The notes under the pieces: model-generated | The model's database searches: none | What the model saw: only the letters and a program-made list of their open reading frames with translations | Told to the model about the DNA's origin: nothing | Made by a program: the position numbers and the translations under genes | Source of the DNA: an uncultured Gammaproteobacteria bacterium | GTDB lineage: Bacteria; Patescibacteriota; Microgenomatia; Levybacterales; UBA12049 | DNA: 64,000 bases | Direction: 5' to 3' | Assembly: GCA_964637955.1 (NCBI GenBank) | Contig: CAZWXQ010000005.1 | Coordinates: 18,993-82,992, forward strand | Shown: positions 1 through 64,000 of the stretch, piece after piece | Layout: every line of letters starts with the position of its first letter | How positions within the stretch are numbered: position 1 is the first letter of the stretch

Positions 1-312
1 AAAGGCCAACCATTTAAAGTGGAAGTCCAAGGACTTAGTCCAAAATCACAAAATTTTGTATTTAGCGATATAGCGCCTTTTGGAAAACAAAACATACCTG
101 TTAAATTCCACTCGCCTGGACTTTTGACAAATGAAACATTCATAGTTAAAATAACCATCGGGAAAGATCAGGTTTCGAAAGAAGTTATAGTAGAACCTTT
201 TTATAAAAATACTTATTTTCTCTTTGGAGCTGGAGGGTTAATCATTGGAACATTCTTACTCATCTTATCACTCTTTATCTACAGATCCAGGCGTCTACAT
301 TTTCCGAAATGA
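1..312 (+). CDS. partial CDS (3' end only; reading frame open to window edge): hypothetical protein with C-terminal transmembrane anchor
   Basis: Frame of ORF 19..312 has no stop back to nt 1; C-terminal hydrophobic stretch GAGGLIIGTFLLILSLFIY followed by basic tail RSRRLHFPK. Confidence 0.4.
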   Translation, partial: KGQPFKVEVQGLSPKSQNFVFSDIAPFGKQNIPVKFHSPGLLTNETFIVKITIGKDQVSKEVIVEPFYKNTYFLFGAGGLIIGTFLLILSLFIYRSRRLHFPK

Positions 313-1543
313 AAATGGAGAAGTGCTTTACGTGGGAAAAGCAAAAAATCTTAAGAAAAGAGTTTCATCGTATTTCACCCATAAAGATCTTGGTCAAAAA
401 ACCAAAGTTTTAGTAAGCCAAATTAAAACAATAAGCACGATTTCTACCGATTCGGAGCTCGAATCACTTCTTCTTGAAGCAAATCTTATAAAGAAGTACA
501 CTCCAAAATACAATATTAAACTCACAGACGGCAAAGCATATATCTTAGCTAGGATTACAGTAAAAGAAAATGACCCAAAAGTTTTACTTTCAAGGCGAAC
601 AGAAGATCCAAGCTCAGTTTATTTTGGACCATTTCCATCTTCAAATGATCTAAAAATCGTCTTAAAACTTATACGCAAAATATTTCCATATCAATCTGTT
701 TTAAACCATCCAAAAAAATATTGTCTTTACAATCATTTGGGACTTTGTCCGTGTCCTCCTATGTTCAAAACTCATGAGGAATTTAAAAATTATAAAACTA
801 CAATTCATCACATAATTCAATTTTTTGAAGGTGACACAAAAAATATTATTCGAGAACTTGAAATCGAAAGGGATTTACTCAGCAAAGAAGAAAAATTTGA
901 GGAAGCTGCACAGATTCAAAAGAAAATTGACTCCATAGATTTTATTACCAGCAAAAAGCATAATCCATTTGAATATGAGATAAATCCAAATCTCAGGCAA
1001 GATTTAAGAATAGAAGAGACTGATGAACTTTTAAAAGTATTAAATAATAACGGAGTTGAGCTTAAAAAGCTTGAAAGAATAGAGTGCTATGACATTTCAA
1101 ATATCAGCGGTAAGCATGCTGTAGGCTCTATGGTGGTCTTTACTAACGGCGAAAAAGATGGGAATAATTATAGAAGATTTAAGATAAAGCGGCCTCCAAA
1201 AGTAGTTCCAAATGATTTTGCGATGATGAGAGAAGTAATCACAAGAAGACTTGATCACTTGTCAGATTGGGGAACTCCGGACTTGATAATCGTCGACGGC
1301 GGAAAAGGACAGATTTCAAGTGCCATGAAAGCCTTATTTGAAAAGAACTGTGATATTCCTCTAATTGGGATCGCCAAAAGGGAAGAGCTACTTATTACAA
1401 CAGACTTTAGAGTGATAAGGCTATCAAATAAATCTCCAGCTTTAAATTTGGTTAGAAGAATTAGAGATGAAGCTCATAGATTCGCTATAACTTATCACAA
1501 AAAACTAAGAAGCAAATATTTTCTAAATCCTATTGCTAAATAA
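245..1543 (+). CDS. uvrC: excinuclease ABC subunit C (UvrC) homolog, GIY-YIG + RNase H-like endonuclease domains, lacks C-terminal (HhH)2 region
   Basis: N-terminal GIY-YIG signature GVYIFRNENGEVLYVGKAKNLKKRVSSYF; C-terminal LIIVDGGKGQ...EAHRFAITYH motif typical of UvrC endonuclease domain; only 432 aa so HhH tail absent; overlaps upstream ORF by 68 nt. Confidence 0.8.
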   Translation: MEHSYSSYHSLSTDPGVYIFRNENGEVLYVGKAKNLKKRVSSYFTHKDLGQKTKVLVSQIKTISTISTDSELESLLLEANLIKKYTPKYNIKLTDGKAYILARITVKENDPKVLLSRRTEDPSSVYFGPFPSSNDLKIVLKLIRKIFPYQSVLNHPKKYCLYNHLGLCPCPPMFKTHEEFKNYKTTIHHIIQFFEGDTKNIIRELEIERDLLSKEEKFEEAAQIQKKIDSIDFITSKKHNPFEYEINPNLRQDLRIEETDELLKVLNNNGVELKKLERIECYDISNISGKHAVGSMVVFTNGEKDGNNYRRFKIKRPPKVVPNDFAMMREVITRRLDHLSDWGTPDLIIVDGGKGQISSAMKALFEKNCDIPLIGIAKREELLITTDFRVIRLSNKSPALNLVRRIRDEAHRFAITYHKKLRSKYFLNPIAK

Positions 1544-1544
1544 T

Positions 1545-2915
1545 TTATTTTCTCGTCAAAGTATATGTATAAGGGAAATAAAGAAAAATGGCTGGTGCGT
1601 CATCGATAAGATATTTTTGAAAGTCCTCGTAAATCTTTTTTCTCTCTTTAATGTCAGACGTTCTTCGGCCATCTTCAAGAAGCTTATCTATTCTAAGGTT
1701 TTTATAATTTGTAATGTTATTTGGTTGACCAGTGTGCCAGAGAGTGTACTGATCTGGATCTTTAAGCACAGGAAGTTCACCTAAAAAGGCTTGAAAGTCC
1801 GAAGGAATTCCGTCAACTACCTCAATCTCAGTGTTTATACCTATTTCTTTCCAATTCTTGGCTAGCTCAGCAGCGATAGTTCTATAAGGACGAAGTACTT
1901 TTAATTTAATCTTTATGTCTCCAGATTTAGATGCATCAGAATCTTCGAGTTGTTTTTTTGCTTGTTCTAAATCTCTTTTGAAAATTTCATTTTTGTTATA
2001 TGCCCAGGAATCTTTTTTATACATTGTATACGTTCTTTCTCCCTCTTCAAATTTATCTGGAACAGAATATGCAAGCGCTTTTCTTACTTTTTTATCTGAT
2101 AAAACAGGATCTAGATTATTTATAAATACAGTAGCAATTTTATTATTGTTGATTTGCTTCTTTATGGTTGTGTTTTTAAACTTTTCAAAATTAGATCTGT
2201 CACCATATGAAAGGTTATTGATGTCTATGATTTTTGATACGTCTCCAAGCGCATATGCATCCTTTAATGCGCTTTGAGTAGGATAGAAGATGTATTTGAT
2301 TTTCTTTTTATCTTTTTTTGAAACCAACTCTATAGACTGAACGAATCCATCTTTTGTTTGAATGTTTTTAATTTTATAGTTAGAAACTCCAACAAGATCT
2401 TTATTAAATACTTTTCTGTTCGCAAGAGTTACCAAAAACGGCGAATATTTATCTTTAAGCTTGAAAATAATAACTGTTTTTCCTGGACGTTCTATTTTTA
2501 CATCAGCAAAATTATAATTAAGAGTTGTTGAGTCTAACTTCTTTCCATTTGAATATGTAATATCATCACTCAAGTAAAATATAAAGGTTTTCCCGTCATC
2601 TTTTATATCCCATTTCTTAGCAATGTCAGGAGCAATCTGTCCATTTGGTAAGACCTTAGTAAGGCCTCTGGAAGTCTTAGAGATAACTTCATCTGGTAAG
2701 TTATTTGGAAATCCGTCTTCTCTAAAATCTCCAGCAATCCCTACAGTTTCTACATTTGTAATAGGAATTACAGAAAGGAGAAGTTTTCGATTAAAAAATA
2801 AAAGAATAGCCAAGATTATTCCTATAAGTAATACTGAAAAAATAACTTTACCCCATCTTTTTATGTACGCTCGAAGTAACCAGAAAATTAATCTTTTTCT
2901 CTTTAAAAAAATCAT
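1545..2915 (-). CDS. ABC transporter substrate-binding protein, family 5 (oligopeptide/dipeptide/nickel type), N-terminal membrane anchor
   Basis: N-terminal TM helix; C-terminal region ...DPDQYTLWHTGQPNNITNYKN..IDKLLEDGRRTSDIKERKKIYEDFQKYLIDDAPAIFLYFP typical of SBP_bac_5 family. Confidence 0.6.
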   Translation of the reverse strand: MIFLKRKRLIFWLLRAYIKRWGKVIFSVLLIGIILAILLFFNRKLLLSVIPITNVETVGIAGDFREDGFPNNLPDEVISKTSRGLTKVLPNGQIAPDIAKKWDIKDDGKTFIFYLSDDITYSNGKKLDSTTLNYNFADVKIERPGKTVIIFKLKDKYSPFLVTLANRKVFNKDLVGVSNYKIKNIQTKDGFVQSIELVSKKDKKKIKYIFYPTQSALKDAYALGDVSKIIDINNLSYGDRSNFEKFKNTTIKKQINNNKIATVFINNLDPVLSDKKVRKALAYSVPDKFEEGERTYTMYKKDSWAYNKNEIFKRDLEQAKKQLEDSDASKSGDIKIKLKVLRPYRTIAAELAKNWKEIGINTEIEVVDGIPSDFQAFLGELPVLKDPDQYTLWHTGQPNNITNYKNLRIDKLLEDGRRTSDIKERKKIYEDFQKYLIDDAPAIFLYFPYTYTLTRK

Positions 2916-2927
2916 AAGACTTATCTT

Positions 2928-3140
2928 TTATCTGGGGATAAGTAGCAGAACTGAAAGCAAAGCGAAGATTATAGAAAGAATTACTGTAGCATAAATTAAA
3001 AACTTTTCCATACTTCTTCTACTTCTAAATGTCTCTCCGCTTCCACCAAAACTAGAAGAAAGACCAGTGCCTTGAACTTGGAGAAGAATTGCACCAATCA
3101 AAAGTGTTGCCACCACTATTTCAAGAATGTTTAAAATCAT
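2928..3140 (-). CDS. secG: preprotein translocase subunit SecG
   Basis: 70 aa, two TM helices; LLQ-GTGLSSSFGGSG--FRSRRSMEKFL pattern matches SecG family (LLQQGKGADMGASFGAGAS...). Confidence 0.75.
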   Translation of the reverse strand: MILNILEIVVATLLIGAILLQVQGTGLSSSFGGSGETFRSRRSMEKFLIYATVILSIIFALLSVLLLIPR

Positions 3141-3233
3141 AAGCTAATTATAGCGCCTGAGAAGCTTTATTTCAACCTGCCCAACATGCAAGACAAGTTT
3201 ACTGAGTCGTTGCGGGCGGGCCTGTTAATTTGA

Positions 3234-3644
3234 TTATTTGCTTTTAAGAAGCCAGTCAAAGAATGCGATTATAATAGACAAAATCGCTGCTGTTAAAATG
3301 AAAGCCCAGAAAGTGTTAAAGTGCATAACTGGCACTATAAATCCTGCATAAGTAAATCCATTAAATGTAAATGCTGAAATTTTTATTTGAGTTACAAAAA
3401 TAGTTAGCACATAAAGAATAATTGCATTTGTAAAAAAAGAAAAAAGTCCAAGTGTAAGCATGTTTAACGGAAGAGAAAAGATGTTTAGTATTGGCTTTAG
3501 TATTAAAAGAAGGAGCGAAAGCACAAATCCAGCGATTATGTAGGTCATGAAACCTCCAATTATAGTAACCCCAGGTATAACTTGATCTAGAATTGCAAGA
3601 GAAATTCCATTTACGACGGTGTGCCTAATTAATCCTTTCATCAT
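3234..3644 (-). CDS. small polytopic membrane protein, phage holin family-4-like (DUF360-like)
   Basis: 136 aa, 4 predicted TM segments, no other motifs; recall-based family assignment. Confidence 0.35.
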   Translation of the reverse strand: MMKGLIRHTVVNGISLAILDQVIPGVTIIGGFMTYIIAGFVLSLLLLILKPILNIFSLPLNMLTLGLFSFFTNAIILYVLTIFVTQIKISAFTFNGFTYAGFIVPVMHFNTFWAFILTAAILSIIIAFFDWLLKSK

Positions 3645-3756
3645 AAAAGCGTATCAAATTGCGCTTATAAATAAAAGTTTTAGGTGTTGTTGACTTATTT
3701 ATGGTTTATGAGATGATCATATTGTTAATGGTGTTTTATTCATTCTTCCTTATCTC

Positions 3757-4179
3757 ATGATTTTAATTATACCCATTTTGATATTTTTAATACCACGAAT
3801 TTTAAGTTTTATATTTGGGTATAGAGCAAAATCGTTTGGATTAATTACTTTAATTGAATGGACAATAATAGATATTCTAATTAATGCGCCGATAGTTTAT
3901 ATTATTGTTTTATTAGGGGGCTCAGGAGATGGCGATACTCAACCCTTAACTCCATCCAAAGAGCATGATCTATTACTTTTTGTTAGCGTTATAGTATTAT
4001 TTTTACTTCTTGTCGATATTCTTTTCTTGTCTTTAGGTGCAATAAATAAGGAAAATAATACGAAAAAAGATCCTGAGCAAAAAAAATTAGACAGTAATAT
4101 ATCAAATACTCTTCAAAATCCTGATAAGAATGCTGATGATATAATTTCAAATTCACCTACAACTAATCAAACAGCTTAA
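3757..4179 (+). CDS. small membrane protein (paralog of 4433..4786), hydrophilic C-terminal tail
   Basis: Shares PRILSFIFGYRAKSFGLITLIEWTIIDILINAPIVYII with PRILSMIFGYRSNSHGLARLLKWSVIDILINGIILIPF of the downstream paralog. Confidence 0.5.
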   Translation: MILIIPILIFLIPRILSFIFGYRAKSFGLITLIEWTIIDILINAPIVYIIVLLGGSGDGDTQPLTPSKEHDLLLFVSVIVLFLLLVDILFLSLGAINKENNTKKDPEQKKLDSNISNTLQNPDKNADDIISNSPTTNQTA

Positions 4180-4214
4180 ACTCAAGCTAAGGTAAAAAAG
4201 AGTAGAGTGTAATA

Positions 4215-4330
4215 AGACCTAAAGTTAAATGTACGTACTTCGGTAAAGATGTTGAGATTTCAGAAGCTATAGTTCATGAAATTTATTCAAAAGTAAGAGA
4301 CAGAAATAGATCGCTCAGTTTGATAAAGCG
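4215..4330 (+). pseudogene. decayed remnant of the 5' end of a DUF2130-like gene (copy of start of 4900..6024)
   Basis: about 80% nt identity to 4898..5010 (aaagttaaatgt..cggaaaagatgt.gagat.tcagaagctatagttcatgaa...aaaagt.agagac...ctcagtttga) but start codon lost and the zinc-ribbon cysteines mutated; stops in frame. Confidence 0.6.
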
Positions 4331-4432
4331 ATAGTCAAAAGAATATCAAAGCATGACTATAATGTCATTTTATATCCTTATATGAAGATTATGTATTTTT
4401 AATTTCTTTAAATTTTGATATATGATTAAGTT

Positions 4433-4786
4433 GTGAATGAATTTATTTTTATTTTTGAAATAATTATTACATTATTTACTGCATTAACTTTTATTATTGC
4501 TCCACGCATACTAAGTATGATATTTGGCTACAGAAGTAATTCGCATGGACTTGCTAGATTACTCAAGTGGAGTGTCATAGATATTTTAATTAACGGAATA
4601 ATTTTGATTCCATTTACAACTTTTGGTTTAAATATGGGAGACAGTTACGTTGAAAAAATAACTATATATGATTTTTTAAATGTTATGCCGTTAAATTTAT
4701 TTTTTATATTCATTTTATTACTCATAGATATTCTATTTATGTATTTAGGAGTAGCATTAAAAGATTTTAAAAGAATAAATATATAA
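4433..4786 (+). CDS. small membrane protein (paralog of 3757..4179)
   Basis: Paralogous N-terminal half with 3757..4179; 3-4 TM segments. Confidence 0.5.
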   Translation: MNEFIFIFEIIITLFTALTFIIAPRILSMIFGYRSNSHGLARLLKWSVIDILINGIILIPFTTFGLNMGDSYVEKITIYDFLNVMPLNLFFIFILLLIDILFMYLGVALKDFKRINI

Positions 4787-4858
4787 CTTATTTTTTCAAT
4801 TAAAAGAACGCAAACTAATTGCTTAGAAATAATTCGTAATTAGGTTTAACTAAGTATA

Positions 4859-4887
4859 ACTTGAAATTAAAACAAGTTACGCGTATT
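4859..4887 (+). promoter_or_regulatory. candidate sigma70-like promoter TTGAAA-N17-TATTAT upstream of 4900 gene
   Basis: ttgaaattaaaacaagttacgcgtattat. Confidence 0.3.
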
Positions 4888-4899
4888 ATATTTTGAATT

Positions 4900-6024
4900 A
4901 TGGATAAAGTTAAATGTCCGCACTGCGGAAAAGATGTCGAGATCTCAGAAGCTATAGTTCATGAACTCCAATCAAAAGTCAGAGACGAAGAAAGTAAGAG
5001 ACTTAAGGCTCAGTTTGAGGAAGAAAAAGCAAAAACTCAGGCTGAAAACGAAAAAAAATTACGAGAAGAATTTGAATTAGCAAACAAACAAAGAGATAAA
5101 GATCTTGAAGAAGCACGAAAAAAAGAACTCGAACTTAAAGAAAAGCTAGAAAAAGAACAAGAAGAAAGAGAAAAGGCGGAGGAAAAAATACGACTTGAAG
5201 CAAAAAAAGCGGCAGAAAAAGAAGCAGAAGAAGGTCAAGCTTTAAAGATTAAAGAAAAAGATATTCAGATGGATCAGATTAAGCGCTTAGCAGAGGACTT
5301 AAGACGAGCCAATGAGGATTTGAAGCGAAAACTTGAGCAAGGAAGTCAGCAAATGCAAGGAGAAGCGCTCGAACAGGATTTCGAAGAAAAGCTGAAATCT
5401 ACTTTTCCAGGCGACGAATTTGTACCAGTTCCAAAAGGCGTAGAAGGAGGAGATATATGGCAAAAGGTTAAGTTTAATGGAAAAGTGGTGGGTTCTATCA
5501 TTTGGGAAACCAAAAGAACAAAGGCATGGAGTAATGGCTGGTTAACTAAATTAAAAGACGATGCTAATCGTATTTCAGCAACTGAAGCTATAATAGTTAC
5601 TCAAGTTTTACCATCAGACATGAATAATTTTGACAGAAAAGATGGCGTATGGTTAACAACTTATGAACATGCACTTGGGATTTGCAGATATGTAAGATTC
5701 CTCATAACTACTGTAGCGACTATTAAATCCAGCACAACACACACTGAAGAAGAATGGGGAGCAATTCGAGATTACATGCTATCCGATGGATTTAAAAGAC
5801 GCATGGAAACACACTTTGATAGCGTAAATGCGCTGCGAGTTGGACTAGATGCAGAAAGAAGAGCAACTGTTTTAAGGTGGAAAAAGCAAGAAGCTCTTAT
5901 TGAAAAGCTTGATATAAATACAGCCAATTTTTATGGAGAGCTACAGTCAATTGTGCCCAGTTTGCCAGAATTAAAAGAAGCTGATAATCTTATTACCGAT
6001 GGCGAAGACCAAACCCTCATTTAA
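4900..6024 (+). CDS. zinc-ribbon / long coiled-coil / C-terminal globular domain protein, DUF2130-like
   Basis: N-terminal CPHCGK zinc-ribbon, about 150 aa K/E-rich coiled coil, C-terminal GGDIWQKVKFNGKVVGSIIWETKRTKAWSNGWLTKLKDD...AIIVTQVLP block; family assignment from memory. Confidence 0.45.
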   Translation: MDKVKCPHCGKDVEISEAIVHELQSKVRDEESKRLKAQFEEEKAKTQAENEKKLREEFELANKQRDKDLEEARKKELELKEKLEKEQEEREKAEEKIRLEAKKAAEKEAEEGQALKIKEKDIQMDQIKRLAEDLRRANEDLKRKLEQGSQQMQGEALEQDFEEKLKSTFPGDEFVPVPKGVEGGDIWQKVKFNGKVVGSIIWETKRTKAWSNGWLTKLKDDANRISATEAIIVTQVLPSDMNNFDRKDGVWLTTYEHALGICRYVRFLITTVATIKSSTTHTEEEWGAIRDYMLSDGFKRRMETHFDSVNALRVGLDAERRATVLRWKKQEALIEKLDINTANFYGELQSIVPSLPELKEADNLITDGEDQTLI

Positions 6025-6610
6025 TGAAGAAAATTACTACTGGAAATTCGGCATAGATCATGTATTTGGTTTAGATGAAGTAGGTCGAGGAGCATTTGCT
6101 GGGCCTATCGTAGCAGCTGGAGTGATTTACAAACCAAGTTTTAAGCATGAATTTTTAGAAAAGGTAAACGATTCAAAGCTTCTTAAGCCCAAGCTCCGTG
6201 AAGAACTTTCCCTTTTCATTAAAGAAAATTCGATTTGGACAATCGAATTAGTAGATTTAGATTTTATAAATAAGTTTGGGATAGGAAAAGCAAATTACGA
6301 AGTACTTAGCAAAGTATTTTTAAGTCTTATCGACAAAATAAAATCAGAAAATTATTTCGCAATTGTCGACGGATTTGATCTTAAAATTAAAAAGCAAAAA
6401 GCAATCATAAGAGGAGATCAAATAAGCCTATCGATTGCATCCGCTTCAATAATAGCAAAAGTTTATAGAGATGAACTTATGACAAAAGCTCACATTCTTT
6501 TTCCGGATTATAACTTTGCGCAAAATAAAGGATATGGAACGCTAGCACACAGAAACGCTTTAAAAAAATTTGGGGCAAGTAGATTTCACCGCAGTGCTTT
6601 TATTGATTAA
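5999..6610 (+). CDS. rnhB: ribonuclease HII
   Basis: FGLDEVGRGAFAGPIVAAGV ... NDSKLL ... IVDGFD ... ASIIAKVYRDELM ... FPDYNFAQNKGYGT motifs of RNase HII; start overlaps preceding gene by 26 nt. Confidence 0.9.
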   Translation: MAKTKPSFNEENYYWKFGIDHVFGLDEVGRGAFAGPIVAAGVIYKPSFKHEFLEKVNDSKLLKPKLREELSLFIKENSIWTIELVDLDFINKFGIGKANYEVLSKVFLSLIDKIKSENYFAIVDGFDLKIKKQKAIIRGDQISLSIASASIIAKVYRDELMTKAHILFPDYNFAQNKGYGTLAHRNALKKFGASRFHRSAFID

Positions 6611-7004
6611 TATCGGGTTGCACCGCTTCATTAAAGTTTCTCACCATTTCTGACTTGCTATCTGCCCATAAATCAGGAACTCTACCAAAATGATCGTAAG
6701 CATTTTGTTTTAATATAACTCTATCCCTTGCTTCAATAAGTAAATATGTTGCTCTATGGATTTGTTCTGGTGTAAGATCCAGTCTTTGCAAGAGGCCGAA
6801 TGCTTCATCAGCTACAGCCATTCGGGCATGTGCATTTGCAACTCTTCGGTCCCCAGGTCTAAAGTCCGCCCAAAATCCGTTTCTAATCTGTCTTACTCTT
6901 ATTTCTGCTTCTTCTCGTGTGGAAATTCTACCAGGATCAAGTTCTGATGATTTAGGAGTTGACTCTGCAATGAAAGTTTCAACCCTTCTTAGCGCTTCAC
7001 CCAT
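6600..7004 (-). CDS. hypothetical protein (134 aa), no recognisable domain
   Basis: Long ORF in locally GC-elevated segment; no motif recognised. Confidence 0.35.
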   Translation of the reverse strand: MGEALRRVETFIAESTPKSSELDPGRISTREEAEIRVRQIRNGFWADFRPGDRRVANAHARMAVADEAFGLLQRLDLTPEQIHRATYLLIEARDRVILKQNAYDHFGRVPDLWADSKSEMVRNFNEAVQPDINQ

Positions 7005-7069
7005 GACTAAATTAAATAGTTTTAAATTAAAAATAATTTACAAATAATGTAGTAGATGTGTAAGAAAAG

Positions 7070-7098
7070 TTGACAGTCTACCAAGGCTTTGTTAAGAT
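7070..7098 (+). promoter_or_regulatory. candidate promoter TTGACA-N17-TAAGAT; predicted TSS coincides with ATG 7106 (leaderless)
   Basis: ttgacagtctaccaaggctttgttaagat; the TTG the ORF track uses as start is the first triplet of a perfect -35 hexamer. Confidence 0.35.
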
Positions 7099-8491
7099 CG
7101 TGCCCATGAGTGAAAGAGGTCCAAATCCAGGAATATCCGAATTTGCAGCAGCTCTTAGAGGCGGTAGGAGAATTGATTTGTCAGAACAAGTAAGAGAACT
7201 TGGAGCCGAACTGGAAGATAGACCTAGCGAGATGGTAGTAGTTACTGGATATGCAGAACTTACTTCCCTAGGGGATACCGAAGCGACTCGAAGAAGAGAG
7301 TTGCTTGGAGAAACTGCAGCCAGACAGTTTCCTACAGGAAATAAAAGGACCCAAATTGCCGCACATGCTGAGTTCAATCCTCTTGATCACTTTAGTAGAC
7401 AAGATATGCTAGGAATGTCTAAACTTAGCGCAATGATGCGAGTAGTAGCCAGGGATGCTGCTCGTCGTTCAGGAATTCTTGATCAAGATGGTCGCCTGGA
7501 TCCCCGATTCCACCGCGATCATGTTGGAACTACTATTTCTACTTCTGTTGGTCATATGGGAAATATAATAGCTACAAATGAAACAATAGAAAGAGAAAGT
7601 AGAGGAGAAAAAACCCATATTACTTCTAAAGAAATATTGAAAGTTCTTCCGGAGCAATCTAATGCTGGAGTTGCACAAAACTTAGGAATAAGCGGATGGG
7701 GAAGTAACTCTCAAGAAGCATGTGCAACTAGTCTTTCAAGTATAGCTGATGCAAATTTATTAATAAGATCAGGTAAGAATAGGGTTGTGCTAGCAGGTGG
7801 ATTTGAAGATACGCTTTCAGATGGAATGTCTAGACCAGCAGTAGGTTTATTTTCAGCTTTGAGAGGAGCAATATCGACAAATAACGAATACCCTGAAAAT
7901 GCAATAAGACCTTATGACAAAGATAGAGATGGATTTGTAATGGCATCAGGAGGTGGAGTAATGGTATTAGAAAGTCTGGAAAGTGCTCTAGAGAGAGGTG
8001 CTACGATTTACGCTACGATTCTTAACGCTGAAAAAGCAATGGATGGATCTGATAATCCTACACTCTTAGACGCTGACAGAGTCGCTAGGTTACTCCTTAA
8101 AACCTTAAAAGTTCAAGGAGAAGAAAAAGGGTTTTATTTACCTGATGCTATATTTACACATGCCACTGCTACTCGAGCAGGAGATTTAGCAGAAATTGAA
8201 GCATTTAGAAAAGCATTGACGAAATATCTACCTAATATTCCTACTACAGCTATTAAATCTATTCACGGACATTTACTTGGAGGAGCCGGTGTTATTAATG
8301 CTATTGCTGCAGTACGTTCACTCCATGAAGGAATAATTCAACCTACAATTAATCTAGTTAATCGTAGTGAGGAATTTATGGATTTAGATATAGTTACACA
8401 GGCTAGAGAAACTCAGATTCAAACAGCTATAGCAACAGCGTTTGGTTTTGGTGGATATGACGCTGCGGTTCTCTTCGGGAAGTATAGATAA
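7070..8491 (+). CDS. beta-ketoacyl-[ACP] synthase (KAS I/II-like thiolase-fold condensing enzyme) with about 55-aa atypical N-terminal extension
   Basis: Active-site Cys in EACATSLSSI, His in THATATRAGD and GHLLGGAGVINAIAAV, C-terminal FGFGGYDAAVLF; KS N-terminal MVVVTGY..LTSLGDTEATRRRELLGE. True start may be ATG at 7106. Confidence 0.85.
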   Translation: MTVYQGFVKIVPMSERGPNPGISEFAAALRGGRRIDLSEQVRELGAELEDRPSEMVVVTGYAELTSLGDTEATRRRELLGETAARQFPTGNKRTQIAAHAEFNPLDHFSRQDMLGMSKLSAMMRVVARDAARRSGILDQDGRLDPRFHRDHVGTTISTSVGHMGNIIATNETIERESRGEKTHITSKEILKVLPEQSNAGVAQNLGISGWGSNSQEACATSLSSIADANLLIRSGKNRVVLAGGFEDTLSDGMSRPAVGLFSALRGAISTNNEYPENAIRPYDKDRDGFVMASGGGVMVLESLESALERGATIYATILNAEKAMDGSDNPTLLDADRVARLLLKTLKVQGEEKGFYLPDAIFTHATATRAGDLAEIEAFRKALTKYLPNIPTTAIKSIHGHLLGGAGVINAIAAVRSLHEGIIQPTINLVNRSEEFMDLDIVTQARETQIQTAIATAFGFGGYDAAVLFGKYR

Positions 8492-8543
8492 CCTCTCGCT
8501 AGTACGAGAATTAGCTTCCCCAATCAACTTGCTCAATTATCCG

Positions 8544-8572
8544 TTTACACTGAACTGGCAATCTGTTAATAT
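8544..8572 (+). promoter_or_regulatory. candidate promoter TTTACA-N17-TAATAT, -10 ends 10 nt before ATG 8582 (near-leaderless)
   Basis: tttacactgaactggcaatctgttaatat. Confidence 0.3.
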
Positions 8573-8581
8573 CCTGGCATA

Positions 8582-9889
8582 ATGAAAAGCTTGGAAATTA
8601 GAGGCGGTGAAGAAGTAACTGGTTCACAATTTTTACTTACTGGAAATAATCGCAGCAAATTTCTTATAGACTGTGGATTAAGTCAAAAAAATGATAAAAA
8701 TCCCGGAAACACTGACTTAGACCCCACAAATTTAAAAGGAGTTTTTATTACGCATGCTCATATTGATCATGTAGGATTGGTTCAGCAACTTGTTAGATTT
8801 CCAGAAGTGCCTATTTATATGACTCCAGCTACTCTTTCAATTGCTAATATATCATTGAGAAATTCAGAAAAAATTTCACCATCACTTTTTCCTCCAGGAA
8901 GTATCGACAAAATTATGAAAAGAACTACGACTGTTCCATATGGCAGGAGATTTGAAGTAGATGGAGCAAAAGCTATATTTAGAAATGCTGGTCATATTCT
9001 GGGTTCTGCAAGCCTTGAACTTAGTGAAGGAGGAGACATTGTTGCATTTAGTGGAGATATTGGTGATTCACCGTCTCGAACAGTAAAGCCAGCAGAATAT
9101 ATAAAAGAAGCAGATATCATAGTAATGGAAGCTACTTATGGAGGAATTGAAAGACAAGAACATAACTCTACCGAGGACATAAGAGAGGCGATAAGACTTG
9201 CAAGAAAAAATAAAGGAGATCTGCTAGTACCTGTTTTTGCAATCGACAGAGCTCAATCATTCTTAAGTGAGTTACGAAAATTAAGCGAAGAGGGTTTTTT
9301 AAAAACTATGGGTATGGATGTATTCTTTTCCAGCCCAATGGCATCTGATGTTACCCGTATTTACAATGGAAACAGAGATTTATTAAATGAAAAATTAGCT
9401 AAAATTATTCGTCCTTTTGCCTTTCCAGAACTTAGGGAAACATATACGCATGCTGAAGATTTGATGATTGAAAAACAAAAAGATCCAAAAATTATAGTTG
9501 CTGGATCTGGAATGATGGCTGGAGGAAGAATTATCGAGCACGCAAAAAGATGTCTTCCTGATGAAAGAAATGTCATGTTATTTACCGGATTTCAAGCACC
9601 TGGAACAACAGGTGAAAAAATATTACGTGGAGATAAGACAGTTAAGCTGGATGGCGAAGATATTGAGGTTAAAGCTCAAATTCTATTTACATCTCTAAGC
9701 GCCCATGCAGATCAAAATGGTTTACTTTCCTGGCTGGAATATCCTCATCTAGGACAAAGGCCAGTAAGAAATACTATAGTGGTTCACGGGGAAACCGTAA
9801 AGAGACACGCTTTTGCCAATTCAGTAAAGGAGAGATTCGGATTAACGACAACAGTTCCAGATTCTGGAGATATAATTTCATTTAGTTAA
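8582..9889 (+). CDS. metallo-beta-lactamase fold hydrolase of the beta-CASP (RNase J / CPSF-like RNA-metabolising) family
   Basis: HAHIDHVG motif 2, downstream D and H motifs, C-terminal ...SAHADQNGLLSWL... and VVHGE beta-CASP motif C. Confidence 0.65.
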   Translation: MKSLEIRGGEEVTGSQFLLTGNNRSKFLIDCGLSQKNDKNPGNTDLDPTNLKGVFITHAHIDHVGLVQQLVRFPEVPIYMTPATLSIANISLRNSEKISPSLFPPGSIDKIMKRTTTVPYGRRFEVDGAKAIFRNAGHILGSASLELSEGGDIVAFSGDIGDSPSRTVKPAEYIKEADIIVMEATYGGIERQEHNSTEDIREAIRLARKNKGDLLVPVFAIDRAQSFLSELRKLSEEGFLKTMGMDVFFSSPMASDVTRIYNGNRDLLNEKLAKIIRPFAFPELRETYTHAEDLMIEKQKDPKIIVAGSGMMAGGRIIEHAKRCLPDERNVMLFTGFQAPGTTGEKILRGDKTVKLDGEDIEVKAQILFTSLSAHADQNGLLSWLEYPHLGQRPVRNTIVVHGETVKRHAFANSVKERFGLTTTVPDSGDIISFS

Positions 9890-9895
9890 GTAGAT

Positions 9896-9903
9896 GTATA
9901 ATC
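9896..9903 (+). promoter_or_regulatory. extended -10 element TGTATAAT immediately after stop of 8582..9889, start of a about 170-nt structured leader
   Basis: gtagatgtataatc. Confidence 0.3.
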
Positions 9904-9921
9904 TTATTAACAGAGTTCCTA

Positions 9922-10072
9922 CTTAGATTTCGATCTAAGTGTAAGTAACTTTAAATCTCTCCCGCTTAGCGGAATAGTAAAGAGATTAAAGACCCAAGAG
10001 CTTTCGGCTTTGGGATAACTAACTCTAAATCTCTTCCTCTGAAGAGGAATCGATAAGAGATTAGTAAGGAGG
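9922..10072 (+). promoter_or_regulatory. structured 5' leader: hairpin H1 (CUUAGAU-uucg-AUCUAAG), element A' (9949..9987), GC hairpin (9993..10014), element A (10016..10062), then SD AAGGAGG; candidate cis-regulatory RNA / riboswitch-like tandem
   Basis: Element core: UAAC(U)AACU(C/U)UAAAUCUCU - variable hairpin - AUCGAUA/AAUAGUA - AGAGAUU; outer stem AAUCUCU/AGAGAUU; second copy at 46887..46965. Confidence 0.45.
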
Positions 10073-10080
10073 TGAAAAAT

Positions 10081-10497
10081 ATGGCAAAATTAAATCCTTA
10101 TATGCATTTTAAAGATAATGCAAAAGAAGCTATGGAATTTTATAAATCTGTCTTAGGTGGAGAACTCACGATGACTACTTTTAGAGAAGGTATGCATGAT
10201 CAAAGCCCTACAGCTGACAATATAATGCATGCACAGCTAACTGTTGGCCCAGAAATGACGCTTATGGCTTCAGATACGCCTCCTGAAATGCAAGCAAATC
10301 CAGGTGCAAGCGTAACTATTTCTCTTAGCGGAGAGGAAAGTGATGAAGAAAAGCTAAAGGGATATTGGGAAGGTCTTTCAGAAGGTGGAACCGTAAATTA
10401 TCCTTTAGAAAAAGCTCCATGGGGAGATACATTTGGAATGCTTACCGATAAATTCGGAATGGAATGGATGGTAAACATCGCTGGTCCAAAGCAATAA
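10081..10497 (+). CDS. VOC-superfamily protein, PhnB/YjdN-like (glyoxalase/bleomycin-resistance fold)
   Basis: LNPYMHFKDNAKEAMEFYKSVLGGEL ... GMEWMVNI pattern of PhnB-like family; ATG 10081 is 8 nt after AAGGAGG (ORF-track start 10072 is a GTG inside the SD). Confidence 0.6.
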   Translation: MAKLNPYMHFKDNAKEAMEFYKSVLGGELTMTTFREGMHDQSPTADNIMHAQLTVGPEMTLMASDTPPEMQANPGASVTISLSGEESDEEKLKGYWEGLSEGGTVNYPLEKAPWGDTFGMLTDKFGMEWMVNIAGPKQ

Positions 10498-10519
10498 TTC
10501 ATTCGACCTAAAATCTCTT

Positions 10520-10546
10520 AAAAGCTCACGAAAGTGAGCTTTTTTG
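10520..10546 (+). terminator. rho-independent terminator
   Basis: aaagctcac-gaaa-gtgagcttttttg. Confidence 0.6.
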
Positions 10547-10601
10547 ATGAACTTAATTTGTAAATAAATATTAAGCGTGCTCCTTATGTTAAAATTCTAT
10601 T

Positions 10602-11009
10602 ATGCAAAGCACAGAAAATTTAACTAAAAAACAGCTTGCCGTACTTGAGGCTGCAAAAAAACATATTAAGGATACTTATAAGGAAGGCGTAACAAGCATG
10701 GTTACGATTCTAGCCACTAAATCTGGCATGCAATATACAGGTGCAAATGTTAAGTATAAAAAAATTTGGAAGTGTATTTGCTCAGAAAGAGTTGCAATTG
10801 CAAAAGCTATGGAAGCGAATGATAGTGAATTCGATACTATTACTACAATTAAATATTTTCCAGAAACTGATTCTTTTGAAGTAATAAACATGTGCGGTGA
10901 ATGTAGGCAAATCGCCATATGTCACAAACCTCTTACTGTTATCGCAGATGATGAAGGCAAGTTAAAAGCATTATCCATTGAAGATCTATTGCCATTCCCT
11001 TATTCATAA
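10602..11009 (+). CDS. cdd: cytidine deaminase-fold protein (small tetrameric CDA / blasticidin-S-deaminase-like)
   Basis: Zinc-ligand motifs CSERVAI (C/H-A/S-E) and MCGECRQ (PCxxCRQ); 135 aa. Confidence 0.6.
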   Translation: MQSTENLTKKQLAVLEAAKKHIKDTYKEGVTSMVTILATKSGMQYTGANVKYKKIWKCICSERVAIAKAMEANDSEFDTITTIKYFPETDSFEVINMCGECRQIAICHKPLTVIADDEGKLKALSIEDLLPFPYS

Positions 11010-11061
11010 GGCCATAAGACCTATAGTGCAATTTATGAAATCATGATGTATAATTCACTTT

Positions 11062-13212
11062 ATGAGTCCGGAAATAGCACTAGATATTGATAGATCAACT
11101 GAACTAAATCAAGTTCGTGATCTTGTAAATAAAAAGCTAACGGATGCTCTTGTACCACCTGAAAAACTTCTAAATGGTGATATAAGATTTCAATCAGTTC
11201 TTTACATGAGCTATTGGCACCAAAGACTTCACAATAATACACTAGAACAAAATAGAATTAAGACTCATTTGGAAGAATATTTGGGAACTGCAGTTCCTGA
11301 TTCAACTATAGCTGCAGGAAATTTGTTGTCTAGCCCTGATCTTTCAGAAGCATCCAAGTCGTTTGTTGAAACACTTATGACTCCAACCAAAACTGTGGAT
11401 CTAGTGATTACAAGACAAAGTCCAGATAATGAAAATGAAACGGAAGTATTAAGTCTTGAAAGAGGATATTATCCTTTTGGCTCTGCGCTTCCTGGAGGAA
11501 TAATAAAAGATAGCGATGAAAGTAATGATTTAGATATCCCTCAAAATGTTTTCGCTGCACTAAGGGTTGCTGGAGATAAAGTACTAGGCCTAGGTGATGA
11601 AGCACAGTACTCAATTAGAACAAATGAAAGTGGCAAAACTTATTATGAAGTCTATTCTGAAAACGATTCTGCATCAGTAAGAATTCATCCTGAAGACGAA
11701 GGTGGTTATACATACAGAGAAAATATTAAATCTACTATACGTCCTGCTGACCCAAGACACATAGTGGACACAGTAGCATTTCGATCTGAGCTAATAGGAG
11801 AGCCTAAGACTAATCTTAAGTGGATAAAGAAGTCTGAGATCATGTCAGTAAATGAAACTACTGGCGGATTTGCGTTTGGACACCATAGAGAAATTGTTGC
11901 TCATATCACAAGTCAATCGTCGGTCGAAAAAGAAAGAGAAATGAGCGAACGTGAATTTGTAAGATCAATCATAAATAATCCTCTCGATGCATATAAAGCT
12001 CTTAAAGAAAGATTTGATAAAGATGGTGGAAGCTCCGAAACTTCTTTTCCTGAACTATTTCCTGCTGTAGATAAAATACTTTTAGATTTATTCAAGCATG
12101 AAATCAATCAAATGTGTGAAGATATTCCTCTTCTTGCAGGAATTAGAGACAAAGCAGTAATTTCACTTAGACAAGTCTCTCTTAAAAATAGAACTTTTAT
12201 GCCATATCTACCTACACTTTTAGCTATCACTGAAGGAATTACTTTTTTTGATGTAGTTTCTAGACAAAAAAAAGGATTTTACGATGAAATGCCAAAAGAT
12301 AGAATAGTCGAACATAATCCAGCCGAAACTCAGTATGCTCAGTACCATATGTATAGATACAAATACAGATTTAATGAAATGCTAAGTATGCTTCCAGGAG
12401 AAATTGTAATTCCTACATTCGAACCTCTGTCTGCAACAGATTTGATGAAAGTCAGAGGAGTTCCGGTAAGATTTGTCGGACTTGAGGAAGATTTTGTTTA
12501 TGTTGATGAATTCGAGCAATCTCCCGAAGAATTCTTAATGCATGATGTCAATCATTCCTGGAGAATGATCATGGAAGACAGAAAATATATGGAGGAGAGC
12601 GGAATGAGTAGAGACCAATTTGTTGAAGAGTCAACAAGATTCTCCAAGGTATATTTAGATCATATAAAGATACTAAAGTCAGATACCGAAGAAGAAAGAG
12701 AAATTAAAAAATTAAAGAAGATAATCTTATTCGAAGTAGTACATGAAGATGCACGACCATTTTTGCGAGACGTAATCACTAGATTTATACAAATGCAGGA
12801 AGGTAAACCGGTTCCATTTGAAGTTCCAAGAATCGACAAGGAAACTGGTTACATGGATGTTGTTGATACTTTAGATACTGGAATAAGTACTCTTTCTTAT
12901 GTCAGAAATAAACTTCAACATGGATTTTATGATCATATTGATGCTCAGCTCCCTCAAATAGTTGATCCAAAATACAGAACTGCGGCATGGATTTCATGGG
13001 CAGCGTATGAAATGCTTGTTGAATTAGGAGCTGACCCTGTGCAAGAAGCAGAGTTAGATGCACATGGAAATGTTTCATTTGAGTGGCTCATGAAAAGAAC
13101 ATGTGCAGTCGGACCAGACAATATTCATGATGAAATATCAGAAGATCCTGACTTAGCAGTTTATGGCGATGGAGCAGATAAACTAAACCCTAAAAGATAT
13201 CAGGCAACTTGA
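11062..13212 (+). CDS. large hypothetical protein (716 aa), no recognisable domain
   Basis: Uninterrupted ORF, acidic, no motif recognised. Confidence 0.45.
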   Translation: MSPEIALDIDRSTELNQVRDLVNKKLTDALVPPEKLLNGDIRFQSVLYMSYWHQRLHNNTLEQNRIKTHLEEYLGTAVPDSTIAAGNLLSSPDLSEASKSFVETLMTPTKTVDLVITRQSPDNENETEVLSLERGYYPFGSALPGGIIKDSDESNDLDIPQNVFAALRVAGDKVLGLGDEAQYSIRTNESGKTYYEVYSENDSASVRIHPEDEGGYTYRENIKSTIRPADPRHIVDTVAFRSELIGEPKTNLKWIKKSEIMSVNETTGGFAFGHHREIVAHITSQSSVEKEREMSEREFVRSIINNPLDAYKALKERFDKDGGSSETSFPELFPAVDKILLDLFKHEINQMCEDIPLLAGIRDKAVISLRQVSLKNRTFMPYLPTLLAITEGITFFDVVSRQKKGFYDEMPKDRIVEHNPAETQYAQYHMYRYKYRFNEMLSMLPGEIVIPTFEPLSATDLMKVRGVPVRFVGLEEDFVYVDEFEQSPEEFLMHDVNHSWRMIMEDRKYMEESGMSRDQFVEESTRFSKVYLDHIKILKSDTEEEREIKKLKKIILFEVVHEDARPFLRDVITRFIQMQEGKPVPFEVPRIDKETGYMDVVDTLDTGISTLSYVRNKLQHGFYDHIDAQLPQIVDPKYRTAAWISWAAYEMLVELGADPVQEAELDAHGNVSFEWLMKRTCAVGPDNIHDEISEDPDLAVYGDGADKLNPKRYQAT

Positions 13213-13219
13213 TCGAGTA

Positions 13220-13930
13220 TTAGAGCTTTAATCCCTTCTCCCATTGCTTCTGGAATTGATCATACATCATTTGACCAAACGGCTCGTATTCAAATCTTAT
13301 TCCCATACTTTTTATATAATTCTTGGGATCATATGACATTATATAAACAATTTTTTTATCGAAAATTACAATTCTTGAATTAAGCGTTTCCGAGATACGA
13401 ATTTCTTCTCCCATCTTTGTTCTAACTTTTATAAATTCCTCATTATTTTCGTTTCTTTTTTGGAAAAGAGTTCTTATCTTAACTCCTCTGTCTAGAGCAT
13501 TTTTTTGGGCTAACATTATTTCAGCAGGGAGCTCATCTCCAGAGGCAAGATTATTCATTTCATATTTTAAATTATTAATATCAGAAATCGCTTTCTCAAA
13601 CATATCCTCCCGGCTTTCGATAAAACTGATTATTGGCATATTACTTTGATTATTCGAATTATTACTTAGAAAAGTTTTCAAAAACCACTCTTTTTGAATT
13701 AGGCTAAAAGTTTCTACTGAATCAGTGGGAGAAATTGCATGGAAAATAGTTGGCCTACTACCAGACTGAATTAAACAACCTAAAACTAATAATTGCTTTG
13801 TAAGTCTGTAAACAGCATTAGGAAAGATATTTAACTTTTTTCCAATTTCTTCTGCACTAAGCGGGCCTTCTTTAAGGAGTAAAGAATAAATTTCTCTTGT
13901 TTGCTTTGAAAGAGGTGGTTTTGTTTTCAC
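13220..13930 (-). CDS. TrmB-family winged-helix transcriptional regulator with C-terminal effector domain
   Basis: N-terminal REIYSLLLKEGPLSAEEIGKKLNIFPNAVYRLTKQLLVLGCL wHTH typical of TrmB family. Confidence 0.55.
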   Translation of the reverse strand: MKTKPPLSKQTREIYSLLLKEGPLSAEEIGKKLNIFPNAVYRLTKQLLVLGCLIQSGSRPTIFHAISPTDSVETFSLIQKEWFLKTFLSNNSNNQSNMPIISFIESREDMFEKAISDINNLKYEMNNLASGDELPAEIMLAQKNALDRGVKIRTLFQKRNENNEEFIKVRTKMGEEIRISETLNSRIVIFDKKIVYIMSYDPKNYIKSMGIRFEYEPFGQMMYDQFQKQWEKGLKL

Positions 13931-13938
13931 GGCAACAT

Positions 13939-13958
13939 TTTAACAATTTTTTGTTAAA
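13939..13958. promoter_or_regulatory. perfect inverted repeat TTTAACAA-tttt-TTGTTAAA in divergent intergenic region; candidate operator for the TrmB-like regulator
   Basis: tttaacaattttttgttaaa between 13930 (- gene start) and 13992 (+ gene start). Confidence 0.35.
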
Positions 13959-13991
13959 TAAGCAATATCACTTACAATTTGCTTCGAGAAT

Positions 13992-15374
13992 ATGACAAAG
14001 CAATTACAAAGCAATGCATCAGAATTTTTATTTGCAAGAAAAAAACTTAAATCTCCTGCAATAATTAATTTACTGTTATCTACTTCATTTGGGCTAAATG
14101 CCATATTTTATGCTGCATGGCTAGGCTATTCAATTGGAATTTGGGCACTTTTGATTCAATTAGCATGGTCTATTAGTTTTTTTCTTTTAATTCCTAAATC
14201 AAAATATTTTAGTAAAGTTAATAGCTTGCATGATTTATTGGGTCAAAAATTTGATAATAAAACAAAATTAATAGCTTCAATTTGTAGTCTAATCGGACTA
14301 AATTACTTAATAGCTTGGGAAGTAAGCATAGATAAATCAGTAATAGCACCACTGCTTCCAAATACTTCATTACCTCCAGAGATCTTTGCAGGAATGATAA
14401 TTGGATTCTTTGTAATAGTTGCCATATTTTATACTATTAATTTTGGCATAAAAGGCAATGCAAATGCAGATAAATTCTTAAACGCGTTAAAAATGGTTAT
14501 CTTCATAGCTATTTGTTCAATTGCAATTTATGAATTTCTTAAATTACCACGAGAAATGATTATCTCATCGGTGTTTCCGCCAATTAGTAAGATCGTGATA
14601 AATCTAGGAATCATCGGATTTATGACAAATATCTTATTTAACTTAAGTTGGCAATTCGTAGACAATTCTTCATGGCAAAGTATCATAAGCGGATCGAAAT
14701 CAAAATCAAACGCTAGCGCAATAAACTTAAAGCAAAGTGGAATAATTATATTTTTTACAGTAAATTTATTTGCTACAATTCTTGGAATTACACTCGCACA
14801 TTTCAGTAATTTAACTCCTGACAGTTTATTCTCAGCAACTGCTGGAATCATACCTCAATTTGAAAGTATAGTTTCGCTAGGAATAATCATGCTCAGCATT
14901 GCCTCAATGATGTCACTTGCGGATGGAATGATTTTAACTTCAGCGCTTACCATAAATGTAGATCTTTTTAAGTATTTTAAATTTGCTAAAAATTACGACG
15001 AAAAGATAAAAATGAAATTTATAAAAATATCAGTAGTTATTTTTGGATTAATAAGCGTTTGGGGAATTAGCTTCATATTTAACATTCTCAATATTAATTT
15101 ATTTGAATTTATTTACATAATAATTATTACTCAACTTGCTTTAATTGGACCTGTTATTTTTGCTCTATATTCAAAAGATTCGAAAGGGGCGAATATGTGG
15201 AAAGCAATTATAATCGCCTTATTTGTAGGATTTGGGTCTGTACTAGTAGGAACAGTTTCTGAAAATAAAGTATTTATAGATGCTGCTGGAACAGTTACTA
15301 TTTTTAGTTCAGTATTTACCGCTTGGGTTATTGTAAAACTGAAATGTTTTAATTTAAAACTTAATCTAAGGTAG
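13992..15374 (+). CDS. polytopic membrane protein, probable secondary transporter (11-12 TM)
   Basis: 460 aa highly hydrophobic with regularly spaced TM helices; family not assignable from sequence alone. Confidence 0.45.
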   Translation: MTKQLQSNASEFLFARKKLKSPAIINLLLSTSFGLNAIFYAAWLGYSIGIWALLIQLAWSISFFLLIPKSKYFSKVNSLHDLLGQKFDNKTKLIASICSLIGLNYLIAWEVSIDKSVIAPLLPNTSLPPEIFAGMIIGFFVIVAIFYTINFGIKGNANADKFLNALKMVIFIAICSIAIYEFLKLPREMIISSVFPPISKIVINLGIIGFMTNILFNLSWQFVDNSSWQSIISGSKSKSNASAINLKQSGIIIFFTVNLFATILGITLAHFSNLTPDSLFSATAGIIPQFESIVSLGIIMLSIASMMSLADGMILTSALTINVDLFKYFKFAKNYDEKIKMKFIKISVVIFGLISVWGISFIFNILNINLFEFIYIIIITQLALIGPVIFALYSKDSKGANMWKAIIIALFVGFGSVLVGTVSENKVFIDAAGTVTIFSSVFTAWVIVKLKCFNLKLNLR

Positions 15375-15875
15375 CTGCTCAGGCTCTACTATTTTTGCAG
15401 AGGAAGCTATGACTTGAACTGGAATATGTTCGTAATTCATCCTTCCATCTTCCAACACAGTTAAAACATTTGAACCTTCTGGATAATCCATTGTAAATTT
15501 CACTCCACCTTCTACATAATCCACTCTTGATAAATCATGCATATCAATACCCATAGTTAACATTCTTCTGGATGAGTAATGAAGTGATGTTTTAGCAGGC
15601 AAACGGTCGTTTGCTTTTCTAACTTGAATATTAAATCTACCTGTTAAAGTATCTATAGCATAATCACTGAAAATATGACGATTAGTACCATATTGCTCCG
15701 TCTCAGCAACTCCATTAAGCGCTGTTGCGATCTTTAATACGTCGTCTTTAACCAACTCTAAATCATTTAAAGGAGGAAAAGCTTCATCAAAATTAACTAC
15801 TCCAAGATCTACTATTACGACATTGGCTGGGTCAGTTGGTTTTCCATCTGAAACTGGTTCTAGTTCTGAAGTCAT
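15366..15875 (-). CDS. hypothetical protein (169 aa)
   Basis: Long ORF, GC-elevated, no motif recognised. Confidence 0.35.
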   Translation of the reverse strand: MTSELEPVSDGKPTDPANVVIVDLGVVNFDEAFPPLNDLELVKDDVLKIATALNGVAETEQYGTNRHIFSDYAIDTLTGRFNIQVRKANDRLPAKTSLHYSSRRMLTMGIDMHDLSRVDYVEGGVKFTMDYPEGSNVLTVLEDGRMNYEHIPVQVIASSAKIVEPEQLP

Positions 15876-15986
15876 GGCTGGAATTATAACCTATGCAAAA
15901 CTAATTTTCAATTTAATGTTGAGCCCGTACTTTTGAAATAATTACATAAACTTATTTGCTCAGTTGTAGTATAATGCACAGCAAAT

Positions 15987-17039
15987 ATGCCTAGAGAAGA
16001 AAAATTAACGCCAGAACCTGGCTTACTAGAGAAATTATCACCACTTCGTGCTGAAATTAGCGCGTTATCAGATAATCCTCAAGCTCAATCTGAATTAGTA
16101 CAAACTTGGTTTTTAGAGCATCCAGAAAATCTAGCTAGAGATGTGGAAGATTTAACTATGATCTGCGTTCTAGAATATGACGAAAGAAAACTTCTTACAG
16201 ATCCTATTCTTGGAAACTGGTTAATGGGACAAATTGATAAGCTTACTCCAGAATCACCTACACAAGCAGAAGCATTAGCTAAAACGAAAGAAATATTTGG
16301 TCTTTTAAGATTTCATGATTCTCGATTTGGAAATGAAACAGGTAACAAAATTGCTGAAAATAATCTTTATGATGAGCTCAATGCATTACTTATTTCCGAT
16401 CCCGATACAGTTAAATATACAGTTGGCGAAGTAAGAAAAATAATGATGAATGCTCAAGATGGAGTTATGGAGCATGTACTAAGTGGCCGCTACAAAACCG
16501 GCCTAGAACATGGAATATTAGGACCTATGGATATTTTTTGGTATGGAACTACGTTAAATTTTGAAATAGAATCCCAATTTCATGAAGTAGAGCCAATGGA
16601 CGCCAGAATTTTGGTTTTAGACGACAAGGACGCTGAAGACTGGTATAAAAGACTCGTTGCTGCCGGCTTTAAGGATGATCCAGATCAACAAGGACATTTT
16701 ACTGATCCGTCCTTAGCATTAGTAGCTCTTTTAAATGGAAATTATGATGTTATTTTATCTGATTTAGATTTAGGGGAAGGACAAATGTCTGGAATAGACT
16801 TCGCTAGAATTGCATCTGCAATTCAGCGAGCAAAAGGTATTAAAGATCCTCTAATTTCAGTTTTTTCTTATGATCAGGCTCTTTTAGAAGAAGCCAATAG
16901 AACAATTGGTAGATATAGCGACAATCCTGTCTTATTCCAGCAAGTTAACGGTGGAAATAATAATAAAGTGGGTTTTACAGGATATGAATTTGGAAGAGAT
17001 GTTCGGACTGAACTATACGTCAGAGAAAATTTCCATTGA
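15987..17039 (+). CDS. orphan response-regulator receiver (REC) domain protein with novel about 190-aa N-terminal domain
   Basis: C-terminal RILVLDDKDAEDW ... YDVILSDLDLGEGQMSGIDFARIASAI matches REC fold (acidic pair, phospho-acceptor D, conserved G-D/SG). Confidence 0.5.
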   Translation: MPREEKLTPEPGLLEKLSPLRAEISALSDNPQAQSELVQTWFLEHPENLARDVEDLTMICVLEYDERKLLTDPILGNWLMGQIDKLTPESPTQAEALAKTKEIFGLLRFHDSRFGNETGNKIAENNLYDELNALLISDPDTVKYTVGEVRKIMMNAQDGVMEHVLSGRYKTGLEHGILGPMDIFWYGTTLNFEIESQFHEVEPMDARILVLDDKDAEDWYKRLVAAGFKDDPDQQGHFTDPSLALVALLNGNYDVILSDLDLGEGQMSGIDFARIASAIQRAKGIKDPLISVFSYDQALLEEANRTIGRYSDNPVLFQQVNGGNNNKVGFTGYEFGRDVRTELYVRENFH

Positions 17040-17051
17040 GCCGCCAGTACT

Positions 17052-17070
17052 TGCGACAGGAAATGTCGCA
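17052..17070 (+). other. perfect 7-bp stem hairpin directly after stop codon
   Basis: tgcgaca-ggaaa-tgtcgca. Confidence 0.3.
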
Positions 17071-17129
17071 GTATTTCGCATTGCGATGCTCAAGATTCAG
17101 GAAGCTCTAGCGAGGTCATCTACGAAAAA

Positions 17130-17152
17130 CCCAGACATAAGTCTGGGATTTT
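17130..17152. terminator. bidirectional rho-independent terminator between convergent REC gene and tRNA-Lys
   Basis: cccagac-ataa-gtctggg-atttt. Confidence 0.5.
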
Positions 17153-17157
17153 CATAG

Positions 17158-17229
17158 TGAGCCGCCAGAGATTCGAACTCTGAACCGATTCCTTAAGAGG
17201 GAATTGCTCTACCATTGAGCTAGCGGCCC
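17158..17229 (-). tRNA. tRNA-Lys (anticodon CUU), CCA not encoded
   Basis: Reverse complement folds as GGGCCGC-UA-GCUC-AAUGGUA-GAGC-A-AUUCC-CUCUUAA-GGAAU-CGGUU-CAGAG-UUCGAAU-CUCUG-GCGGCUC-A; 72 nt. Confidence 0.85.
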
Positions 17230-17278
17230 GCACATGTAATTTTACCAAAACTACAAGCTGGAATCCACTACGCATTAA

Positions 17279-17307
17279 TTGACTCTCAAGCTTAAGTAAG
17301 TTATACT
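17279..17307 (+). promoter_or_regulatory. candidate promoter TTGACT-N17-TATACT
   Basis: ttgactctcaagcttaagtaagttatact, 14 nt upstream of ATG 17321, no SD. Confidence 0.35.
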
Positions 17308-17320
17308 ACAGGTTTAAATT

Positions 17321-20158
17321 ATGAGTGAAATACCAAATCCAGGCATTGCGGAATTTAAGGGAATAGAAAGAATTGCTGAATATGACAGAACAGGCAACAG
17401 CATTTATCTGGATCCTCAAGTTTTTAGCGAAATACGCCCATATAGACCGAGAGTCAGAGGAGTAACATATGAAGTTAATGCCTCAATTAGTGGAGTCTTA
17501 AGAGAAAGTCCCATCGTTGAATGGATTCAAGCAAATCCTGAAGGATTCATGTCGCATGCAGGAAGAGATGTGCATATAAGAAGAGCTCTAGCTACAATTG
17601 ATGATCTGACAGTATCGCTTCAGACAGGAGACCAAGATTCGCAAGATTTATATATGCAATCTCTTGCTGTGGGAGAAAAAATCTCTGAGCTGGATATTCT
17701 TGCAAGACCGTATATACCAAAATCATTATCAACACCTGAACCTGAAGATGAGATGGCTGAATCTCCTATTTCAACAGAAGTTATTTTGCCTAGCATTCAG
17801 ATGAAACGAAACTTTGATTGGAAAAGTGCGCTGATTAAATTATTTAGTAAACTTCCTGAAGGAGCGACTATACCTATCAAACCTATCAAAACTCCGAACA
17901 TTCCACGAATTCCTATTAGAACGCCTCAAGCGCCACAAGAACGTATAGATGATTCCGCCTCGCGAAAAAGAAGAAGAGTGAGGGAGATTGATGATTCCGA
18001 CCTTCCTTCAAGATCCTTTCTTCTCGACGATTTTTACATTGCAGGTAGGGAAAAACTTACTAACCCAAGAGGAAGAGGAAATACTGTTGTTAGAGTAAAA
18101 AATAGCAGAAGACCAATCGCCACAAATGGATTTGTAGTAACTAAAGTTTACAACAGATATGATCCCGAATCAGGACTCATGACGACAGATTCGGAAAAAA
18201 CTCGAATTAGATATTATGACATTGTGCATATAGATTCCACGAGCATCAGCGCCAATATAGGTGTTATTGATCCAATGAAATTTAAAACTATCGGTATACC
18301 TTTTTATGTTACTGACACAGATAATAGGACGTTTGAGCCTGACATAAAAGATAAACTTATAAATTTACAGATTGTAGGAAAAGACGGAGTCATAGTTGAA
18401 AAATATGATCTAGTAGAATATGTAGATGTAGATGGGCTTGGAAATTTAAGCCTATCACTTGAAGACATGCCTGATGAAGTAAGAAGAAAATTAACAGGTC
18501 AAAGTCTTACCATAAATGCTTTTTATAAAACCGGTTTCAATGAACGTACAAAAGTTCATCAGTCAGAACTTCTTGGTCCATTCTCCGAAGATGAAGATTT
18601 CAGATTAAATCTTTACCCCGAAGACATAGCAAATCTTATTAGAAGACTAAGAGAAGTTATAAAAGACGGAAGCGAAAGAGATCCATTTTCAATCCTCACT
18701 CAATATTTATCAGTGTGGGCTCTTGAATACGATATTAAAGATGCAGCAATAAGCAAGGATGATCCTGTGTCTTTTAATCAGACTGAAAGAGTTCTCGAAA
18801 GAAAATTAGCTTCATGTGAAGGTGCAAATATTGCGCTTGGACAATTAATGAGACATCTTATAAAGCCTGGTGAAGGAATTGCATTTGTGACAGGGTATCA
18901 ATTGGGTACAGGCGGCACTGCAGATGATATGAGTGGACATATGATGGTGATGTATGTAGATAAAAAAGGAAACAAAACTTATCTCGATGCTACTCCCTGG
19001 CTTCCCGAACAACGCAAAAGAGTTGAAAATGAAAGAAGAGCCGCTGTGCGAGCAAAAGAAGTCTGGTATAGAAGCACAAAGTATTTGAGAGAAAACCCCA
19101 ATTTTTTGAAAGAATTTAGATCCCTTAAAGAAAGAGCGCGTAATGCAACAACTAGATTATCTGACTCCTGGAACATAGGTGACTTGACCTATGAACTAGA
19201 ACAGGAATTGAGAGATTTTGGAATATATATAGCAAAGTTTAAACAAGAACCAGCTGTTTATTTTGAAGAACCTAAATTGATAGTTCCCCAACCAGATCCT
19301 AATGATCCAAAAGGTGCCGAAAGAACCCGTGAAAGAATTGGTCTTATTCCCGTTATAAGAAAGCATTTTAAAGTACCAGAAAGGATGAAAGCTTTTTGGC
19401 CTGAGAGCTATGATTATATTGATGGCACATTAGAAATCAAAATCCCTAATTATTATCGTGATTTTTATAGAGGATTTTATTACTCCAAGCCAAAAGATCC
19501 TAGCGCTTATTATATGGGAGACTCACCGGCGTCCAGCGAGGCAAGAGCAAGACGTGATTTGCTCTATAATGGCCGTATTCAAAGAAAAACTATTTCCGCA
19601 ATGACAAGAGTACTAGAGGCTTCTACGTATGCTTCTGCTCAAAATATTCAAGCATATGAAACTCTTGCAACTTTAGTCGAAGCGGAATATGAAAGACAAA
19701 AAAGAGCATTAATAGCATGTTTTGAATCAATTCCCGGAGGATTAGGGCAGGATTTGGACAACTTCTGGAACCAGATGCCTTTTATAAGACTTATTGATTC
19801 ACCGTTTCCTCATTTAACAGACTTTTTCACTAGGTCAATAGATTCAAGTTCTCTTGGACATCTTGTAACTTCATCCGGAAACATAGAGGAAGATTTTAAT
19901 TTAAGAATTTCAGAATGGAGAACTGAGATGGATAAGAGAATTGCATCATTTTATGAATTTATTCAATATGCTCCTAGAAAATCAAAAAGTCCAACAGTGG
20001 TAGAAGTTCCAAGTACATTTTTATGGAGGCAAATGAAAGATGTTAGACCAACTGAGCCTGAAGAAAGACCTGATATTGTTGATCCATTGGGTACGTTTGC
20101 GCTTCTGGCAAGACATATGGATGACTATAAATATCCCCATACGAGAATTAATAGATAA
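17321..20158 (+). CDS. large hypothetical protein (945 aa) with central transglutaminase-like cysteine-protease core
   Basis: Cys-His-Asp arrangement CEGANIALGQLMRHL...GIAFVTGY...GHMMVMYVDKKGNKTYLDATPW resembles TGc domain (C..FA.....G......HAW.EVY....W..DPT). Confidence 0.5.
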   Translation: MSEIPNPGIAEFKGIERIAEYDRTGNSIYLDPQVFSEIRPYRPRVRGVTYEVNASISGVLRESPIVEWIQANPEGFMSHAGRDVHIRRALATIDDLTVSLQTGDQDSQDLYMQSLAVGEKISELDILARPYIPKSLSTPEPEDEMAESPISTEVILPSIQMKRNFDWKSALIKLFSKLPEGATIPIKPIKTPNIPRIPIRTPQAPQERIDDSASRKRRRVREIDDSDLPSRSFLLDDFYIAGREKLTNPRGRGNTVVRVKNSRRPIATNGFVVTKVYNRYDPESGLMTTDSEKTRIRYYDIVHIDSTSISANIGVIDPMKFKTIGIPFYVTDTDNRTFEPDIKDKLINLQIVGKDGVIVEKYDLVEYVDVDGLGNLSLSLEDMPDEVRRKLTGQSLTINAFYKTGFNERTKVHQSELLGPFSEDEDFRLNLYPEDIANLIRRLREVIKDGSERDPFSILTQYLSVWALEYDIKDAAISKDDPVSFNQTERVLERKLASCEGANIALGQLMRHLIKPGEGIAFVTGYQLGTGGTADDMSGHMMVMYVDKKGNKTYLDATPWLPEQRKRVENERRAAVRAKEVWYRSTKYLRENPNFLKEFRSLKERARNATTRLSDSWNIGDLTYELEQELRDFGIYIAKFKQEPAVYFEEPKLIVPQPDPNDPKGAERTRERIGLIPVIRKHFKVPERMKAFWPESYDYIDGTLEIKIPNYYRDFYRGFYYSKPKDPSAYYMGDSPASSEARARRDLLYNGRIQRKTISAMTRVLEASTYASAQNIQAYETLATLVEAEYERQKRALIACFESIPGGLGQDLDNFWNQMPFIRLIDSPFPHLTDFFTRSIDSSSLGHLVTSSGNIEEDFNLRISEWRTEMDKRIASFYEFIQYAPRKSKSPTVVEVPSTFLWRQMKDVRPTEPEERPDIVDPLGTFALLARHMDDYKYPHTRINR

Positions 20159-20213
20159 GTATTTAAGGAACATAGGATTGTAAAAGAGGTTGATTTAAGG
20201 CTATAATTATAAA

Positions 20214-21257
20214 ATGCCCAGGATTAAAGAATTTACTTCAAAAATCTTTTTTCATATTAAAACTCATAAAAAGCTCTTATTAATTCCTCTAATTTTAATC
20301 CCAATTTTAGTTTATTTTTTATATCCTAAAAATAAAAAAGAGATAGCTACCCAAAAAGTAACTCAAGAAGACCTAGTTCAATCTATTTCTGCAAATGGAA
20401 CACTTGAATCAGAAAATTCCGTTAACTTATCATTTTTAGCTGGAGGAAAACTTGTTTACTTGCCTCATAAAGAAGGGGATTTTGTAAACAAGGGAGAGGT
20501 AATTGCAAATCTTGACCAAAGATCAGCGCAGAAAAATCTTCAAACTTCCCTTGCGACATTTGCACAACAAAGAAATACTTTTGACCAGACTAAAGAAAAT
20601 AATAAAGATAAGCCCGTTTCTGAAGCTCTGAAAAGAATCCTTGAAAATAACCAATACGACTTAGATAAAGCTTCAATTTCAGTAGATTTACTTAGCCTAG
20701 CAAAAGAACAATCTGTTTTGACTACTCCAATTTCAGGAATCTTAACTAGACAAGATGTAAAAGTACCAGGAGTAAATGTAACTTCAGCTACTATTTTTTC
20801 TGTAACTGATCCCGCTTCAATAATCTTTAAAATGGAAGTTGATGAAGCTGATGTAGGAAAAATAAAAGAAGGTCAGAATGTAAAGATATTTCTTGATTCA
20901 TATCCAGATGAAGAACTAAATATGACTATTGATCAAATCGATTTCGCAACTCATACTACGTCAACAGGCGGAGATGCATTTTACGTAAAAGGGAAACTTA
21001 CCTCAGACAATTCTGACTATAAATTTAGAGTTGGCATGAACGGTAGCGCTGAAATAATTACAAATAAAATTCCAAACGTAGTAGTAGTTCCAATCTCAAG
21101 TATATTTGAGGAAAACAAAGTTTATGTAAAAAAAGGCAAAAAATTTGAGAAAAGAGAAATAAAAGTTGGCGTTCAAAATGATCTAATTACGCAAGTAAAA
21201 GAAGGATTAAGTGTAGGAGAGGAAGTGGCAACAGATCCATCTCTTGTAAGTAAGTAA
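20214..21257 (+). CDS. HlyD/MacA-family periplasmic adaptor (membrane fusion protein)
   Basis: N-terminal TM, coiled-coil, beta-barrel region; in operon with ABC ATPase + FtsX permease. Confidence 0.6.
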   Translation: MPRIKEFTSKIFFHIKTHKKLLLIPLILIPILVYFLYPKNKKEIATQKVTQEDLVQSISANGTLESENSVNLSFLAGGKLVYLPHKEGDFVNKGEVIANLDQRSAQKNLQTSLATFAQQRNTFDQTKENNKDKPVSEALKRILENNQYDLDKASISVDLLSLAKEQSVLTTPISGILTRQDVKVPGVNVTSATIFSVTDPASIIFKMEVDEADVGKIKEGQNVKIFLDSYPDEELNMTIDQIDFATHTTSTGGDAFYVKGKLTSDNSDYKFRVGMNGSAEIITNKIPNVVVVPISSIFEENKVYVKKGKKFEKREIKVGVQNDLITQVKEGLSVGEEVATDPSLVSK

Positions 21258-21261
21258 CTGC

Positions 21262-21939
21262 ATGAAATCAGGACAATTAATAACTCTCAAAGAAGTTAAG
21301 AAAGACTATATTTCAGAAGAAATTGTAACTAGTGTTCTTCTTGGTGTTAATTTGAATGTAGAAAAGGGAGATTTTATTGCTATAACGGGAAAGTCCGGAA
21401 GCGGAAAATCAACTCTCATGAATATCTTAGGTCTTTTAGATATTCCCACTTCTGGCACATATATTCTAAATGGCACAGATGTAAGCAAAATGGCGGAGGA
21501 TGAACTTGCTAGAGTGAGAAACAAAGAAATTGGATTCATATTTCAATCATTCAATTTACTTAATAGATCAACTGCTCTTGAAAATGTCATTCTACCTTCG
21601 ATTTATGCAGGGCTTAAAGAAGATGAAAGAGTCAAGAGAGCAAAAGAATTATTAAAAAGCGTAGGACTAGAAGAAAAAGTAAATAATAGACCTAATCAGC
21701 TTTCAGGCGGTCAGCAGCAGCGTGTAGCAATTGCTAGATCTCTCATGAATAATCCCAATCTTATTCTTGCTGACGAGCCCACGGGAAACTTGGATACAAA
21801 ATCAGGAGACGATGTTATGAATATTTTAAAGAACTTAAATAAAGAAGGGAAAACTGTAGTCGTGATAACCCATGAACCCGATATAGCTAAACAAGCCAAA
21901 AAAATAATTCATATGTCTGAAGGTATTATTAAAAGCTAA
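21262..21939 (+). CDS. ABC transporter ATP-binding protein (MacB/LolD-type)
   Basis: Walker A GKSGSGKST, signature [15 protein letters not shown], Walker [13 protein letters not shown]-loop. Confidence 0.9.
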   Translation: MKSGQLITLKEVKKDYISEEIVTSVLLGVNLNVEKGDFIAITGKSGSGKSTLMNILGLLDIPTSGTYILNGTDVSKMAEDELARVRNKEIGFIFQSFNLLNRSTALENVILPSIYAGLKEDERVKRAKELLKSVGLEEKVNNRPNQLSGGQQQRVAIARSLMNNPNLILADEPTGNLDTKSGDDVMNILKNLNKEGKTVVVITHEPDIAKQAKKIIHMSEGIIKS

Positions 21940-23132
21940 TGGAATTTAAAGAACTTTTAAAAATTTCAGTAAAAGCAATCACGGCAAATAAACTTCGAAG
22001 TTTTTTAACTACACTTGGAATAATAATTGGCGTATTTGCAATTATCTTACTTGTTTCAATTGGAACTGGACTACAAGCATATATCACTAATCAAATCGCA
22101 GGACTCGGATCAAATCTAATTTTCGTGATTCCTGGAAAACTTGGAGGTGGAAGAACACCCGGCGGAGTAGTTACAAATAAAATCGTATACCAAGATGCGA
22201 AACTACTTTCTCAAAAACTCAGAGGACAAGCTCAAATTGCCCCAGTCGTTCAACAATCAAGCACAGTAAAATATAAAGGCGAAGTCACCAAAGGATCTTC
22301 AATCCTTGGAACATCTTCAAATTATGCAAAAATAGTCCAAAATACGAAACTAACAAGTGGAAACTTCTTTTCTTCTGGTCAAGAACAATCAGGAGCTAGA
22401 GTCGCTATAATCGGCACAACTCTTCAAGATAATCTTTTTAAAAACGCAAATCCCATAGGTAAAAGAATTTATATAGGAAACAATACTTACACGGTTATAG
22501 GTGTCCTTGAGAAAAAAGGCGCGCTTTTCGGAATAGATCAAGATAACACAGCTATAATTCCTTTTTCCGCAGCTCAAAAGCAGTTTGGATTGAATAATCT
22601 AAATGCAATCTATATTTCCGTAAATGATTCAGCTTCCATGAATAGAGTTCAAGAGCTAACTAAAAAGTCACTTTTGCAACGACTTACCGAAGATGATTTT
22701 ACAGTTCAAACAGCAGAGTCTACTTTAGATATAGTCAAAAACATAACGAATATTCTCTCGATTGCGCTTGGGGGAATTGCCGCAATTTCTCTGCTGGTTG
22801 GAGGGATTGGAGTTGCCAACATAATGTTGGTGTCAGTTACCGAAAGAACGCGTGAAATAGGCCTTAGAAAGGCACTAGGAGCTAAACGTAGCGACATATT
22901 AAAACAATTTTTACTCGAAGCTGTGATACTTTCGCTTCTTGGAGGAACAATCGGGATTATTTTAGGACTAGTAGCTTCCTACATTCTTTCAATATTTTTG
23001 GTTTCAAGCGTTACGCCGTTTTCGATATTCTTGGCTTTTGGATTCTCAGTTCTTATTGGAGTGGTTTTTGGAATGGCACCTGCTATAAGGGCATCTAAAT
23101 TGAATCCAATCGATGCCTTAAGATACGAATAA
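21939..23132 (+). CDS. ABC transporter permease, FtsX-like (MacB permease domain type)
   Basis: N-terminal TM, large periplasmic domain, C-terminal 3 TM with ERTREIGLRKALGA motif. Confidence 0.8.
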   Translation: MEFKELLKISVKAITANKLRSFLTTLGIIIGVFAIILLVSIGTGLQAYITNQIAGLGSNLIFVIPGKLGGGRTPGGVVTNKIVYQDAKLLSQKLRGQAQIAPVVQQSSTVKYKGEVTKGSSILGTSSNYAKIVQNTKLTSGNFFSSGQEQSGARVAIIGTTLQDNLFKNANPIGKRIYIGNNTYTVIGVLEKKGALFGIDQDNTAIIPFSAAQKQFGLNNLNAIYISVNDSASMNRVQELTKKSLLQRLTEDDFTVQTAESTLDIVKNITNILSIALGGIAAISLLVGGIGVANIMLVSVTERTREIGLRKALGAKRSDILKQFLLEAVILSLLGGTIGIILGLVASYILSIFLVSSVTPFSIFLAFGFSVLIGVVFGMAPAIRASKLNPIDALRYE

Positions 23133-23134
23133 AT

Positions 23135-23398
23135 TTAAGCGTTAATTAACCTCAATTTTCTAGTTTTTGACCAAGACTTAATATAAATTTCCCTAAGTAT
23201 TGCTTCTTTATGAGTTTCAAATGTTTCGGAATAAACTAACGTTACAGGAAGCCTAGTGCGAACATATTTCGCACCTTTTCCACTATTATGCTTGGCAATT
23301 CTACTTGGGATATCTACACTTATCCCTGTGTAAAGGGTGTCATCGCTGCATTTAACTATATATAAATACCAATTTTTATTCGCAATATCTTTAGGCAT
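23135..23398 (-). CDS. GIY-YIG nuclease family protein (about 88 aa, stand-alone)
   Basis: WYLYIVKCSDDTLYTGISVDIPSRIAKHN...KYVRTRLP..LVYSETFETHKEAILREIYIKSWSK; start trimmed to MPKD because ORF-track N-extension overlaps tRNA-Arg. Confidence 0.7.
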   Translation of the reverse strand: MPKDIANKNWYLYIVKCSDDTLYTGISVDIPSRIAKHNSGKGAKYVRTRLPVTLVYSETFETHKEAILREIYIKSWSKTRKLRLINA

Positions 23399-23422
23399 TT
23401 GTAAATGTAAGATATAAATCTG

Positions 23423-23495
23423 CACGCTCGAGAGGAATCGAACCCCCAACCCCTTCGTCCGAAGCGAAGTGCTCTATCCGTTGAGCTACGAGCGC
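23423..23495 (-). tRNA. tRNA-Arg (anticodon UCG), CCA not encoded
   Basis: Reverse complement folds as GCGCUCG-UA-GCUC-AACGGAUA-GAGC-A-CUUCG-CUUCGGA-CGAAG-GGGUU-GGGGG-UUCGAUU-CCUCU-CGAGCGU-G; 73 nt. Confidence 0.8.
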
Positions 23496-23581
23496 ATAAA
23501 TTCATTTTATCAAAACGAGCGCATTACCTCAATAACTGATCCTATAGTCATAATTTCGACTTTTTGATATAATTCGCTCTT

Positions 23582-24319
23582 ATGGAAAATAGAATAGAAA
23601 ACGGCTATTCAAATGTGGCTCCTCTGTTAGAGAGAATGTCACGGCATGAACTGAAAAAAGAAGTACCTGAACCTGTTCAGGTCGCCTGGAATAATCTATC
23701 AGTATCACTGCGAATTGGAGACTACTTATTAGATACGACATCTGACCCACTCACTAAAAGATCTGTGGTAATAGACGCAATGACTTACCTTTCTGGAGAT
23801 AATCCCGAGCTTCAGCATGGCAACGCAACATATCATAAACAAATGTCTGGCTTAAAAGATTACTTATCTACATTACCATTATCAAGATCAAGGCAATTTG
23901 GATTTGATTTTAGAAAATTAATTATTGCTTCAGGTCGAACAGCGTCTGCTCAAAGAGCTGATGAATTACTCAAAGCAAGATATCTTGAAGGGGTGCTTAC
24001 TACAAGACTATTTATGGATTTATTACCAGCAGAATATTCTGAAATACAAGGTTTTAGAAATTACAAAAAAACAATTTACAGGCTTGCCAGAATTGGAAAT
24101 GTTTTAGATTCACTGGTCGATTTTAATGATGACTATGCTTCCGGACAAACTCTTGTCACCCCCAGCTTTACTAATAAACTTAAATTAATAGTTGGAGCAA
24201 GTGGACAAGTAATAATTGTCCTTAAAGATATTAATAAAAGAATGCTTCCAGACTTAGCAACAGGTGTTGCGCAGGCATATTTTAGAAAAGGCTCTAATCA
24301 ACTTAATTTGGAAAAATAG
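23582..24319 (+). CDS. hypothetical protein (245 aa)
   Basis: Long ORF; weak Asp-rich segments but no confident family. Confidence 0.4.
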   Translation: MENRIENGYSNVAPLLERMSRHELKKEVPEPVQVAWNNLSVSLRIGDYLLDTTSDPLTKRSVVIDAMTYLSGDNPELQHGNATYHKQMSGLKDYLSTLPLSRSRQFGFDFRKLIIASGRTASAQRADELLKARYLEGVLTTRLFMDLLPAEYSEIQGFRNYKKTIYRLARIGNVLDSLVDFNDDYASGQTLVTPSFTNKLKLIVGASGQVIIVLKDINKRMLPDLATGVAQAYFRKGSNQLNLEK

Positions 24320-24386
24320 ATCAATCCGAAACAAGTTTTAGACCTATAGTTGACAATTCATAAATTATTTTCTATAATTCGCAACT

Positions 24387-25031
24387 ATGGAAAGATTTGG
24401 AGGAGAAAGAGGCCCTGAAGACAGTATAGAAAGAAGAGCTGAAGGACTTTCATTAGAAATTAATAGACTTTTGTCACTTTTAATAGAAAGTGGTCCTGAA
24501 CTTGATCCTTATTATAAAAAGCAGCTTAGAAATTATCTTCATCAGATACTTGGCATTTTTGACTTAGAAGAAAAGGGGGCCGAAGGTCTTCTTGAAGTAA
24601 GAAGGCGAATGGATCGCTCCTTCGATAAACTTCCAGTTTCAACATATTATCCATCTATTCAAGAGTTTCAGCAGGGACTTTTGGGTGTTGTAATGTCTTC
24701 AGAGAGTTCCGATCTTCCATTAATGCCAAGAGAAGTTTCAGCTACTCAACTTGCAAAAAATGCCCAGCATGATTGGCTAAGTATTGACGGAGGTGATTCA
24801 AGATACACTCTAGATTACCTGTATGAACTTGGTAAAGTTATGGTTTCAAGACCAGCTTATGAAGCGCTATTTCCAGAAACCGATAATATCACTGTGTATG
24901 ATGACTGGCAAATTGAAAATGGACCTCAAAGAGCATTGATTTTAAGAACACTTGGATCTTCATTTGTAGCCGAAAAGGGAATGGATGCATGGATAAAAGT
25001 TGATAATCTTGAATCAAATTTAGATTCTTAA
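24387..25031 (+). CDS. hypothetical protein (214 aa)
   Basis: Long ORF, no motif recognised. Confidence 0.4.
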   Translation: MERFGGERGPEDSIERRAEGLSLEINRLLSLLIESGPELDPYYKKQLRNYLHQILGIFDLEEKGAEGLLEVRRRMDRSFDKLPVSTYYPSIQEFQQGLLGVVMSSESSDLPLMPREVSATQLAKNAQHDWLSIDGGDSRYTLDYLYELGKVMVSRPAYEALFPETDNITVYDDWQIENGPQRALILRTLGSSFVAEKGMDAWIKVDNLESNLDS

Positions 25032-25040
25032 TAATTTATC

Positions 25041-25088
25041 TAAATTTGCAAAAATATATCAATCTGATACAATATTTATACAAGGCCT
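25041..25088 (+). promoter_or_regulatory. promoter module (TTGCAA-N16-TGnTACAAT) nearly identical to 32801..32848
   Basis: taaatttgcaaaaatatatcaatctgatacaatatttata vs taaatttgcaaagatatatcaatctggtacaatttttata. Confidence 0.45.
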
Positions 25089-25111
25089 TCGGAAATACTC
25101 TGAAATTACTT

Positions 25112-25705
25112 ATGGACTTTATCAAGAAAAAAACAAATAGCATAAAACACGGTGTAAAAGAATTTCATACGAAGAAACCACACTTAGAATTTTTTGCTGC
25201 AGCCCTCACTGTTCCTGTTTTAATCACAGTACTTCTACTAAATCTTAATAACTTAAAAGGGAACAAAGAACCAAAAATTGAAGAAGCAAGCAAAACACAA
25301 ACGATCGTAATTACTCAACCCTCAAGCAATCAAGCTGAAGCTAAAGAAAAAGAAGTTGTTGTAACTAAAGAAGCTTGCAAACCTGGAATTGGGAATGTAG
25401 AAATCTCAAGTCCCGAAGAAGGACAAAATATAACTGATAACCCTGTAGAAATAAACATTAATTATGATGCAAATGGATATTGCGCAGTTGTTTGGTCATA
25501 TAGAGTAAATGGGGGAGGCTGGTCATCTTATGACGATAGTGCTATTTCATTATATAACCTCGCAAACGGAAGCGTAAAACTTGAACTTAGAGTAAAAAGT
25601 GTAGTTGATTCTTCCCAGGAGAATCTAACTAGAAACTTTACTTATTCAGGAGCGTCAAATACACCCACTATTACTCCCACACTTACTCCAACACCTACGC
25701 TATAA
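25112..25705 (+). CDS. membrane-anchored secreted protein with Thr/Pro-rich C-terminal tail
   Basis: Basic N-terminus, one TM (FFAAALTVPVLITVLLLNL), C-terminal TPTITPTLTPTPTL; start moved to MDFIKKK because the ORF-track start lies inside the promoter. Confidence 0.5.
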   Translation: MDFIKKKTNSIKHGVKEFHTKKPHLEFFAAALTVPVLITVLLLNLNNLKGNKEPKIEEASKTQTIVITQPSSNQAEAKEKEVVVTKEACKPGIGNVEISSPEEGQNITDNPVEININYDANGYCAVVWSYRVNGGGWSSYDDSAISLYNLANGSVKLELRVKSVVDSSQENLTRNFTYSGASNTPTITPTLTPTPTL

Positions 25706-25789
25706 GCCGCAGCAATTCCATTTTTCAAAACGACGCAAATAACTAATTGGGGATTTATGGCGTGAGATAAAAGTCATATAATTATTCAA

Positions 25790-26731
25790 GTGATATTTAA
25801 CCGATCAAATTTACTTTCGTGGGCCAAATTTCTTATCGGCTGGCCCCTTGCTCTTCTTTCAATCGCTTTTGTTATTAAGTTTGTCGCCGACCAAAGCGAA
25901 GGAGTTACTTTTAGTCTTTCAGATATAAATTACTTTTATTTGGGCATAGGTATAGGTCTTTTTCTTTTGTATTACTTTCTAAGAACTTACATATGGAAAC
26001 TGCTGATTGAGAGCGATGGTAGTAAAGTTGATTTAGTAGAAAACACATATAGATTTGCGTTCTCTGAGCTTAAAAGATTTACTCCTGGAAACATTTGGTC
26101 CATCATAAGTCGTGCATCTTTATTTACGGATTTAGGTGTCGAAAAAAGATTGGTAGGAATTTCAATGATTGCAGACATTCAACTCGTTGTAATAGGGTGT
26201 TCTTTAGTTTCAGTTTTTGCAATTCCATTCATTCTTAATTCATCGAATGAACTCCACAGTAAACTTTATTCACTAATTCCTTTCTCAATCATCTTAATAA
26301 TAATTTATTTTGTTGTTATAGGAGTAATTTACAAAAAAAGATATGGGAAATCTGATGGAATTATAAAAAGTTTTTTTCTACCTGGATTCAAGAATAAAAT
26401 CAAACTTCAATCAACTGTACTTACATTCATAACTTACTTCATTTATGGATTAGGAAATTTCTTTGTTTTAATTTCGATCGCAAACACTAGCTTTGTAAAT
26501 TCTATAGCAATATCGGCATTTTTTACTTTTGCTCTTTTGGTAGGCTATCTTACATTTATTACACCTATGGGACTCGGAGTAAGGGAAATAATCGTAACTC
26601 TTGGCTTATCTGAAATTCTAAGCCCTGCTGATGCTGGAGCAGTATCTATTTTTTCAAGAATAATACTTATTCTTTCTGAGCTTTCATTTTTATGTTTTAT
26701 TTTTTTATGGAAAAAGAAAGCAATAAAATAA
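25790..26731 (+). CDS. polytopic membrane protein, flippase-like / LPG-synthase-TM-like (UPF0104-like)
   Basis: 8 predicted TM segments, 313 aa; family assignment tentative. Confidence 0.35.
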   Translation: MIFNRSNLLSWAKFLIGWPLALLSIAFVIKFVADQSEGVTFSLSDINYFYLGIGIGLFLLYYFLRTYIWKLLIESDGSKVDLVENTYRFAFSELKRFTPGNIWSIISRASLFTDLGVEKRLVGISMIADIQLVVIGCSLVSVFAIPFILNSSNELHSKLYSLIPFSIILIIIYFVVIGVIYKKRYGKSDGIIKSFFLPGFKNKIKLQSTVLTFITYFIYGLGNFFVLISIANTSFVNSIAISAFFTFALLVGYLTFITPMGLGVREIIVTLGLSEILSPADAGAVSIFSRIILILSELSFLCFIFLWKKKAIK

Positions 26732-28140
26732 TTAGTTTCTTAAAAAAATATTGGCAAGAGATATGCTTAGTACTTGCTTCAATTACTTATTTTTTTTATT
26801 TTTCAATCGCAAGCATTCTTAAATATAATAATTTCTACACAGGTCGATTTGACTTGGGAAACATGACCCAAACTGTCTGGAATACAAAACATGGAGACTT
26901 CTTCATGCTCACAAATCCCAATGGCACTAATGAAGTTAGCAGATTAGCATTTCATGCAGATTTTATCTTGGCTTTTTTTGCTCCGTTTTATTTTCTTTGG
27001 GAAGATCCAAGGCTTTTACTTATTATTCAATCAGGAATCTTGGCATTAGGGGGAATTTTTGTTTTCCTAATTGCAAACGAAGTTTTAAAAAATAAAACAA
27101 TCTCACTTGTTCTTTCAATTTGTTTTTTCCTAAATCCGGCAGTAAATTACACAAATCTTTTTGATTTCCATTCTGTAACTTTAGCAACAACATTTCTCTT
27201 GGCTGCGTTTTATTTCATCCTTAAAAAGAAATGGTTCTTAGTTGTTTTATTTTTATTTCTCGCAGGAATCACAAAAGAACAAGTTTGGGGAATAACATTT
27301 ATATTTGGCCTTTATCTTATTTTTATAAGCAAACAAAAACTATTAGGCATAGTTATTTCAATTCTTTCGCTTTCAACTTTTTATATTTTATTCTGGCATG
27401 CAATTCCATACGCAGCCAAAGATCAACACTTTGCACTCGAATTTTATTCTGATTACGGAAATTCACCGGGAGAAATTATAAAAAATATATTACTAAATCC
27501 TATCGAAGCCACTAAAACGCTAATTCATCCAGACAGAATAATTTATCTTAAACAATTATTTATTCCTCTTGGATACTTATCAATATTTTTCTTTCCATTT
27601 CTAATTTTCGCTTCTCCTGATTTATTTATAAATCTGATGAGCGCCTCTCCTCAAATGCACCAAATATATTATCAATACTCATCTACTGTGACTCCTTTTA
27701 TTTTTATTGCTGCGATTTATGGAATTAGATTTTTAATTAAGAAAATTCCTGAAATATCATTTAATCTAATTTCAGTTTCAGTTTTAATTTTTTCATTAAC
27801 CTCAGCATATAATTATGGTCCACTTATCTTTGCCAAAAAACCAAATGACTCCTGGTACAAAAAACCGCTTGCAAACAAGCAGATAGTAAATAATTATCTA
27901 AATTCAATTTCCCAAGATGTAAAAATCTCTGCATCAAATGATTTAGGCTCACACTTATCTCACAGAAAAGATATTTACGTTATGCCACTTGGTCTTGAAA
28001 AAGCTGACCTAGCAATGCTTCTCATGCATAACTCAAATGATCAAGAAAGGCAAAATCTTGAAGAAATGAAAGTTAACCCAAATTTTACTCTTGTTTTTAA
28101 CGACGGAGAATTTTATGTGTTTAAAAGAATTACTCCTTAA
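26692..28140 (+). CDS. DUF2079-family integral membrane protein (putative envelope glycan/lipid-modifying enzyme)
   Basis: YNNFYTGRFDLGNMTQTVWNT...SRLAFHADFILAFFAPFY matches DUF2079 N-terminal signature; start could be ATG 26707. Confidence 0.5.
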   Translation: MFYFFMEKESNKIISFLKKYWQEICLVLASITYFFYFSIASILKYNNFYTGRFDLGNMTQTVWNTKHGDFFMLTNPNGTNEVSRLAFHADFILAFFAPFYFLWEDPRLLLIIQSGILALGGIFVFLIANEVLKNKTISLVLSICFFLNPAVNYTNLFDFHSVTLATTFLLAAFYFILKKKWFLVVLFLFLAGITKEQVWGITFIFGLYLIFISKQKLLGIVISILSLSTFYILFWHAIPYAAKDQHFALEFYSDYGNSPGEIIKNILLNPIEATKTLIHPDRIIYLKQLFIPLGYLSIFFFPFLIFASPDLFINLMSASPQMHQIYYQYSSTVTPFIFIAAIYGIRFLIKKIPEISFNLISVSVLIFSLTSAYNYGPLIFAKKPNDSWYKKPLANKQIVNNYLNSISQDVKISASNDLGSHLSHRKDIYVMPLGLEKADLAMLLMHNSNDQERQNLEEMKVNPNFTLVFNDGEFYVFKRITP

Positions 28141-28154
28141 TATATTATTAATTA

Positions 28155-28964
28155 ATGATAAATGTTATAAAAGCTGATGGAAATCTAGAGCCATTCAGTG
28201 AAGAAAAGGTAATTGACTCAATAAGACGCGCAGGAATTCCCAAATCTATAGAATCACAAGTCTTGAGCCACATTCAAGGAAGACTTTATGAAAATATTCC
28301 TACTTCTGAAATCTATAGACATATTGAAGAATTTTTAGCCAATACTCATAACGATTATCCAAGAAGTAAATATTCTTTAAAAAAAGCAATTATGGAACTT
28401 GGGCCAACTGGCTTTCCATTTGAGATGTTCATTTCTTATTACCTTAAAGCTGAAGGTTATAAAACGGAGGTAGGTCAAATTCTTTTAGGCAAATGTGTAA
28501 AACACGAAGTGGATGTAATTGCTTCAAAGGGTAACGAGAAGATTATGGTAGAGTGTAAATTTCACAATAGACTTGGCGTCAGGTCTGATCTTCATGTAGC
28601 GCTCTACACAAAAGCACGCTTTGACGACCTTAAAGAAAAACATGGATTCACAAAAGCTATGATCGTAACAAATACTAAAGTCACTCTAGATGCTCTTGCA
28701 TATGCTAACTGTGAAAACGTAAAAGTCCTTTCATGGAGCTATCCAGATCGTGAAAGCTTAAGAGATCTGGCTGAAAAACATAAACTTTACCCTATTACTC
28801 AACTTTCGTTTTTGTCTCTTAATCAAAAACAGGAACTTTTGGCTCGTGACGTAGTTCTTATTAGCCAGATCTGTAAAAATCCTGCGGTTCTTAATCAAAC
28901 CTCAATTCCTGAAGACAAAAAAAGAGAAGTTATTAAAGAGGCAAACGAAATCTGCACACTATAA
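28155..28964 (+). CDS. ATP-cone domain fused to Mrr-like (PD-(D/E)xK) restriction-endonuclease domain
   Basis: N-terminal MINVIKADGNLEPFSEEKVIDSIRRAG... (ATP-cone as in NrdR/RNR); C-terminal FEMFISYYLKAEGYKTEVGQ..HEVDVIASKGNEKIMVECKFHN (D..ExK nuclease core). Confidence 0.6.
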   Translation: MINVIKADGNLEPFSEEKVIDSIRRAGIPKSIESQVLSHIQGRLYENIPTSEIYRHIEEFLANTHNDYPRSKYSLKKAIMELGPTGFPFEMFISYYLKAEGYKTEVGQILLGKCVKHEVDVIASKGNEKIMVECKFHNRLGVRSDLHVALYTKARFDDLKEKHGFTKAMIVTNTKVTLDALAYANCENVKVLSWSYPDRESLRDLAEKHKLYPITQLSFLSLNQKQELLARDVVLISQICKNPAVLNQTSIPEDKKREVIKEANEICTL

Positions 28965-29531
28965 ATCGTTCGGGAATCTTCTAGTTAAATTGGCAACATT
29001 TGCTATTCCTTCAAAAGTCATCTGTAATATATCTTGATCATTTAATGAACCTAATCCTTGAGCCTGAAGGCCAATATATCTATAAAAAGCTTGGGTTTTA
29101 ATGTAATCTTCTCTTGGTAAACCATTTATGCTATCAAGACCTAAATCTCTATCTATTTCATAAGCTCTCATAAATGCGGCTTTTCGACTCGTAGGCTCAA
29201 TGTATTTAAGATGTTTTCCGGAGGAACCAAAAAAATATTCAGAGCCGACCATCATTAATGGATAATATTCTCCTTTATAGATATTTCCAATTGTTAGTCC
29301 TTCAAGGGTTTTAAGAAATTGCTCTTTTAGCATAAACAAATCCCTCAACTCTTCTTGTGTAGGAACAAGAACTTCTATAGTTTGGTCTTCATTTTCTCCT
29401 ACTATTTGATGCATCAAAAAATTATAACCCAAAGAATGAGCTGCGGTATAAAATAAATGTGAAGGCATAAGAGGGCTTGACCTATATTTATCAAGCCTAA
29501 GCCCTGGCAATTGCCCTTCTGCCTCTATCAT
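28959..29531 (-). CDS. hypothetical protein (190 aa) co-oriented immediately downstream of dinB
   Basis: 10-nt gap to dinB stop; no motif recognised. Confidence 0.4.
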   Translation of the reverse strand: MIEAEGQLPGLRLDKYRSSPLMPSHLFYTAAHSLGYNFLMHQIVGENEDQTIEVLVPTQEELRDLFMLKEQFLKTLEGLTIGNIYKGEYYPLMMVGSEYFFGSSGKHLKYIEPTSRKAAFMRAYEIDRDLGLDSINGLPREDYIKTQAFYRYIGLQAQGLGSLNDQDILQMTFEGIANVANLTRRFPNDL

Positions 29532-29540
29532 GATGTAGGA

Positions 29541-30794
29541 TTATACCACGCTTCCGACCAATTTCTGTCTTTCAAATTTATCAGCCATATAACCATTTGG
29601 CACAGTTTTTAGATTTGGGCCGTTTAATACAAAGCCATTCCGAATAGTGTGATCACCAAACTTTTCATTTATATGGTCTATCACATTTTGTATTTTGTTG
29701 TTTTTTGGCTGATCAAAAAGAGAGAGAGTAACGCTGCCCGAATCTTCAAGATTTCCTGTCCAAATACTAATTTGTCGAACCATTGACTGACTTCCTGGAA
29801 GCTTTGCCAAGCCCCACTCATCATATAAAAGTTTACAAATCCTAAATATATCCACTCCTTGATCGATATAAGCAGTCGTGGTCTTTCTACCGTGATATGT
29901 ATTTTCTCCCCCAAGATAAAATCCGACCGTTCTTGCTTTTTTATTTATTCTTCGAAGCTTTATTCCTACTTCTTCACATAATTCAAATACATTTTGAAGA
30001 ATCACATGCTGATCATATTCATTTTTTGGCATACAATAATTCCTGCCAACTGATTTTGTTTCACTTGGTATGTAGTAGGGAATAACTTCACGATCATCTT
30101 TGGCAAGCCCTAAATTTTTAAGAAAGTGCCCCTCTACATCTTTAAACTCATATATTAAAACGTCAAGACTAGCTGCCCTAAGCTGAAGGGGAGTATATAT
30201 GCCAATTTTATTAAGTCTTTTTTCAATTCTCTCTCCAATTCCACAAAAATCAGTAAGCTTAGTCTTGGAATATACTTTCTCCACTTCCTCTGGATTAATC
30301 TCTACGAATCCATTTGGCTTATCCATCCCTGAAGCAAGCTTCGCAAGAAGCTTATTATGACTAAGTCCTACCGACACCGTAACGTACTCTCCAATTTCAT
30401 CATTTATTCTAGTCTTAATTTTTTCAATTAACTTATACCTGTCCCCGAATAAATTTTCAGTTGCTGTAATATCCATAAAAACTTCATCAAGAGAAAATAG
30501 CTCAACATATGGCGAATAATCTTTACATATATTTAAAAACTTTTGAGTAAGTTCCCAGTATCTCTCAAAACTCGCTCTTACGGTAATAATCTGGGGACAA
30601 AGCTTTTGAGCCTCCCAAACCCGTGTCACAGATTTTACTCCCATCTTTTTAGCTTCTCTTGAAGCAGCAATAATACAAGTTCTTCCATTTGCAGCAGTAA
30701 CTCCAATAGGTTTTCCACGAAGAAGGGGATTAAACTGCTGTTCACAAGAAGCAAAATATGAATCAAAATCTATATGTAAAATTACACGTTTCAT
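29541..30794 (-). CDS. dinB: Y-family DNA polymerase IV (DinB/UmuC family)
   Basis: HIDFDSYFASCEQ (catalytic DxD), ...PIGVTAANGRTCIIAASREAKKMGV..., SLDEVFMDIT, little-finger domain. Confidence 0.85.
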   Translation of the reverse strand: MKRVILHIDFDSYFASCEQQFNPLLRGKPIGVTAANGRTCIIAASREAKKMGVKSVTRVWEAQKLCPQIITVRASFERYWELTQKFLNICKDYSPYVELFSLDEVFMDITATENLFGDRYKLIEKIKTRINDEIGEYVTVSVGLSHNKLLAKLASGMDKPNGFVEINPEEVEKVYSKTKLTDFCGIGERIEKRLNKIGIYTPLQLRAASLDVLIYEFKDVEGHFLKNLGLAKDDREVIPYYIPSETKSVGRNYCMPKNEYDQHVILQNVFELCEEVGIKLRRINKKARTVGFYLGGENTYHGRKTTTAYIDQGVDIFRICKLLYDEWGLAKLPGSQSMVRQISIWTGNLEDSGSVTLSLFDQPKNNKIQNVIDHINEKFGDHTIRNGFVLNGPNLKTVPNGYMADKFERQKLVGSVV

Positions 30795-31042
30795 AAGCTA
30801 ATTTTTAAAATTTAATATTTAGATTTTATTGAAAATTTTAAATTGAAAATTTCATGCTAGTATCCAGAACAAATACATTCGGAGAATCTTTTCGGGGAAT
30901 TTTAAAAGTTTTAAATTTAAACTTTTGGGCAGCATTAGAATAATATACGTGAATAATACTAGAATGTAAATAGAATAAAACACGAACATATTAGAACCAA
31001 AATAGATCATTTTTAAAAATCCAAAATATATATAATAAATTC

Positions 31043-32617
31043 ATGAAGAAAGTAAAAATGCTTATACTACAAAACAAACTTCTTATTCTCCTGCTTCTTA
31101 CTTACTCGTTTTTATTTACATTTTTTATTTATTTCTACTATCAAAGGCTGGGGGCTTTTGGGTGCTTCGATGACTGTTTTTATTATATGGGTGGATATTT
31201 TCTTCTCAAAGGAGAAAGAATTTATACTGACTTTTTCTTTAACCACAGTTTTTTAGTGCCAGTTATTAGTTTTCTAATCCAAAAAATCACTCACCCCACA
31301 GAACTTTATACCTTTATCCTTTTTCATAAACTTTTTATATATTTATTTTCATTTTTATTTGGATTAATCCTAATCTTTAGATTCAAAACTCAAGCATTTC
31401 TAACATTAATTTTTTACGAATTAACTAAATTTTTTACATTCGGAGATAGATTCCTCGGAGAAAGCCTAGTAGTTTATCCTGTGCTATATTTACTTGGAAT
31501 TTCCTGGGAAAAAATCCATGCAAAGAAACTTCATAGATTTGACTACTTGTTGTCAGGAATTTTTGTTTACTTTATTATATTCGCAAGAGAACCTTACGTA
31601 CCGTTAGCTTTATTCTTATTTCTAGTAATTCTCTGGGGCAAAAAAGACATTAAGCTTAAAAAATATGCTGTGATAAGCTTCCTTACTCCAGCAATTGTTT
31701 CATTCATTTTAATTTCGCCAAAAGATTTTTTTACTAACGTTTTTACACTTAACAAATCACAAATTGAAACAGAATCATCAAAAAATGGCGGAATCCTAGG
31801 AGTACTCATATATCCCCTGAGAATTTATATTGAAGGCTTTTGGAATCTTTTCAGGCAAATCACCATCTTTTTTATGTCAGCTTTTTTAATTTCAGGTATT
31901 TATTACTCTTTGAAGTTAAGAAGATTGGGGTTTATTATTTTACTTATTGCGCTGAGCCTTGCTGCAGTAAGACCAGAGATTCCTGGCACTATTTTTTACA
32001 AGGCATATCACATGAATATTTGGTATGCAGTCCTATTATTTTCTACATTTTTAGTTATTTTTGAAATATTAAAATTAAAAGCTACTAAATTCAAAATCGT
32101 AATATTATTGCCATTTTTTCTTTTATTTGCATATATATTTACTTCTCCAAACCTGATTATTAATGAAAAAATAAACAAGATTGAAGAATATAATTTTGGC
32201 TATTCTGGATATTATGTTTATGGAAATGCTATTAAAAATTTATCTAGCGACAATGACACGATATTCGTAGAAGAAAAGGATGAATTAATTAATGTACTCT
32301 CAAATCTAAAATCTTCTTATAAATATAATGGATATACCTCTTTTATGCCTTTGATTGATGTGTATAGAGATGAAAGACTTAATATGTTTAAGAATGCTCC
32401 TCCAGATTTTTACTATGACGCCTGCTATCAACTTGATAAAACACACAGAGCTTATACTCCAAACATTGAAAAAAACTTTACAAGAATATATATATTCAAT
32501 AAACCATCCTGTTTACTTATTAACAACAAAAAAATTAACAATATAACTGATGAGAAATGGAAGAAAATTAAAAACTTAGGCTTTCAAAAGCCTGAAAAAA
32601 CTAAACAGCAATATTAA
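31043..32617 (+). CDS. large polytopic membrane protein, possibly GT-C-type glycosyltransferase
   Basis: 524 aa, about 12 TM, extracellular C-terminal domain; family tentative. Confidence 0.35.
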   Translation: MKKVKMLILQNKLLILLLLTYSFLFTFFIYFYYQRLGAFGCFDDCFYYMGGYFLLKGERIYTDFFFNHSFLVPVISFLIQKITHPTELYTFILFHKLFIYLFSFLFGLILIFRFKTQAFLTLIFYELTKFFTFGDRFLGESLVVYPVLYLLGISWEKIHAKKLHRFDYLLSGIFVYFIIFAREPYVPLALFLFLVILWGKKDIKLKKYAVISFLTPAIVSFILISPKDFFTNVFTLNKSQIETESSKNGGILGVLIYPLRIYIEGFWNLFRQITIFFMSAFLISGIYYSLKLRRLGFIILLIALSLAAVRPEIPGTIFYKAYHMNIWYAVLLFSTFLVIFEILKLKATKFKIVILLPFFLLFAYIFTSPNLIINEKINKIEEYNFGYSGYYVYGNAIKNLSSDNDTIFVEEKDELINVLSNLKSSYKYNGYTSFMPLIDVYRDERLNMFKNAPPDFYYDACYQLDKTHRAYTPNIEKNFTRIYIFNKPSCLLINNKKINNITDEKWKKIKNLGFQKPEKTKQQY

Positions 32618-32800
32618 AATAACCCAAAATAATATTAAATATAAGCCTTGGACCTTTAAATACAACCGTAAATAAAATTAATAAACCAATGAGCCCCACA
32701 GCTATCATCAAGAGCTCAAACAAATGCTCTTTAGTTTTCTCATCCATAATTAAATATTAACATAAAACTTTAGAGATTATGAGCAAAATTGCTTGACTCT

Positions 32801-32848
32801 TAAATTTGCAAAGATATATCAATCTGGTACAATTTTTATAAGACCTGC
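32801..32848 (+). promoter_or_regulatory. promoter module TTGCAA-N16-TGgTACAAT (second copy of 25041..25088)
   Basis: taaatttgcaaagatatatcaatctggtacaatttttataagacctgcc; -10 ends 17 nt before ATG 32850. Confidence 0.45.
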
Positions 32849-32849
32849 C

Positions 32850-33719
32850 ATGAAACAAAATAATAATTACAAGTTCCTCGCAGACAAATGGACGACTAAG
32901 CATCAAGATCTCTCAAAACAAATTGCTAAAAAACACAAGAAATCTTTCTCTTGGTTATCTGAAAATTCTAAGCAACTGGCAGTTGGTTCTTTAAGTGGCC
33001 TTTTACTTCTTACAGCACCTATTAAAGCCCCTACACAAGGCGCTATCGCAAGCGAGCAAGCTCAAAAAATTGATAATAAAACTTTTCTCATTGCAGACCT
33101 GGCAGGAAGCGTTCCCGACGAAGTTAGACCTCTGACCCAAGATGAAGAAACAAAGATAGGCGAATTATTAACAAGAAGCTACGGAATAAATGCGGCAGCA
33201 CAGCTTGATGGAAAAAGACTTAATAGAAGCTATGGCCTAATTGGAGCAGAACAACATTTGGCAAGATATCCGGGAGACACAATAGGTAGTCATTTTGATG
33301 GAAACATGGAAGATGATTCGAAATATCACTCTTCAGGTATGGCTCCTGGACTTGGAGCTTGGGGATATTTTGCCACTTCAAGAGCTGCAATGACGAAGGA
33401 AGATGATATGAGAGAAAAATACTATTTAGCAGTTCAAACTTTCCTTATACCGGACTATAACGAAAGAGTTGGCGAATATAGAGATTTTTTTAGATTTAGA
33501 AAAATGCTAGTAGTAAATCCTCAAAACGGAAAAGCCGTCGTTGCGGTAATTGGAGACTCAGGACCAGCTGAGTGGACAGGAAAACATCTAGGAGGCTCTC
33601 CTGAGGTCATGAAGCACTTGGAAAGAGTAGATGGACGTTCCCGTGGGCCTGTACTATACTTTTTCATAGATGATCCAAATGATGAAGTCCCTTTAGGACC
33701 AATTGAACCAAAACCATAA
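32850..33719 (+). CDS. membrane-anchored secreted protein (290 aa), unknown function
   Basis: Basic N-terminus, TM LAVGSLSGLLLLTAPI, extracellular domain; start moved to MKQNNNY downstream of promoter. Confidence 0.5.
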   Translation: MKQNNNYKFLADKWTTKHQDLSKQIAKKHKKSFSWLSENSKQLAVGSLSGLLLLTAPIKAPTQGAIASEQAQKIDNKTFLIADLAGSVPDEVRPLTQDEETKIGELLTRSYGINAAAQLDGKRLNRSYGLIGAEQHLARYPGDTIGSHFDGNMEDDSKYHSSGMAPGLGAWGYFATSRAAMTKEDDMREKYYLAVQTFLIPDYNERVGEYRDFFRFRKMLVVNPQNGKAVVAVIGDSGPAEWTGKHLGGSPEVMKHLERVDGRSRGPVLYFFIDDPNDEVPLGPIEPKP

Positions 33720-33720
33720 T

Positions 33721-34047
33721 ATGAAAAAATATTTTTATCATAGCGTAGTTGAAACATCTTCCATAAGCCTTGCCATAGCTGATATGGATATGAGTAAGGA
33801 TGAAAGAAAGCATCTTATTTCCCTTGTGGAAGAAAACCTTCATCATGCAATTTTAGATTCTGTTCTTTCTGAATTATCAGATAAAGATAAACAAGAATTT
33901 GTAGAGCTTTTTGCAGAAGGAAAAGACGAAGAAGTTTGGAAACTTCTTAAAGACAGAACAGATAACATTGAAGATAAAATTAAAAAAACAGCGGATGATT
34001 TAAAGAAAGAGCTTCACAGGGATATTGAAGACAGTAAGAAGAAATAA
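33721..34047 (+). CDS. small acidic hypothetical protein
   Basis: 108 aa, K/E/D-rich, coupled to downstream gene (shared ATGA-like junction at 34047). Confidence 0.35.
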   Translation: MKKYFYHSVVETSSISLAIADMDMSKDERKHLISLVEENLHHAILDSVLSELSDKDKQEFVELFAEGKDEEVWKLLKDRTDNIEDKIKKTADDLKKELHRDIEDSKKK

Positions 34048-35246
34048 TGGTTTCAAAACTAACTGCCAAAATTCACAAAATTCATCCGGGAATTGTTCCT
34101 GTCTCTGCTGTGGTCATTGGAATTACTGCAATATTTATTTTCGGCTTTGCTGCAAATAATTACATCAAGAGTTCAAATTATCAGATAAACAGACTAAATG
34201 AAGCTAATAAAAAGATAAATAAAGAGCTCAAAGATTTTAAAAGCACTGATCAAGTCAAAAGAAATGACGAATTAGAAACAAACATTAAAAACATAGAAAA
34301 AACGTATTCAGAGAGTACAAAAGTATATGAAAATATCATTAATATGCGTGATCAAAAAAGAGATACAAAAGAATATGAAAAACTGTTTGTAGTAGCTCTT
34401 GGACAATTATCAAAGCGTGAATATTCTTCAGCTTCATCCACTCTTACTCAAATCAACAAAACAATCGAAGCAGATAATGCAAAAATTGCCGCTGCCAAGA
34501 CATTTTCAAATGCAGTAGGTGATATTTCAAATGTGGCCGTAAATAACTCAGCACCAGGATCTGGATTTAGTAGGCAAAAAGTTCATACAGATTTTGGAGA
34601 TTTTCTTGTAGATATAGTCGCTGCTGATCTGGGATCGACTAGAGTAGTAGTTGACACTGCTTCTGATTCAGATTGCCGTGACAATTGCCCAGCTATGGCG
34701 CTTGGAGATTATGTAGGGCGAAGTGGAGCATATGCTGGCATTAATGGATCTTATTTTTGCCCGGCTACGTATCCATCTTGCGCAGGAAAAACAAATTCAT
34801 TTGATACTCTACTCATGAATAAAAATAAACATTATTTTAATTCTGACAATAATGTTTATTCGACAGTTCCAGCCGTTATTTTTCAAGGCGGTAGTGTCCG
34901 GTATGTTGGACAAAGCCTTGAATGGGGAAGAGATACAGGAGTAGATGGAGTAATTGCAAATCAGCCACTTTTGGTTTCAGGAGGAAACGTAGTCTTCGGT
35001 GGGGACGATGAAGTAAAAAGAGCTGGAGCAGGGAGCAGAAGTTTTGTTGGCTCCTCAGGTTCAACTGTTTACATCGGAGTTGTGCACGGCGTAAATGCAG
35101 CTCAAATGGCAAGAGTCTTAAAAACAATGGGAATACAAAATGCACTTAACCTAGACAGCGGTGGCTCAACTGCCCTCTGGAGCGGTGGATATAAAGTGGG
35201 GCCAGGTAGAGCAATTCCAAACGCTATATTGTTTATTAGAAAATAA
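34047..35246 (+). CDS. membrane-anchored phosphodiester glycosidase family protein (NAGPA/DUF2233-like) with coiled-coil stalk
   Basis: C-terminal GINGSYF ... VGSSGSTVYIGVVHGVNAAQMARVLKTMGIQNALNLDSGGSTALW typical of NAGPA domain. Confidence 0.55.
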   Translation: MVSKLTAKIHKIHPGIVPVSAVVIGITAIFIFGFAANNYIKSSNYQINRLNEANKKINKELKDFKSTDQVKRNDELETNIKNIEKTYSESTKVYENIINMRDQKRDTKEYEKLFVVALGQLSKREYSSASSTLTQINKTIEADNAKIAAAKTFSNAVGDISNVAVNNSAPGSGFSRQKVHTDFGDFLVDIVAADLGSTRVVVDTASDSDCRDNCPAMALGDYVGRSGAYAGINGSYFCPATYPSCAGKTNSFDTLLMNKNKHYFNSDNNVYSTVPAVIFQGGSVRYVGQSLEWGRDTGVDGVIANQPLLVSGGNVVFGGDDEVKRAGAGSRSFVGSSGSTVYIGVVHGVNAAQMARVLKTMGIQNALNLDSGGSTALWSGGYKVGPGRAIPNAILFIRK

Positions 35247-35264
35247 CAGCTAAACTTAACATTA

Positions 35265-35960
35265 ATGAAACTTCCTCTTGGGATTGGTGTATTTACTTTC
35301 ACTCTTACTGCAATTGCAGTTATATTTTTTTTAACATTTATTCCTCAATATCAGAGTCAGCTTATTGATATTACTAAAACTTATCCATTCTTGGCTCCTT
35401 TTGTAATAATTTCATGGAGAATACTTGCAATTATTATTCCTCCACTTCCCGGAGGAGTTTTATCCTTTGCTTTTATTCCGATAATTGGATGGTTTTGGGC
35501 ATATGTTTATAGTGAAATAGGTGTTTTAATCGGCGCTACTTTGGCATTTTATATAGCTAGAAAATTTAGAGAGCCTGTTGCAAAAAGATTTGTTCCCATT
35601 AAGTCTCTTCACGAATGGGAAGAAAAATTGTCGAAAAAGAAAGAATTTTTTGCATTTCTAGGAGTAAGAATTGCGGCTTCATCCATGATGGATTTCGTGA
35701 GTTTTGCCGCAGGACTCAGTAAGCTTAGTTATAAAAAGTTTATATTAGCAACAATAATCGCAGAATTACCTCTTCTTGCTTGGTATTATTTCGGTGAAGT
35801 GGCATACAATCAATACGCACAAAAAAGCGGGATACTTAGTGGAATAATTTTAGTAATTGCAGTAATTGTGATTCTATACTTTGTGATGAATCATGGATAT
35901 TTGAAGAAAAAAACTACAGTCAAACACTTGATAAAAAAAGATGATAGTAAAGAAATGTAA
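35265..35960 (+). CDS. TVP38/TMEM64 (DedA-superfamily) membrane protein
   Basis: PPLPGGVLSFAFIPIIGWFWAYVYSEIGVLIGATLAFYIARKF signature. Confidence 0.65.
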   Translation: MKLPLGIGVFTFTLTAIAVIFFLTFIPQYQSQLIDITKTYPFLAPFVIISWRILAIIIPPLPGGVLSFAFIPIIGWFWAYVYSEIGVLIGATLAFYIARKFREPVAKRFVPIKSLHEWEEKLSKKKEFFAFLGVRIAASSMMDFVSFAAGLSKLSYKKFILATIIAELPLLAWYYFGEVAYNQYAQKSGILSGIILVIAVIVILYFVMNHGYLKKKTTVKHLIKKDDSKEM

Positions 35961-36016
35961 GAAATTCTTCATTTTGCTTGACAATTTTTTCAAATTTTTT
36001 AATATAAAAATGTATT

Positions 36017-37027
36017 GTGAATTTATCAAAATTTATAAAAATTAGCGATAATTACTTGCCGCGTTTACCTTTAAATGTGAGGAGTATTAAATGGACAAAT
36101 GACCCTCAAATCTTAAAGACAGATAAGTACTGGGATCAAAAGGATCCATCGCCCGTAGCGATCCCTGATAAAAATAATAATAAAATTGTTTATCACATTT
36201 ACGGCACAAAGGGTGATGACAGAACCCGGCAGTGGGAAATTCTGCATGCAATAAGTAATTCTCCTGGTGGACCATGGACGGAAGTTTCTACCATAGATGC
36301 AGTAATAAAAGGAAAAGGAGTTGCAGCTCCGGGAGTTATCTATGAAGACGAAAGAGTTCATATGTTTTTGCAAACTGAATTTTTATCTTTAGACGGAACA
36401 ATTGAATATCTTACTTCCGATGACGGAGGCTATAGTTTTTACCATCAGGGAACAGTAATAAGATCAAAAAAAGGCACTGACCAAGCTGGAGTTTATGACC
36501 CTCAGCCACTCATAGTACAAACTCCCGGAAAAACAAAAAGATATATTGTTTACACAGGCATGCCTAAAGTAAGTCATGGAGACGTTTTTCTGGCATCCAG
36601 TAGTGCAGGATGGCACGGACCTTATGAAACTAAAAAAATTATAAGCCATGAAGAAATAAACCATCATAATCAACATAATGATCTAGATTATGAATGGGGG
36701 CTAGAAGGAGGAAACATATTGCTTCTTCCAAACGGTAAATTTTTATTTGTTGGAGTGTCATTCCTGCCGACAGGAGAGAGAGGCACCAGACAGCGTGTGT
36801 TCACGGCAATTGCTAGTAAGATTGAAGGACCATATAAAACACTTGGCCCACTTATAAAACCTAAAAAACCTGGAGAAAATGGTCACCCGGGAATAATAAT
36901 TGAAGACAAAACCATAAGGCTTTTTTATCAAGAAAGAGAAGTAGGAGGACCTTGGAGAATTAAAGAGAGAAATATAGACATGAATGAAATAAACCGAATG
37001 CTTAAAAAAGAAAACTTTAACGTATAA
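36017..37027 (+). CDS. five-bladed beta-propeller glycoside-hydrolase-like protein (GH43/GH130-like)
   Basis: PGGPWT, GVAAPGVIYEDERVHMF, TSDDGGYSF, repeated blade-like segments; tentative. Confidence 0.4.
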   Translation: MNLSKFIKISDNYLPRLPLNVRSIKWTNDPQILKTDKYWDQKDPSPVAIPDKNNNKIVYHIYGTKGDDRTRQWEILHAISNSPGGPWTEVSTIDAVIKGKGVAAPGVIYEDERVHMFLQTEFLSLDGTIEYLTSDDGGYSFYHQGTVIRSKKGTDQAGVYDPQPLIVQTPGKTKRYIVYTGMPKVSHGDVFLASSSAGWHGPYETKKIISHEEINHHNQHNDLDYEWGLEGGNILLLPNGKFLFVGVSFLPTGERGTRQRVFTAIASKIEGPYKTLGPLIKPKKPGENGHPGIIIEDKTIRLFYQEREVGGPWRIKERNIDMNEINRMLKKENFNV

Positions 37028-38263
37028 CTATTCTTTAATTTTGTCTGCAGAGGATTTTTCACGTCTGGATAGATAAATAAACGGAATTGCGCCGAACTGC
37101 AAAAGAGAACCAACCAAGTATGATGCTGAATAACTATAAACATCTGCAACTTTTCCAAGCGCAGGCTGAATAACAATTCCTCCGCTTGAGCCGATAAGTG
37201 AATCAAACGAAAGAACTGTTGCGCGCTGCTCCGATGGGATCAATCCATTTATATAAGTTTGTCTGACTGGCATAAGAGAAGAAAACATAAGACCCCACAA
37301 GAGAATTAGAACTAATGCCAGCCAAAAATTTGTAACAAATGAGACTGAGATAAGAACAATGGCAGAAAAAAGTGTGCCCAAAATTAAAATTGAAGTTCTC
37401 TTGCTGAAAAACCTAGGAAGACGAGAAGCCGTAATCCCTCCAATTATATTTGAAACTGCGACTAACGCAGCTACAAGACCTGCAACAGCATAAGAATTTT
37501 TATCTCCATAAAGCTCAAGAAGATACGGCTGGAGTGCATAAAAAACATAAAAACTTAGTCCCACTAAAAAAGCTTGAGAGAACATAAGATACCTAACAGG
37601 CTTATTCCCAAGTCCATATTCTACAGATTTACTAAATATAAATTTCATTTCAGTAATAGGATTTTTAGGTTTTTTTGGCGAAAAGCCTAAGTCTTTCATA
37701 AGCAAAAAGGCAGTAGCAAAATTTAGAATTAAGATTAACCCTCTTAAAATATAAGGAACACCTAAATTCATGTATTGAGCAATAACTCCACCAGAGATAG
37801 AACCGATTAGCATTGCTACACCTGCTGTTATCTGGCCTTTGGCAAAAATGCTCTCAAGAGTTCCTTTAAAATTAGTGAATTTTAATGCGTCGACCAACCA
37901 AGCCTCTGTTGCACCTGAGAAAAATGCATAACCTATTCCTAAAAACATAGAAGAAACACACCAGCCCCAAAAAGGACCCTGGATTTGCCACATATAATAG
38001 TAAAGAATAGTAGACACAGATAAAGACAAAGTTCCAAGAAGATATGAAGTTCTTCTGCCATAAGTATCAGCAACTATTCCTGTGGGGATTTCAGACAAAA
38101 CCTGTCCAACCGTAAAAAAGGCATTTGCTGCGAAAGCCTGAAAATTTGAAAGACCTGCGCTTAGAAGAAATATTGTATTTATACCCCAAATCAGAGAAGT
38201 AGCTAAAGTGTTCTCGAAAACCAAACTCAAATAAATACTTTGGATACTTTTAAATTTTTTCAT
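37028..38263 (-). CDS. MFS transporter
   Basis: 12 TM, ADTYGRRTSYLLG loop motif (MFS signature G-x-x-x-D-R/K-x-G-R-R). Confidence 0.75.
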   Translation of the reverse strand: MKKFKSIQSIYLSLVFENTLATSLIWGINTIFLLSAGLSNFQAFAANAFFTVGQVLSEIPTGIVADTYGRRTSYLLGTLSLSVSTILYYYMWQIQGPFWGWCVSSMFLGIGYAFFSGATEAWLVDALKFTNFKGTLESIFAKGQITAGVAMLIGSISGGVIAQYMNLGVPYILRGLILILNFATAFLLMKDLGFSPKKPKNPITEMKFIFSKSVEYGLGNKPVRYLMFSQAFLVGLSFYVFYALQPYLLELYGDKNSYAVAGLVAALVAVSNIIGGITASRLPRFFSKRTSILILGTLFSAIVLISVSFVTNFWLALVLILLWGLMFSSLMPVRQTYINGLIPSEQRATVLSFDSLIGSSGGIVIQPALGKVADVYSYSASYLVGSLLQFGAIPFIYLSRREKSSADKIKE

Positions 38264-38343
38264 TACAAAATAATTTTACTATTTTTTTATTCCAAACTTA
38301 AATACCTGTTGACAAGAAGTTTTCAATCTGTTTTTATATATAT

Positions 38344-38616
38344 ATGGCAAAGAAAAAAACGAAAAGTTCAAGCAAACCAGTCGCTAAATCATCAAGCAAG
38401 TCATCAAAAAGTCATGGTCAATTGTTTGATAGTCATCCGAATTTAATTTGGCTACTTCCTGTATTTCTACTTATTGCCGCAGTTGCAGTAATTATGTATA
38501 AGAATTCACTTAACCCAGTATCATCTGATACTATGGTTCAAGTTGAACAAATCCCTCAAGAAATAAATACTACTACGTCTCCAACAGAAGCTATGGAAGC
38601 TCCATCAGGCTACTAA
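38344..38616 (+). CDS. small basic membrane protein
   Basis: MAKKKTKSSSKPVAKSSSKSSK basic N-terminus, one TM. Confidence 0.4.
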   Translation: MAKKKTKSSSKPVAKSSSKSSKSHGQLFDSHPNLIWLLPVFLLIAAVAVIMYKNSLNPVSSDTMVQVEQIPQEINTTTSPTEAMEAPSGY

Positions 38617-38662
38617 TCCTATAGTTTGATATTTGTATCCAGTTTGTGTTAAAATAGATTCT

Positions 38663-38685
38663 CACCGCTTGTGTGCGGTTTTTTT
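38663..38685 (+). terminator. hairpin + U-tract terminator ending exactly at the typA start codon
   Basis: caccgc-ttgtgt-gcggt-ttttttATG. Confidence 0.5.
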
Positions 38686-40509
38686 ATGAAAGATATAAGA
38701 AATATTGCAATTATTGCTCACGTAGATCATGGAAAGACTACTCTCGTTGACGCACTCCTAAAACAATCAAAAACTGTTATGCATAAAGATACTGCAGATT
38801 CTCTAATCATGGACAGCAATGAACTTGAGCAAGAACGTGGAATTACTATTTTTTCTAAAAATGCTTCAGTCACCTGGAATAATACAAAAATAAATATTAT
38901 CGATACACCAGGGCATGCTGACTTCGGCGGAGAAGTAGAAAGAGTTTTAAAAATGGCCGATGGATGCCTACTTTTAATTGATGCCAAAGAAGGACCAATG
39001 CCGCAAACTCGCTTTGTTCTCAAAAAAGCACTTGAAATGAAGCTAAAAATCATAGTTGTAGTAAATAAGATAGATAAACCTGATGCTAGAATTGAATATG
39101 TTTTAGATAAAACTTTAGACTTATTTATTGATTTGGGAGCTGATGACGACGCCCTTGAGTTTCCAGTAATTTATGCATCAGCAAAAAACGGCTTAGCTGG
39201 AAAAGTGCCAGATCTGTCTCAAATGACAGACATTAGTCCGATATTTGATTTGGTTTTAGAACAAATTCCTGCTCCATCAGGTAACCCCGAAGAAGCATTG
39301 CAAATTTTAATAACTACACTTTCAAGAGACACACACAAAGGCAGAATTGCCGTAGGGAGGATTTATAATGGACGCATATCAAAAAATCAAGAAGTTTCTC
39401 AAATAAGACGAAGTGGAGAAATATTAAAACATAAAATTACTTCACTTATAACATTCGTGGGTCTCGACAAAATGGAAGTAGACGAGGCAGAAGCAGGAGA
39501 TATTGTAGCAATTGCTGGAATTGCGGAACCTGAAATAGGAGAAACTATATCAGATCCTATTAATCCTTCAGCTTTGCCTCTTCTTTCAATCGAAGAACCT
39601 ACCATTAGAGCAACATTTATGGTAAATGATTCACCTTTTGCAGGGCGTGAAGGGGAATTTAAAACATCACGTCAAATAAGAGACAGACTTTATAAAGAGC
39701 TTGAAACAGATATGGCACTTCGAGTTGAAGACAATGATAAAGGCTGGCTTGTTTCAGGTCGTGGAGAATTACATCTTGCAATCTTAATTGAAAGAATGAG
39801 AAGAGAGGGATATGAATTCCAGGTAGGAAGGCCTCAAGTGATTAACAAAATGATAGACGGAAAATCATTAACCCCATATGAAAAGGTTTACATAGAAACT
39901 CCAGAAGAATATAGCGGGGCTATAATTCAAAAGATGGGAACAAGACGAGGAGAAATGAAAGACATGAAAACTGAGAATGGAATTTGCTTCATGGAATTTA
40001 TAATAACTACTAAAAATCTTTTTGGTTATAGAAGTGAATTTATAACCGATACAAAAGGCCTAGGAATAATGAACACATTATTTTTTGAATATGGAGAAGA
40101 TAGCGGCTTTTCTATTCAAAGAGACCAGGGCTCCCTTGTTTCTCACGAAAGTGGCGTTACTACCGGATATTCCTTAACAAGTATTCAAGATAGAGGATTA
40201 TTATTTATAGGCCCAGAGACACAAGTCTACAAAGGTCAAGTTATTGGCCAAAATTCTAGAAATGATGATATTCGCGTAAATGCTTGCAAAACAAAACAAT
40301 TAACGAATCACAGATCAAAAGGCGATGGAGTTTCTGTTTACTTTAAGACACCAAAAGAAATGAGTCTTGAAGATGCTCTCGAATACATTTCAGATGATGA
40401 ACTGGTAGAAGTTACTCCAAAAACTATCAGAATTAGAAAACTTATCCTAGATGAAATAGAAGAAAGACGAAAACGCGCAATGGGACTTTCTCCACGACCT
40501 CAGGCTTGA
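38686..40509 (+). CDS. typA: translational GTPase TypA/BipA
   Basis: IRNIAIIAHVDHGKTTLVDALL, DTPGHADFGGEVER, NKIDK; EF-G-like domains; start taken at MKDIRN. Confidence 0.9.
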   Translation: MKDIRNIAIIAHVDHGKTTLVDALLKQSKTVMHKDTADSLIMDSNELEQERGITIFSKNASVTWNNTKINIIDTPGHADFGGEVERVLKMADGCLLLIDAKEGPMPQTRFVLKKALEMKLKIIVVVNKIDKPDARIEYVLDKTLDLFIDLGADDDALEFPVIYASAKNGLAGKVPDLSQMTDISPIFDLVLEQIPAPSGNPEEALQILITTLSRDTHKGRIAVGRIYNGRISKNQEVSQIRRSGEILKHKITSLITFVGLDKMEVDEAEAGDIVAIAGIAEPEIGETISDPINPSALPLLSIEEPTIRATFMVNDSPFAGREGEFKTSRQIRDRLYKELETDMALRVEDNDKGWLVSGRGELHLAILIERMRREGYEFQVGRPQVINKMIDGKSLTPYEKVYIETPEEYSGAIIQKMGTRRGEMKDMKTENGICFMEFIITTKNLFGYRSEFITDTKGLGIMNTLFFEYGEDSGFSIQRDQGSLVSHESGVTTGYSLTSIQDRGLLFIGPETQVYKGQVIGQNSRNDDIRVNACKTKQLTNHRSKGDGVSVYFKTPKEMSLEDALEYISDDELVEVTPKTIRIRKLILDEIEERRKRAMGLSPRPQA

Positions 40510-40544
40510 CATCTGCTCTAAAATAGCCTATAATACGCAATACT

Positions 40545-41096
40545 ATGGGATCAAGATCAATTATTTTAGCGATAGCACTCATAATTTTTACGGTTATTCT
40601 TGCAATTGTATTTGTAATTGGAAGAGTTAGAACCAATAATTCTCCTGAGAAGAAAGTTGAAGAAACAGTAACTCAAGTTGAAGTTAGAGATGTAGTTCCT
40701 GTAAGAGATATTATCCAAACACCTATGGTATATGCTGGATATAATCTTGAGGTAGATTCAAAAATTGTAGCTTGGGCCACAAATAGAGCATTTTATTTCA
40801 ATACAACAATCGGAGCTGGATTCGCTGGTGGAACTAAAAGAAATTTACTCGTTGTAGCGAAAGAACCATTTAACCTGCCACAAGATCCAAATGATGGAAA
40901 AGTTGGCCTAGGCGAAACAATTAATGTTACTGCAAAAGGAACAGTAGAAATACTAAATAAAGATCAACTAGAAGCTTTACTTGGCATCGATTTTGATGAT
41001 CCAAATAATGACTTATATGACGCTTTTCTCCAAGGATGGACACTTGGACCAGTTTTAGTTTTAGGAGAAGTTGAACCTGTGTCCACTACTAAATAG
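40545..41096 (+). CDS. membrane-anchored secreted hypothetical protein
   Basis: N-terminal TM IILAIALIIFTVILAIVFVI, extracellular beta-rich domain. Confidence 0.45.
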   Translation: MGSRSIILAIALIIFTVILAIVFVIGRVRTNNSPEKKVEETVTQVEVRDVVPVRDIIQTPMVYAGYNLEVDSKIVAWATNRAFYFNTTIGAGFAGGTKRNLLVVAKEPFNLPQDPNDGKVGLGETINVTAKGTVEILNKDQLEALLGIDFDDPNNDLYDAFLQGWTLGPVLVLGEVEPVSTTK

Positions 41097-41149
41097 CTAC
41101 TTAAGAAATTCTTAAGCATACTTTCAGCAAATTGGTATAATCTAGTATC

Positions 41150-41815
41150 ATGAAAATACTCCTCGTTGAAGACGAACATAAAATTGCCAACTCGATTAAA
41201 AATGGTCTTACCCAAGAAAAATATGTGGTTGATGTTTCCTTTGATGGTCAAAGTGGACTTGATTTAGCAATCTCAGAGAGCTATGACGTGATTATATTAG
41301 ATAGAATGCTTCCAGAAATAAGTGGCGATGAAATCATAACTGAAATAAGAAAAAACAAAATACACACACCAATTCTCATGCTTACCGCCAAAGGAACAAT
41401 TGAAGATAAAGTTGATGGCTTAAACATGGGCGCTGATGATTACTTAACCAAACCTTTTGCATTCCTAGAGCTTCTAGCAAGAATTAAGGCCTTAGCCAGA
41501 AGGCCAAAAAACAAAGTTGATCAAACTTTGACTTACGAGAACATAAGCCTAGATACGCAAAGATATGAAGTTAAAAGAGGAAATAATAAAATTGAATTAT
41601 CCAATAAAGAATTTACCCTTTTAGAGTTTTTCATGAGACATCCTGAAAAAGTTTATAGCAAGGACCAAATTATAGCTAGCGTATGGAGCTATGAATCTGA
41701 TATTTTGCCAAATTCTGTTGAAGTATATGTAAAACACTTGAGAGATAAGCTTGGTAAACCTGATGCAATTACCACTGTCAGGGGATTTGGGTATAAACTA
41801 AAAGTAAAGAAATAA
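41150..41815 (+). CDS. OmpR-family response regulator
   Basis: REC domain (MKILLVEDE...ILDRMLPEISGDEI...MLTAKG) + winged-helix (VYSKDQIIASVWSYE...VEVYVKHLRDKLG...TVRGFGYKL). Confidence 0.85.
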   Translation: MKILLVEDEHKIANSIKNGLTQEKYVVDVSFDGQSGLDLAISESYDVIILDRMLPEISGDEIITEIRKNKIHTPILMLTAKGTIEDKVDGLNMGADDYLTKPFAFLELLARIKALARRPKNKVDQTLTYENISLDTQRYEVKRGNNKIELSNKEFTLLEFFMRHPEKVYSKDQIIASVWSYESDILPNSVEVYVKHLRDKLGKPDAITTVRGFGYKLKVKK

Positions 41816-41816
41816 T

Positions 41817-42809
41817 ATGTTTGAAAAAACCAGAATTAAGCTTACTACCTGGTATTTGGTAATTATAATGATTATAAGCCTCCTTTTTAGTGTGGTTATA
41901 TATTCTATAGTCAATTCGGAATTCATTAGATTTGAAAGAATGCAGATTCGTATTCAGCAAGAGATTGAAAATGGAATCCAACCTCACGCTCCAAGGTTTG
42001 TTCAGATCGATCCAGATGCTATTAGTGAAGCAAGGGAACACCTAATCACAAGGCTTGCATTAATTAACTTGGCTATATTTATATTTTCAGGTGCTGCTGG
42101 GTATTTTCTTGCAGGCAGAACTTTGAGGCCCATTAAAAACAGCATGGAGGAACAAAAACGTTTTATTTCAGACTCGTCACACGAGCTTCGAACGCCATTA
42201 ACATCACTTAGAAGTGAAATAGAAGTAGGATTACTTGATAAAAATCTAACGCTTATCAAATCAAAGAAAATTCTAGAAAGTAATCTTGAAGAAGTTATTA
42301 GTCTTCAGACTCTTAGCGATAATCTTCTCGAACTTGCACAAAATGGTAAAACAATCAGCAAGGATGCTGATAATATTTCACTAGAAAATATAATTCAAAA
42401 TGCAATTAAGAAACTTGAGCCAATTGCCAAAGCAAAAGAAATAAAAATAGATAATACGGTAAACAAAACAAAAGTAAAAGGAATTGAAGATCGACTTCAG
42501 GAACTTTTCGTGATTCTTATTGATAATGCTATAAAATATTCTCCTAAAAAATCTATTATAGATATAAAATCAAAACAATCTGGAAATAAAATTGAAATTC
42601 TGGTAATTGATCATGGTAGAGGTATTTCTGAAAAAGATTTACCACATATTTTTGATCGTTTTTATAGAAGCGACGAATCCCGTTCTGAAAGCGGATATGG
42701 ACTCGGACTATCAATTGCAAAAAAAATTGCGCAGTCTCATAATGGGGAAATTGAAGCAACAAGTACACTTGGCAAAGGAACACAATTTAAGGTTATTTTA
42801 CCTGCCTAA
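41817..42809 (+). CDS. sensor histidine kinase
   Basis: 2 TM, H-box SHELRTPLTS, N-box IDNAIKYS, G-boxes DHGRGI and GYGLGLSIAKKIA. Confidence 0.85.
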   Translation: MFEKTRIKLTTWYLVIIMIISLLFSVVIYSIVNSEFIRFERMQIRIQQEIENGIQPHAPRFVQIDPDAISEAREHLITRLALINLAIFIFSGAAGYFLAGRTLRPIKNSMEEQKRFISDSSHELRTPLTSLRSEIEVGLLDKNLTLIKSKKILESNLEEVISLQTLSDNLLELAQNGKTISKDADNISLENIIQNAIKKLEPIAKAKEIKIDNTVNKTKVKGIEDRLQELFVILIDNAIKYSPKKSIIDIKSKQSGNKIEILVIDHGRGISEKDLPHIFDRFYRSDESRSESGYGLGLSIAKKIAQSHNGEIEATSTLGKGTQFKVILPA

Positions 42810-42874
42810 TATTTAGTACAATAAACAGGCTTTTTTAAGCTAACTTTAAGGAACCTGCCCTAAAATGATTCTAA

Positions 42875-44197
42875 ATGAAATTATTCTTAGGACGGATTTC
42901 GTCCAAAATTAAATCTATCTGGCAAAGGTTTTTAAAATTATCCTTATTTAAAAAGGGGATAATTTTGGTAGTTATTTTGGTGATTATCTTTGCAGGATAT
43001 AAGTTTGCAGAAAGTAAAAAAGATGTTAAACCCGTTTACCAAACGACGGCAGCTGAAAAAGGAACTCTAATCTCCTCAATTACATCGTCTGGAACAATCA
43101 CTTCAGCAAATAGTGCTTCAATCTCGACAAATGCGTCAGGAATCGTAAAAGAAATTTATGTAAAAGACGGAGACTATGTAACTGCAGGACAATCAATTGC
43201 AGCTTTGGAATTAGATCAAGTAAGTCAGCAGAAAGCAACAGCAGCTTACGCCTCTTATTTGTCAGCACAAGCAAGCTTAAATAGTGCTCAGGCAAATATT
43301 AATTCGCTCCAATCTGCGCTATTTAAAGCAAATCAAACATTTGTAAATGGCAAAGGAAGCTCAGCGACTCCTGACACTTCGGACCCCACATATATCCAGC
43401 AGCGTGCGGATTGGCTTCAGGCAGAAGCAAACTATAATAACCAACAAACTGTGATCGCAGCAGCTCAGGCCAACCTTAGTAGCGCATCTATTTCTATGAA
43501 TCAAACATCTTCGACCATAACTGCACCAATCGCAGGCTATATCTCAGGTCTTACCTTAACTGCTGGACTCCCAATTAAATCTACGAGTTCTGACTCCACT
43601 TCAAACGCCTCAGGAACAACGGTTGGAGTGGTAAAACTAGCAGATACTAATCCTCAGGCAAGTGTTAGTCTAACTGAAATCGATGTTACGAAGGTAAAAA
43701 TAGGACAAAAAGTCAGCATGACTCTTGATGCATTGTCTGATAAATCATTTACTGGAAAAGTTGTTTCAATTGATACGACTGGCTCTGTCTCATCTGGAGT
43801 AACTTCATATCCGGTGGTAATAGCGTTTGATACATCACTTGATAATATTTATCCAAATATGAGTGTTAATTCAAATATAATAACCGATGTAAAAGATGAT
43901 GTACTCATCATTCCAACAGCTGCAATTCAAACAATAAATGGCGAAAAATTTGTAAGAGTGAAAAAAGGAGACCAGGTAACGCAAGTTAGTGTAACAACCG
44001 GAAACTCTAATGATACCCAAACAGAAATTACATCAGGACTAAAAGAAGGCGATTTGGTAGTAACTGGATCAGCATCCTTACAAGCTCCAGGTGGACAAAC
44101 TGTCTCTCCATTTGGAAATGCTGGATTTGGAGGAGCCACTAGAGCAACTTCTGTAGGAGGAGCTGGTGGAAACGTAATCAGAATCCAACAAAGATAA
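42875..44197 (+). CDS. HlyD/MacA-family periplasmic adaptor
   Basis: N-terminal TM, long Q/A/S-rich coiled coil, C-terminal beta domains; followed by ABC ATPase + FtsX permease. Confidence 0.6.
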   Translation: MKLFLGRISSKIKSIWQRFLKLSLFKKGIILVVILVIIFAGYKFAESKKDVKPVYQTTAAEKGTLISSITSSGTITSANSASISTNASGIVKEIYVKDGDYVTAGQSIAALELDQVSQQKATAAYASYLSAQASLNSAQANINSLQSALFKANQTFVNGKGSSATPDTSDPTYIQQRADWLQAEANYNNQQTVIAAAQANLSSASISMNQTSSTITAPIAGYISGLTLTAGLPIKSTSSDSTSNASGTTVGVVKLADTNPQASVSLTEIDVTKVKIGQKVSMTLDALSDKSFTGKVVSIDTTGSVSSGVTSYPVVIAFDTSLDNIYPNMSVNSNIITDVKDDVLIIPTAAIQTINGEKFVRVKKGDQVTQVSVTTGNSNDTQTEITSGLKEGDLVVTGSASLQAPGGQTVSPFGNAGFGGATRATSVGGAGGNVIRIQQR

Positions 44198-44198
44198 T

Positions 44199-44891
44199 AT
44201 GATAAATATTTCTCATGTCCGCAAAGTATACAAAATGGGAGATGTAGAAACTGTTGCACTCTCTGACATTTCATTTAATATCAAAAAAGGTGAATTTGTA
44301 GCCATAATGGGTCCATCTGGATCTGGAAAATCTACACTCATGCATATTCTAGGAGCTCTCGATACTCCTACCTCGGGGAGCTATATTCTCGACGGAGAAG
44401 AAGTTAGCAAGCTTAAAGATGATGAGCTTGCCAAAATAAGAAATCGAAAAATTGGTTTTATTTTCCAGTCGTTTAATTTGCTTCCCAGAACTTCGGCTCT
44501 AAAAAACGTCATGCTTCCGATGAGATACGGAAATGTAGAAAAAAGTAAAAGGCAAGAAACTGCAGAAAAATATCTGGAAATGGTTGGACTTAAAGATCGG
44601 ATGTCGCATACTTCAAGTCAACTTTCAGGCGGCCAGCAGCAAAGAGTAGCAATCGCCCGGGGTCTTTCCATGAATCCTTCGATAATCCTTGCTGATGAAC
44701 CTACTGGAAATATAGCCTCATCTCAAGCCCAAGAAGTCATGGAGATTTTTCAAAAAATAAACAAAGAAGGTCACACGGTAGTAATGATTACACATGAGCC
44801 AGATATTGCAGATTATGCAAAAAGAATAATAACCATAAAGGATGGCAACATAATTTCAGACAAACTTAATAGCAAAATCTTCAAAGTATGA
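44199..44891 (+). CDS. ABC transporter ATP-binding protein (MacB/LolD-type)
   Basis: [33 protein letters not shown]. Confidence 0.9.
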
Positions 44892-46123
44892 TTAATTCAG
44901 AATTATTTGAAACGTTTATAGAAAGCTTATCTACGCTAACCTTAAATAAACTGCGGACTGGACTAGCTATGCTTGGAATAGTGATTGGAATTGGAAGTGT
45001 TATTGCTCTTTTATCTCTTGGCCAAGCTACACAAAAACAAATAACAAATCAGATTCAATCTCTAGGCGCAAATCTGCTTACGGTCACTCCGGGCTCACAA
45101 ACCGGTGGCGGAGGAGTAAGGGGAGCATTGGGAGGCGGCACTACTTTAACTCTTGAGGATGCAAATGCAATCTCAACTGATCCATCAATAACTACTATTA
45201 ATAACGTTTCGCCTGAGCTTAATTCGCGAGATCAAGTCACCACTGGAAAAAGCAATACAAATGTTCAGATAATTGGAAGCACACAGACCTACCCTGCAGT
45301 TCATAAGCTGGAAATATCAGAAGGATCTTTCATTACTGACTCCCAATCAAATAGTCTATCTCGTGTCGCTGTTGTAGGCCCACAAGTCGTAACAGATCTT
45401 TTTGGTGAGGGAAGTAGCGCAATCGGACAAACCATAAGAATAGCTGGACAATCATTTACAATAATTGGTGTCACTGTTTCAAAAGGTGGCACTGGATTTC
45501 TTAACCAAGACAATATAATTTATGTTCCTCTGAAAACTGCACAAAAACAGCTTTTTGGTCAAGATTACTTAAGCTCTATAGCTCTTGAGGCAAAAAGTCC
45601 TGAATTAATGACCCAGGCCCAAAGCGAAGTAGGATATCTTCTTTTAAATAGACATAAGCTATCTGATCCCGCTGAAGCCGACTTTTCTATTTTTTCTCAA
45701 CAAGATATTCTAAATGCTGTTTCTTCAACAACTGGCACATTTACAGCGCTTCTTTCAGGTATTGCGGCAATTTCTCTACTTGTAGGAGGCATTGGAATTA
45801 TGAATATAATGCTTGTGACTGTAACTGAAAGAACTCGCGAAATAGGCCTTAGAAAAGCTCTGGGAGCCACAAAAAATACTATAGTAACTCAATTTTTATT
45901 CGAAGCTGTGATTCTTACTTTTATAGGCGGAATCATAGGAATGATTGGTGGAATAATTGTGTTTTTTGGGATTTCTAAATTTGCTAATTTTCCATTCATT
46001 ATTTCAGTCCCGTCAATTTTCTTAGCATTACTCGTAAGCGGAGTTATCGGAATTATCTTCGGATGGTATCCTGCAAGAAGAGCCGCAAATTTACAACCAA
46101 TTGAAGCATTAAGATTTGAATAG
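44888..46123 (+). CDS. ABC transporter permease, FtsX-like
   Basis: Paralog of 21939..23132 (shared ...LLVGGIGI.NIMLV.VTERTREIGLRKALGA...). Confidence 0.8.
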   Translation: MINSELFETFIESLSTLTLNKLRTGLAMLGIVIGIGSVIALLSLGQATQKQITNQIQSLGANLLTVTPGSQTGGGGVRGALGGGTTLTLEDANAISTDPSITTINNVSPELNSRDQVTTGKSNTNVQIIGSTQTYPAVHKLEISEGSFITDSQSNSLSRVAVVGPQVVTDLFGEGSSAIGQTIRIAGQSFTIIGVTVSKGGTGFLNQDNIIYVPLKTAQKQLFGQDYLSSIALEAKSPELMTQAQSEVGYLLLNRHKLSDPAEADFSIFSQQDILNAVSSTTGTFTALLSGIAAISLLVGGIGIMNIMLVTVTERTREIGLRKALGATKNTIVTQFLFEAVILTFIGGIIGMIGGIIVFFGISKFANFPFIISVPSIFLALLVSGVIGIIFGWYPARRAANLQPIEALRFE

Positions 46124-46249
46124 AATTAATATAATTAAAAATTGAAATTAAATAAAATTGGATATCCATTTTAGCCTATGGCTAAAAGGATCCAAGATGT
46201 TACTAAGCTTTTTTAAAAAAAGCAAGTAAATCTAGGAGGAGGTGATTAT

Positions 46250-46717
46250 ATGAAAAACCAATTAATAATAGGCGTTGTAGTTGCTTTAGCTCTCGGTGGA
46301 GCTTTAGGGTTTGTGGGCGGTATGCAATATCAAAAATCTCAGAAACCTGACATGATGGCATTCACGACTGGCTCTCAATCAGGACAGGCAATAGTGGGCA
46401 GAAGAGAAGGCGGAAATACTACATTTGCGATGCGTACAGGAGGACCAAATGGAGGTGGAGCCGTTGGGGAAATTATTTCAGCAGATGATAAATCAATCAC
46501 TGTTAAACTTCCTGATGGAAGCAGCAAAATAATTCTTATTAATAGTAAAACTTCAATAAATAAATCTTCGGAAGGAAGTATTGAAGATCTAAAAACAGGT
46601 GAAAGCGTAGCTGCATTTGGAGAAGGTAACTCAGATGGATCAATTACTGCGGTAAGCATTCAATTAAATCCACAAATGAGAATAATGACAAGACCAAGCG
46701 GTGAACCACAACAATAA
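46250..46717 (+). CDS. secreted Gly/Ser-rich hypothetical protein
   Basis: Signal/TM LIIGVVVALALGGALGFVGG, strong SD AGGAGGAGG upstream. Confidence 0.45.
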   Translation: MKNQLIIGVVVALALGGALGFVGGMQYQKSQKPDMMAFTTGSQSGQAIVGRREGGNTTFAMRTGGPNGGGAVGEIISADDKSITVKLPDGSSKIILINSKTSINKSSEGSIEDLKTGESVAAFGEGNSDGSITAVSIQLNPQMRIMTRPSGEPQQ

Positions 46718-46744
46718 GTTAAGGAACATAGAATTAAACAGCTC

Positions 46745-46772
46745 CCTTTTGGGAGCTGTTTTGCTTAGTTAA
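46745..46772 (+). terminator. rho-independent terminator
   Basis: acagctccc-tttt-gggagctgt-tttgc. Confidence 0.6.
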
Positions 46773-46886
46773 GCAGTTTTTAAGTTTTCTTCTCTAATAT
46801 AGACAAATAAGATCTAAAACTAATTTTCAATATATCCCGTAAACGTATTGAAGAGTTAATTGATCTACATTCAAAAGTGAGTCAAT

Positions 46887-46965
46887 ACTTAGATTGAAGA
46901 TCTAAGTATAACTAACTCTAAATCTCTCCATCTAAAGAAGGATCGATAAGAGATTAGTAAGGAGG
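46887..46965 (+). promoter_or_regulatory. second copy of structured leader element (hairpin CUUAGAU-ugaag-AUCUAAG + element B + SD AAGGAGG)
   Basis: Flanks identical to 10016..10072 copy (19 nt 5' and 28 nt 3'); inner hairpin differs with compensatory changes. Confidence 0.45.
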
Positions 46966-46975
46966 TGAATAATTA

Positions 46976-47461
46976 ATGATAAATAAAAAAATAGTTATAC
47001 CATTCGTAGTATTAGGATTCTTAGCTTTTAGTACATTAGCTACGCAAAGTTATGCTTCTATACAAGAAAACACAGATCCTGAATCAGCGATTGTAGAAAA
47101 AATTGCTACTAAATTTGGACTAAATAAGGTCGAAGTTCAAAAAGTTTTTGATGAACAAAAAACACAAATGCATGCCGATATGCAAAAGAAAAACGAAGAA
47201 AGATTAACTCAACTTGTTACTGATGGAAAAATAACAGAAACACAAAAAACTCTAATTCTTAACAAACATAAAGAAATGCAACAAGAAAGAGAAACTAACA
47301 AAGATAGTTTTAAAAATCAAACTCCAGAAGAGAGAAAATCTCAGATGGAATCCAAAAAAGCTGAAATGGAGGCTTGGGCAAAAGATAATGGAATTGATTC
47401 CCAATACTTAATGCCAGAATTTGGTGGCAAAGGTCATGGTGGACCTAAAATGGGGATGTAA
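46976..47461 (+). CDS. secreted K/E/Q-rich hypothetical protein ending GGKGHGGPKMGM
   Basis: Signal peptide VIPFVVLGFLAFSTLATQSYA; ATG 10 nt after AAGGAGG. Confidence 0.5.
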   Translation: MINKKIVIPFVVLGFLAFSTLATQSYASIQENTDPESAIVEKIATKFGLNKVEVQKVFDEQKTQMHADMQKKNEERLTQLVTDGKITETQKTLILNKHKEMQQERETNKDSFKNQTPEERKSQMESKKAEMEAWAKDNGIDSQYLMPEFGGKGHGGPKMGM

Positions 47462-47480
47462 ATTCCACATCCACTCTCTA

Positions 47481-47516
47481 AATACCCCCGTATTTTCGGG
47501 GGTATTTTGTTTTGTT
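47481..47516 (+). terminator. rho-independent terminator
   Basis: aatacccccg-tatttt-cgggggtatt-ttgttttgtt. Confidence 0.65.
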
Positions 47517-47626
47517 ACATAAATTATTCTTATTAATTTTTTAAATAGCAAATCTCGACTAAATTAAATATTAAAAATCAAATTACTTCTGAATTTCAAA
47601 ATAAAACAATCTGTTATACTCAAACT

Positions 47627-48118
47627 ATGGGAAAATCTACATCAATTTTTACTAAATCTCTTTTAAAAAAAATTCTTCTTATCTTTTCAGTAATGATTAT
47701 TTGTTTTATCTTGAGTTATTTTATACTTGGCTTAAAAAATAAAAACGAAAAGACTCCAATCGACACTAATCTAGTAATAATTAATTCTGATTCAACTTGG
47801 AATTTAGTACAAAATTGGCGAAAAGAGAATAATCTAAAAGAATTTGAAAAAAGCGATCGCCTCTGCGTTATCGCAAAAGATTTAGCAAACGATACAAATA
47901 TAAAAAAGATTTCCTTTAGAGATAAGTACTGGAATTATCCCTACAAAATAGGTCAGGTCTCAATTTATAATGCTGATTCCGCAAGTGATGTTTTAGAAGA
48001 GTGGATAAATACCAAAGATAATTTAGAAATATTAAAAAAAGATTGGAAATATTCATGCTTAGTTTGTGAAGGAAATAACTGCGCTCAGATTTTTTCTAAT
48101 TTAGAAAAACCAAATTAG
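47627..48118 (+). CDS. membrane-anchored CAP/SCP-like (YkwD-like) domain protein
   Basis: N-terminal TM; LVQNWRKENNLKEFEKSDRLCVIAKDLAND resembles CAP-domain N-terminal helix; tentative. Confidence 0.3.
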   Translation: MGKSTSIFTKSLLKKILLIFSVMIICFILSYFILGLKNKNEKTPIDTNLVIINSDSTWNLVQNWRKENNLKEFEKSDRLCVIAKDLANDTNIKKISFRDKYWNYPYKIGQVSIYNADSASDVLEEWINTKDNLEILKKDWKYSCLVCEGNNCAQIFSNLEKPN

Positions 48119-48435
48119 TTGGGAAATTTTTCAGCAAATTTAGCAATCTCATTAATTACCGGAAGAATTGCTTTCCCCTTTGGAGTTAAGCCATAAACTA
48201 CAGAAACCTTATCAAGCGTTTCCTCTTTTCTCTCCACAAGACCTTCTTTCTCTAATCTTTTAAGCCTATCTGAAAGAGTAGTGGGATTAAGACCACCAAT
48301 TTCTCTCTGAAGCTCATTAAATCTCATTTCTTTCTCGGATAGATGATTTATAACGCAGAGCATATGAGCCTCAGCTATCATGTTAATAGCATTATCTATA
48401 TCTTGACGGGTAGCATTTAAATTACTTCTAGTCAT
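48115..48435 (-). CDS. HxlR-family winged-helix transcriptional regulator
   Basis: CVINHLSEKEMRFNELQREIGGLNPTTLSDRLKRLEKEGLVERKE....VVYGLTPKG matches HxlR pattern. Confidence 0.7.
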   Translation of the reverse strand: MTRSNLNATRQDIDNAINMIAEAHMLCVINHLSEKEMRFNELQREIGGLNPTTLSDRLKRLEKEGLVERKEETLDKVSVVYGLTPKGKAILPVINEIAKFAEKFPN

Positions 48436-48486
48436 ATATTTGGTATCAATACAGTTTTTTTATATGTATTGACATACTATTCTTTC

Positions 48487-48498
48487 TATAGTACTATA
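48487..48498. promoter_or_regulatory. perfect 12-bp palindrome TATAGTACTATA in divergent region (candidate HxlR operator overlapping a -10-like element)
   Basis: also imperfect inverted repeat GTATCAATAC...GTATTGACAT at 48443..48475; TTGACA at 48469. Confidence 0.35.
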
Positions 48499-48541
48499 AT
48501 TATTGTAGTGCTATAGATTATATAGTTATTATATCAAAAAT

Positions 48542-49174
48542 ATGAACTCAACTCAAATAAAATACACATCTCTTGCGTCAGAAACTTCAATTAAAAAAAC
48601 AATTGAATCACTCAGTAAAAATGGCTTTATCCCAACAGTTGCGGATTCAGAAAAAGAAGCTTTAGCAGAAATCATAAAACTTATCCCTGAAGGATCGTCC
48701 ATTAACAATGGGACTTCAAAAACTCTTCAGGAAATAGGATTTGTAGATCTTCTTAAGGCAGGGGATCATAGCTGGGAAAATCTACATGAAACTATATTGG
48801 AAGAAAAGGATCCCAAAAAACAAGCACATCTTAGAAAACTCTCAACGATTTCAGATTTTTATCTTGGTAGCGCACACGCTTTAACTGAAAATGGGGAAAT
48901 ACTGATTGCGTCAAATACCGGCAGTCAACTTCCGCACTTAGTATTCACATCTCAAAATATAATTCTTGTAGTAGGAGCGCAGAAGATTACCAAAAACTTA
49001 GATGATGCATTCAAAAGACTAAACGAAGTTGTTATTCCGCAAGAAAACGAAAGAATGATGGGTGTTTATGGAGTCGGAACAACTCATGCAAAAACTCTTA
49101 TACTTCATAAAGAAAATCCTATGATGGGAAGAAAAATTTATGTGATTTTAGTAAAAGAAAGTTTAGGATTTTAA
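48542..49174 (+). CDS. LUD-domain (LutC/YkgG-like) protein
   Basis: About 210 aa with ILIASNTGSQLPHLVFTSQNIILVVGAQKI pattern consistent with the LUD family. Confidence 0.45.
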   Translation: MNSTQIKYTSLASETSIKKTIESLSKNGFIPTVADSEKEALAEIIKLIPEGSSINNGTSKTLQEIGFVDLLKAGDHSWENLHETILEEKDPKKQAHLRKLSTISDFYLGSAHALTENGEILIASNTGSQLPHLVFTSQNIILVVGAQKITKNLDDAFKRLNEVVIPQENERMMGVYGVGTTHAKTLILHKENPMMGRKIYVILVKESLGF

Positions 49175-50112
49175 TGAAAGCAGCTCAATATAAAAAATAC
49201 GGCGATACAAGTGCTATAGAAGTTATTGACAATGCTAAGGATCCTGAATATTCTGATTCTCAAATACTGATTGAAGTTTTTTCTTCAAGTATAAATCCTG
49301 TTGAATCCGCAATAAGAAATGGCTACATGCAGCAAATGCTTCCGTTAAATTTCCCAGCAACACTTGGGGGAGATTTTTCGGGTGTAGTAAAAGAGGTGGG
49401 TAAAAATGTAACTAAATTTAAAATTGGAGATGAAATTTTCGGAATTGCTAATCCATTTAAAGGAGGATCCGGTTCAGTTGCTCAATTTGTTACCGCTAAT
49501 GAAATAAATTCTGCTATAAAGCCTTCTAACATTGACCATGAAAAAGCTTCGAGCTTACCCCTGGTCGGAACAAGTGCAATCCAAGCCTTAGAAGAACACA
49601 TTCAGATTGAATCAGGCCAGAAGATATTAATCCATGGAGGTGCTGGAGGCATAGGATCAATAGCTATTCAAGTCGCTAAATCACATGGAGCGTATGTTGC
49701 AACGACCACAAACAATGAATCAATTGAATTTATAAAAAACTTAGGAGCAAATGAAGCAATTGATTATAAAACCCAAGATTTTACAAAAATACTAAAAGAA
49801 TTTGATGCAGTTTTTGATACAGTGGGCGGAGAAATAACAAATAAATCAATTTATATACTTAAAAAAGGTGGTATTTTAGTTACAATGGCTGGCCAAATAG
49901 ATGATAATTTAGCAAAAGAACATGATATAAAAGCTATAACTCAAATGACAAACGGAGACACAAACACATTAAATAGGTTAAAAGACTTGATTGAAACAGA
50001 AAAAATTAAGCCTGTAATTGATTCTGTATTTTCACTAGAACAAGCTAAAGAAGCTTATGAGTTACTTGAAGAAGGTCATACAAAAGGTAAAATTGTTATA
50101 AGGATTAAGTAA
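49174..50112 (+). CDS. zinc-type alcohol dehydrogenase / NADPH:quinone oxidoreductase (MDR superfamily)
   Basis: N-terminal GroES-like domain, Rossmann GGAGGIGSIAIQVAK, C-terminal KGKIVI. Confidence 0.8.
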   Translation: MKAAQYKKYGDTSAIEVIDNAKDPEYSDSQILIEVFSSSINPVESAIRNGYMQQMLPLNFPATLGGDFSGVVKEVGKNVTKFKIGDEIFGIANPFKGGSGSVAQFVTANEINSAIKPSNIDHEKASSLPLVGTSAIQALEEHIQIESGQKILIHGGAGGIGSIAIQVAKSHGAYVATTTNNESIEFIKNLGANEAIDYKTQDFTKILKEFDAVFDTVGGEITNKSIYILKKGGILVTMAGQIDDNLAKEHDIKAITQMTNGDTNTLNRLKDLIETEKIKPVIDSVFSLEQAKEAYELLEEGHTKGKIVIRIK

Positions 50113-50236
50113 TCTTCTCAATCTCTGAGTAAAATATTCTATAGAATCAGAATCAAATCAAATTTACTATTAAATAAATGCACGCTTTAATATTTTCCTT
50201 AAACTTATAAATTTTGGAAAGGTTATAATATATGAG

Positions 50237-50608
50237 ATGGATAAAAAGTCTACAAATTATAAAATTCTTCTAACGTATAAGGGTAAGGCTCTAATGATGT
50301 ATAAATTTAATAGCGCAGTTGATGTCGAAATGCACGATTGGAAATTTATTGGTGGAGAAAAAATGGCGAGAGAAACCTCAGAAGACGCTCTATCAAGAAT
50401 AGTTAAAAATGAAGCAAATATAAAGATAGGTGATGTAAAATTAATTTCAAATAATTTTTATCATGCTAGACTTACTGATGAAAACGTAAATCAGATAGAG
50501 AGAAGCGAAGGACAACTACTAGATTTTTTCACGCCAACTGACTTGCAAAAATTAAAGCTAGATGAAGACACTAGAAATTTTACTTCAAAATACGCCAATC
50601 TAATATAG
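50237..50608 (+). CDS. hypothetical protein (123 aa), possibly degenerate Nudix-like
   Basis: GGEKMARETSEDALSRIVKNEANI loosely resembles Nudix box with key Glu substitutions. Confidence 0.3.
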   Translation: MDKKSTNYKILLTYKGKALMMYKFNSAVDVEMHDWKFIGGEKMARETSEDALSRIVKNEANIKIGDVKLISNNFYHARLTDENVNQIERSEGQLLDFFTPTDLQKLKLDEDTRNFTSKYANLI

Positions 50609-50620
50609 CTATCCTATAGT

Positions 50621-50649
50621 TTGATTGTGAGAAGCAAAACTGATATAAT
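50621..50649 (+). promoter_or_regulatory. candidate promoter TTGATT-N17-TATAAT for DEAD-box helicase gene, about 75-nt 5'UTR
   Basis: ttgattgtgagaagcaaaactgatataat. Confidence 0.45.
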
Positions 50650-50728
50650 AAACACACTGAATAATTAGATAAGAACATCTTATAAACTGTCTCTTTTCCT
50701 CATTTTTCACAATTTAAACATTTTAGTT

Positions 50729-51910
50729 ATGTACAAAAATCATAGCAATCATAGAAATAATAATAGAAATAACCGTGCGAACGGACAAAGAAACCCTGCT
50801 AAAAAACAGGCATATATTGATCCTGTTCTTTTCGTGAATAAGCCTGAAAATGTTATCGAAGCTCCTAGAATTGAAATCAGGCATAATTTCTCAGACTTTT
50901 TAATTGCTGATCAGATAAAAACAAATATATTAAATAAAGGCTATGAAAAACCTACTCCAATCCAAGATCAGGTTATTCCACTAGTTCTTGAAGGACGAGA
51001 CATAATAGGGATTGCAAACACTGGAACAGGAAAGACCGGAGCATTTTTGATTCCACTAATTAATAAAGTTTTATATAACAGATCCCAAAAAGTTTTAATT
51101 ATCGCACCAACCCGTGAACTTGCAGTTCAAATAAATGACGAATTAAAAATTTTTGCAAGGGAAATGAATATCCTCTCGGTTCTTTGTATCGGCGGATCAG
51201 GATTGTCTTATCAAATTGCTAGCATAAGGCGTCCTCATGATTTCATCATAGGAACTCCAGGAAGAATCAAAGATCTTAAGATGCAAGGTAAATTAAATCT
51301 AGCTAACTACAACAACATCGTGCTTGATGAAGTCGACAGAATGATGGACATGGGATTTATTCATGACATGAAATTCATAATTTCTCATTTACCAGGCAGA
51401 AGACAAGGTTTATTTTTTTCAGCAACTATGCCCAAATACGTTCTCCCAATCGCTGAAAGTTTCTTGAGAAATCCAGCAACTGTTACTGTAAGATCACAAG
51501 ATACTTCCATAAATATTGATCAAGACGTAATAAAACTTCAGGGTAGAAATAAAGTAGATGTTTTGCATGATCTTCTAGCAGAAGACGATTTTGAAAAAGT
51601 TATCGTTTTTGGCAGAACGAAGTGGGGAGTAGAGAAACTAAGCAAAACACTTCAGCAAAGAGGTTTTAGAGCAATGGCTATTCATGGAAATAAAAACCAA
51701 AACCAAAGACAGCGCGCAATTGATCAGTTTAAAGACAATCAAATTCAGGTTCTTTTAGCTACTGATGTGGCTTCCCGAGGACTAGATATTGATGATGTAA
51801 CTCATGTTATTAACTTTGATCAACCTGCGACTTACGAAGATTATATTCATAGAATTGGAAGAACTGGAAGAGCCCAAAAAAAGGGAAAAGCCATTACTTT
51901 TATCGACTAA
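50729..51910 (+). CDS. DEAD-box ATP-dependent RNA helicase
   Basis: Q-motif, GTGKTGAF, DEVDRM (motif II), SAT, HRIGRTGRA. Confidence 0.9.
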   Translation: MYKNHSNHRNNNRNNRANGQRNPAKKQAYIDPVLFVNKPENVIEAPRIEIRHNFSDFLIADQIKTNILNKGYEKPTPIQDQVIPLVLEGRDIIGIANTGTGKTGAFLIPLINKVLYNRSQKVLIIAPTRELAVQINDELKIFAREMNILSVLCIGGSGLSYQIASIRRPHDFIIGTPGRIKDLKMQGKLNLANYNNIVLDEVDRMMDMGFIHDMKFIISHLPGRRQGLFFSATMPKYVLPIAESFLRNPATVTVRSQDTSINIDQDVIKLQGRNKVDVLHDLLAEDDFEKVIVFGRTKWGVEKLSKTLQQRGFRAMAIHGNKNQNQRQRAIDQFKDNQIQVLLATDVASRGLDIDDVTHVINFDQPATYEDYIHRIGRTGRAQKKGKAITFID

Positions 51911-51928
51911 TAAATTCTCTGGTAAAGC

Positions 51929-52597
51929 TTATTGAGATTCTAATTGATAAGTAGAAAATGATACACCCAACTCTTCTGGAAAATTTAAGTAAGGCATTTT
52001 AGGATTAAATACAGAAGAATAATTATTAATTTTTGTTAATTCTATAAGGCTGAGCGATGAAGGAATTTCAAGTCTTTCAATTAATCCAGTCTTCGGCATG
52101 AAATCAATTATTTGAATACCATTTACCTCAAATTGAATTAAATGTCCTTTCTCTCCAGTAAGTAAACTTCTTTTTTCAAAGCCAGGAATATCAAATATTG
52201 GCGTGAATAAAAAAGTTTGACCATTAAATTCGTAGTTTGCCAAAAGCATATGATACATTTGACTCTCTATCGGAAAAGGATTTCTTCCTACAATCCCAAG
52301 GGAAATTTGAGGTGTTCCAAAAGTAACATTGTAGTTGGCTTGAAATAATGGGCCATCATCTCCTTGGTCTATTGTCCAACTTACATTATGAACTCCTCCT
52401 TCATGATCCATACTTACAGCAGTTTTAAGTTTTCCATCTTTTTCTACGAAATATCTTCCATTCGCACCGAACTCGTCTTTATACACAAAAAGCCCAGGAC
52501 CCACCTCAACTCTATCTAAATTTTCATCATATTCTTTAATCTGCTGATTAAATAAATCAAAATTTCTTTCAATGGGGGTTGGAATTTCAGATTTCAT
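51929..52597 (-). CDS. hypothetical protein (222 aa)
   Basis: Long ORF; no motif recognised. Confidence 0.4.
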   Translation of the reverse strand: MKSEIPTPIERNFDLFNQQIKEYDENLDRVEVGPGLFVYKDEFGANGRYFVEKDGKLKTAVSMDHEGGVHNVSWTIDQGDDGPLFQANYNVTFGTPQISLGIVGRNPFPIESQMYHMLLANYEFNGQTFLFTPIFDIPGFEKRSLLTGEKGHLIQFEVNGIQIIDFMPKTGLIERLEIPSSLSLIELTKINNYSSVFNPKMPYLNFPEELGVSFSTYQLESQ

Positions 52598-52644
52598 TCC
52601 CCAATTATATTGAATTAATAAGCTAAATCAACCCTCTTTCGTAT

Positions 52645-52673
52645 TTGACAGAGAATTAAAATAAGTTTAAAAT
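52645..52673 (+). promoter_or_regulatory. candidate promoter TTGACA-N17-TAAAAT, -10 ends 10 nt before ATG 52683
   Basis: ttgacagagaattaaaataagtttaaaat. Confidence 0.35.
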
Positions 52674-52682
52674 CCTTCGACT

Positions 52683-53834
52683 ATGCCAGCAAACGAAACA
52701 GAGCCTATAAATCAGAGTATATTTCCATTTAATGCTATCGAAACACAAAGCGTTCTAGATGAGCTTAACTTTAGTAAAAATTCAAGCGCAAATGATCTGT
52801 GTGAAAGTGAAATTGACTTACTCCTAGCTCAAAATCCTGAAATACATTTCGTAGTTGAGGATGCAATGGCGTATTTTAACAGACCTGAAGATCCTGAGCT
52901 CCAGTCACATCTTCATAATCAATTTCTTTGGGGGAATATAGTCACATATAGATTAATAAGACAAAAGTTGGAGTCAAGTGGGCAATCAATGCCACAATTT
53001 AGCCTAGACTATATAATTGAACATGCCAAAAGATTTGATGAGATTCTAAGAAGCTCAGCGTCTTATGTTGGCCAAGAGGAAATACACTTGCTTGAAAGAA
53101 ATAGAGAAGTATTGGCTTTTGAAAAAGCAGAAGAAGTCTTAGCTAATTTGACTGCAAATGCCATGGAAATTGAGCAAGGAGAATTGAGAGAAAGTTCACC
53201 AGGATATATGGGAATGGTTTTTCAATACCATTTACTTAAAGAGGGCCTTAGAAGATCTGATACAAAAAGAAGAAGTTCTTCTCCAATTCCATGGCTTACA
53301 TCTGAAGAATTTCGAAGGGAAGCAGTTTTTAACAAACACTTGGCAATTATTGAAAAACTTGATGGTTTTTTCTCAAGCGGAACCCATGCAAGATATCCTT
53401 TAGTCAGTTTAGGTCGAAAAGTAGATCTCACAGACGCCTCAATTAATGCTAGCGCAAAAAACCGAAATGTATTAGCTCTATATATTGATGGATATTCTGG
53501 AGAAAATACAAATTTATCGCTTCAAACCTTCCCAGTTTTAGATGAAAAATCCACTAGCTACCTTTTAAAGAAAACACCAGAAGAAATCCTCCCAACCAAG
53601 AAAAGACAACGTGATACAAATGGTGATCAAAGATTAGTAAAAAGAATCTCAGAAGGAGACCTTCCGCTAGTATTAGCTGTGTTAGATTTAGACAAGGGGC
53701 AAGAAGCAATGCAACTTTTTCATTCTCCATCAATAAAACCTAGAGACGCAATCAACTTTATACAAACTGGAGTAATTAGCTCAAGACAAGGAAACGTAGA
53801 GGTAGTAAGATATGAAAATGGCCAATTAAATTAA
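52683..53834 (+). CDS. hypothetical protein (383 aa)
   Basis: Long ORF; no motif recognised. Confidence 0.4.
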   Translation: MPANETEPINQSIFPFNAIETQSVLDELNFSKNSSANDLCESEIDLLLAQNPEIHFVVEDAMAYFNRPEDPELQSHLHNQFLWGNIVTYRLIRQKLESSGQSMPQFSLDYIIEHAKRFDEILRSSASYVGQEEIHLLERNREVLAFEKAEEVLANLTANAMEIEQGELRESSPGYMGMVFQYHLLKEGLRRSDTKRRSSSPIPWLTSEEFRREAVFNKHLAIIEKLDGFFSSGTHARYPLVSLGRKVDLTDASINASAKNRNVLALYIDGYSGENTNLSLQTFPVLDEKSTSYLLKKTPEEILPTKKRQRDTNGDQRLVKRISEGDLPLVLAVLDLDKGQEAMQLFHSPSIKPRDAINFIQTGVISSRQGNVEVVRYENGQLN

Positions 53835-53846
53835 TCTAAAATAAGC

Positions 53847-54236
53847 TTACTTTAATCTTTCTAAAACTCCGCGGCGCTTAACTATATTTTTATAATCCCA
53901 TTGAATATCACGAGACTTCTTTAGCCATACGCTCAGTTCTTTTATGTTAATCTCACTAACGTCGTTGTAGCGCTTCTGTGCGGCCTTAAAACTGCCTTCA
54001 ACTTCAAGCCATTCTTCGTCAAATGACTGTCCACTCCAAAAAAGCAGCTGAATGTCATTTTTTCTCTTTGCATACCCCGTAACAGGGTTTCCGTCAAGAA
54101 ACCAAACAGGATGTCCATGCCAGATTTTACTTTCAGCTTCTTTAAGTTCTGAATCAATTTCTTTTCGAAGTAAATCACAAATATCTTTATCAGCAGGCGA
54201 TAGGGAAGAGCTGTAAGAATCAATATCTTTTATCAT
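53847..54236 (-). CDS. DUF1801 (YdhG-like) domain protein
   Basis: IWHGHPVWFLDGNPVTGYAKRKNDIQLLFWSGQSF pattern. Confidence 0.4.
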   Translation of the reverse strand: MIKDIDSYSSSLSPADKDICDLLRKEIDSELKEAESKIWHGHPVWFLDGNPVTGYAKRKNDIQLLFWSGQSFDEEWLEVEGSFKAAQKRYNDVSEINIKELSVWLKKSRDIQWDYKNIVKRRGVLERLK

Positions 54237-54250
54237 AATGTTTTATTCTA

Positions 54251-55036
54251 CTATCTTGCGAACAATCTTTCCAGCTCTGGAGGAAGAATTTCTTTTATTC
54301 CAAAAAGCTTTCGAAAATCCACTCCAATCCAGGATCTATCAAGTCTCGTATCAGGACTTGTCGGGTTTGCACGAAGCTCTGGAGAAACTAATGAAGAAAC
54401 TATAACTTCTGTATCTATTTTTCTCGGAATTTGAAAAATGACATGATCATCGGCAAGCTTTCCAGATTGATCTATGGTTACCCCTTCAACTCTTATACTA
54501 TCTTCAAATGCTGTGTATTCAAAAGCGATATCATATCCACCTGAATTGCCTGAAACTACCTTATGACTAGAATCATCAGGTCTAAATTTTTCCTTATATT
54601 TTGCATGTTGAAGATATTGAGCTACACCTCCAAATATACCATACCCTACATCGACTAAATCTCCATTTAAGAATGACGCTTGTAATTGATTTAACCCGAA
54701 AGGAAAATCAAAAGACAAATCAGATCCTAACAAATCAGAAACCATACTATCATTTAATAATATAAACAATTCTTGTCCTTCTCCACTTTGACTAATAGTT
54801 GATACCTTACCTTCTGGATCGAAATTTAATCTACCAGTTTGCTCAAAGCCGTATTCTTGAGCTGGGCCATAATACAAACGACTTATGCCAAAATTACTTA
54901 TAATTCTAAATAATTCCGTTGGGTTTATATGAATAGTTTGACCCGCTCGTCCTTCATTCAAATCTAGCTCTATTAAATATTGCTCAAATGGCTTCGGTCC
55001 GGGTGTCATATCTGGATAAAAATCAAATTCCATCAT
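54251..55036 (-). CDS. hypothetical protein (261 aa)
   Basis: Long ORF; no motif recognised. Confidence 0.4.
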   Translation of the reverse strand: MMEFDFYPDMTPGPKPFEQYLIELDLNEGRAGQTIHINPTELFRIISNFGISRLYYGPAQEYGFEQTGRLNFDPEGKVSTISQSGEGQELFILLNDSMVSDLLGSDLSFDFPFGLNQLQASFLNGDLVDVGYGIFGGVAQYLQHAKYKEKFRPDDSSHKVVSGNSGGYDIAFEYTAFEDSIRVEGVTIDQSGKLADDHVIFQIPRKIDTEVIVSSLVSPELRANPTSPDTRLDRSWIGVDFRKLFGIKEILPPELERLFAR

Positions 55037-55083
55037 GCTGTGATTATATTAAAAGCGAGGCTAATAGTCAAACTATAGGTTAG

Positions 55084-55377
55084 TTAATCTCTGCATGCTT
55101 CAAAAACAATTTTTTCCTGTCTTTTATTTCTTATTCCATCAACCAGATCATATATTCCAATGCCTGCTATGAGAACAGTGGTGGCTCCAATATTTCTTAA
55201 ATCTGCACTTGATAGAATATGTCCCGCATAAGCAGTACCAATCCCTGCAACAAGAGTAGCCGGCGAAAGTTTTGTATTTATACGAGATAATCTGCCAGGC
55301 TCTTTTTTTATTTTTGGAAATAAAATACAGTGTTCATAATTTTCATCAATAATTTCAATTTTTTGAATTTCAATCAT
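55084..55377 (-). CDS. small membrane protein (97 aa)
   Basis: Two hydrophobic segments. Confidence 0.3.
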   Translation of the reverse strand: MIEIQKIEIIDENYEHCILFPKIKKEPGRLSRINTKLSPATLVAGIGTAYAGHILSSADLRNIGATTVLIAGIGIYDLVDGIRNKRQEKIVFEACRD

Positions 55378-55473
55378 TCATATATGATAAGTTTTAAGAC
55401 AAAGAGGTGCTTTACATTATTCCGACCCGAAGAAGACATAATCCTGAAATCTAGAACTTTCAATAATTACCTC

Positions 55474-55521
55474 TTGACAAATTTACAAAAAGTAGTATAG
55501 TTAGTGTCATATGTACACTAA
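55474..55521 (+). promoter_or_regulatory. promoter TTGACA-N16-TATAGT plus 21-bp palindromic operator TTAGTGT-N7-ACACTAA overlapping the nrtR start codon
   Basis: ttgacaaatttacaaaaagtagtatagttagtgtcatatgtacactaa; ATG (55511) lies in the centre of the inverted repeat, 10 nt after the -10. Confidence 0.45.
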
Positions 55522-56203
55522 ACTACCTGAGACAAAGATAAGAAACCTCAAAGAAATAGAAAAACCTGCAGTATCAATTACAGTTCTTATTTTTTCCATT
55601 AACAAAGGGAAACTTGAAATTGTTTTAGTTAAAAGAGTACGAGATCCTTTCCTTGGTTTATTAAGTATTCCAGGAGACATTATTTCAATCGATGATGATT
55701 TAGAAGCAGCAGCTAGGAAAATTCTAAAAGATAAAACTGGAATTCATGATGTTTATCTGGAGCAGCTTTACACTTTTGGAAATGTTAATAGAGATCCTCG
55801 AGGAAGAGTTATTTCTATCGCATACTTCGCATTTCTTCCACACAACAGCGTTGACTTATCACTTGCTCCTGATTCACTGCATGCTTCCTTTATCCCTATT
55901 GAAGATCTTCCGAAACTTGCTTTTGATCATAATGAAATAGTTAATTATGGAGTCGAAAGAATTAAGGGAAAAATTGAGTATAGCAATATAGCACAAGGCC
56001 TTCTTCCTGAAAAGTTTAGACTATCTGAACTACAAGCAGTTTATGAAATAATTTTAGGTAAAAAATTAGATAAAAGAAATTTTAGAAAAAAGATGAATGC
56101 AGTGAACTTACTTGAATCTACGAATGAACTTTACAGAGAAGGAAGTCACAGACCAGCAACACTTTATAAATTTAAAAGCAAAGATTTAGTAATGTTTAAT
56201 TAA
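55511..56203 (+). CDS. nrtR: NrtR-type regulator: Nudix-like N-terminal domain + C-terminal winged-helix DNA-binding domain
   Basis: Nudix fold (VLIFSINKGKLEIVLVKRVRDPFLGLLSIPGDIIS....RKILKDKTG) followed by NrtR-type HTH (FRLSELQAVYEIILGKKLDKRNFRKKM). Confidence 0.6.
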   Translation: MYTKLPETKIRNLKEIEKPAVSITVLIFSINKGKLEIVLVKRVRDPFLGLLSIPGDIISIDDDLEAAARKILKDKTGIHDVYLEQLYTFGNVNRDPRGRVISIAYFAFLPHNSVDLSLAPDSLHASFIPIEDLPKLAFDHNEIVNYGVERIKGKIEYSNIAQGLLPEKFRLSELQAVYEIILGKKLDKRNFRKKMNAVNLLESTNELYREGSHRPATLYKFKSKDLVMFN

Positions 56204-56243
56204 TATTTTTTTACACTTTAGTTAGTGTAGGAATTACACTATT

Positions 56244-57761
56244 ATGAATGGAGAATTATTTAGAGGAGTTGAAATAAATGCACTGCCAGATAGGGAAAGG
56301 CAATTTTCTGAAAGATATCTGGGATTTCCAGAAGATCTAACATTTAATGAATTTAGATTAATTAATCCCGAAATTAGAAAACAAATAATTCTTAGGAATC
56401 CTATTATTCAATCTGACACTTATAACAGAACCATGGAACATCTCGCTGGCGAAGACTTAAATAAAGAAGGTGTCTATGTTCTCCAATTAAGAAAAGCTAA
56501 GTCAGGTTTTCTTATTGCGACAGGAATTCAGGATGTAGTTAATGAAATTGCAAATGTAAAAATTACACAAGCTCAATTAGATTTTGCTAAAGATTATTAC
56601 GCACAATCTTCAGGAGTGCCATATTTTAATCCAGAAAAATGGGAGACTGTAATTAGAGACCACGGAGGAAAACTTCCATTTGAAATTTACGGAGTTAAAG
56701 AAGGAACTTCTGTTCTTCCTGGGGATCCTATTCTTAGAGTACACGGTCCAAATGAACTAGTTGCGCATTTTGAACCGTATTTTCATCGAATTTTTTATCC
56801 AACTCTTGTTGCAACAAACGCAAGAAGAATTGCAGAAATTATAGATCCCAGCAGATTTATAGAGGTTGGCCTAAGAGGAGTTGAAAACAATGACAAACAT
56901 CTAATCGCAGTAAAAGCGATGTATATAGGTGGAGGAATTAGAAATACTAGCAGCGATATGGCAAATGCATATTATCCTCAATTTAATCTTATAGGTACCA
57001 TAGGGCACAGATATATTCAATCTTTTGTGAATGAGGAAGAAGCATTTAGACATGCCGTAGAAAACCTGCCAGCAGTAACTCTTTTAGTTGATTTAAACGA
57101 CAGTTATGAAGGCATCGAAAAAGCATTAAGAATAAAAAGAGAATATAGAAATTCAGGTAAAAAAATCTGGATGAGACTTGATTCGGGAGATCTTTTGGCA
57201 GAGTGTGTTTACGCCCTAAGAAGACAAGAAGAGCTTGGATTAAAAGACCCAGAACTAGACAAAATTGTTATTGAAGGAATTGAAAGCATAGAACAACTTG
57301 AAGATATAGAATCAAAATTAAAAATGCTCGATCTTCCAGCTGAAGACTATGTAATCTATGGCGCAGGTGGACTTTTGGTTTCAGAGAATACAGCTAGATG
57401 CGATGCTTCAAGCGGATTTAAGCTCGCAAAATATGATGGCCGTCCCACAGCTAAATTTACAAATAGCTCAGGCAAAAGCTCTATTCCAGGAGTTCCTTTT
57501 CTTGGAGAACTAAAAGGAGAGAGAATCATTTCTCAATCTGGTGAACATGTAAGACGCTCACTTTTCCAACCATATTATATTGATAAAAAAGTGGTTCAGC
57601 CAGAAAGCATTGAGATTGCCAGAATTAATGCAGGGCTGACATACGAGGAAATTGCAGAACAAGCAAAAAATAACCAAAGAACTCAAAAATCTTACCAAAC
57701 AAGCACGCTCCTTTATGACTTAAGACCTAAGAGTAAAACAAAGGAGACAGTTTTATTATGA
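56244..57761 (+). CDS. nicotinate/nicotinamide phosphoribosyltransferase family protein (NAPRTase/NAMPT-like)
   Basis: IIQSDTYNRTM (D-x-Y-K-like), LIGTIGHRYIQSF (GTxxH), WMRLDSGDL; 505 aa. Confidence 0.65.
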   Translation: MNGELFRGVEINALPDRERQFSERYLGFPEDLTFNEFRLINPEIRKQIILRNPIIQSDTYNRTMEHLAGEDLNKEGVYVLQLRKAKSGFLIATGIQDVVNEIANVKITQAQLDFAKDYYAQSSGVPYFNPEKWETVIRDHGGKLPFEIYGVKEGTSVLPGDPILRVHGPNELVAHFEPYFHRIFYPTLVATNARRIAEIIDPSRFIEVGLRGVENNDKHLIAVKAMYIGGGIRNTSSDMANAYYPQFNLIGTIGHRYIQSFVNEEEAFRHAVENLPAVTLLVDLNDSYEGIEKALRIKREYRNSGKKIWMRLDSGDLLAECVYALRRQEELGLKDPELDKIVIEGIESIEQLEDIESKLKMLDLPAEDYVIYGAGGLLVSENTARCDASSGFKLAKYDGRPTAKFTNSSGKSSIPGVPFLGELKGERIISQSGEHVRRSLFQPYYIDKKVVQPESIEIARINAGLTYEEIAEQAKNNQRTQKSYQTSTLLYDLRPKSKTKETVLL

Positions 57762-58657
57762 ATGAGGAAACTAAAATTCAGACTTTAAGTCTTGTAGCGG
57801 GCACAGAGGCTTGCAACGCCAGATGCCCATTCTGCGTATCTAAAATGACTCCTCTTCAAGGAGTGACTCTTAAAGAAGAACCCATCGACTGGGACAGATT
57901 CAAAGTTGCTATGACGCTAGCAAAAGAAGGGAACACAGAGACAGCAATGATTACCGGAAAAGGCGAACCAACACTTTTTCCAGGACATATCACTGGATAT
58001 TTAGATAATTTAAGAAGCGAAGAGAACGCTCAAGGTTTCCAAATCCCAAAAAAAGAACTTCAAACTAATGCTATAGTTTTCGACAGAAAAAGAGCCCAAT
58101 ATGATCCGCTACTTGAAAGATGGGCAGAACTTGAACTAGAAACTGTCGCTATTTCTATAGTTCACTATGAACCAGAAAGAAATCGAGAAATTTATTTACC
58201 TTATTCAAATTCATATATTAACCTTGAAAGCGTACTCGAATATCTGCATGGAATGGGAATTCGCACAAGACTCGCATGTGTTTTGGTTAACGGTTACATA
58301 GATTCAAGTGATAAAATTGCACGTCTTATCGATTTTGCAAGAAATAATAACTCTGAAGAGCTCACCATAAGACCTGTTAATAAACCAGATTTAGCACAAG
58401 GAGATGTTTATGAATGGACTGCCGCACATCACTTAACTCGTCCTCAATTTGAAGATATTCACACTTTTCTTGAAAAAAATGGCAGCATCCAAAGGGAGTT
58501 TCCATTCGGTGCTACAGTTTATGACATGGGAGGACAAAATGTTTGCCTAACAAATTCTCTAACAAAAGATACCAATTCGCATTATAAGCGTCAATTAATA
58601 TTTTTTCCAAACGGAAGAATTGCGACTGATTGGACGGAAGGATCTCAAGCGCTATGA
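57758..58657 (+). CDS. radical SAM enzyme (299 aa)
   Basis: CNARCPFC (CxxxCxxC) cluster motif and ITGKGEPTLFP SAM-binding glycine-rich motif; ATGA overlap with upstream gene. Confidence 0.65.
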   Translation: MNEETKIQTLSLVAGTEACNARCPFCVSKMTPLQGVTLKEEPIDWDRFKVAMTLAKEGNTETAMITGKGEPTLFPGHITGYLDNLRSEENAQGFQIPKKELQTNAIVFDRKRAQYDPLLERWAELELETVAISIVHYEPERNREIYLPYSNSYINLESVLEYLHGMGIRTRLACVLVNGYIDSSDKIARLIDFARNNNSEELTIRPVNKPDLAQGDVYEWTAAHHLTRPQFEDIHTFLEKNGSIQREFPFGATVYDMGGQNVCLTNSLTKDTNSHYKRQLIFFPNGRIATDWTEGSQAL

Positions 58658-59709
58658 ATGAATTTGATCCCATGAAAGCAGTTTATAGTTACTATTTTCC
58701 TGAAACCCGTGCCGTTGTTGATTCACTTGCACTTACACCCCACGATATCTTTCTAACACAAACAAATATTGCTCAAGCAAATGAAGCTATTTCTCAGTAT
58801 GGATTTAAAAACGGATTTGAAATTCCAAAAACTCCAGCTGGAAATGTGGATCTTGATATGATTCATGAACCAATCATAGAAGCGATTATTGATGAATATA
58901 AAGATGTTGTACCAAATCTCTCTGAATATCCATTCAGATATCCAACATCAGGATCTTCTGAAGGAATTTTCCATTATCTTTCATTTTTAAGATCCCAAAA
59001 CATCACGACGATTAATACTTTTCCAGGGGAATATGAAGGATATAGAGAATACGGAATTGGCATAGGAATTAATACCGTTGAAGTTCCAATTGAAAAATCA
59101 GCTGAAAGTAGAAATGAATTTTGGTTTATTTCAAACCCAAATGCCCGAAATGGAAATATTATCGATAACGCTACTATAAATTCAATTGCTGAGGCGGGAA
59201 ATGACATTGCACTTGACTTAGCATATGTTGGAAATACCAATCCGCAAGAATTTGATGTCTCAAATCCTAGAGTCAAAGCTGTATTTATGTCTTTTAGTAA
59301 ACCGTATGGGCTTTTTAGATTTAGAATAGGATTTACATTTACTAGGGAGCCAATTCCTACTCTTTATGCAAACAAATGGTTTAAAAGTGTTCCATCTCTT
59401 TTGTTAGCTTTAAAAGTAGCTCAGGATATTGGACCAAAACTTTTACCTGAGAAATATAAAGCAGTTCAGGCGGAAATCGTAGCCGAAATAAATGATCAAA
59501 CAGGACTCAACATTACTCCAAGCGATGCATTTCTCTTAGCTCATATGCCTCTATCGGACTCGATGAGATTAAATAACGACCAAAAAAACTTGATCGAACA
59601 ATTCCAAAGAGCTGACAATTATAGATTTTGCCTCACTCCTTATTTTGAAAGAAAAGAAAAAGAATTATGGCTGCAAAATGGCACTCAGATTTTTTCTCCA
59701 CCAACCTAA
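58654..59709 (+). CDS. class I/II aminotransferase-fold PLP-dependent protein (HisC/CobD-like, divergent)
   Basis: TSGSSEG, FWFISNPNARNGNI (PNNPTG-like), DLAYVGN, MSFSKPYGLFRFRIGF (SFSKxxGLxGxRxG with PLP lysine); ATGA overlap with radical SAM gene. Confidence 0.55.
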   Translation: MNEFDPMKAVYSYYFPETRAVVDSLALTPHDIFLTQTNIAQANEAISQYGFKNGFEIPKTPAGNVDLDMIHEPIIEAIIDEYKDVVPNLSEYPFRYPTSGSSEGIFHYLSFLRSQNITTINTFPGEYEGYREYGIGIGINTVEVPIEKSAESRNEFWFISNPNARNGNIIDNATINSIAEAGNDIALDLAYVGNTNPQEFDVSNPRVKAVFMSFSKPYGLFRFRIGFTFTREPIPTLYANKWFKSVPSLLLALKVAQDIGPKLLPEKYKAVQAEIVAEINDQTGLNITPSDAFLLAHMPLSDSMRLNNDQKNLIEQFQRADNYRFCLTPYFERKEKELWLQNGTQIFSPPT

Positions 59710-61389
59710 TACAGGATTACTTTCTACTTGCCAATTTTTTGCCATTTCTTCGTATTCAGAAATCTTGGGAATGGATGCCGATCTGTTATATAATCCTGAT
59801 ACATATTTTGGATCTAACCATTGAAGTAGACCAACTTTTTTAAATTCCCATTTTTCATCATAGGGATAAACCTTACCATCAATATAAACCATTTCAGTAG
59901 TACCGTTTTCTTTTTGAACCCTGTACCAGTTAAAAGGATTCGTATCAAGCTGCCATCTTTTTCCGAGCTCAAAAGTATTTATGTATTTTGCCATTTGTTC
60001 TACATCTACTTCAGATAATAATCCGTCTTTAATAAGTTGCGCTGCAGATAACGAACCTTCAGGAATTTGCTCCTGTACAAAGTATCTATATGGAGGCCCT
60101 CCTGGATCAATTTCTAAAATTTTCGCATGAGGAACACCGTTTTCATCAAGCAAATTTTCCCTTTCAATTGATTGCTGCATTGCTTTAAAAATATTGTGAT
60201 CATTCTTGCCATCTTTTCTAACAACTTTTAGTACTTTTTCTCCCTCTTCAAGAACAAAAACCATTTTTTTACTTCCAAATGCTACTTCATGGCTAGGAGA
60301 TATTTTGAATTCTTGGTCACCAATCTTAACAACCCTTCTTTCTTCATCAAAATTTATGCTCGATTTAATTTCCTCATAATTAACGCTTGATATTTCAGGA
60401 TCAGTAATTAACTTTCTAGCTTCAGGTTTAACCCCCACAACAACCATATGAGTTGTAGGAAAGGGAAGAGGTATAAAATTTCCATCTTCATCTTCCTTGG
60501 ATAATTCTACTTTTCCTTCTAGTCTATTCTTTAATATAAATTCATTTGGATCAGGAATAACCTGAATATCTATGAATCCAGCATCTTCAAGCACTTTTCT
60601 TGCTTGCTCTTGAGTCCAATAAGTATATTTCTCATGAATTTCCTGCCTCCAATTTCCTGTATAGTCTTTTCTCATATAAAACTCGTGTGCCCACTCAGGA
60701 AGAATATTTATATATTCATGTCCATTTCGCTTAAAAAAATGATAATTAAAAGCATTTCCACCGCCAAATTCCTCATGAAATCTTAAAAACAAAGCTCTTG
60801 GGGAAAGCTTATTGTAGTCAATAATGCCATCATGAGTCGCTTTTTCTACATCATCTTCACCGACCTGCGTGAGTAATCTCATGTTAATTGGCGTGGTGTC
60901 AGTAGGCTTTGCAAAATCCCTTACGATAATTCTACCTCCGGGTTTTAACTCTCTAAATGTAGCTTCGACAGCATCAGTCATTCTCCCAGCTCCACCAAAC
61001 GATTCAATTTCATGTCCACTAGTGGAATAAAATTTGATATCAACTGAATCATCTGGAAATACTTGCTCTGACGCGTCACCATAAACAAGTTGCGTAAGCG
61101 ATTGATTCTCCGTTGCTCTTTCTGCAAGTTCATGAGAAAAATCTAATGCATAAACATTTGCTCCTCTAAATTCTCTAGCTATAGCTTCTGCCATTAATCC
61201 CGTCCCTGAACCTGCGTCAACTATACGAGCACCATCTGGAACTTCACCGAAATAAGGAACGACGGAACGTAATTTTGCTTCCAAAGCAACGTCCATACGC
61301 CAATCATAAACCGTAAAATCACGCCCTTCATTTGCTAAATCAAATCTTCTTTTAATTTCTGACGGATCAGGCGCAGGAACTTCAATCAT
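59665..61389 (-). CDS. class I SAM-dependent methyltransferase fused to about 380-aa C-terminal domain of unknown function
   Basis: RIVDAGSGTGLMAEAIARE....NVYALDFS (motif I/II), RIIVRDF; start taken at MIEVPAPD (61389); 45-nt convergent overlap with 58654..59709. Confidence 0.55.
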   Translation of the reverse strand: MIEVPAPDPSEIKRRFDLANEGRDFTVYDWRMDVALEAKLRSVVPYFGEVPDGARIVDAGSGTGLMAEAIAREFRGANVYALDFSHELAERATENQSLTQLVYGDASEQVFPDDSVDIKFYSTSGHEIESFGGAGRMTDAVEATFRELKPGGRIIVRDFAKPTDTTPINMRLLTQVGEDDVEKATHDGIIDYNKLSPRALFLRFHEEFGGGNAFNYHFFKRNGHEYINILPEWAHEFYMRKDYTGNWRQEIHEKYTYWTQEQARKVLEDAGFIDIQVIPDPNEFILKNRLEGKVELSKEDEDGNFIPLPFPTTHMVVVGVKPEARKLITDPEISSVNYEEIKSSINFDEERRVVKIGDQEFKISPSHEVAFGSKKMVFVLEEGEKVLKVVRKDGKNDHNIFKAMQQSIERENLLDENGVPHAKILEIDPGGPPYRYFVQEQIPEGSLSAAQLIKDGLLSEVDVEQMAKYINTFELGKRWQLDTNPFNWYRVQKENGTTEMVYIDGKVYPYDEKWEFKKVGLLQWLDPKYVSGLYNRSASIPKISEYEEMAKNWQVESNPVLGWWRKNLSAILQP

Positions 61390-61492
61390 AAGATGCCATT
61401 TTACTTCTTTTGTGCCTAAATAGCAAACTATAGGGTGAACATAAAACTCACAAGTAACTAGATTTAAAAACAATTGCTATAATTATATCGTT

Positions 61493-61912
61493 ATGGAAAA
61501 AAACAAGAGAAACCCTAGACAAGAATTATTTAGAGAAATGGTTTTGGGAACTCTGGTTTACTCAGTAGTTTTGGGATTCTTTAATGATTATACACAGATT
61601 ATTCACACTGGAACTTATTCGACTACGTTTTTAGTAGCAGTAGTAATGCAAATCCTAACCTACATTACTTTTTGGTTAAAAGGCATAGTAGTTAAAAAGT
61701 TCAAAGGGAAAGAAGATTCTAAATATAAATTTGCTTTAGTTTTTGGTGTTTGGATAATTATGTTTTTATCTAAATTTGTTTTTCTGGCAGTAATCGATTT
61801 TGTTTTTGGCGGAAATGTAAAAATAAGCGGATTTATCGGACTTGTAATTATAATCGTAATTATGACTTTATCTAAAAAAATGATTGATATTCTTTACGAA
61901 AAACTAGCTTAA
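61493..61912 (+). CDS. small membrane protein (139 aa, 4 TM)
   Basis: Hydrophobic profile only. Confidence 0.4.
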   Translation: MEKNKRNPRQELFREMVLGTLVYSVVLGFFNDYTQIIHTGTYSTTFLVAVVMQILTYITFWLKGIVVKKFKGKEDSKYKFALVFGVWIIMFLSKFVFLAVIDFVFGGNVKISGFIGLVIIIVIMTLSKKMIDILYEKLA

Positions 61913-61913
61913 T

Positions 61914-62498
61914 CTATTCAGGCTGGAGGAGTTGCCAATTATGTGAAACATATGGCTCAGAGCAAAGACTTCTATTAAAACAGCAAGGCCGTCTCATTCC
62001 TTTATTTAATTTATCAAGCATTACAATAAGATGCTTTTCTCGTGTTTCCAAAGTCTTCACAGCCCGAACCCAACGAATCCAATCCCAACGAGCCATTGGA
62101 GTAATGTCATTCCATAAGTCTTGCGCCTTTGCCGAGGTCGAAAGCGCTTTTTTAACATCATCTGGAACTTCTGGCTCTATCCATTCTTTTGTAGGTTCAA
62201 GCTCAACCTTAACTATATCTCCTGCCCGCAACGCCAGCAAGCCAGCTTGCGTGGCAGGTGGGCCTCCCTTTTTATCATTATTTTTAAATAAAGCTGAATC
62301 AACTCGAAACCAATGACTTGATCCTTTTCCAGGCCAATATTTTCCATCTGGCTCAAGAAGAGTTTTAAAAGATTTACCGTTCAAAGTTCCTGCCACCATA
62401 ATCATTCCACGAGAGGGAAGCTGGGCACTTGCCTCCAGAGGAAGATGAATAATCGTCCAGTTTTTTATTTTTAATAATTTAGATTCAAAGAGTATCAT
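61914..62498 (-). CDS. DUF1905 + YdeI/OmpD-associated-like domain protein
   Basis: N-terminal GMIMVAGTLNGKSFKTLLEPDGKYW.......GDIVKVEL (DUF1905-like), C-terminal W..I.WV....KTLETREKHLIVMLDKL. Confidence 0.4.
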   Translation of the reverse strand: MILFESKLLKIKNWTIIHLPLEASAQLPSRGMIMVAGTLNGKSFKTLLEPDGKYWPGKGSSHWFRVDSALFKNNDKKGGPPATQAGLLALRAGDIVKVELEPTKEWIEPEVPDDVKKALSTSAKAQDLWNDITPMARWDWIRWVRAVKTLETREKHLIVMLDKLNKGMRRPCCFNRSLCSEPYVSHNWQLLQPE

Positions 62499-62569
62499 GA
62501 TTATGCTTAATATTATACCAAAAGCTGGAATATGAAATTTAAAATTATTTAACTGATATAATTTGAAAT

Positions 62570-63508
62570 ATGATTAATCCGCGAATAATTCAAAATAACC
62601 GTAAGAAATTAGCAGTTTTGGTATTTTCTGACATTGATGGAACGATAAATGATGAACGAGCACCTGAAAAAGAAAGATTAAATACAGTCGCTCCTGCAAA
62701 AAAAGCTATAGAACAACTTCAGAAAAATAGAATTCCCGTTGGACTAATAACTGCCAGAAGCTTTGGAGAGACATTAATATATAAAAATGTCTTAAAAACA
62801 GAGGGTATCATAATCTCTGAAGACGGGGCTGTCCTTATTCTTCCAAGATTAAATGATCCTGATTTTAAAAATTTATCAAAAAAAAATAATTTAATTACTT
62901 ATAAAAAAGAAAAAGCTTTAATTTTAAGTAAAATTAATACTTCAAAAATTAAAGAATATTTTAAATTTATCAATCGAATTTTAAATGAAAAATCTCTTAA
63001 TGAACTCATAACCTCCTGCACGAGTGATCCGAATCTACTTATGAAATTAATCAACTATGAAACTTTTAAAGATTTAGAAAGAGCAATTGACAGATTAGCA
63101 TCTGCATATGTTAGAAATTCATCGCCAGAACAATTCGAATTAGTTAAAAAGTATTTGACTAACTACAATTTACGAATTGGAGGAGAATTACATCACTTTC
63201 ACATACAAGGAAAAGATGCAGACAAGGGCTTAGCCATCAAATTTATAAATAATCATATTTTTGAAATTTTCCCAGAAAATAACTTTGATGGAATTTTTCC
63301 AATAGTTCTCGGGAATGATTACAATGACTTGAGATTATTTGAAGAAGCACATTCCATGGGAGGTATTGGAGTAATCGTAAAAGATTCAAACGGTAACTTT
63401 AAAGTTTCCGAAGACAAAATTCCGTCTTATGTCTTAAAAAGTGAAGGAGCTTTCGGGCATGGTATGCAAGAGGCTATAAAAATAATCTTAAAGAAATTAG
63501 GAGATTAA
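62570..63508 (+). CDS. HAD-superfamily subfamily IIB phosphatase
   Basis: Motif I FSDIDGTIND, motif II GLITARS, motif IV LGNDYNDLRLF. Confidence 0.65.
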   Translation: MINPRIIQNNRKKLAVLVFSDIDGTINDERAPEKERLNTVAPAKKAIEQLQKNRIPVGLITARSFGETLIYKNVLKTEGIIISEDGAVLILPRLNDPDFKNLSKKNNLITYKKEKALILSKINTSKIKEYFKFINRILNEKSLNELITSCTSDPNLLMKLINYETFKDLERAIDRLASAYVRNSSPEQFELVKKYLTNYNLRIGGELHHFHIQGKDADKGLAIKFINNHIFEIFPENNFDGIFPIVLGNDYNDLRLFEEAHSMGGIGVIVKDSNGNFKVSEDKIPSYVLKSEGAFGHGMQEAIKIILKKLGD

Positions 63509-63573
63509 ATTCAAAGAACTTATCCTACGCTTAGAGTTAAATGATATTAAACATAAACCCAAAACTATGAAAA

Positions 63574-63936
63574 TTAAAACGCAACAACTTTCGTCACCAT
63601 ACTAGGCACTACCTGCTGTGCATTTACCAAGCTAGGTACTTGTAAATCTGCTCCAAATTCTCCCTTTGTTATAGCTTGAAATGCAACACTATAGGCATTC
63701 TCAATAATTGCTCTCGTATTTTCTTCAGTTAGACTTATTCCTTGAACAGGGGAGACATTTTCACCTTCTGCAACATCTCTACAGTAATTTTCGATTACTA
63801 ATTCTGCTGATCCTTCAGGAACTCTTCTTAAGTAATCAACTGACAAATCTCCAATTCTTTCTCTTTTAAGGTCATCAACCTGGGTTTGGACATTAATGGC
63901 TCTGTTTTTACCATGACCAAATGATCTATATATCAA
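63574..63936 (-). CDS. hypothetical protein (120 aa)
   Basis: ORF only; no motif recognised. Confidence 0.3.
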   Translation of the reverse strand: MIYRSFGHGKNRAINVQTQVDDLKRERIGDLSVDYLRRVPEGSAELVIENYCRDVAEGENVSPVQGISLTEENTRAIIENAYSVAFQAITKGEFGADLQVPSLVNAQQVVPSMVTKVVAF

Positions 63937-64000
63937 TGTACTTATTCTGATCCCATCTGTTACGGGTTGTGTAACTTTAATTTTTACACTTTCATTCCTA

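Follow-up and report, generated by a model that had tools for sequence, protein, structure and literature searches.

Bacteria of the candidate phyla radiation (CPR), or Patescibacteria, are usually held to be unable to make fatty acids and to depend on their hosts for lipids. The 64-kb stretch of DNA analysed here (the window) carries a gene for a beta-ketoacyl synthase (KS), which raises the question of what such a condensing enzyme does in this lineage and where it came from. The original prediction described a KS standing alone and suggested that it had been acquired horizontally for something other than fatty-acid synthesis (FAS). Its premise, that de novo fatty-acid synthesis is usually absent from CPR-like genomes, agrees with the literature, according to which complete lipid synthesis is generally missing in CPR bacteria (PMC7242380).

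Gene content around the ketoacyl synthase

The features of the locus are, by position in the window:

5999..6610, + strand: RNase HII, 66.5% identical to the RNase HII of relative L124; anchors a conserved block
6600..7004, - strand: small protein of 134 aa, predicted to be all-helical, divergent from the KS gene; member of a five-member family
7070..7098, + strand: promoter-like site (TTGACA at 7070-7075, 17-nt spacer, TG-extended TAAGAT at 7093-7098; 10/12 match)
7106..8491, + strand: probable coding sequence of a FabF-like beta-ketoacyl synthase (461 aa, identical to P0001)
7106..7231, + strand: N-terminal extension of 42 aa before the canonical MVVVTG of KAS I/II (alignments, AF2 model)
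7721..7723, + strand: active-site Cys, C206 (E. coli FabF Cys163), by alignment; clade motif EACATS
8159..8161, + strand: first catalytic His, H352 (FabF His303), by alignment; HATAT, in FabF HGTST
8255..8272, + strand: Lys384-His389 (FabF Lys335 and His340), by alignment; KSIHGHLLGG, with the Lys codon at 8255-8257 and the His codon at 8270-8272
8447..8449, + strand: gate Phe of the GFGG loop, F448 (FabF Phe400), by alignment

The claim that the KS occurs without other FAS genes holds for the entire 64 kb, in which no ACP, AT, KR, DH or FabH domain is present. Among the window ORFs of at least 60 aa, no PP-binding, Acyl_transf_1, adh_short, FabA/FabZ, ACP_syn_III, ACC or ACPS domain was detected, and a search of all six frames with 25 or more proteins from the FAS clusters of relatives and three ACPs (phmmer, tblastn) matched only the KS itself. 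Relics of lost partners around the KS were considered as well and rejected, as tblastn with cluster proteins, including the SDR-FabZ of L124 and the FabH of relative L126, returned nothing at E values of up to 10 or 1. The sole reductase-like gene in the window encodes a generic MDR Zn-ADH (49174..50112) and lies 41 kb away. Within these 64 kb the KS lacks the association with acpP, fabD, fabG and fabZ which its orthologues of subclade B (see below) possess.

The KS occupies a slot defined by the block UvrC-SBP-SecG-holin-DUF2130-RNase HII-small ORF. The small protein at 6600..7004, formerly called an orphan ORF, has four homologues at 60-70% identity, and in the syntenic relatives L124 and L126 the family has RNase HII on one side and one lone FAS-type gene on the other. 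It has zero Pfam or NCBIfam matches. Of five AF2 models a single one attains a pLDDT of 70, and no fold match reaches significance. An assignment as divergent ACP or known regulator was rejected, since it has neither a DSL motif nor a match of any of these kinds. For the 130-aa ORF that takes its position in relative L128, homology to it could not be detected. Downstream of the KS, domain matches at 8582..9889 bear out the predicted beta-CASP MBL-fold gene, which encodes a beta-CASP/MBL/RMMBL protein; no + strand terminator was found after the KS. The promoter of its own that was predicted for this gene is at best a candidate, as promoter-like matches are no commoner here than in shuffled sequence.

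The enzyme and its N-terminal extension

The mechanically called ORF of the KS spans 7070..8491 on the + strand (473 aa). Its TTG start at 7070 was rejected because it forms part of the -35 box of the promoter-like site, and ATG 7106 was preferred, which is the start in the public gene call (P0001, 461 aa) and agrees with the conservation seen in P0002 and P0005. A further candidate, TTG 7178 with AGGAG 7 nt upstream, was likewise rejected, as the preceding GIS.F..LRG..RIDLS is conserved in P0002 and P0005. The promoter-like site stops 7 nt before ATG 7106, so that the KS mRNA may be leaderless; shuffled sequence, however, yields promoter-like matches at least as often as the region around the KS, which makes the site no more than suggestive.

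Both Pfam KS domains are recognized in the ORF (N-terminal ketoacyl-synt, E 2.6e-17; C-terminal, E 1.1e-15), with PF00109 and PF02801 scoring 63.7 and 58.1 bits against a gathering cutoff of 20.8. The protein aligns over its full length with solved FabF structures (PDB 1j3n, E 3e-54), and its AF2 model (pLDDT 90, pTM 0.91) returns FabF in all of the top 30 Foldseek matches (E about 1e-40, target TM 0.89-0.92). The top NCBIfam match is fabF as well, yet with 242.7 bits against a cutoff of 493.75; a second FabF model gives 242.5 bits against 387 (TIGR03150 / NF005589), and the cutoff of no KS model in NCBIfam is reached. That the score amounts to only half of the fabF equivalog value counts against the role which we propose below.

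In line with the claim of a complete catalytic triad, alignment to E. coli FabF, whose reference sequence was checked to be identical to 6OKG_A, places an intact Cys/His/His set at C206, H352 and H389, together with K384 and F448. The protein moreover retains all residues that are invariant across 26 aligned members of its clade, and all those invariant across clade members and four ordinary FabF sequences. In the first ACP-docking basic patch of E. coli FabF (K65, R68, K69), by contrast, two of the three residues are replaced by Q and L, which again counts against the proposed role; at the K69 position most of the clade, including the window KS, has Gly. Hence, the gene is real and intact, and its product is a condensing enzyme of the fatty-acid type that belongs to a lineage-specific offshoot of the FabF family. 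Judged by its sequence, and jointly with the explanation developed below, it probably encodes a functional KAS II (FabF)-type enzyme.

An N-terminal extension absent from FabF and FabB had been predicted at about 55 aa. Its existence stands, while its length does not, since the start at ATG 7106 leaves about 40 aa before the canonical VVVTG. In PDB alignments the KS is covered only from residue 54-56 of the 473-aa ORF onwards. The AF2 model contains two predicted helices in the extension, one of low confidence (residues 8-19) and one that is confident (residues 26-32). A portion of about 24 aa with the pattern DLS..ELG..E..RP is conserved clade-wide. Counted to the Thr of VVVTG, 46 residues precede it in the window KS, against a clade median of 32 and 8 in FabF/FabB; at least 22 are present in 51 of the 52 clade members.

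Compared with known condensing enzymes, FabF/KAS II (TIGR03150; E. coli 2GFW/6OKG, T. thermophilus 1J3N) is the best match in sequence and fold (E 3e-54; Foldseek TM 0.91). Both share the thiolase fold with two Pfam KS domains, the Cys-His-His triad and the equivalents of Lys335, Phe400, GDxxE and T270, and the KS genes of relatives likewise sit with FabD, ACP, FabG, FabZ-like and FabH genes. The window KS is, however, only 29-33% identical to FabF and belongs to a separate sister clade, which has HAT(A/S)T for HGTST, EACAT(S/G)LSS for TAC(A/T)SG and a clade-specific FPE(E/Q)...GWG segment. FabF has no helical extension, its basic docking patch is kept only partly in the window KS, and no fab neighbour accompanies the latter in the 64 kb. 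FabB/KAS I and KasA/KasB have the same fold, triad and length class and match over the full length, but with 198 and 181 bits (NCBIfam) they score below FabF; no trait of the window KS favours FabB, and a FabA partner is absent.

Type II polyketide KS-alpha (actinorhodin, 1TQY) and aryl-polyene KS are also discrete enzymes which may occur away from housekeeping fab genes, and 1TQY matches the window KS with E 3e-41, whereas the type II PKS KS model NF005490 yields 125 bits against a cutoff of 445. The window KS is single rather than one of a KS-alpha/CLF pair, with no CLF, ACP, cyclase or aromatase nearby. A tandem KS pair does exist in relative L117, but both copies keep the active Cys, so that a chain-length-factor partner is lacking. 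Thiolases and KAS III use Cys-His-Asn instead of Cys-His-His, and thiolase models cover only about 35 residues of the window KS (17-22 bits).

Inheritance of the gene within a distinct clade

The segment 6600..8491 had been noted as richer in G+C than its flanks, and it is indeed the most G+C-rich stretch of the 64 kb (0.396 vs 0.346 +/- 0.025 in equal-sized windows; top 0.6%, including the maximum). The excess is restricted to codon positions 1 and 2 and stems from an amino-acid composition rich in Gly, Ala and Arg. At the third position the KS gene has a GC3 of 0.207 (z = -0.88), and its RSCU correlates with that of the rest of the window with r = 0.91, in the upper half of 33 genes. As GC3 does not reach the average of the window and the choice of synonymous codons is native, the composition contains no signal of horizontal transfer.

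The phylogeny points the same way. In a neighbour-joining (NJ) tree based on Kimura distances, with FabB as outgroup and a limited sampling of 16 FabF sequences, the window KS falls outside the FabF clade and into a monophyletic sister group of at least 52 sequences (99% bootstrap). Within this group subclade A, which contains the window KS (99%), is sister to subclade B, in which the KS is embedded in gene clusters (89%). The named members, i.e. four relatives, are Levybacteria, Microgenomates or Patescibacteria, most others being anonymous metagenome proteins. The KS of L128 is 62% identical to the window KS, the top FabF from outside the clade only 33%, and the order RNase HII / small ORF / KS recurs in L128, the closest relative. 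Recent horizontal transfer was rejected on these grounds, i.e. GC3, RSCU, clade membership and synteny, and the gene is best described as inherited within the CPR lineage with no recent import.

The clade is recognizable by an extension of at least 20 aa with (D)LS..A.ELG..E..P before VVVTG and by the motifs FPE(E/Q), GWG.NS.EACA(T/S)(G/S)LS and HAT(S/A)T. The window KS has the extension and carries the motifs as LPEQ (one conservative change), GWGSNSQEACATSLSS and HATAT. In JGI metagenomes, whose contigs were searched with a 42-aa clade-specific fragment, the EACA motif pattern is found in clade members only (29/29 confirmed loci), and a profile search of 1.84 billion representatives added 26 single-domain clade members. 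Giant multi-KS PKS proteins score highly in that search only by summing several KS domains. The pattern RPFD.RDG is generic and also matches ordinary FabF; in the P0010 group (GCA_016182215.1, GCA_964624955.1) the near-universal RPFD..RDG motif is mutated. No specific account of a FabF clade of CPR bacteria turned up in the literature searched. Taken together, the clade appears to be distinct, sister to ordinary FabF and specific to Patescibacteria/Microgenomates.

Fatty-acid synthesis genes in relatives and the role of the enzyme

Outside subclade A the KS keeps different company, as judged from a view of 10-20 kb around each relative in incomplete MAGs. L090 holds a whole FAS II-type gene set, and L005 and L110 large parts of one; the subclade-B cluster comprises a fused ACC, biotin ligase, FabH, FabD, a 104-aa ACP, FabG, an SDR-FabZ fusion and a PlsC-like acyltransferase. 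FabD adjoins the KS in 7/7 subclade-B loci with upstream flank, and a hotdog dehydratase, with or without a FabG-like SDR, does so in about 15 loci of subclade C, so that FAS neighbours occur in nearly all contexts of subclades B-D. In subclade A, the window and five other contexts (about 50 kb more) contain no partner gene at all, which counts against the role proposed here; on four contigs, other subclade-A KS genes have a fixed place upstream of rpsF-ssb-rpsR, which speaks for vertical inheritance. The slot occupied by the KS in the window holds a full-length SDR-FabZ fusion with a FabZ-type GHF...PGH in L124 (GCA_964416505.1; E 5e-59 to the L090 fusion) and a FabH in L126 (225 bits to the FabH model). 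A homology search found no subclade-A KS from the L124 assembly, which hints that relatives may hold partial gene sets.

The KS of the sister subclade lies within full FAS II-type clusters, as their elongating KS, and a FAS-type role is therefore the default for the window KS. We consider it rather probable that the window KS is of the KAS II type, was inherited vertically and belongs to a CPR fatty-acid system that is scattered or eroding, with its partners encoded elsewhere in the genome. By analogy with its family, an acyl chain would be loaded onto Cys206, His352/His389 and Lys384 would decarboxylate a malonyl thioester, normally malonyl-ACP, and the resulting carbanion would attack the acyl-enzyme to give a beta-ketoacyl product two carbons longer. 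In the subclade of the window the FAS cluster may have been broken up, leaving the KS single in a slot which in relatives holds another single FAS gene; acyl-chain elongation would then be its most likely role. A KS alone cannot elongate, and this counts against the proposal, as does the finding in L007/L008 of an intact KS with a FabD relic next to it, from which it follows that erosion does occur within the KS clade.

These same observations nourish the possible, though less probable, alternative that the partners are truly lost: the cluster at the slot would have been pared down differently in each lineage, and the KS kept for a reduced or altered job, e.g. on host-derived acyl thioesters, as a transacylase or as a decarboxylase, unless it is on its way out. 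One different FAS gene per genome at the slot (KS in the window and L128, SDR-FabZ in L124, FabH in L126), the FabD relic, FAS neighbours in 0/6 subclade-A contexts against nearly all of subclades B-D, and the altered RPFD..RDG motif of the P0010 group fit this idea, as does the reported lack of full lipid synthesis in CPR bacteria; moreover, P0001 and P0010 are the only NCBI-sourced subclade-A KS that the homology search found, so that the L124 MAG may lack one. On the other hand, catalytic and clade-invariant residues are kept across 38-50% divergence from L128, L089 and L003, a sign that purifying selection has long maintained the canonical chemistry. An SDR-FabZ or a FabH by itself would make even less sense without partners, so that scattered genes are an equally simple explanation, and the MAGs are incomplete and were viewed over 10-20 kb per relative. 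In a narrower form, which we regard as unlikely, an idiosyncratic ancestral FAS II cluster of this Microgenomates-like lineage is being taken apart one gene at a time, and an intact solitary KS was retained without cognate ACP, AT, KR or DH, using for instance host-supplied acyl thioesters, possibly together with the divergent small helical protein.

It is improbable, in our view, that the enzyme is the dedicated KS of a specialised type II pathway, be it for a methylated or hydroxylated lipid or for a module that elongates or modifies scavenged fatty acids. Arguments for it are the separation of the clade from housekeeping FabF; a conserved methyltransferase, which adjoins the KS in many loci of subclades C and D and is also found close to the L090 cluster; the acyl-AMP ligase, GDSL lipase and CTP-transferase that lie downstream in L094; and the tandem pair of L117. 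Yet the genes gathered in the subclade-B clusters are characteristic of bulk fatty-acid and phospholipid synthesis, an additional FabF of the ordinary kind was not seen in these loci, and none of the accessory genes lies within the window. Least credible of all is the reading from which the analysis started, i.e. a recently acquired stand-alone KS for a polyketide-like signal, lipid remodelling or a thiolase-type reaction. In its favour are the G+C content of the segment, the highest in the window, the isolation of the KS within the 64 kb, and the methyltransferase, AMP-dependent ligase and GDSL lipase near some KS genes of subclades C/D, which could mean a specialised lipid pathway. Yet the native GC3 and RSCU, the confinement of the G+C excess to codon positions 1 and 2, the single CPR-named clade of close relatives with 33% identity at best outside it and the arrangement shared with L128 largely refute a recent transfer. 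As to function, the fabF model (243 bits) far exceeds that for type II PKS KS (125 bits), thiolase models match only around the active-site Cys, and Cys-His-His belongs to the decarboxylating type.

The window KS itself is thus ordinary-looking and vertically inherited, and no horizontally acquired oddity. Three observations bear on the usual picture of these bacteria: an apparently Patescibacteria-specific FabF-like clade with an N-terminal extension, compact and seemingly complete FAS II-type clusters around the KS in some Microgenomates-type genomes, and a gradient that leads from full clusters via partial sets and a FabD relic down to isolated, scattered genes, of which the window is an example. 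If it holds in whole genomes, the series would represent the loss of lipid synthesis in progress in episymbionts and mark lineages that keep a lone condensing enzyme; if the KS acts independently of partners, an episymbiont would have put a KAS II-type enzyme to a new use. A related case is that of the Nealsonbacteria (Parcubacteria), which have some FAS II homologues without ACP synthase and FabD (Probst et al. 2020, PMC7242380), likewise a CPR lineage with an apparently incomplete set. They differ in that Microgenomates-type relatives of the window KS have FabD and ACP in compact clusters, while the lineage of the window has single scattered genes.

A FabF-like synthase with an N-terminal extension

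The open reading frame at 7070..8491 (+) translates into 473 aa containing both Pfam ketoacyl-synthase domains, and its residues 55-472 align with solved FabF structures, best with T. thermophilus 1J3N (E 3e-54). We take ATG 7106 as the start codon of this beta-ketoacyl synthase (KS), because TTG 7070 falls in the first, -35-type hexamer of the region's best promoter-like match, the identical public protein P0001 (461 aa) is called from ATG 7106, and conservation in the relatives P0002 and P0005 extends to the residues just past it (GIS.F..LRG..RIDLS); TTG 7070 was ruled out on these grounds. A leaderless mRNA may follow from the -10 box, which ends 7 nt upstream of ATG 7106, and from the lack of a Shine-Dalgarno sequence, although promoter-like matches here are no commoner than in shuffles. 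Residues (461-aa numbering) were mapped onto E. coli FabF, whose sequence was checked to be identical to PDB 6OKG chain A.

Features of the KS gene (residues by alignment with E. coli FabF)
7070-7098 (+): promoter-like site, TTGACA, 17-nt spacer, TG-extended TAAGAT (near-consensus extended -10)
7721-7723 (+): codon of active-site C206 (FabF Cys163), motif EACATS
8159-8161 (+): catalytic H352 (FabF His303), motif HATAT
8255-8272 (+): K384 and H389 (FabF Lys335, His340), motif KSIHGHLLGG
F448: gate Phe (FabF Phe400), motif GFGG

Equivalents of FabF Asp311, Glu314 and Thr270 are present as well. The closest PDB neighbours of the AlphaFold2 model (pLDDT 90, pTM 0.91; 26-sequence alignment) are all FabF (P. 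aeruginosa, B. subtilis, Synechocystis; TM 0.91, target-normalised). Alignment and structural neighbours thus bear out the Cys/His/His synthase of the original prediction and, at the sequence level, show the gene to encode an intact KAS II-type enzyme. With this triad and a FabF-type fold, chemistry of the decarboxylating Cys-His-His type is to be expected rather than that of a thiolase or KAS III. Among the NCBIfam models fabF ranks first, with 242.7 bits far below its equivalog cutoff of 493.75, followed by FabB (198), KasA (181) and type II PKS KS (125 bits); judged by these scores, the KS would work like FabF, yet falls outside the curated FabF equivalog. As in FabF, an acyl chain on Cys206 would be condensed with a malonyl thioester, a mechanism that appears ordinary in itself.

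The predicted N-terminal extension exists, although with 42 aa before MVVVTG, counted from ATG 7106, it is shorter than the proposed 55 aa. A median of 32 residues precedes the Thr of VVVTG in 52 related proteins, compared to 8 in FabF/FabB, and the motif (D)LS..A.ELG..E..RP recurs throughout the clade, which indicates that the extension is real and not unique to the window gene. AlphaFold2 models it as two helices (residues 8-19, low confidence; 26-32, confident), and a PDB sequence search found no solved KS covering this segment.

An extended-KS clade and its gene neighbourhoods

A search of 5.8 billion proteins yielded about 28 relatives with identities of 35-77%; leaving truncated entries aside, most have 445-476 aa. 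Directly below them ordinary FabF follows at 33%. Another 26 single-domain members, all rare metagenomic sequences, came from searching 1.84 billion cluster representatives with a profile. In a neighbour-joining tree (100 bootstraps) of 52 extended KS and 16 FabF, with E. coli FabB as outgroup and PKS KS domains, the extended KS form one clade (99%) sister to FabF, the PKS domains lying outside. Sequence comparison thus shows a separate clade whose named members, few in number (Candidatus Levybacteria, Microgenomates group, Patescibacteria group), are all Patescibacteria. The window KS falls into subclade A (99%) with P0002, P0004, P0005, P0010 and P0127; subclade B is its sister (89%). In one subclade-A branch (P0010; L095:3228-4595; L096:4708-6075), the near-universal RPFD..RDGF has changed to (L/K)PFN..R(S/T)GF with the triad kept, which may reflect relaxed or altered function.

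Possible horizontal acquisition had been proposed for this lone KS in a segment of elevated G+C content. The rise itself is genuine: 6600..8491 has 39.6% G+C against 34.6 +/- 2.5% for windows of equal size and includes the window maximum. As a transfer signal it fails, the excess being confined to codon positions 1 and 2 (KS: GC1 0.55, GC2 0.46) while GC3 is native in the KS (0.207, z = -0.88) and the small reverse-strand ORF beside it (0.237, z = +0.06). Amino-acid composition accounts for it (Gly 9.5 vs 6.5%, Ala 11.2 vs 6.0%, Arg 7.6 vs 4.4%, Lys 3.4 vs 7.4%). In its choice of synonymous codons the KS follows the remainder of the window (r = 0.91), a correlation that ranks in the upper half among 33 genes. 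Native codon usage, the Patescibacteria-named clade and a position conserved in a related genome make recent transfer highly improbable.

Gene contexts were collected from exact-protein look-ups and by scanning JGI metagenomes for EACA[TS][GS]LS, a peptide specific to the clade (29 loci, 29/29 clade members).

Gene contexts of relatives
L090:56-13575 (JGI Ga0485839_0000772; subclade B): PlsC-like acyltransferase, 104-aa ACP, FabD, KS, SDR-FabZ fusion (564 aa), FabH, fused biotin-carboxylase/carboxyltransferase (1068 aa), BCCP-like protein, biotin ligase, FabG-like SDR
L007:1673-1873 (-) and L008:1518-1718 (-) (subclade E): FabD relic in the intergenic gap right after KS P0026 (Microgenomates bacterium Gr01-1014_7)
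L124:8274-9887 (-): SDR-FabZ fusion, full-length, 537 aa, on a 243-kb contig of GCA_964416505.1
L126:403-1449 (-): FabH, 225 bits to the FabH subfamily model

The L090 cluster, whose acyltransferase carries a fused ApbA_C domain, is an apparently complete, compact FAS II-type set in Patescibacteria-type contigs; large parts recur in L005 and L110, and each of the seven subclade-B loci with upstream flank (L005, L090, L110, L111, L113, L115, L116) has FabD adjoining the KS. The sister orthologues of the window KS are thus the elongating KS of such clusters. In subclade C a hotdog dehydratase lies directly 3' of the KS in about 15 loci, often with a FabG-like SDR and a methyltransferase, and subclade D (L093/L094) combines FabD, two SDRs, an SDR-FabZ fusion, methyltransferase, acyl-AMP ligase and GDSL lipase. 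In subclade E a 68-aa FabD relic (residues 239-306 only) accompanies an intact KS in two independent assemblies, direct evidence of FAS-cluster decay within the clade. None of the subclade-A contexts (window, L003/L004, L089, L095, L096, L117) contains a FAS neighbour; four of them (L003, L089, L096, L117) have the KS just upstream of rpsF-ssb-rpsR. At L117:191-2946 two extended-KS genes stand in tandem directly before these genes; as both retain Cys/His/Lys/His, a KS/chain-length-factor pair was ruled out.

CPR bacteria are described as lacking complete lipid synthesis, with FAS II near-complete in some Nealsonbacteria (PMC7242380). The L090-type cluster conflicts with the usual view that they are unable to make fatty acids, and the literature searched held no description of the extended-KS clade or the Microgenomates-type cluster.

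A shared chromosomal slot and the missing partners

The claim that no other FAS/PKS genes lie nearby holds for the 64 kb. In a Pfam scan of every non-overlapping ORF of at least 60 aa, no PP-binding, Acyl_transf_1, adh_short/KR, FabA/FabZ, ACP_syn_III, carboxylase or ACPS domain was found, the sole reductase-type gene being a generic MDR zinc-ADH (49174..50112) beside an HxlR regulator, 41 kb off. When more than 25 FAS-cluster proteins of relatives and three ACPs were searched against the six frames (phmmer, tblastn), the KS alone matched (positive control, 8.9e-120). The KS shares fold and triad with FabF/KAS II, the closest known family, and its relatives the same partner set; it differs in its separate clade and sub-cutoff score, N-terminal extension, clade motifs (HAT(A/S)T, EACAT(S/G)LSS), partly changed ACP-docking patch and lack of a local FAS neighbourhood.

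The 134-aa ORF at 6600..7004 (-) has no Pfam or NCBIfam match, but is not the orphan it was taken for: four homologues share 60-70% identity, within a block syntenic with the window (UvrC, SBP_bac_5, SecG, holin-like protein, DUF2130, RNase HII, small ORF; RNase HII 66.5% identical between window and L124). The divergently transcribed gene that follows varies by genome, being KS in the window, an SDR-FabZ fusion in L124 (30% identity to the L090 fusion, E 5e-59; dehydratase motif GHF...PGH kept) and FabH in L126. These sequences show that the window's own lineage does have FAS-type genes, though singly. In L128, which carries the closest KS relative, P0002, two small reverse ORFs separate RNase HII from the KS, the 130-aa one having no detectable homology to the window ORF. 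The small protein is modelled as four-helical with modest confidence and without a significant fold match in a structure search; it may be tied to FAS genes by position alone.

It is this surrounding pattern, from full cluster over relics to single genes, that is noteworthy, the transfer idea having failed. We lean towards the KS partners being encoded elsewhere in the genome as scattered genes, because a lone SDR-FabZ or FabH in relatives would make no sense without partners and because the KS has lost none of its catalytic or clade-invariant residues despite 38-50% divergence. Both observations speak against real erosion of the set with the KS left alone, which the FabD relic, the one-gene-per-genome pattern at a single slot and the failure of any subclade-A KS from the L124 assembly to surface in the 5.8-billion-protein search nevertheless keep as a tentative, minority explanation. 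That the KS serves a specialised pathway rather than housekeeping FAS seems improbable.

Further features of the window

Downstream of the KS, an arrangement not conserved in its relatives, lies a beta-CASP/MBL/RMMBL gene (8582-9889, +). Its best NCBIfam matches are type VII CRISPR Cas14 (286 bits against a cutoff of 800) and archaeal aCPSF1 (230 bits against 580). As both fall far short of the threshold and a CRISPR array was not seen, the product is probably a generic beta-CASP ribonuclease. Large ORFs without Pfam match (716, 169, 350, 945, 245, 214, 219 aa), mostly rich in Arg/Asp/Glu and poor in Lys/Ile/Asn compared to their neighbours, occupy 11062-20158 and 23582-25705, with genes for a TrmB-like regulator and a membrane protein scattered between them. 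As the corresponding interval of syntenic L124 measures about 5 kb, this run looks like an insertion specific to the lineage. At 20214-23132 and 42875-46123 lie two efflux-type operons, paralogous to each other and composed of HlyD / ABC ATPase / MacB-FtsX permease genes, the second preceded by a two-component system (41150-42809). A NUDIX-NrtR-type regulator beside a nicotinamide/nicotinate phosphoribosyltransferase-like gene forms an NAD-salvage module (55511-57761), followed by a radical-SAM gene and an opposite-strand 602-aa protein with a methyltransferase domain (57758-61473).

Follow-up and report, generated by a model that had tools for sequence, protein, structure and literature searches.

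Does the hairpin-rich stretch between the promoter and the SD of a VOC/PhnB-like gene act as a regulatory RNA and, if so, of what kind? The question arises in the 64-kb window (the whole stretch of DNA that was analysed), in which a unit found twice in tandem ahead of this gene is found again upstream of the gene of an exported 161-aa protein. The window is assigned to Patescibacteria (CPR) by its named homologues, the closest of which include Levybacteria, and the GC content is 33-37%. How Patescibacteria regulate their genes after transcription is, to our knowledge, almost wholly undescribed, and a search of the literature on regulatory RNAs in Patescibacteria/CPR retrieved nothing on this element and no Patescibacteria-specific cis-regulatory RNA. 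The comparisons described here indicate that the element is probably a new, narrowly distributed leader RNA element and not a recognised riboswitch.

The repeated unit and its two leaders

The window contains three copies of one unit, A (9941-9992), B (10015-10067) and C (46908-46960), with a hairpin before each of them, and two of the three (B and C) abut a strong SD. The pattern AAATCTCT-N(8-30)-AGAGATT has exactly three matches in the window, all on the + strand (9953-9987, 10027-10062 and 46920-46955), while 0.02 matches are expected in shuffled sequence; no further full or partial copies of the unit were found in the window outside the three. The segments 10015-10080 and 46908-46973 are 91% identical across 66 nt. 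The repeat, the hairpins and their order in the leader had been described in an earlier sequence-only reading, and all of them are present in the sequence with small corrections only: the identical flanks extend over 28 nt on the 3′ side, as had been reported, and over 20 nt instead of 19 nt on the 5′ side, and the extended -10 element does exist, starting at 9895, one base earlier than had been noted. Units B and C differ at five positions in the inner hairpin. This variation had been taken as compensatory, which holds for one pair (U-A to C-G); another pair is changed on both sides into an A/A mismatch, and the remaining change lies in the loop.

At site 1, the -10-like promoter element of the VOC/PhnB-like gene, TGTATAAT (9895-9902, + strand), immediately follows the stop of the upstream beta-CASP gene. 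TG directly abuts TATAAT in this element, which was not listed by the promoter consensus scan because it has no -35 match. On the same strand it is followed by upstream hairpin 1, UACUUAGAU-UUCG-AUCUAAGUG (9920-9941; MFE -8.0 kcal/mol, z = -2.7), noted before as CUUAGAU-uucg-AUCUAAG, and then by unit A, by a GC-rich hairpin, CCCAAGAGC-UUUCG-GCUUUGGG (9993-10014; MFE -9.6 kcal/mol), after which AUAACUAAC follows, and by unit B. The GC-rich hairpin takes the "upstream hairpin" position relative to unit B; it lies between the units without a U-tract, just as had been remarked, and was not called by the terminator scan. The SD of the gene, AAGGAGG, occupies 10066-10072 on the + strand, and its GGAGG begins 2 nt past the last base of helix P1 of unit B. 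The coding sequence (10081-10497, + strand, ATG at 10081) specifies a VOC/PhnB-like (YjdN-like) protein of 138 aa, which matches Pfam PF06983 and PF00903 and, below that model's cut-off, the NCBIfam YjdN model.

Site 2 is the leader of the 161-aa gene (46976-47461, + strand, ATG at 46976), which closes a row comprising the genes of a response regulator (41150-41815), a histidine kinase (41817-42809), a membrane-fusion protein (MFP, 42875-44197), an ABC ATPase (44199-44891), a MacB-type permease (44888-46123) and a DUF5666 protein (46250-46717). A terminator (46736-46761) separates the DUF5666 gene from the 161-aa gene. The promoter box of the latter, TTAAG-N6-TTAAG and then TAATAT (46769-46800, + strand), has a single match in the window and is kept upstream of this gene in all six genomes compared, those lacking the element included; similar direct repeats are found upstream of the response-regulator gene and of the MFP gene. 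The TTAAG-N6-TTAAG box is a predicted response regulator binding site, and we infer that the 161-aa gene belongs to the neighbouring two-component regulon, with a leader of about 170 nt. In this leader, hairpin 1, AUACUUAGAU-UGAAG-AUCUAAGUAU (46885-46909, + strand; MFE -10.4 kcal/mol, z = -3.6), with the loop UGAAG in place of the UUCG of site 1, precedes unit C and the SD AAGGAGG (46959-46965, + strand, read in the sequence). Since hairpin 1 is also found at site 2, the whole leader module was duplicated and not the unit alone. Transcription of the leaders is suggested by these promoter-like sequences.

The exported 161-aa protein has no sequence match in Pfam, NCBIfam or the PDB. Its AF2 model is all-helical (pLDDT 78) and finds no fold match in the PDB (best E = 1). 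A CpxP/Spy-like chaperone, considered as a candidate identity that would account for the location beside a two-component system, was dropped on account of the missing sequence match and of a confident helical AF2 model without fold match.

Structure and covariation of the unit

Once five further copies from related Patescibacteria contigs are added, the conserved structure is, as judged by the alignment, one long imperfect hairpin. The order of its parts is AUA, P1 (8-9 bp), A(A/G), P1b (3 bp), UC, a variable P2, UC, P1b′, A, P1′, an A-rich spacer of 2-7 nt and the SD; P1′ often has one bulged A, and UC/UC forms a 2x2 internal loop. For instance, unit B reads AUA, P1 ACUAACUCU, AA, P1b AUC, UC, P2 UUCCUC-UGAA-GAGGAA, UC, GAU, A and AGAG(A)UUAGU, and its MFE structure (-16.4 kcal/mol) equals the consensus fold. 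The same is true of unit C, and the consensus hairpin is the MFE structure of the unit folded alone in seven of the eight units. Unit A diverges most: its P1 has lost two terminal pairs, UC/UA takes the place of UC/UC and, folded alone, it prefers the alternative register AAUCUCU/AGAGAUU (-11.1 kcal/mol). The eight known copies come from about five genomes, and several of them are paralogous or closely related.

The fold was examined on A5, a sequence-only MAFFT alignment of seven units, in which 90.8% of the cells pair, 11 of the 18 pairs show changes on both sides and the covariation score is 0.53, against 0.18 in shuffles. None of 500 shuffles matched the A5 values for pairing, compensatory pairs or covariation score, and control structures slid by 1-3 columns on A5 gave 30-43% pairing and 0-3 compensatory pairs. 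With the eighth copy (L021 1623-1673) included, 91% of the cells are paired and 11 of 17 pairs are compensatory (0/500 shuffles). RNAalifold, independently, returns the same fold.

The variation is spread over all three helices. The 5′ strand of P1 is ACUAACUCU in window units B and C, where it pairs with AGAG(A)UUAGU, AGAAAAACU in L021 and L024, AGAAACUCU in L025 and GUAACUCU in L026. P1b occurs as AUC/GAU, AAC/GUU and AGU/ACU. For P2 (1-6 bp plus loop), six sequences unrelated to one another occur, and L026 has nearly lost it. The helix with its internal loops spans 15-18 bp, with L026 at only ~11 bp plus a large loop. Among the unpaired residues, no change is seen at U18, C19 and U36 or at A13, A15 and A41, and C37 is retained by seven of the eight copies. 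The unit therefore contains conserved unpaired nucleotides framed by covarying helices, a generic feature of riboswitches. The number of independent compensatory events is modest, roughly seven in P1 plus P1b, in addition to the six different P2 stems.

Another hairpin directly precedes each unit, and its sequence is not kept from one locus to the next: three loci have ACUUAGAU/AUCUAAGU, unit B has the GC hairpin, L025 a 13-bp AU-rich stem and L021 only weak stems. The stem sequence of hairpin 1 is shared by site 1, site 2 and L026, and a degenerate form of it is present in L021.

These comparisons bear on what the sequence-only reading had proposed. A structured leader element of the RNA type was recognised correctly, since the copies lie on the sense strand and show real covariation once the relatives are added. 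The outer stem then assumed, AAUCUCU/AGAGAUU, has to be abandoned as the conserved one; it has no compensatory pairs across the relatives and is 4.6-4.9 kcal/mol worse in units B and C. It is an alternative register of the same 3′ strand and may form an alternative conformer in the window subfamily, with the comparative support lying with P1. Likewise, the supposed linker AUCGAUA is really UC, P1b′ (GAU) and A.

A covariance model, R1, was applied, with filters switched off, to the window and to 94 kb from relatives (~158 kb in total, a small sample). In the 64-kb window, the three copies score 56-70 bits (A, 56 bits, E = 6e-11; B, 70 bits, E = 2e-14; C, 66.5 bits) and the next match 15.9 bits. 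In the relatives, R1 recovers its training copies and found an untrained one, L021 1623-1673 (59 bits, E = 2e-11), with a new P2, GUACC/GGUAC; no match with E < 0.4 was obtained in L016, L017, L018, L023 and L027 (~65 kb in total). All R1 matches in the window and the 94 kb of relatives are SD-proximal and on the sense strand. Dispersal without regard to gene starts and an absence of covariation, the two outcomes that the earlier reading had named as speaking against a functional RNA, were not seen: the stems covary, and all eight copies lie in sense orientation 5′ of an SD or of another unit.

The same reading had recognised no named riboswitch class, and no Rfam family matches the unit. Rfam 15 at gathering threshold returned two tRNAs only in the whole window, and in permissive Rfam scans of both sites, L021 and L025 the best match over the units was a microRNA model (E = 0.28; 17.9 bits against a threshold of 68). 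The one lower E-value, 0.044, belongs to the Phe leader model at L021 2170-2227 (minus strand), a match over the terminator palindrome and not over the unit. The over-specific exact pattern CTAAATCTCT-N(15-25)-AAGAGATTAG had four matches in species-representative genomes and 11 in JGI metagenomes, all of them by chance and located in coding or unrelated DNA. A degenerate unit pattern had no matches on viral contigs, and phage and plasmid collections showed no similarity.

Presence, absence and position in related genomes

The conserved, recurrent home of the element is, in the genomes compared, the leader of the exported 161-aa protein gene, beside two-component and MacAB-like efflux genes. 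A covarying unit stands at the place of unit C upstream of this gene in L021/L022 (83% protein identity to the window), L024 (67%), L025 (64%) and L026 (63%); these related units have little primary sequence of the stems in common with the window units and share the same architecture. The element is absent upstream of the 161-aa gene in L023 (68% identity) and L027-L029 (60%), and at such loci the SD follows almost at once after the conserved promoter box.

The association with the VOC/PhnB-like gene, to which the sequence-only reading had tied the element, is not conserved. The VOC/PhnB genes of L016, L017 and L018, with 78-83% amino-acid identity, carry the same promoter (TGCTATAAT or TGTATAAT at the -10 position), and have leaders of about 25 nt, in which the SD follows after only about 11-15 nt, with no element and no hairpins. 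The structured insert of ~145 nt at site 1 is therefore lineage-specific; on this comparison, the VOC/PhnB leader gained the element only in this lineage, and the link is recent. L027 and L017 come from the same genome, and in it the element is absent at both the 161-aa and the VOC/PhnB genes.

A third gene family is added by L021, in which the copy found by R1 begins 17 nt past the macB stop codon and leaves 4 nt between its end and the SD of the DUF5666 gene, the leader of which lacks the element in the window. The L021 gene with the element and the window gene without it have an identical SD and spacer (GGAGGTGATTATATG), and therefore the element sits beside a native SD and does not bring one. 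The site-2 copy of the window resembles this L021 DUF5666 copy more than the copy at the 161-aa gene of L021 itself. Empty sites are not precise excisions. TAA is found on both sides of the hairpin in seven of the eight copies; it could be a target-site duplication but need not be one, as the last A-U pair of the hairpin and the A-rich tract that leads to the SD share bases with it. Even between close relatives, loci have gained, lost or exchanged the element, a turnover that a mobile repeat would show as well.

Its position relative to the genes is uniform. All eight copies have the sense orientation relative to the downstream gene, and seven of them end 2-7 nt before GGAGG or GGGGG, the eighth being unit A, which precedes unit B. 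The downstream genes belong to three unrelated families (161-aa exported protein, DUF5666 protein and VOC/PhnB-like protein). The unit thus adjoins the SD on the sense strand within the 30S landing zone, the location expected of a protein-binding translational operator. The folds pair the SD only with non-conserved coding sequence and never with a conserved part of the element, and no U-tract terminator is present at the leader elements. With neither a conserved pairing that sequesters the SD nor a terminator, the leaders offer no support for a classical riboswitch. Nor is the former proposal supported that refolding of the 3′ strand could gate the SD: 2-7 nt lie between P1 and the SD, and the latter is not paired by any conserved segment.

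Several other readings of the leaders were discarded. Anti-SD pairing was considered for the CCUCU of unit B, which can pair with GGAGG, and is not conserved in unit C or in the relatives. GGA sites of the CsrA type, located 3′ in P2, are confined to the three window units and absent in L021, L024, L025 and L026. A promoter inside the element (TATAAG/TATAAC before P1) would place the transcription start inside P1, against the covariation, and the leaders contain no ORF preceded by an SD that could be a leader peptide. As to an integron attC site, the core sites R″ (RYYYAAC) and R′ (GTTRRRY) that should bound its imperfect hairpin are absent: the window units end in AGAGATTAGT without a GTT core (by inspection of alignment A6), and there is no integrase in the window; GTTAC occurs only in L026, by chance of its P1 sequence.

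Possible roles of the leader hairpin

The reading preferred here, to which we give roughly an even chance, is that the unit is a cis-acting 5′-leader RNA hairpin of ~45-50 nt, conserved in structure in one clade of Patescibacteria, which serves as operator for a trans-acting factor. Such a factor, most likely a protein, would recognise the lower stem and its two internal loops and, sitting 2-7 nt away from the SD, would obstruct the 30S subunit or trap it; alternatively or additionally, the hairpin may change mRNA decay. At the VOC/PhnB-like gene, a copy duplicated in tandem has been placed between promoter and SD, which would give two binding sites. The invariant UC/UC and A and the freely varying P2 fit a recognition site in the lower stem, and such a pattern appears more in keeping with the site of a trans-acting factor than with a ligand pocket plus expression platform.

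Known translational operators provide a precedent. The E. coli thrS and rpsO operators act by hindering or trapping the 30S subunit, the same logic as proposed here, and the thrS operator has two hairpin domains in tandem. Like the unit, the thrS, rpsO/S15 and MS2 coat-protein hairpins are stem-loops immediately upstream of or at the ribosome-binding site, with the recognition features concentrated in bulges and loops. For the rpsO operator, a switch from a pseudoknot to a double hairpin and back has been described (PMC3985624). The unit differs from these systems in that it has no sequence similarity to them, that no candidate cognate protein was found among the 68 window ORFs scanned, none of which encodes CsrA, Hfq or a similar RNA-binding protein, and that its genes are not those of self-regulating RNA-binding proteins, two of the products being exported and one a VOC enzyme.

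Gain, loss and swapping, together with the TAA flanks, are the reasons why a small mobile palindromic repeat (REP- or MITE-like) stays a serious rival, unlikely as we hold it to be. A transposase encoded elsewhere would recognise it by its inverted arms or in the form of a folded single strand, insertion would favour TAA directly before SDs, and any effect on expression would be incidental. This would account for the differing presence of the element at the same gene among relatives (VOC/PhnB, DUF5666 and 161-aa leaders), for near-identical copies at unrelated genes in one genome, for subtypes that seem swapped between loci and for the Logan contigs L020 and L024, which end in or beside the element, as at repeats. 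REP hairpins also keep their structure via compensatory change and, like the unit, REP/BIME and Correia-type MITEs are short imperfect palindromes in transcribed intergenic DNA, are present in several copies per genome and vary in presence among relatives, with conserved bases flanking the hairpin. However, such repeats would not be expected to keep the strict orientation (8/8) and the distance of the 3′ end from the SD (2-7 nt) at three independent gene families; the unit (~48 nt) is shorter than typical MITEs, its copies are few, and no others were found in the window or in ~65 kb of relatives lacking the element at these genes. Neither transposase, integrase nor RAYT was detected by Pfam (E <= 1e-5) among the 68 ORFs of the 64-kb window. 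The imprecise empty sites count against mobility as well, as does the fact that one gene's leader, that of the 161-aa gene, carries the unit across several diverged genomes despite only 63-83% protein identity to the window. A mobile repeat of this sort would still be unusual in its choice of target, the few bases before an SD. An RNA-processing or stability element, with an RNase III-type cut in the internal loop or protection from a 5′ exonuclease that uncouples the downstream gene from upstream RNA, is somewhat harder to credit. The translated unit starts right where the hairpin lies, the helix with its internal loops is 15-18 bp long, and the intercistronic L021 copy after macB has no apparent terminator or promoter; yet the ~11 bp of L026 is short for RNase III, and a mere stabiliser would not need the invariant UC/UC and A.

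A small riboswitch aptamer, in which a metabolite or an ion would be bound by the internal loops (A(A/G) facing A; UC facing UC) and the hairpin so stabilised would alter ribosome access, is improbable in our estimate. Invariant unpaired nucleotides within covarying helices, the place of the element directly at the translation start region, a tandem arrangement like that of tandem riboswitches, which would sharpen the response at the VOC/PhnB-like gene, and an alternative register competing for the P1 3′ strand in units A, B and C and in the second L021 copy would all be accommodated by it. As with small hairpin-type and tandem riboswitches such as guanidine-II mini-ykkC and preQ1-I, the unit has ~50 nt or less, is near the SD and is arranged in tandem at one locus. 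In contrast to these classes, it has no Rfam match, keeps its conserved residues in internal loops and not in the apical loop, leaves the SD outside any conserved pairing and serves a gene set that is not coherent: an exported helical protein, a DUF5666 protein and a VOC protein suggest no common ligand. Moreover, the alternative register does not covary, a terminator is missing, and the element has a very narrow, patchy distribution. Least of all do we expect a double-stranded DNA operator, an inverted repeat bound by a transcription factor, and the chance left to it is slight indeed. Inverted repeats do lie downstream of promoters, and the hairpin 1 stem (ACTTAGAT/ATCTAAGT) is conserved in sequence rather than covarying; nevertheless, the spacer of hairpin 1 varies from 3 to 5 nt, the P1 arms lie ~30 bp apart, and the arms of the unit change together without conservation of sequence, the opposite of half-site conservation. 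It is this covariation, together with three G-U pairs on the sense strand, that speaks for RNA rather than a double-stranded DNA operator, and the element presumably acts on RNA.

Beyond the operator hairpin favoured here, a wider and distinctly more tentative idea is that the hairpin is the sensor of a hitherto undescribed, Patescibacteria-specific post-transcriptional control that governs one regulon, whether as a small riboswitch of a new class or as the operator at which a new RNA-binding regulator acts. A covarying SD-adjacent hairpin, a covariance model and a small gene set make the element a concrete candidate that can be put to the test. Its gain at the VOC/PhnB-like and DUF5666 genes offers a natural comparison, with and without it, for a leader element that recruits genes. 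If the idea is true, exported or envelope-related genes beside a two-component/MacAB module would be wired into one regulon together with a VOC enzyme, and the control system would spread to new genes by copying of the operator in front of their SDs.

Surroundings of the leader element

The leader of the VOC/PhnB-like gene lies directly downstream of a gene (8582-9889) for a protein with a beta-CASP/RMMBL metallo-beta-lactamase fold, a member of an RNA-processing nuclease family. Since the adjacency of the beta-CASP and VOC/PhnB-like genes is not kept in relatives, the presence of a nuclease gene beside this leader is probably a coincidence. Past the 3′ end of the VOC/PhnB-like gene, at 10505-10545, the sequence CCTAAAATCTCTTAAAAG is similar to the 5′ half of the unit, the repeated hairpin of about 50 nt in the leader, and an intrinsic terminator (GCTCAC-GAAA-GTGAGC and a T-run) comes after it. 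The covariance model of the unit, scored against the whole window, gives no score at CCTAAAATCTCTTAAAAG, and the likeness is therefore probably due to chance.

Further copies of the element might exist elsewhere in the genomes concerned. Two independent contigs of the Logan short-read collection, one of them from the window's own organism, start inside or right beside the unit or hairpin 1, the separate stem-loop directly 5′ of it (L020, positions 1-20; L024, positions 1-10). Because assemblies are prone to break at repeated or palindromic sequences, these contig ends weakly hint at more copies in those genomes.

Paralogous operons, a direct repeat and a possible divergent start codon

The window contains two paralogous operons encoding a membrane-fusion protein, an ABC ATPase and a MacB-type permease (20214-23132 and 42875-46123), whose permease genes hold DNA repeats of 73-80% identity (22773-22970 and 45758-45955). 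An 82-nt direct repeat with 87% identity is also found at 4220-4301 and 4905-4986, one copy just after the ORF at 3757-4179 and the other at the 5′ end of a DUF2130 gene (4900-6024), which suggests a partial duplication of the N-terminal part of this gene.

Positions 3985-4002 of the related contig L025, which correspond to the N-terminus of the exported 161-aa protein, carry ATA AAT AAG AAA at 8-9 nt after the SD, where other homologues have ATG AAT AAA AAA. The called ATG is 15 nt further downstream. Either translation begins at ATA, a non-canonical start codon, or the protein is shortened.

Repeated promoter-like and operator-like sequences

A promoter-like block of 40 nt, TAAATTTGCAAAAATATATCAATCTGATACAATTTTTATA, with TTGCAA and TACAAT spaced by 17 nt, occurs in three copies that are 80-93% identical (24303-24342, 25041-25080 and 32801-32840). 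They precede three ORFs that lack Pfam matches, and could be a common promoter or operator for a paralogous gene set.

Direct repeats of the form (C/T)TTAAG-N5/6-(C/T)TTAAG, with an 11-bp period, are found upstream of the response-regulator gene (41103-41120), the membrane-fusion/ABC/MacB genes (42833-42850) and the 161-aa protein gene (46769-46786), in each case followed by a -10-like hexamer. The copy upstream of the 161-aa gene is kept in five relatives. These repeats look like the box of the OmpR-type regulator, which would mark a small regulon.

Follow-up and report, generated by a model that had tools for sequence, protein, structure and literature searches.

An ATP-cone joined to an AF1548-type PD-(D/E)xK nuclease: a candidate adenylate-sensing enzyme of Patescibacteria and other bacteria

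The Locus

The window, a stretch of 64,000 nucleotides from a Levybacteria-like genome, carries on its plus strand a complete gene with an ATG start (28155..28964, 269 aa) that encodes three domains: an ATP-cone, an AF1548/Mrr-type PD-(D/E)xK nuclease and a tail of the helix-hairpin-helix (HhH) type. Its translation agrees with the segments quoted in a sequence-only reading of this DNA (VIKADGNLEPFSEEKVIDSIRRAG, HEVDVIASKG and VECKFH). Two membrane-protein genes precede it on the same strand: an LPG_synthase_TM-like gene (25790..26731) and a DUF2079 gene (26692..28140, Pfam E=1.7e-65), the latter stopping 14 bp short of the nuclease start codon. These three genes, whose order is preserved in 33 Levybacteria-like loci, are possibly co-transcribed, by which no functional link is claimed. 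A promoter and terminator scan of 25600-31100 gave 30 promoter-like sites vs. 22 ± 5.6 expected in this AT-rich DNA, an uninformative difference, and an Rfam scan of 20000-36000 found only a tRNA.

On the minus strand, a 190-aa ORF (28959..29531) overlaps the 3′ end of the nuclease gene by 6 bp and is followed by dinB (29541..30794, IMS domain E=5.7e-45). The sequence-only reading had named both neighbours correctly but described the arrangement as back-to-back; the genes are convergent, tail-to-tail, and the nuclease is therefore not co-transcribed with dinB. The 190-aa ORF had also been taken for a companion of dinB. It is an ORFan and is rejected as a companion: its only match among 5.8 billion proteins is itself, it has no homologue in 89 related loci (tblastn, and phmmer --max on called proteins) and no match in Pfam, NCBIfam or PADLOC. 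In the closest relative (L004), DNA collinearity stops exactly at 28966 and restarts at 30927, and between these break points lie a different DinB (32% identical), an 86-aa ORF and a SRAP-domain gene.

The ATP-Cone

Pfam places the ATP-cone (PF03477) at residues 2-68 (E=1.9e-9, 38.4 bits vs. a cut-off of 25.8) and Mrr_cat (PF04471) at residues 87-191 (E=8.9e-8, 32.7 bits vs. a cut-off of 21). The AF1548-like_C model (PF22357), at residues 212-266, stays below threshold in this protein (E=0.017, 15.7 vs. 23.9), and NCBIfam offers nothing meaningful. The fusion of an ATP-cone with an Mrr-like nuclease was thus recognized correctly from the sequence, but the HhH-type AF1548 tail had been overlooked. 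An alignment of 111 diverse homologues, 34-51% identical to the query, served for all residue counts below and for an AlphaFold2 model (pLDDT 96.3, pTM 0.91), in which a β-hairpin with helices in the ATP-cone arrangement is followed by an α/β core and a helical tail. The architecture is fixed, and full-length homologues have, as a rule, 265-295 aa.

The cone occupies residues 2-82 (28158..28400, plus strand), an assignment supported by PF03477, the family profile and Foldseek. In the model, a β-hairpin (residues 3-13, strands 3-5 and 11-13) caps a bundle of four helices (16-25, 30-41, 50-62 and 67-80), as ATP-cone domains require. Sequence and fold agree in upholding the original assignment: PF03477 is matched by 103 of the 111 family members, a profile of the family cone segment finds Escherichia coli NrdR at E=1e-5, and a Foldseek search of the PDB aligns the NrdR cones 9fxk_F and 7p37_A with rmsd 2.3-2.4 Å over 81-82 columns; the ATP-cones of RNR α-subunits match likewise. 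The cones of NrdR and of RNR classes I-III can therefore be regarded as the same sensor by HMM, by profile and by fold. However, their output is a Zn-ribbon DNA binder or a reductase, whereas here it is a nuclease. NrdR carries its Zn-ribbon at the N-terminus, while this protein begins straight with the cone, and against the NrdR model TIGR00244 it scores 13.6 bits (cut-off 124.65), over the cone only.

The putative nucleotide-contact segment, V4-x-K6-A7-x-G9...E12-P13-F14...K18-V19, is encoded at 28164..28211, with a further putative contact, I53, at 28311-28313. In E. coli NrdR, residues V51, K53, E59, P60, F61, K65, L66 and I108 contact the adenine nucleotide of the inner site (10.1101/2025.03.28.645925). 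Profile alignment pairs these, in order, with V4, K6, E12, P13, F14, K18, V19 and I53, so that all eight have identical or conservative counterparts in the nuclease cone. Seven of the eight columns are also conserved in the family: K6 and K18 are each present in 109 members (as is G9), F14 in 103, I53 in 88 and E12 in 86, and the V19 column is hydrophobic in 107; apart from V19 and P13, conservation at the contact positions lies between 77% and 98%. T50 is kept in 104, and S22, like K6, G9, F14, K18 and T50, in at least 92%. The exception is P13, a proline in 41/111; in NrdR the contact at the corresponding proline is made by the main chain (10.1101/2025.03.28.645925).

The K/R contact motif of the VxKRDG type that had been expected is retained in part. 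K6 is kept, but the canonical K-R pair is absent, position 7 being Ala in this protein and A, S, G or T in 64, 16, 5 and 4 family members, respectively. Also, the NrdR outer-site Tyr, which discriminates between ATP and dATP, apparently has no counterpart here, although the alignment had to be extended by hand at this point and is uncertain. These two features could mean that the cone no longer senses nucleotides and serves as a structural or oligomerization module, or binds another ligand, on a constitutive housekeeping nuclease; position 7 is A, S or G in 85/111, and degenerate ATP-cones do occur in some RNRs. Such cones normally lose their contact residues, whereas here they are retained: K6, G9, F14, K18, S22 and T50 each at 92% or more, I53 at 79% and E12 at 77%, a set that includes NrdR contact positions. 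Nor is the missing Arg disqualifying, because E. coli NrdR, a working cone, aligns a Ser with it and nevertheless binds ATP, ADP and AMP (10.1101/2025.03.28.645925). Loss of nucleotide sensing is thus quite improbable. The absent Arg is a trait shared with E. coli NrdR; the apparent absence of the outer-site Tyr distinguishes the nuclease from it. Together they suggest that ligand preference may differ from that of RNR and NrdR and, with respect to the Tyr, that the two-nucleotide discrimination between ATP and dATP may not apply.

Nuclease Core, Junction and C-Terminal Domain

The PD-(D/E)xK core spans residues 83-195 (28401..28739, plus strand) and is supported by PF04471 and by its match to AF1548 of Archaeoglobus fulgidus (PDB 1Y88). 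The codons of the predicted catalytic residues lie at 28422-28424 (E90), 28512-28514 (D120) and 28551-28559 (E133-C-K135). The E...D...ExK constellation is intact: E90, E118, D120 and E133 are invariant and K135 is found in 110/111 homologues, so the conservation of the D/E/K residues on which the sequence-only reading depends is borne out. A catalytically dead, NrdR-like regulator was considered and rejected because the catalytic residues are all invariant or nearly so.

AF1548 is a structural-genomics protein that was predicted to be a restriction-like endonuclease in 2007, with D38, E51 and K53 as catalytic residues (PMC1821046); these correspond to D120, E133 and K135. Nuclease core and C-terminal domain are alike in the two proteins, by sequence (phmmer E=4.3e-33 over residues 93-266) and by structure (Foldseek E=7.6e-17, TM 0.86, rmsd 2.3 Å). 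Besides the D/E/K triad they have most of the other near-invariant residues in common, namely C114, E118, H137, R155, D158, T172-N-T174, C186, W194 and P213. Two differences were found: AF1548 has no ATP-cone, starting at about the position of the GPxGFPFE motif, and it has Gln where the ATP-cone nucleases have the near-invariant His117. Because AF1548 is itself an orphan structure, it provides a fold but no mechanism. Foldseek also retrieves the nuclease domains of MspJI, NucS and Can2/Card1/Cdn1.

The junction between cone and core, Y73-x-L75-K...L82-G83-P84-x-G86-F-P-F89-E90 (28371..28424, plus strand), is among the best-conserved stretches of the family, with G86, F89 and E90 invariant and Y73, L75, G83 and P84 at least 90% conserved in the 111 homologues. 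It ties the last helix of the cone straight to the helix bearing the catalytic Glu90, and presumably couples the sensor to the active site. With both the catalytic residues and the ligand contacts of the cone conserved across the family, the idea of a nucleotide-gated nuclease, put forward in the sequence-only reading, is plausible, and gating by a nucleotide is a prediction well supported by these sequence patterns. The searchable literature yielded no biochemical or genetic study of any member of the family and none of an ATP-cone/nuclease fusion; the useful sources were the 2007 prediction for AF1548 and the structure papers on NrdR.

The C-terminal helical domain, of the AF1548-like_C type, comprises residues 196-269 (28740..28961, plus strand). 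Its match to PF22357, weak in this protein, is found in 71 of the 111 family members, with a best E of 7e-15, and a profile of the segment finds the C-terminus of 1y88 at E=3.6e-16, the next hit being the RAD51 N-domain at E=0.23. A model of this domain (pLDDT 83.8) superposes on BAF, the RNA polymerase α-CTD, the RadA/Rad51 N-domain and Hel308 with TM 0.55-0.65, scores that are not significant (E≥0.38). The domain resembles helix-hairpin-helix DNA binders, and the HhH assignment is to be read as one drawn from non-significant fold scores.

Neighbors in Related Loci and a Possible Role in Repair

The order of modules raises the possibility that the protein acts in DNA repair or cuts particular DNA structures, much as Hjc, NucS or XPF do, with an activity adjusted to the dATP/ATP pool, and that in Levybacteria it operates alongside translesion synthesis (DinB, S24 peptidase, SRAP). 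In XPF, Mus81 and Hef nucleases, a catalytic domain of the restriction-endonuclease fold is followed by HhH motifs, and the nuclease described here has the same order, with an HhH-type non-specific DNA binder after the core. Foldseek, in addition, finds the repair nuclease NucS (2vld, E=6.5e-4), and the Pfam model of Hjc is touched by 8/111 family members. The resemblance to the XPF group is one of layout, as no sequence relationship was detected in these comparisons; those enzymes have an (HhH)2 pair and a helicase-like domain, whereas this protein has a single unit of the Rad51-N/BAF-like HhH type and an ATP-cone.

The neighborhood of dinB bears on this possibility from both sides. dinB lies within three genes of the nuclease in 24 of the 33 Levybacteria-like loci that have DUF2079 upstream, often with 3′ ends overlapping by 4-27 bp, and neither a diverged DinB paralogue (32% identical) nor intervening S24-peptidase or SRAP genes abolish the adjacency. 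Outside these loci it is gone: among 53 loci lacking a called DUF2079 neighbor, dinB is present in only two (L007 and L043), of which L007 is a truncated copy of a DUF2079-type locus whose edge still shows 52% similarity to DUF2079, and L043 comes from a record titled Parcubacteria. Moreover, the Levybacteria-like lineage keeps broad local synteny, so adjacency by itself tells little, and the recurrent partners in other phyla are genes of RNA and nucleotide metabolism and not of repair. Considering also the convergent orientation, a repair role appears unlikely. For the same two reasons, near-confinement to Levybacteria-like loci and convergent genes, the functional tie to dinB suggested earlier is not supported, and adjacency to dinB was rejected as the main guide to function. 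Neighbors in the Patescibacteria loci examined are lineage-specific, DUF2079 and DinB in Levybacteria-like loci and MnmA in Paceibacteria-like loci.

Distribution, Selection and the Question of Defence

The family is large. Among clusters at 90% identity there are 6,878 matches, and clustering at 50% identity leaves at least 1,063 clusters; 431 of these reach E≤1e-30, and nearly all have lengths of 265-295 aa. It is present in at least 599 GTDB species and occurs in Patescibacteria, Bacteroidota, Chlorobiota and Chlamydiota. Against the nearest relative, pN is 0.068 and pS 0.73 (pN/pS about 0.09): the gene is under strong purifying selection. Across 21 Levybacteria-like loci the nuclease has a mean identity of 58%, compared with 50% for DUF2079 and 39% for the LPG-synthase-like protein. 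No member was found in 50,697 phage records, and only 2 of 72,556 plasmids carry one; among BFVD viral structures only domain-level matches were obtained (TMq ≤0.40).

A defence role had been one suggestion of the sequence-only reading. In such a role, a restriction-type DNase would be triggered when a phage disturbs the ATP/dNTP pool and would then degrade phage DNA or cause abortive infection. Systems that deplete or sense nucleotide pools are well known in defence, and the catalytic domain is Mrr_cat. A parallel is offered by Can2, Card1 and Cdn1, CRISPR ancillary nucleases activated by a ligand, which follow the same design of a sensor for an adenine-nucleotide-derived ligand fused to a PD-(D/E)xK nuclease, and whose nuclease domains show recognizable similarity to this one (Foldseek E about 1e-3). 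PADLOC likewise reports weak CARF_PDDEXK matches, at best E=8e-5 and for the most part with the nuclease segments of the models, but no full system. The structural matches to the CARF nucleases 8bao, 8z4i and 8q3z have low rmsd over only 120-145 columns, longer alignments exceeding 10 Å. Their sensor is a CARF domain, which neither PADLOC nor Foldseek found in this protein; it has an ATP-cone instead and stands in no CRISPR or CBASS context. Also, CARF effectors respond to a second messenger, whereas the presumed ligand here is a housekeeping nucleotide.

The comparison with Mrr-type type IV restriction endonucleases leads in the same direction. The Mrr_cat cut-off is reached and the E...D...ExK active site is common to both, but Pfam finds only the ATP-cone, Mrr_cat and AF1548-like_C in the query and the 111 family members, and no Mrr_N or other domain for reading modified DNA or recognizing a target. 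No methyltransferase, toxin, defence island or other recognizable defence neighbor was noticed in 95 related loci, a check that is not exhaustive because most neighbor clusters were labeled only by similarity to 22 reference proteins, without detailed annotation. Defence genes are patchy, turn over fast and sit in defence islands and on mobile elements, and the distribution of this family does not follow that pattern: phages lack it and plasmids almost never carry it, its length and architecture are fixed, and it combines strong purifying selection with conserved synteny in a lineage of reduced genomes. The nuclease gene is chromosomal and conserved, keeps its position within the Levybacteria-like lineage, and is not a mobile defence gene. 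Hence the defence suggestion is highly improbable. The Mrr-type enzymes and the ATP-cone nuclease share fold and chemistry and not biological role. Database annotation of the family goes no further than 'restriction endonuclease' or 'ATP cone domain-containing protein'. ATP-cone nucleases are probably not restriction enzymes, and setting aside the former label would correct a likely misannotation.

Gene Runs in Other Phyla and a Proposed Role

Outside Patescibacteria (Bacteroidota, Chlamydiota and others) the nuclease is often the first gene of a same-strand run, followed by a TTHA0252-type β-CASP RNase, an AMP-phosphorylase-type 'thymidine phosphorylase' and a PRPP-synthetase-like enzyme. This four-gene run is common to Pontibacter (Bacteroidota), Criblamydia (Chlamydiota) and Owenweeksia. 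It is complete in only three loci (L051, L090 and L091) and partial in L068 and L096. The β-CASP gene lies directly 3′ on the same strand in 18 loci, namely 14/54 of the genome-scan loci (L036-L089), where the gaps between the two genes range from -29 to +33 bp, and 4/7 of the further loci. AMP-phosphorylase-like and PRPP-synthetase-like genes are downstream of the nuclease in five loci, and in L096 they follow it directly. The identities of the partners are supported by matches to RNase TTHA0252 (E=8e-75) and, for the phosphorylase, to PDB 4ga5/4ga4 (E=8e-93, vs. ≤1e-36 for ordinary thymidine phosphorylases). The runs often sit in islands with tandem Usp, Hsp20, P-type ATPase, PPK2 and GAPDH-like genes. 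This stress-gene context is missing from the window and from every Patescibacteria locus examined, and the sole β-CASP gene of the window is 18 kb from the nuclease. Because the partner genes are not adjacent in the Levybacteria-like genome of the window, any role drawn from them is transferred from distant orthologues.

With a probability of roughly one half, the protein senses adenylates and, under energy stress, serves as a nuclease in nucleic-acid turnover. The ATP-cone would bind an adenine nucleotide (ATP, dATP or ADP/AMP), and the conserved segment would link it to the helix carrying the first catalytic Glu of a metal-dependent AF1548-type PD-(D/E)xK nuclease. The C-terminal HhH domain would grip nucleic acid without sequence specificity, probably by the backbone of a DNA duplex. 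Nucleotide-dependent assembly or conformational change is the principle expected from NrdR and RNR, whose inner-site contacts are kept; by analogy with those ATP-cones, occupancy of the cone most likely alters oligomeric state or domain packing and thereby switches cleavage on or off. As to the direction of the switch, we would guess that the enzyme is kept inactive while ATP is high. The most likely role would be to degrade nucleic acid, the cell's own or imported, under adenylate control, so that nucleotides are recycled or catabolized under energy or oxygen limitation. The domains, the conserved catalytic and contact positions, the size of the family, the selection on it and its gene neighborhoods are observed; which ligand binds, which way the switch works, what is cut and what the enzyme does in the cell are all matters that we infer, and the substrate could also be RNA.

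An extension of this proposal is more tentative. The nuclease may be the first, gated step of a bacterial pathway, so far undescribed, in which nucleic acid is digested to recover energy and nucleotides during energy or oxygen starvation, in the order ATP-cone nuclease, TTHA0252-type β-CASP RNase, AMP phosphorylase and PRPP-synthetase-like enzyme. The cone would read adenylate status, so that own or imported DNA or RNA is cut only when ATP falls, and in nucleotide-auxotrophic Patescibacteria, among them the source of the window, the enzyme might feed the known AMP-phosphorylase/RuBisCO nucleoside pathway. We regard this as a speculative possibility; if true, it would be the first ATP-cone known to work outside the control of ribonucleotide reductase.

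To our knowledge, work on the ATP-cone has so far been confined to its part as master switch of ribonucleotide reductases and their repressor NrdR. Here it is found on a nuclease, in a very large and strongly conserved family that is kept in some of the smallest bacterial genomes. If the cone gates cleavage, ATP-cone allostery would reach nucleic-acid degradation, and a function could be assigned to the orphan structure AF1548. The run of β-CASP, AMP-phosphorylase and PRPP-synthetase-like genes in Usp/Hsp20 islands would likewise become a testable route of nucleotide recycling in dormancy or hypoxia. In Bradyrhizobium, a trio of MBL, PRPP-synthetase and TP-family genes (bll3115-3117) is induced by microoxia (PMC6515984).

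Domain organization and fold

The ORF at 28155..28964 (+ strand, ATG start) encodes a 269-aa protein whose sequence matches that quoted in the sequence-only reading. An ATP-cone occupies residues 2-68 (Pfam, E=1.9e-9, 38.4 bits vs. a cut-off of 25.8) and an Mrr_cat domain residues 87-191 (E=8.9e-8, 32.7 bits vs. a cut-off of 21); AF1548-like_C, at residues 212-266, stays below the Pfam cut-off (E=0.017). The closest solved structure is AF1548 (1Y88, E=4.3e-33 over residues 93-266), with an alignment that spans the nuclease core and the C-terminal domain, and the match to NrdR is marginal in a single-sequence search. The AlphaFold2 model, computed from 111 diverse homologues, has very high confidence (pLDDT 96.3, pTM 0.91) and consists of a β-hairpin with helices, followed by an α/β core and a helical tail. 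Foldseek searches of the PDB return AF1548 (E=7.6e-17, TM 0.86, rmsd 2.3 Å) and, with E-values around 1e-3, the nuclease domains of MspJI, NucS (2vld), Can2, Card1 and Cdn1. The N-terminus of the model matches NrdR (9fxk_F and 7p37_A, rmsd 2.3-2.4 Å, 81-82 columns) and many cones of RNR α-subunits. The fusion of an ATP-cone to an Mrr-like nuclease proposed earlier is therefore borne out, both by Pfam domains above cut-off and by AlphaFold2/Foldseek. Modelled on its own (pLDDT 83.8), the segment 196-269 matches first the tail of 1Y88 and then a coherent set of HhH-type DNA binders, including BAF, the RNA polymerase α-CTD, the RadA/Rad51 N-domain, Hel308 and the Pol κ thumb (TM 0.55-0.65, no E-value being significant). 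The sequence profile of the tail finds 1Y88 at 3.6e-16 and next the RAD51 N-domain at E=0.23. Because of the domain, AF1548, NrdR and HhH-type matches, we read the protein as three domains: a sensor, a nuclease and a tail that probably binds DNA non-specifically. Databases already list the ATP-cone and nuclease architecture under generic names; literature searches found no paper on the fusion.

Catalytic, sensor and junction residues

In an alignment of 111 representatives with 34-51% identity to the window nuclease, G86, F89, E90, G112, E118, D120, E133, R155, D158, N173, W194 and P213 are invariant, and K135 is kept in 110. E90, D120, E133 and K135 make up a classical E...D...ExK site, the last three corresponding to D38, E51 and K53, predicted to be catalytic in AF1548 (PMC1821046). 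In the cone, K6, G9, F14, K18, S22 and T50 each occur in at least 92% of members, and the family profile of this segment matches E. coli NrdR (E=1e-5). The profile alignment pairs V4, K6, E12, P13, F14, K18, V19 and I53 with NrdR V51, K53, E59, P60, F61, K65, L66 and I108, residues that cover or cradle the inner-site adenine nucleotide (10.1101/2025.03.28.645925). The Arg of the "KRDG" motif is replaced by Ala7 in the window nuclease and by A, S or G in 85 of the 111 relatives. Since E. coli NrdR has a Ser at this position, and so likewise lacks that Arg, its loss is no argument for a dead cone. Conservation thus upholds the sequence-only reading at the nucleotide contacts and at the catalytic residues alike. 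The junction Y73-x-L-K...L-G-P-x-G-F-P-F-E90, which connects the cone's final helix with the catalytic one, is among the best-conserved stretches and is likely the route of allosteric coupling. The prediction of a nuclease under the control of an adenine-nucleotide sensor has good support from sequence and model, and this molecular part taken alone is probably correct.

Outside the classical catalytic set, C114, H117, H137 and C186 of the nuclease domain (codons 28494..28496, 28503..28505, 28563..28565 and 28710..28712) are near-invariant (109, 108, 104 and 109 of 111). These four residues may coordinate a metal close to the hairpin of the active site. AF1548 has a Gln at the position of His117.

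Distribution and constraint

A search of 5.8 billion proteins gives 6,878 matches to the nuclease; the best 120 of these are all 265-279 aa long and 57-100% identical and, with one exception, contain both Pfam domains. An exhaustive search of 50%-identity representatives yields 1,063 clusters when the cut-off is E<=1e-3 and 431 when it is E<=1e-30; almost all are full length at 265-295 aa. With every GTDB species represented by a single genome, a scan finds the family in at least 599 species. The species listed include Patescibacteria (Levy-, Gottesman-, Davies-, Shapiro- and Chisholmbacteria, Saccharimonadales, Paceibacterota), many cultured Bacteroidota (Tenacibaculum, Tamlana, Flaviramulus, Aestuariibaculum, Pontibacter), Balneolaceae and Chlorobiota; Chlamydiota members appear in the plasmid and metagenome matches. 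Compared with its closest relative (88% identical at the amino-acid level), the window nuclease gene has a pN of 0.068 and a saturated pS of 0.73. In 21 Levybacteria-like loci, mean identity to the window proteins is 58% for the nuclease, 50% for DUF2079 and 39% for the LPG-synthase-like protein. By tblastn the gene is absent from 50,697 phage records and occurs twice in 72,556 plasmids, and BFVD viral structures give single-domain matches only. These features are those of a conserved chromosomal gene, not of a mobile, fast-evolving defence gene, and they argue against the defence role first suggested.

Many TPA metagenome-assembled genomes titled "uncultured Gammaproteobacteria bacterium" (L011, L014-L016, L020, L024-L027 and others; L011 is the same contig as L006) have Levybacteria-type synteny and proteins 51-64% identical, so that these organism names look like mislabels.

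The dinB neighborhood

A DUF2079 membrane-protein gene (26692..28140, + strand, Pfam E=1.7e-65) stops 14 bp before the nuclease start. On the opposite strand lie a convergent 190-aa ORF (28959..29531), whose 3' end overlaps the last 6 bp of the nuclease gene, and a DinB/Pol IV gene (29541..30794; IMS E=5.7e-45, NCBIfam DNA polymerase IV models). The order LPG_synthase_TM, DUF2079, nuclease and convergent DinB recurs in loci with 48-88% identical nucleases. DinB lies at most three genes away in 24 of 33 loci with DUF2079 upstream, and is directly convergent with the nuclease in 16 of these 24, the 3' ends overlapping by 4-27 bp in 13. Where no DUF2079 neighbor is called, DinB occurs in only 2 of 53 loci: L007, where a Levybacteria-like locus is present in truncated form, and L043, whose record is labelled Parcubacteria. 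DNA collinearity with L004, the locus of the closest relative, covers 25042-28966, is lost precisely where the nuclease gene ends and is restored from 30927. In place of window positions 28967..30926, L004 (8813..11188) carries a DinB 32% identical to that of the window, an 86-aa ORF and a SRAP-domain gene; other relatives have an S24-peptidase (LexA/UmuD-like) or small ORFs between nuclease and DinB. No related locus contains a homologue of the 190-aa ORF, which matches nothing in Pfam, NCBIfam or PADLOC and, among 5.8 billion proteins, only itself. Because DinB is nearly confined to DUF2079 loci, the gap is variable and the 190-aa ORF is unique, the adjacency is lineage-restricted synteny of convergent genes. 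The functional link to dinB drawn earlier therefore finds no support, and its 190-aa companion is an ORFan. Damage-tolerance genes do recur beside the nuclease gene; a repair nuclease, the main rival reading, is kept as a minority view that we consider unlikely.

Window positions 28967..30926 form a replacement hot spot where different damage-tolerance genes repeatedly land. The 190-aa ORF occupies the site at which the dinB 3' end of relatives overlaps the nuclease gene.

Gene runs in distant orthologues

The two plasmid copies belong to different phyla: Pontibacter actiniarum (Bacteroidota; L090, 1972..6597) and Criblamydia sequanensis (Chlamydiota; L091, 8001..12608). In both, the ATP-cone nuclease gene opens the same tightly spaced run on one strand, followed in order by genes for an MBL-fold hydrolase, a "thymidine phosphorylase family protein" (~500 aa) and a ribose-phosphate pyrophosphokinase. 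The Criblamydia run is flanked by P-type ATPase, phosphoketolase, alpha-glucan phosphorylase, acetate kinase and glucoamylase genes. All four genes are present in Owenweeksia (L051), and partial runs occur at L068 and L096, the latter without the β-CASP gene. The MBL partner is closest in the PDB to the RNase TTHA0252 (E=8e-75); this β-CASP gene lies directly 3' of the nuclease on the same strand in 14 of 54 genome-scan loci (L036-L089; gaps of -29 to +33 bp) and also in L090-L093. The phosphorylase partner matches 4GA4/4GA5 at E=8e-93, whereas ordinary thymidine/pyrimidine-nucleoside phosphorylases reach <=1e-36; we take these entries to be the Thermococcus kodakarensis AMP phosphorylase. The searchable literature yielded no description of this run of nuclease, β-CASP, AMP-phosphorylase-type and PRPP-synthetase-like genes.

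In Flavobacteriaceae, one to five tandem-type Usp genes precede the nuclease, and behind it come the β-CASP gene, Hsp20 and short uncharacterized ORFs. The surroundings repeatedly include PPK2, GAPDH-like and P-type ATPase genes and a gene of the PEP synthase/PPDK type. In Bradyrhizobium diazoefficiens, bll3115-3117 (MBL hydrolase, PRPP synthetase, TP-family), a trio that lacks the nuclease, is listed as up-regulated under microoxia (PMC6515984). Taken together, the run partners, the stress-gene neighbors and the microoxia-induced trio point to a nucleotide/nucleic-acid turnover module that is turned on when energy or oxygen is limiting and in which the ATP-cone nuclease is often the first gene. 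The role with the best support is thus turnover of nucleic acids under adenylate control, in stress or nucleotide recycling, and for the whole statement, gated nuclease and role combined, we put the probability at roughly 0.5.

Six Flavobacteriaceae loci (L058, L062, L063, L065, L086, L087), among others, look like stress islands, with 4-5 tandem-type Usp genes (~280 aa each) immediately before the nuclease. Often a conserved 135-aa ORF (cluster c22) without a confident Pfam match lies there too; downstream come two NTF2-like 140-aa ORFs and, in four of the six, Hsp20.

Limited transfer to the window's lineage

Patescibacterial neighbors are lineage-specific and differ from those in Bacteroidota and Chlamydiota: DUF2079 and DinB in Levybacteria-like loci, MnmA and a PDDEXK_1 protein in Paceibacteria-like loci, several classes of which have a P-type ATPase nearby. 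The window has a TTHA0252-type β-CASP/RMMBL gene (8582..9889, + strand, 435 aa), which adjoins a ketoacyl-synthase gene, is 18 kb from the nuclease rather than adjacent, and is ~30% identical to the β-CASP genes directly after the nuclease in Bacteroidota and Chlamydiota. The 64-kb window yielded neither an AMP-phosphorylase-like nor a PRPP-synthetase-like gene. Many Patescibacteria lack de novo nucleotide synthesis and possess an AMP-phosphorylase/RuBisCO nucleoside pathway, which would fit a salvage role for the nuclease.

A tRNA gene (23423..23495, - strand; Rfam RF00005, 61.7 bits) lies ~4.7 kb upstream of the nuclease gene. Five large ORFs have no Pfam match at E<=1e-3: 11062..13212 (716 aa), 13992..15374 (460 aa), 15987..17039 (350 aa), 17321..20158 (945 aa) and 31043..32617 (524 aa), the last resembling a hydrophobic membrane protein.
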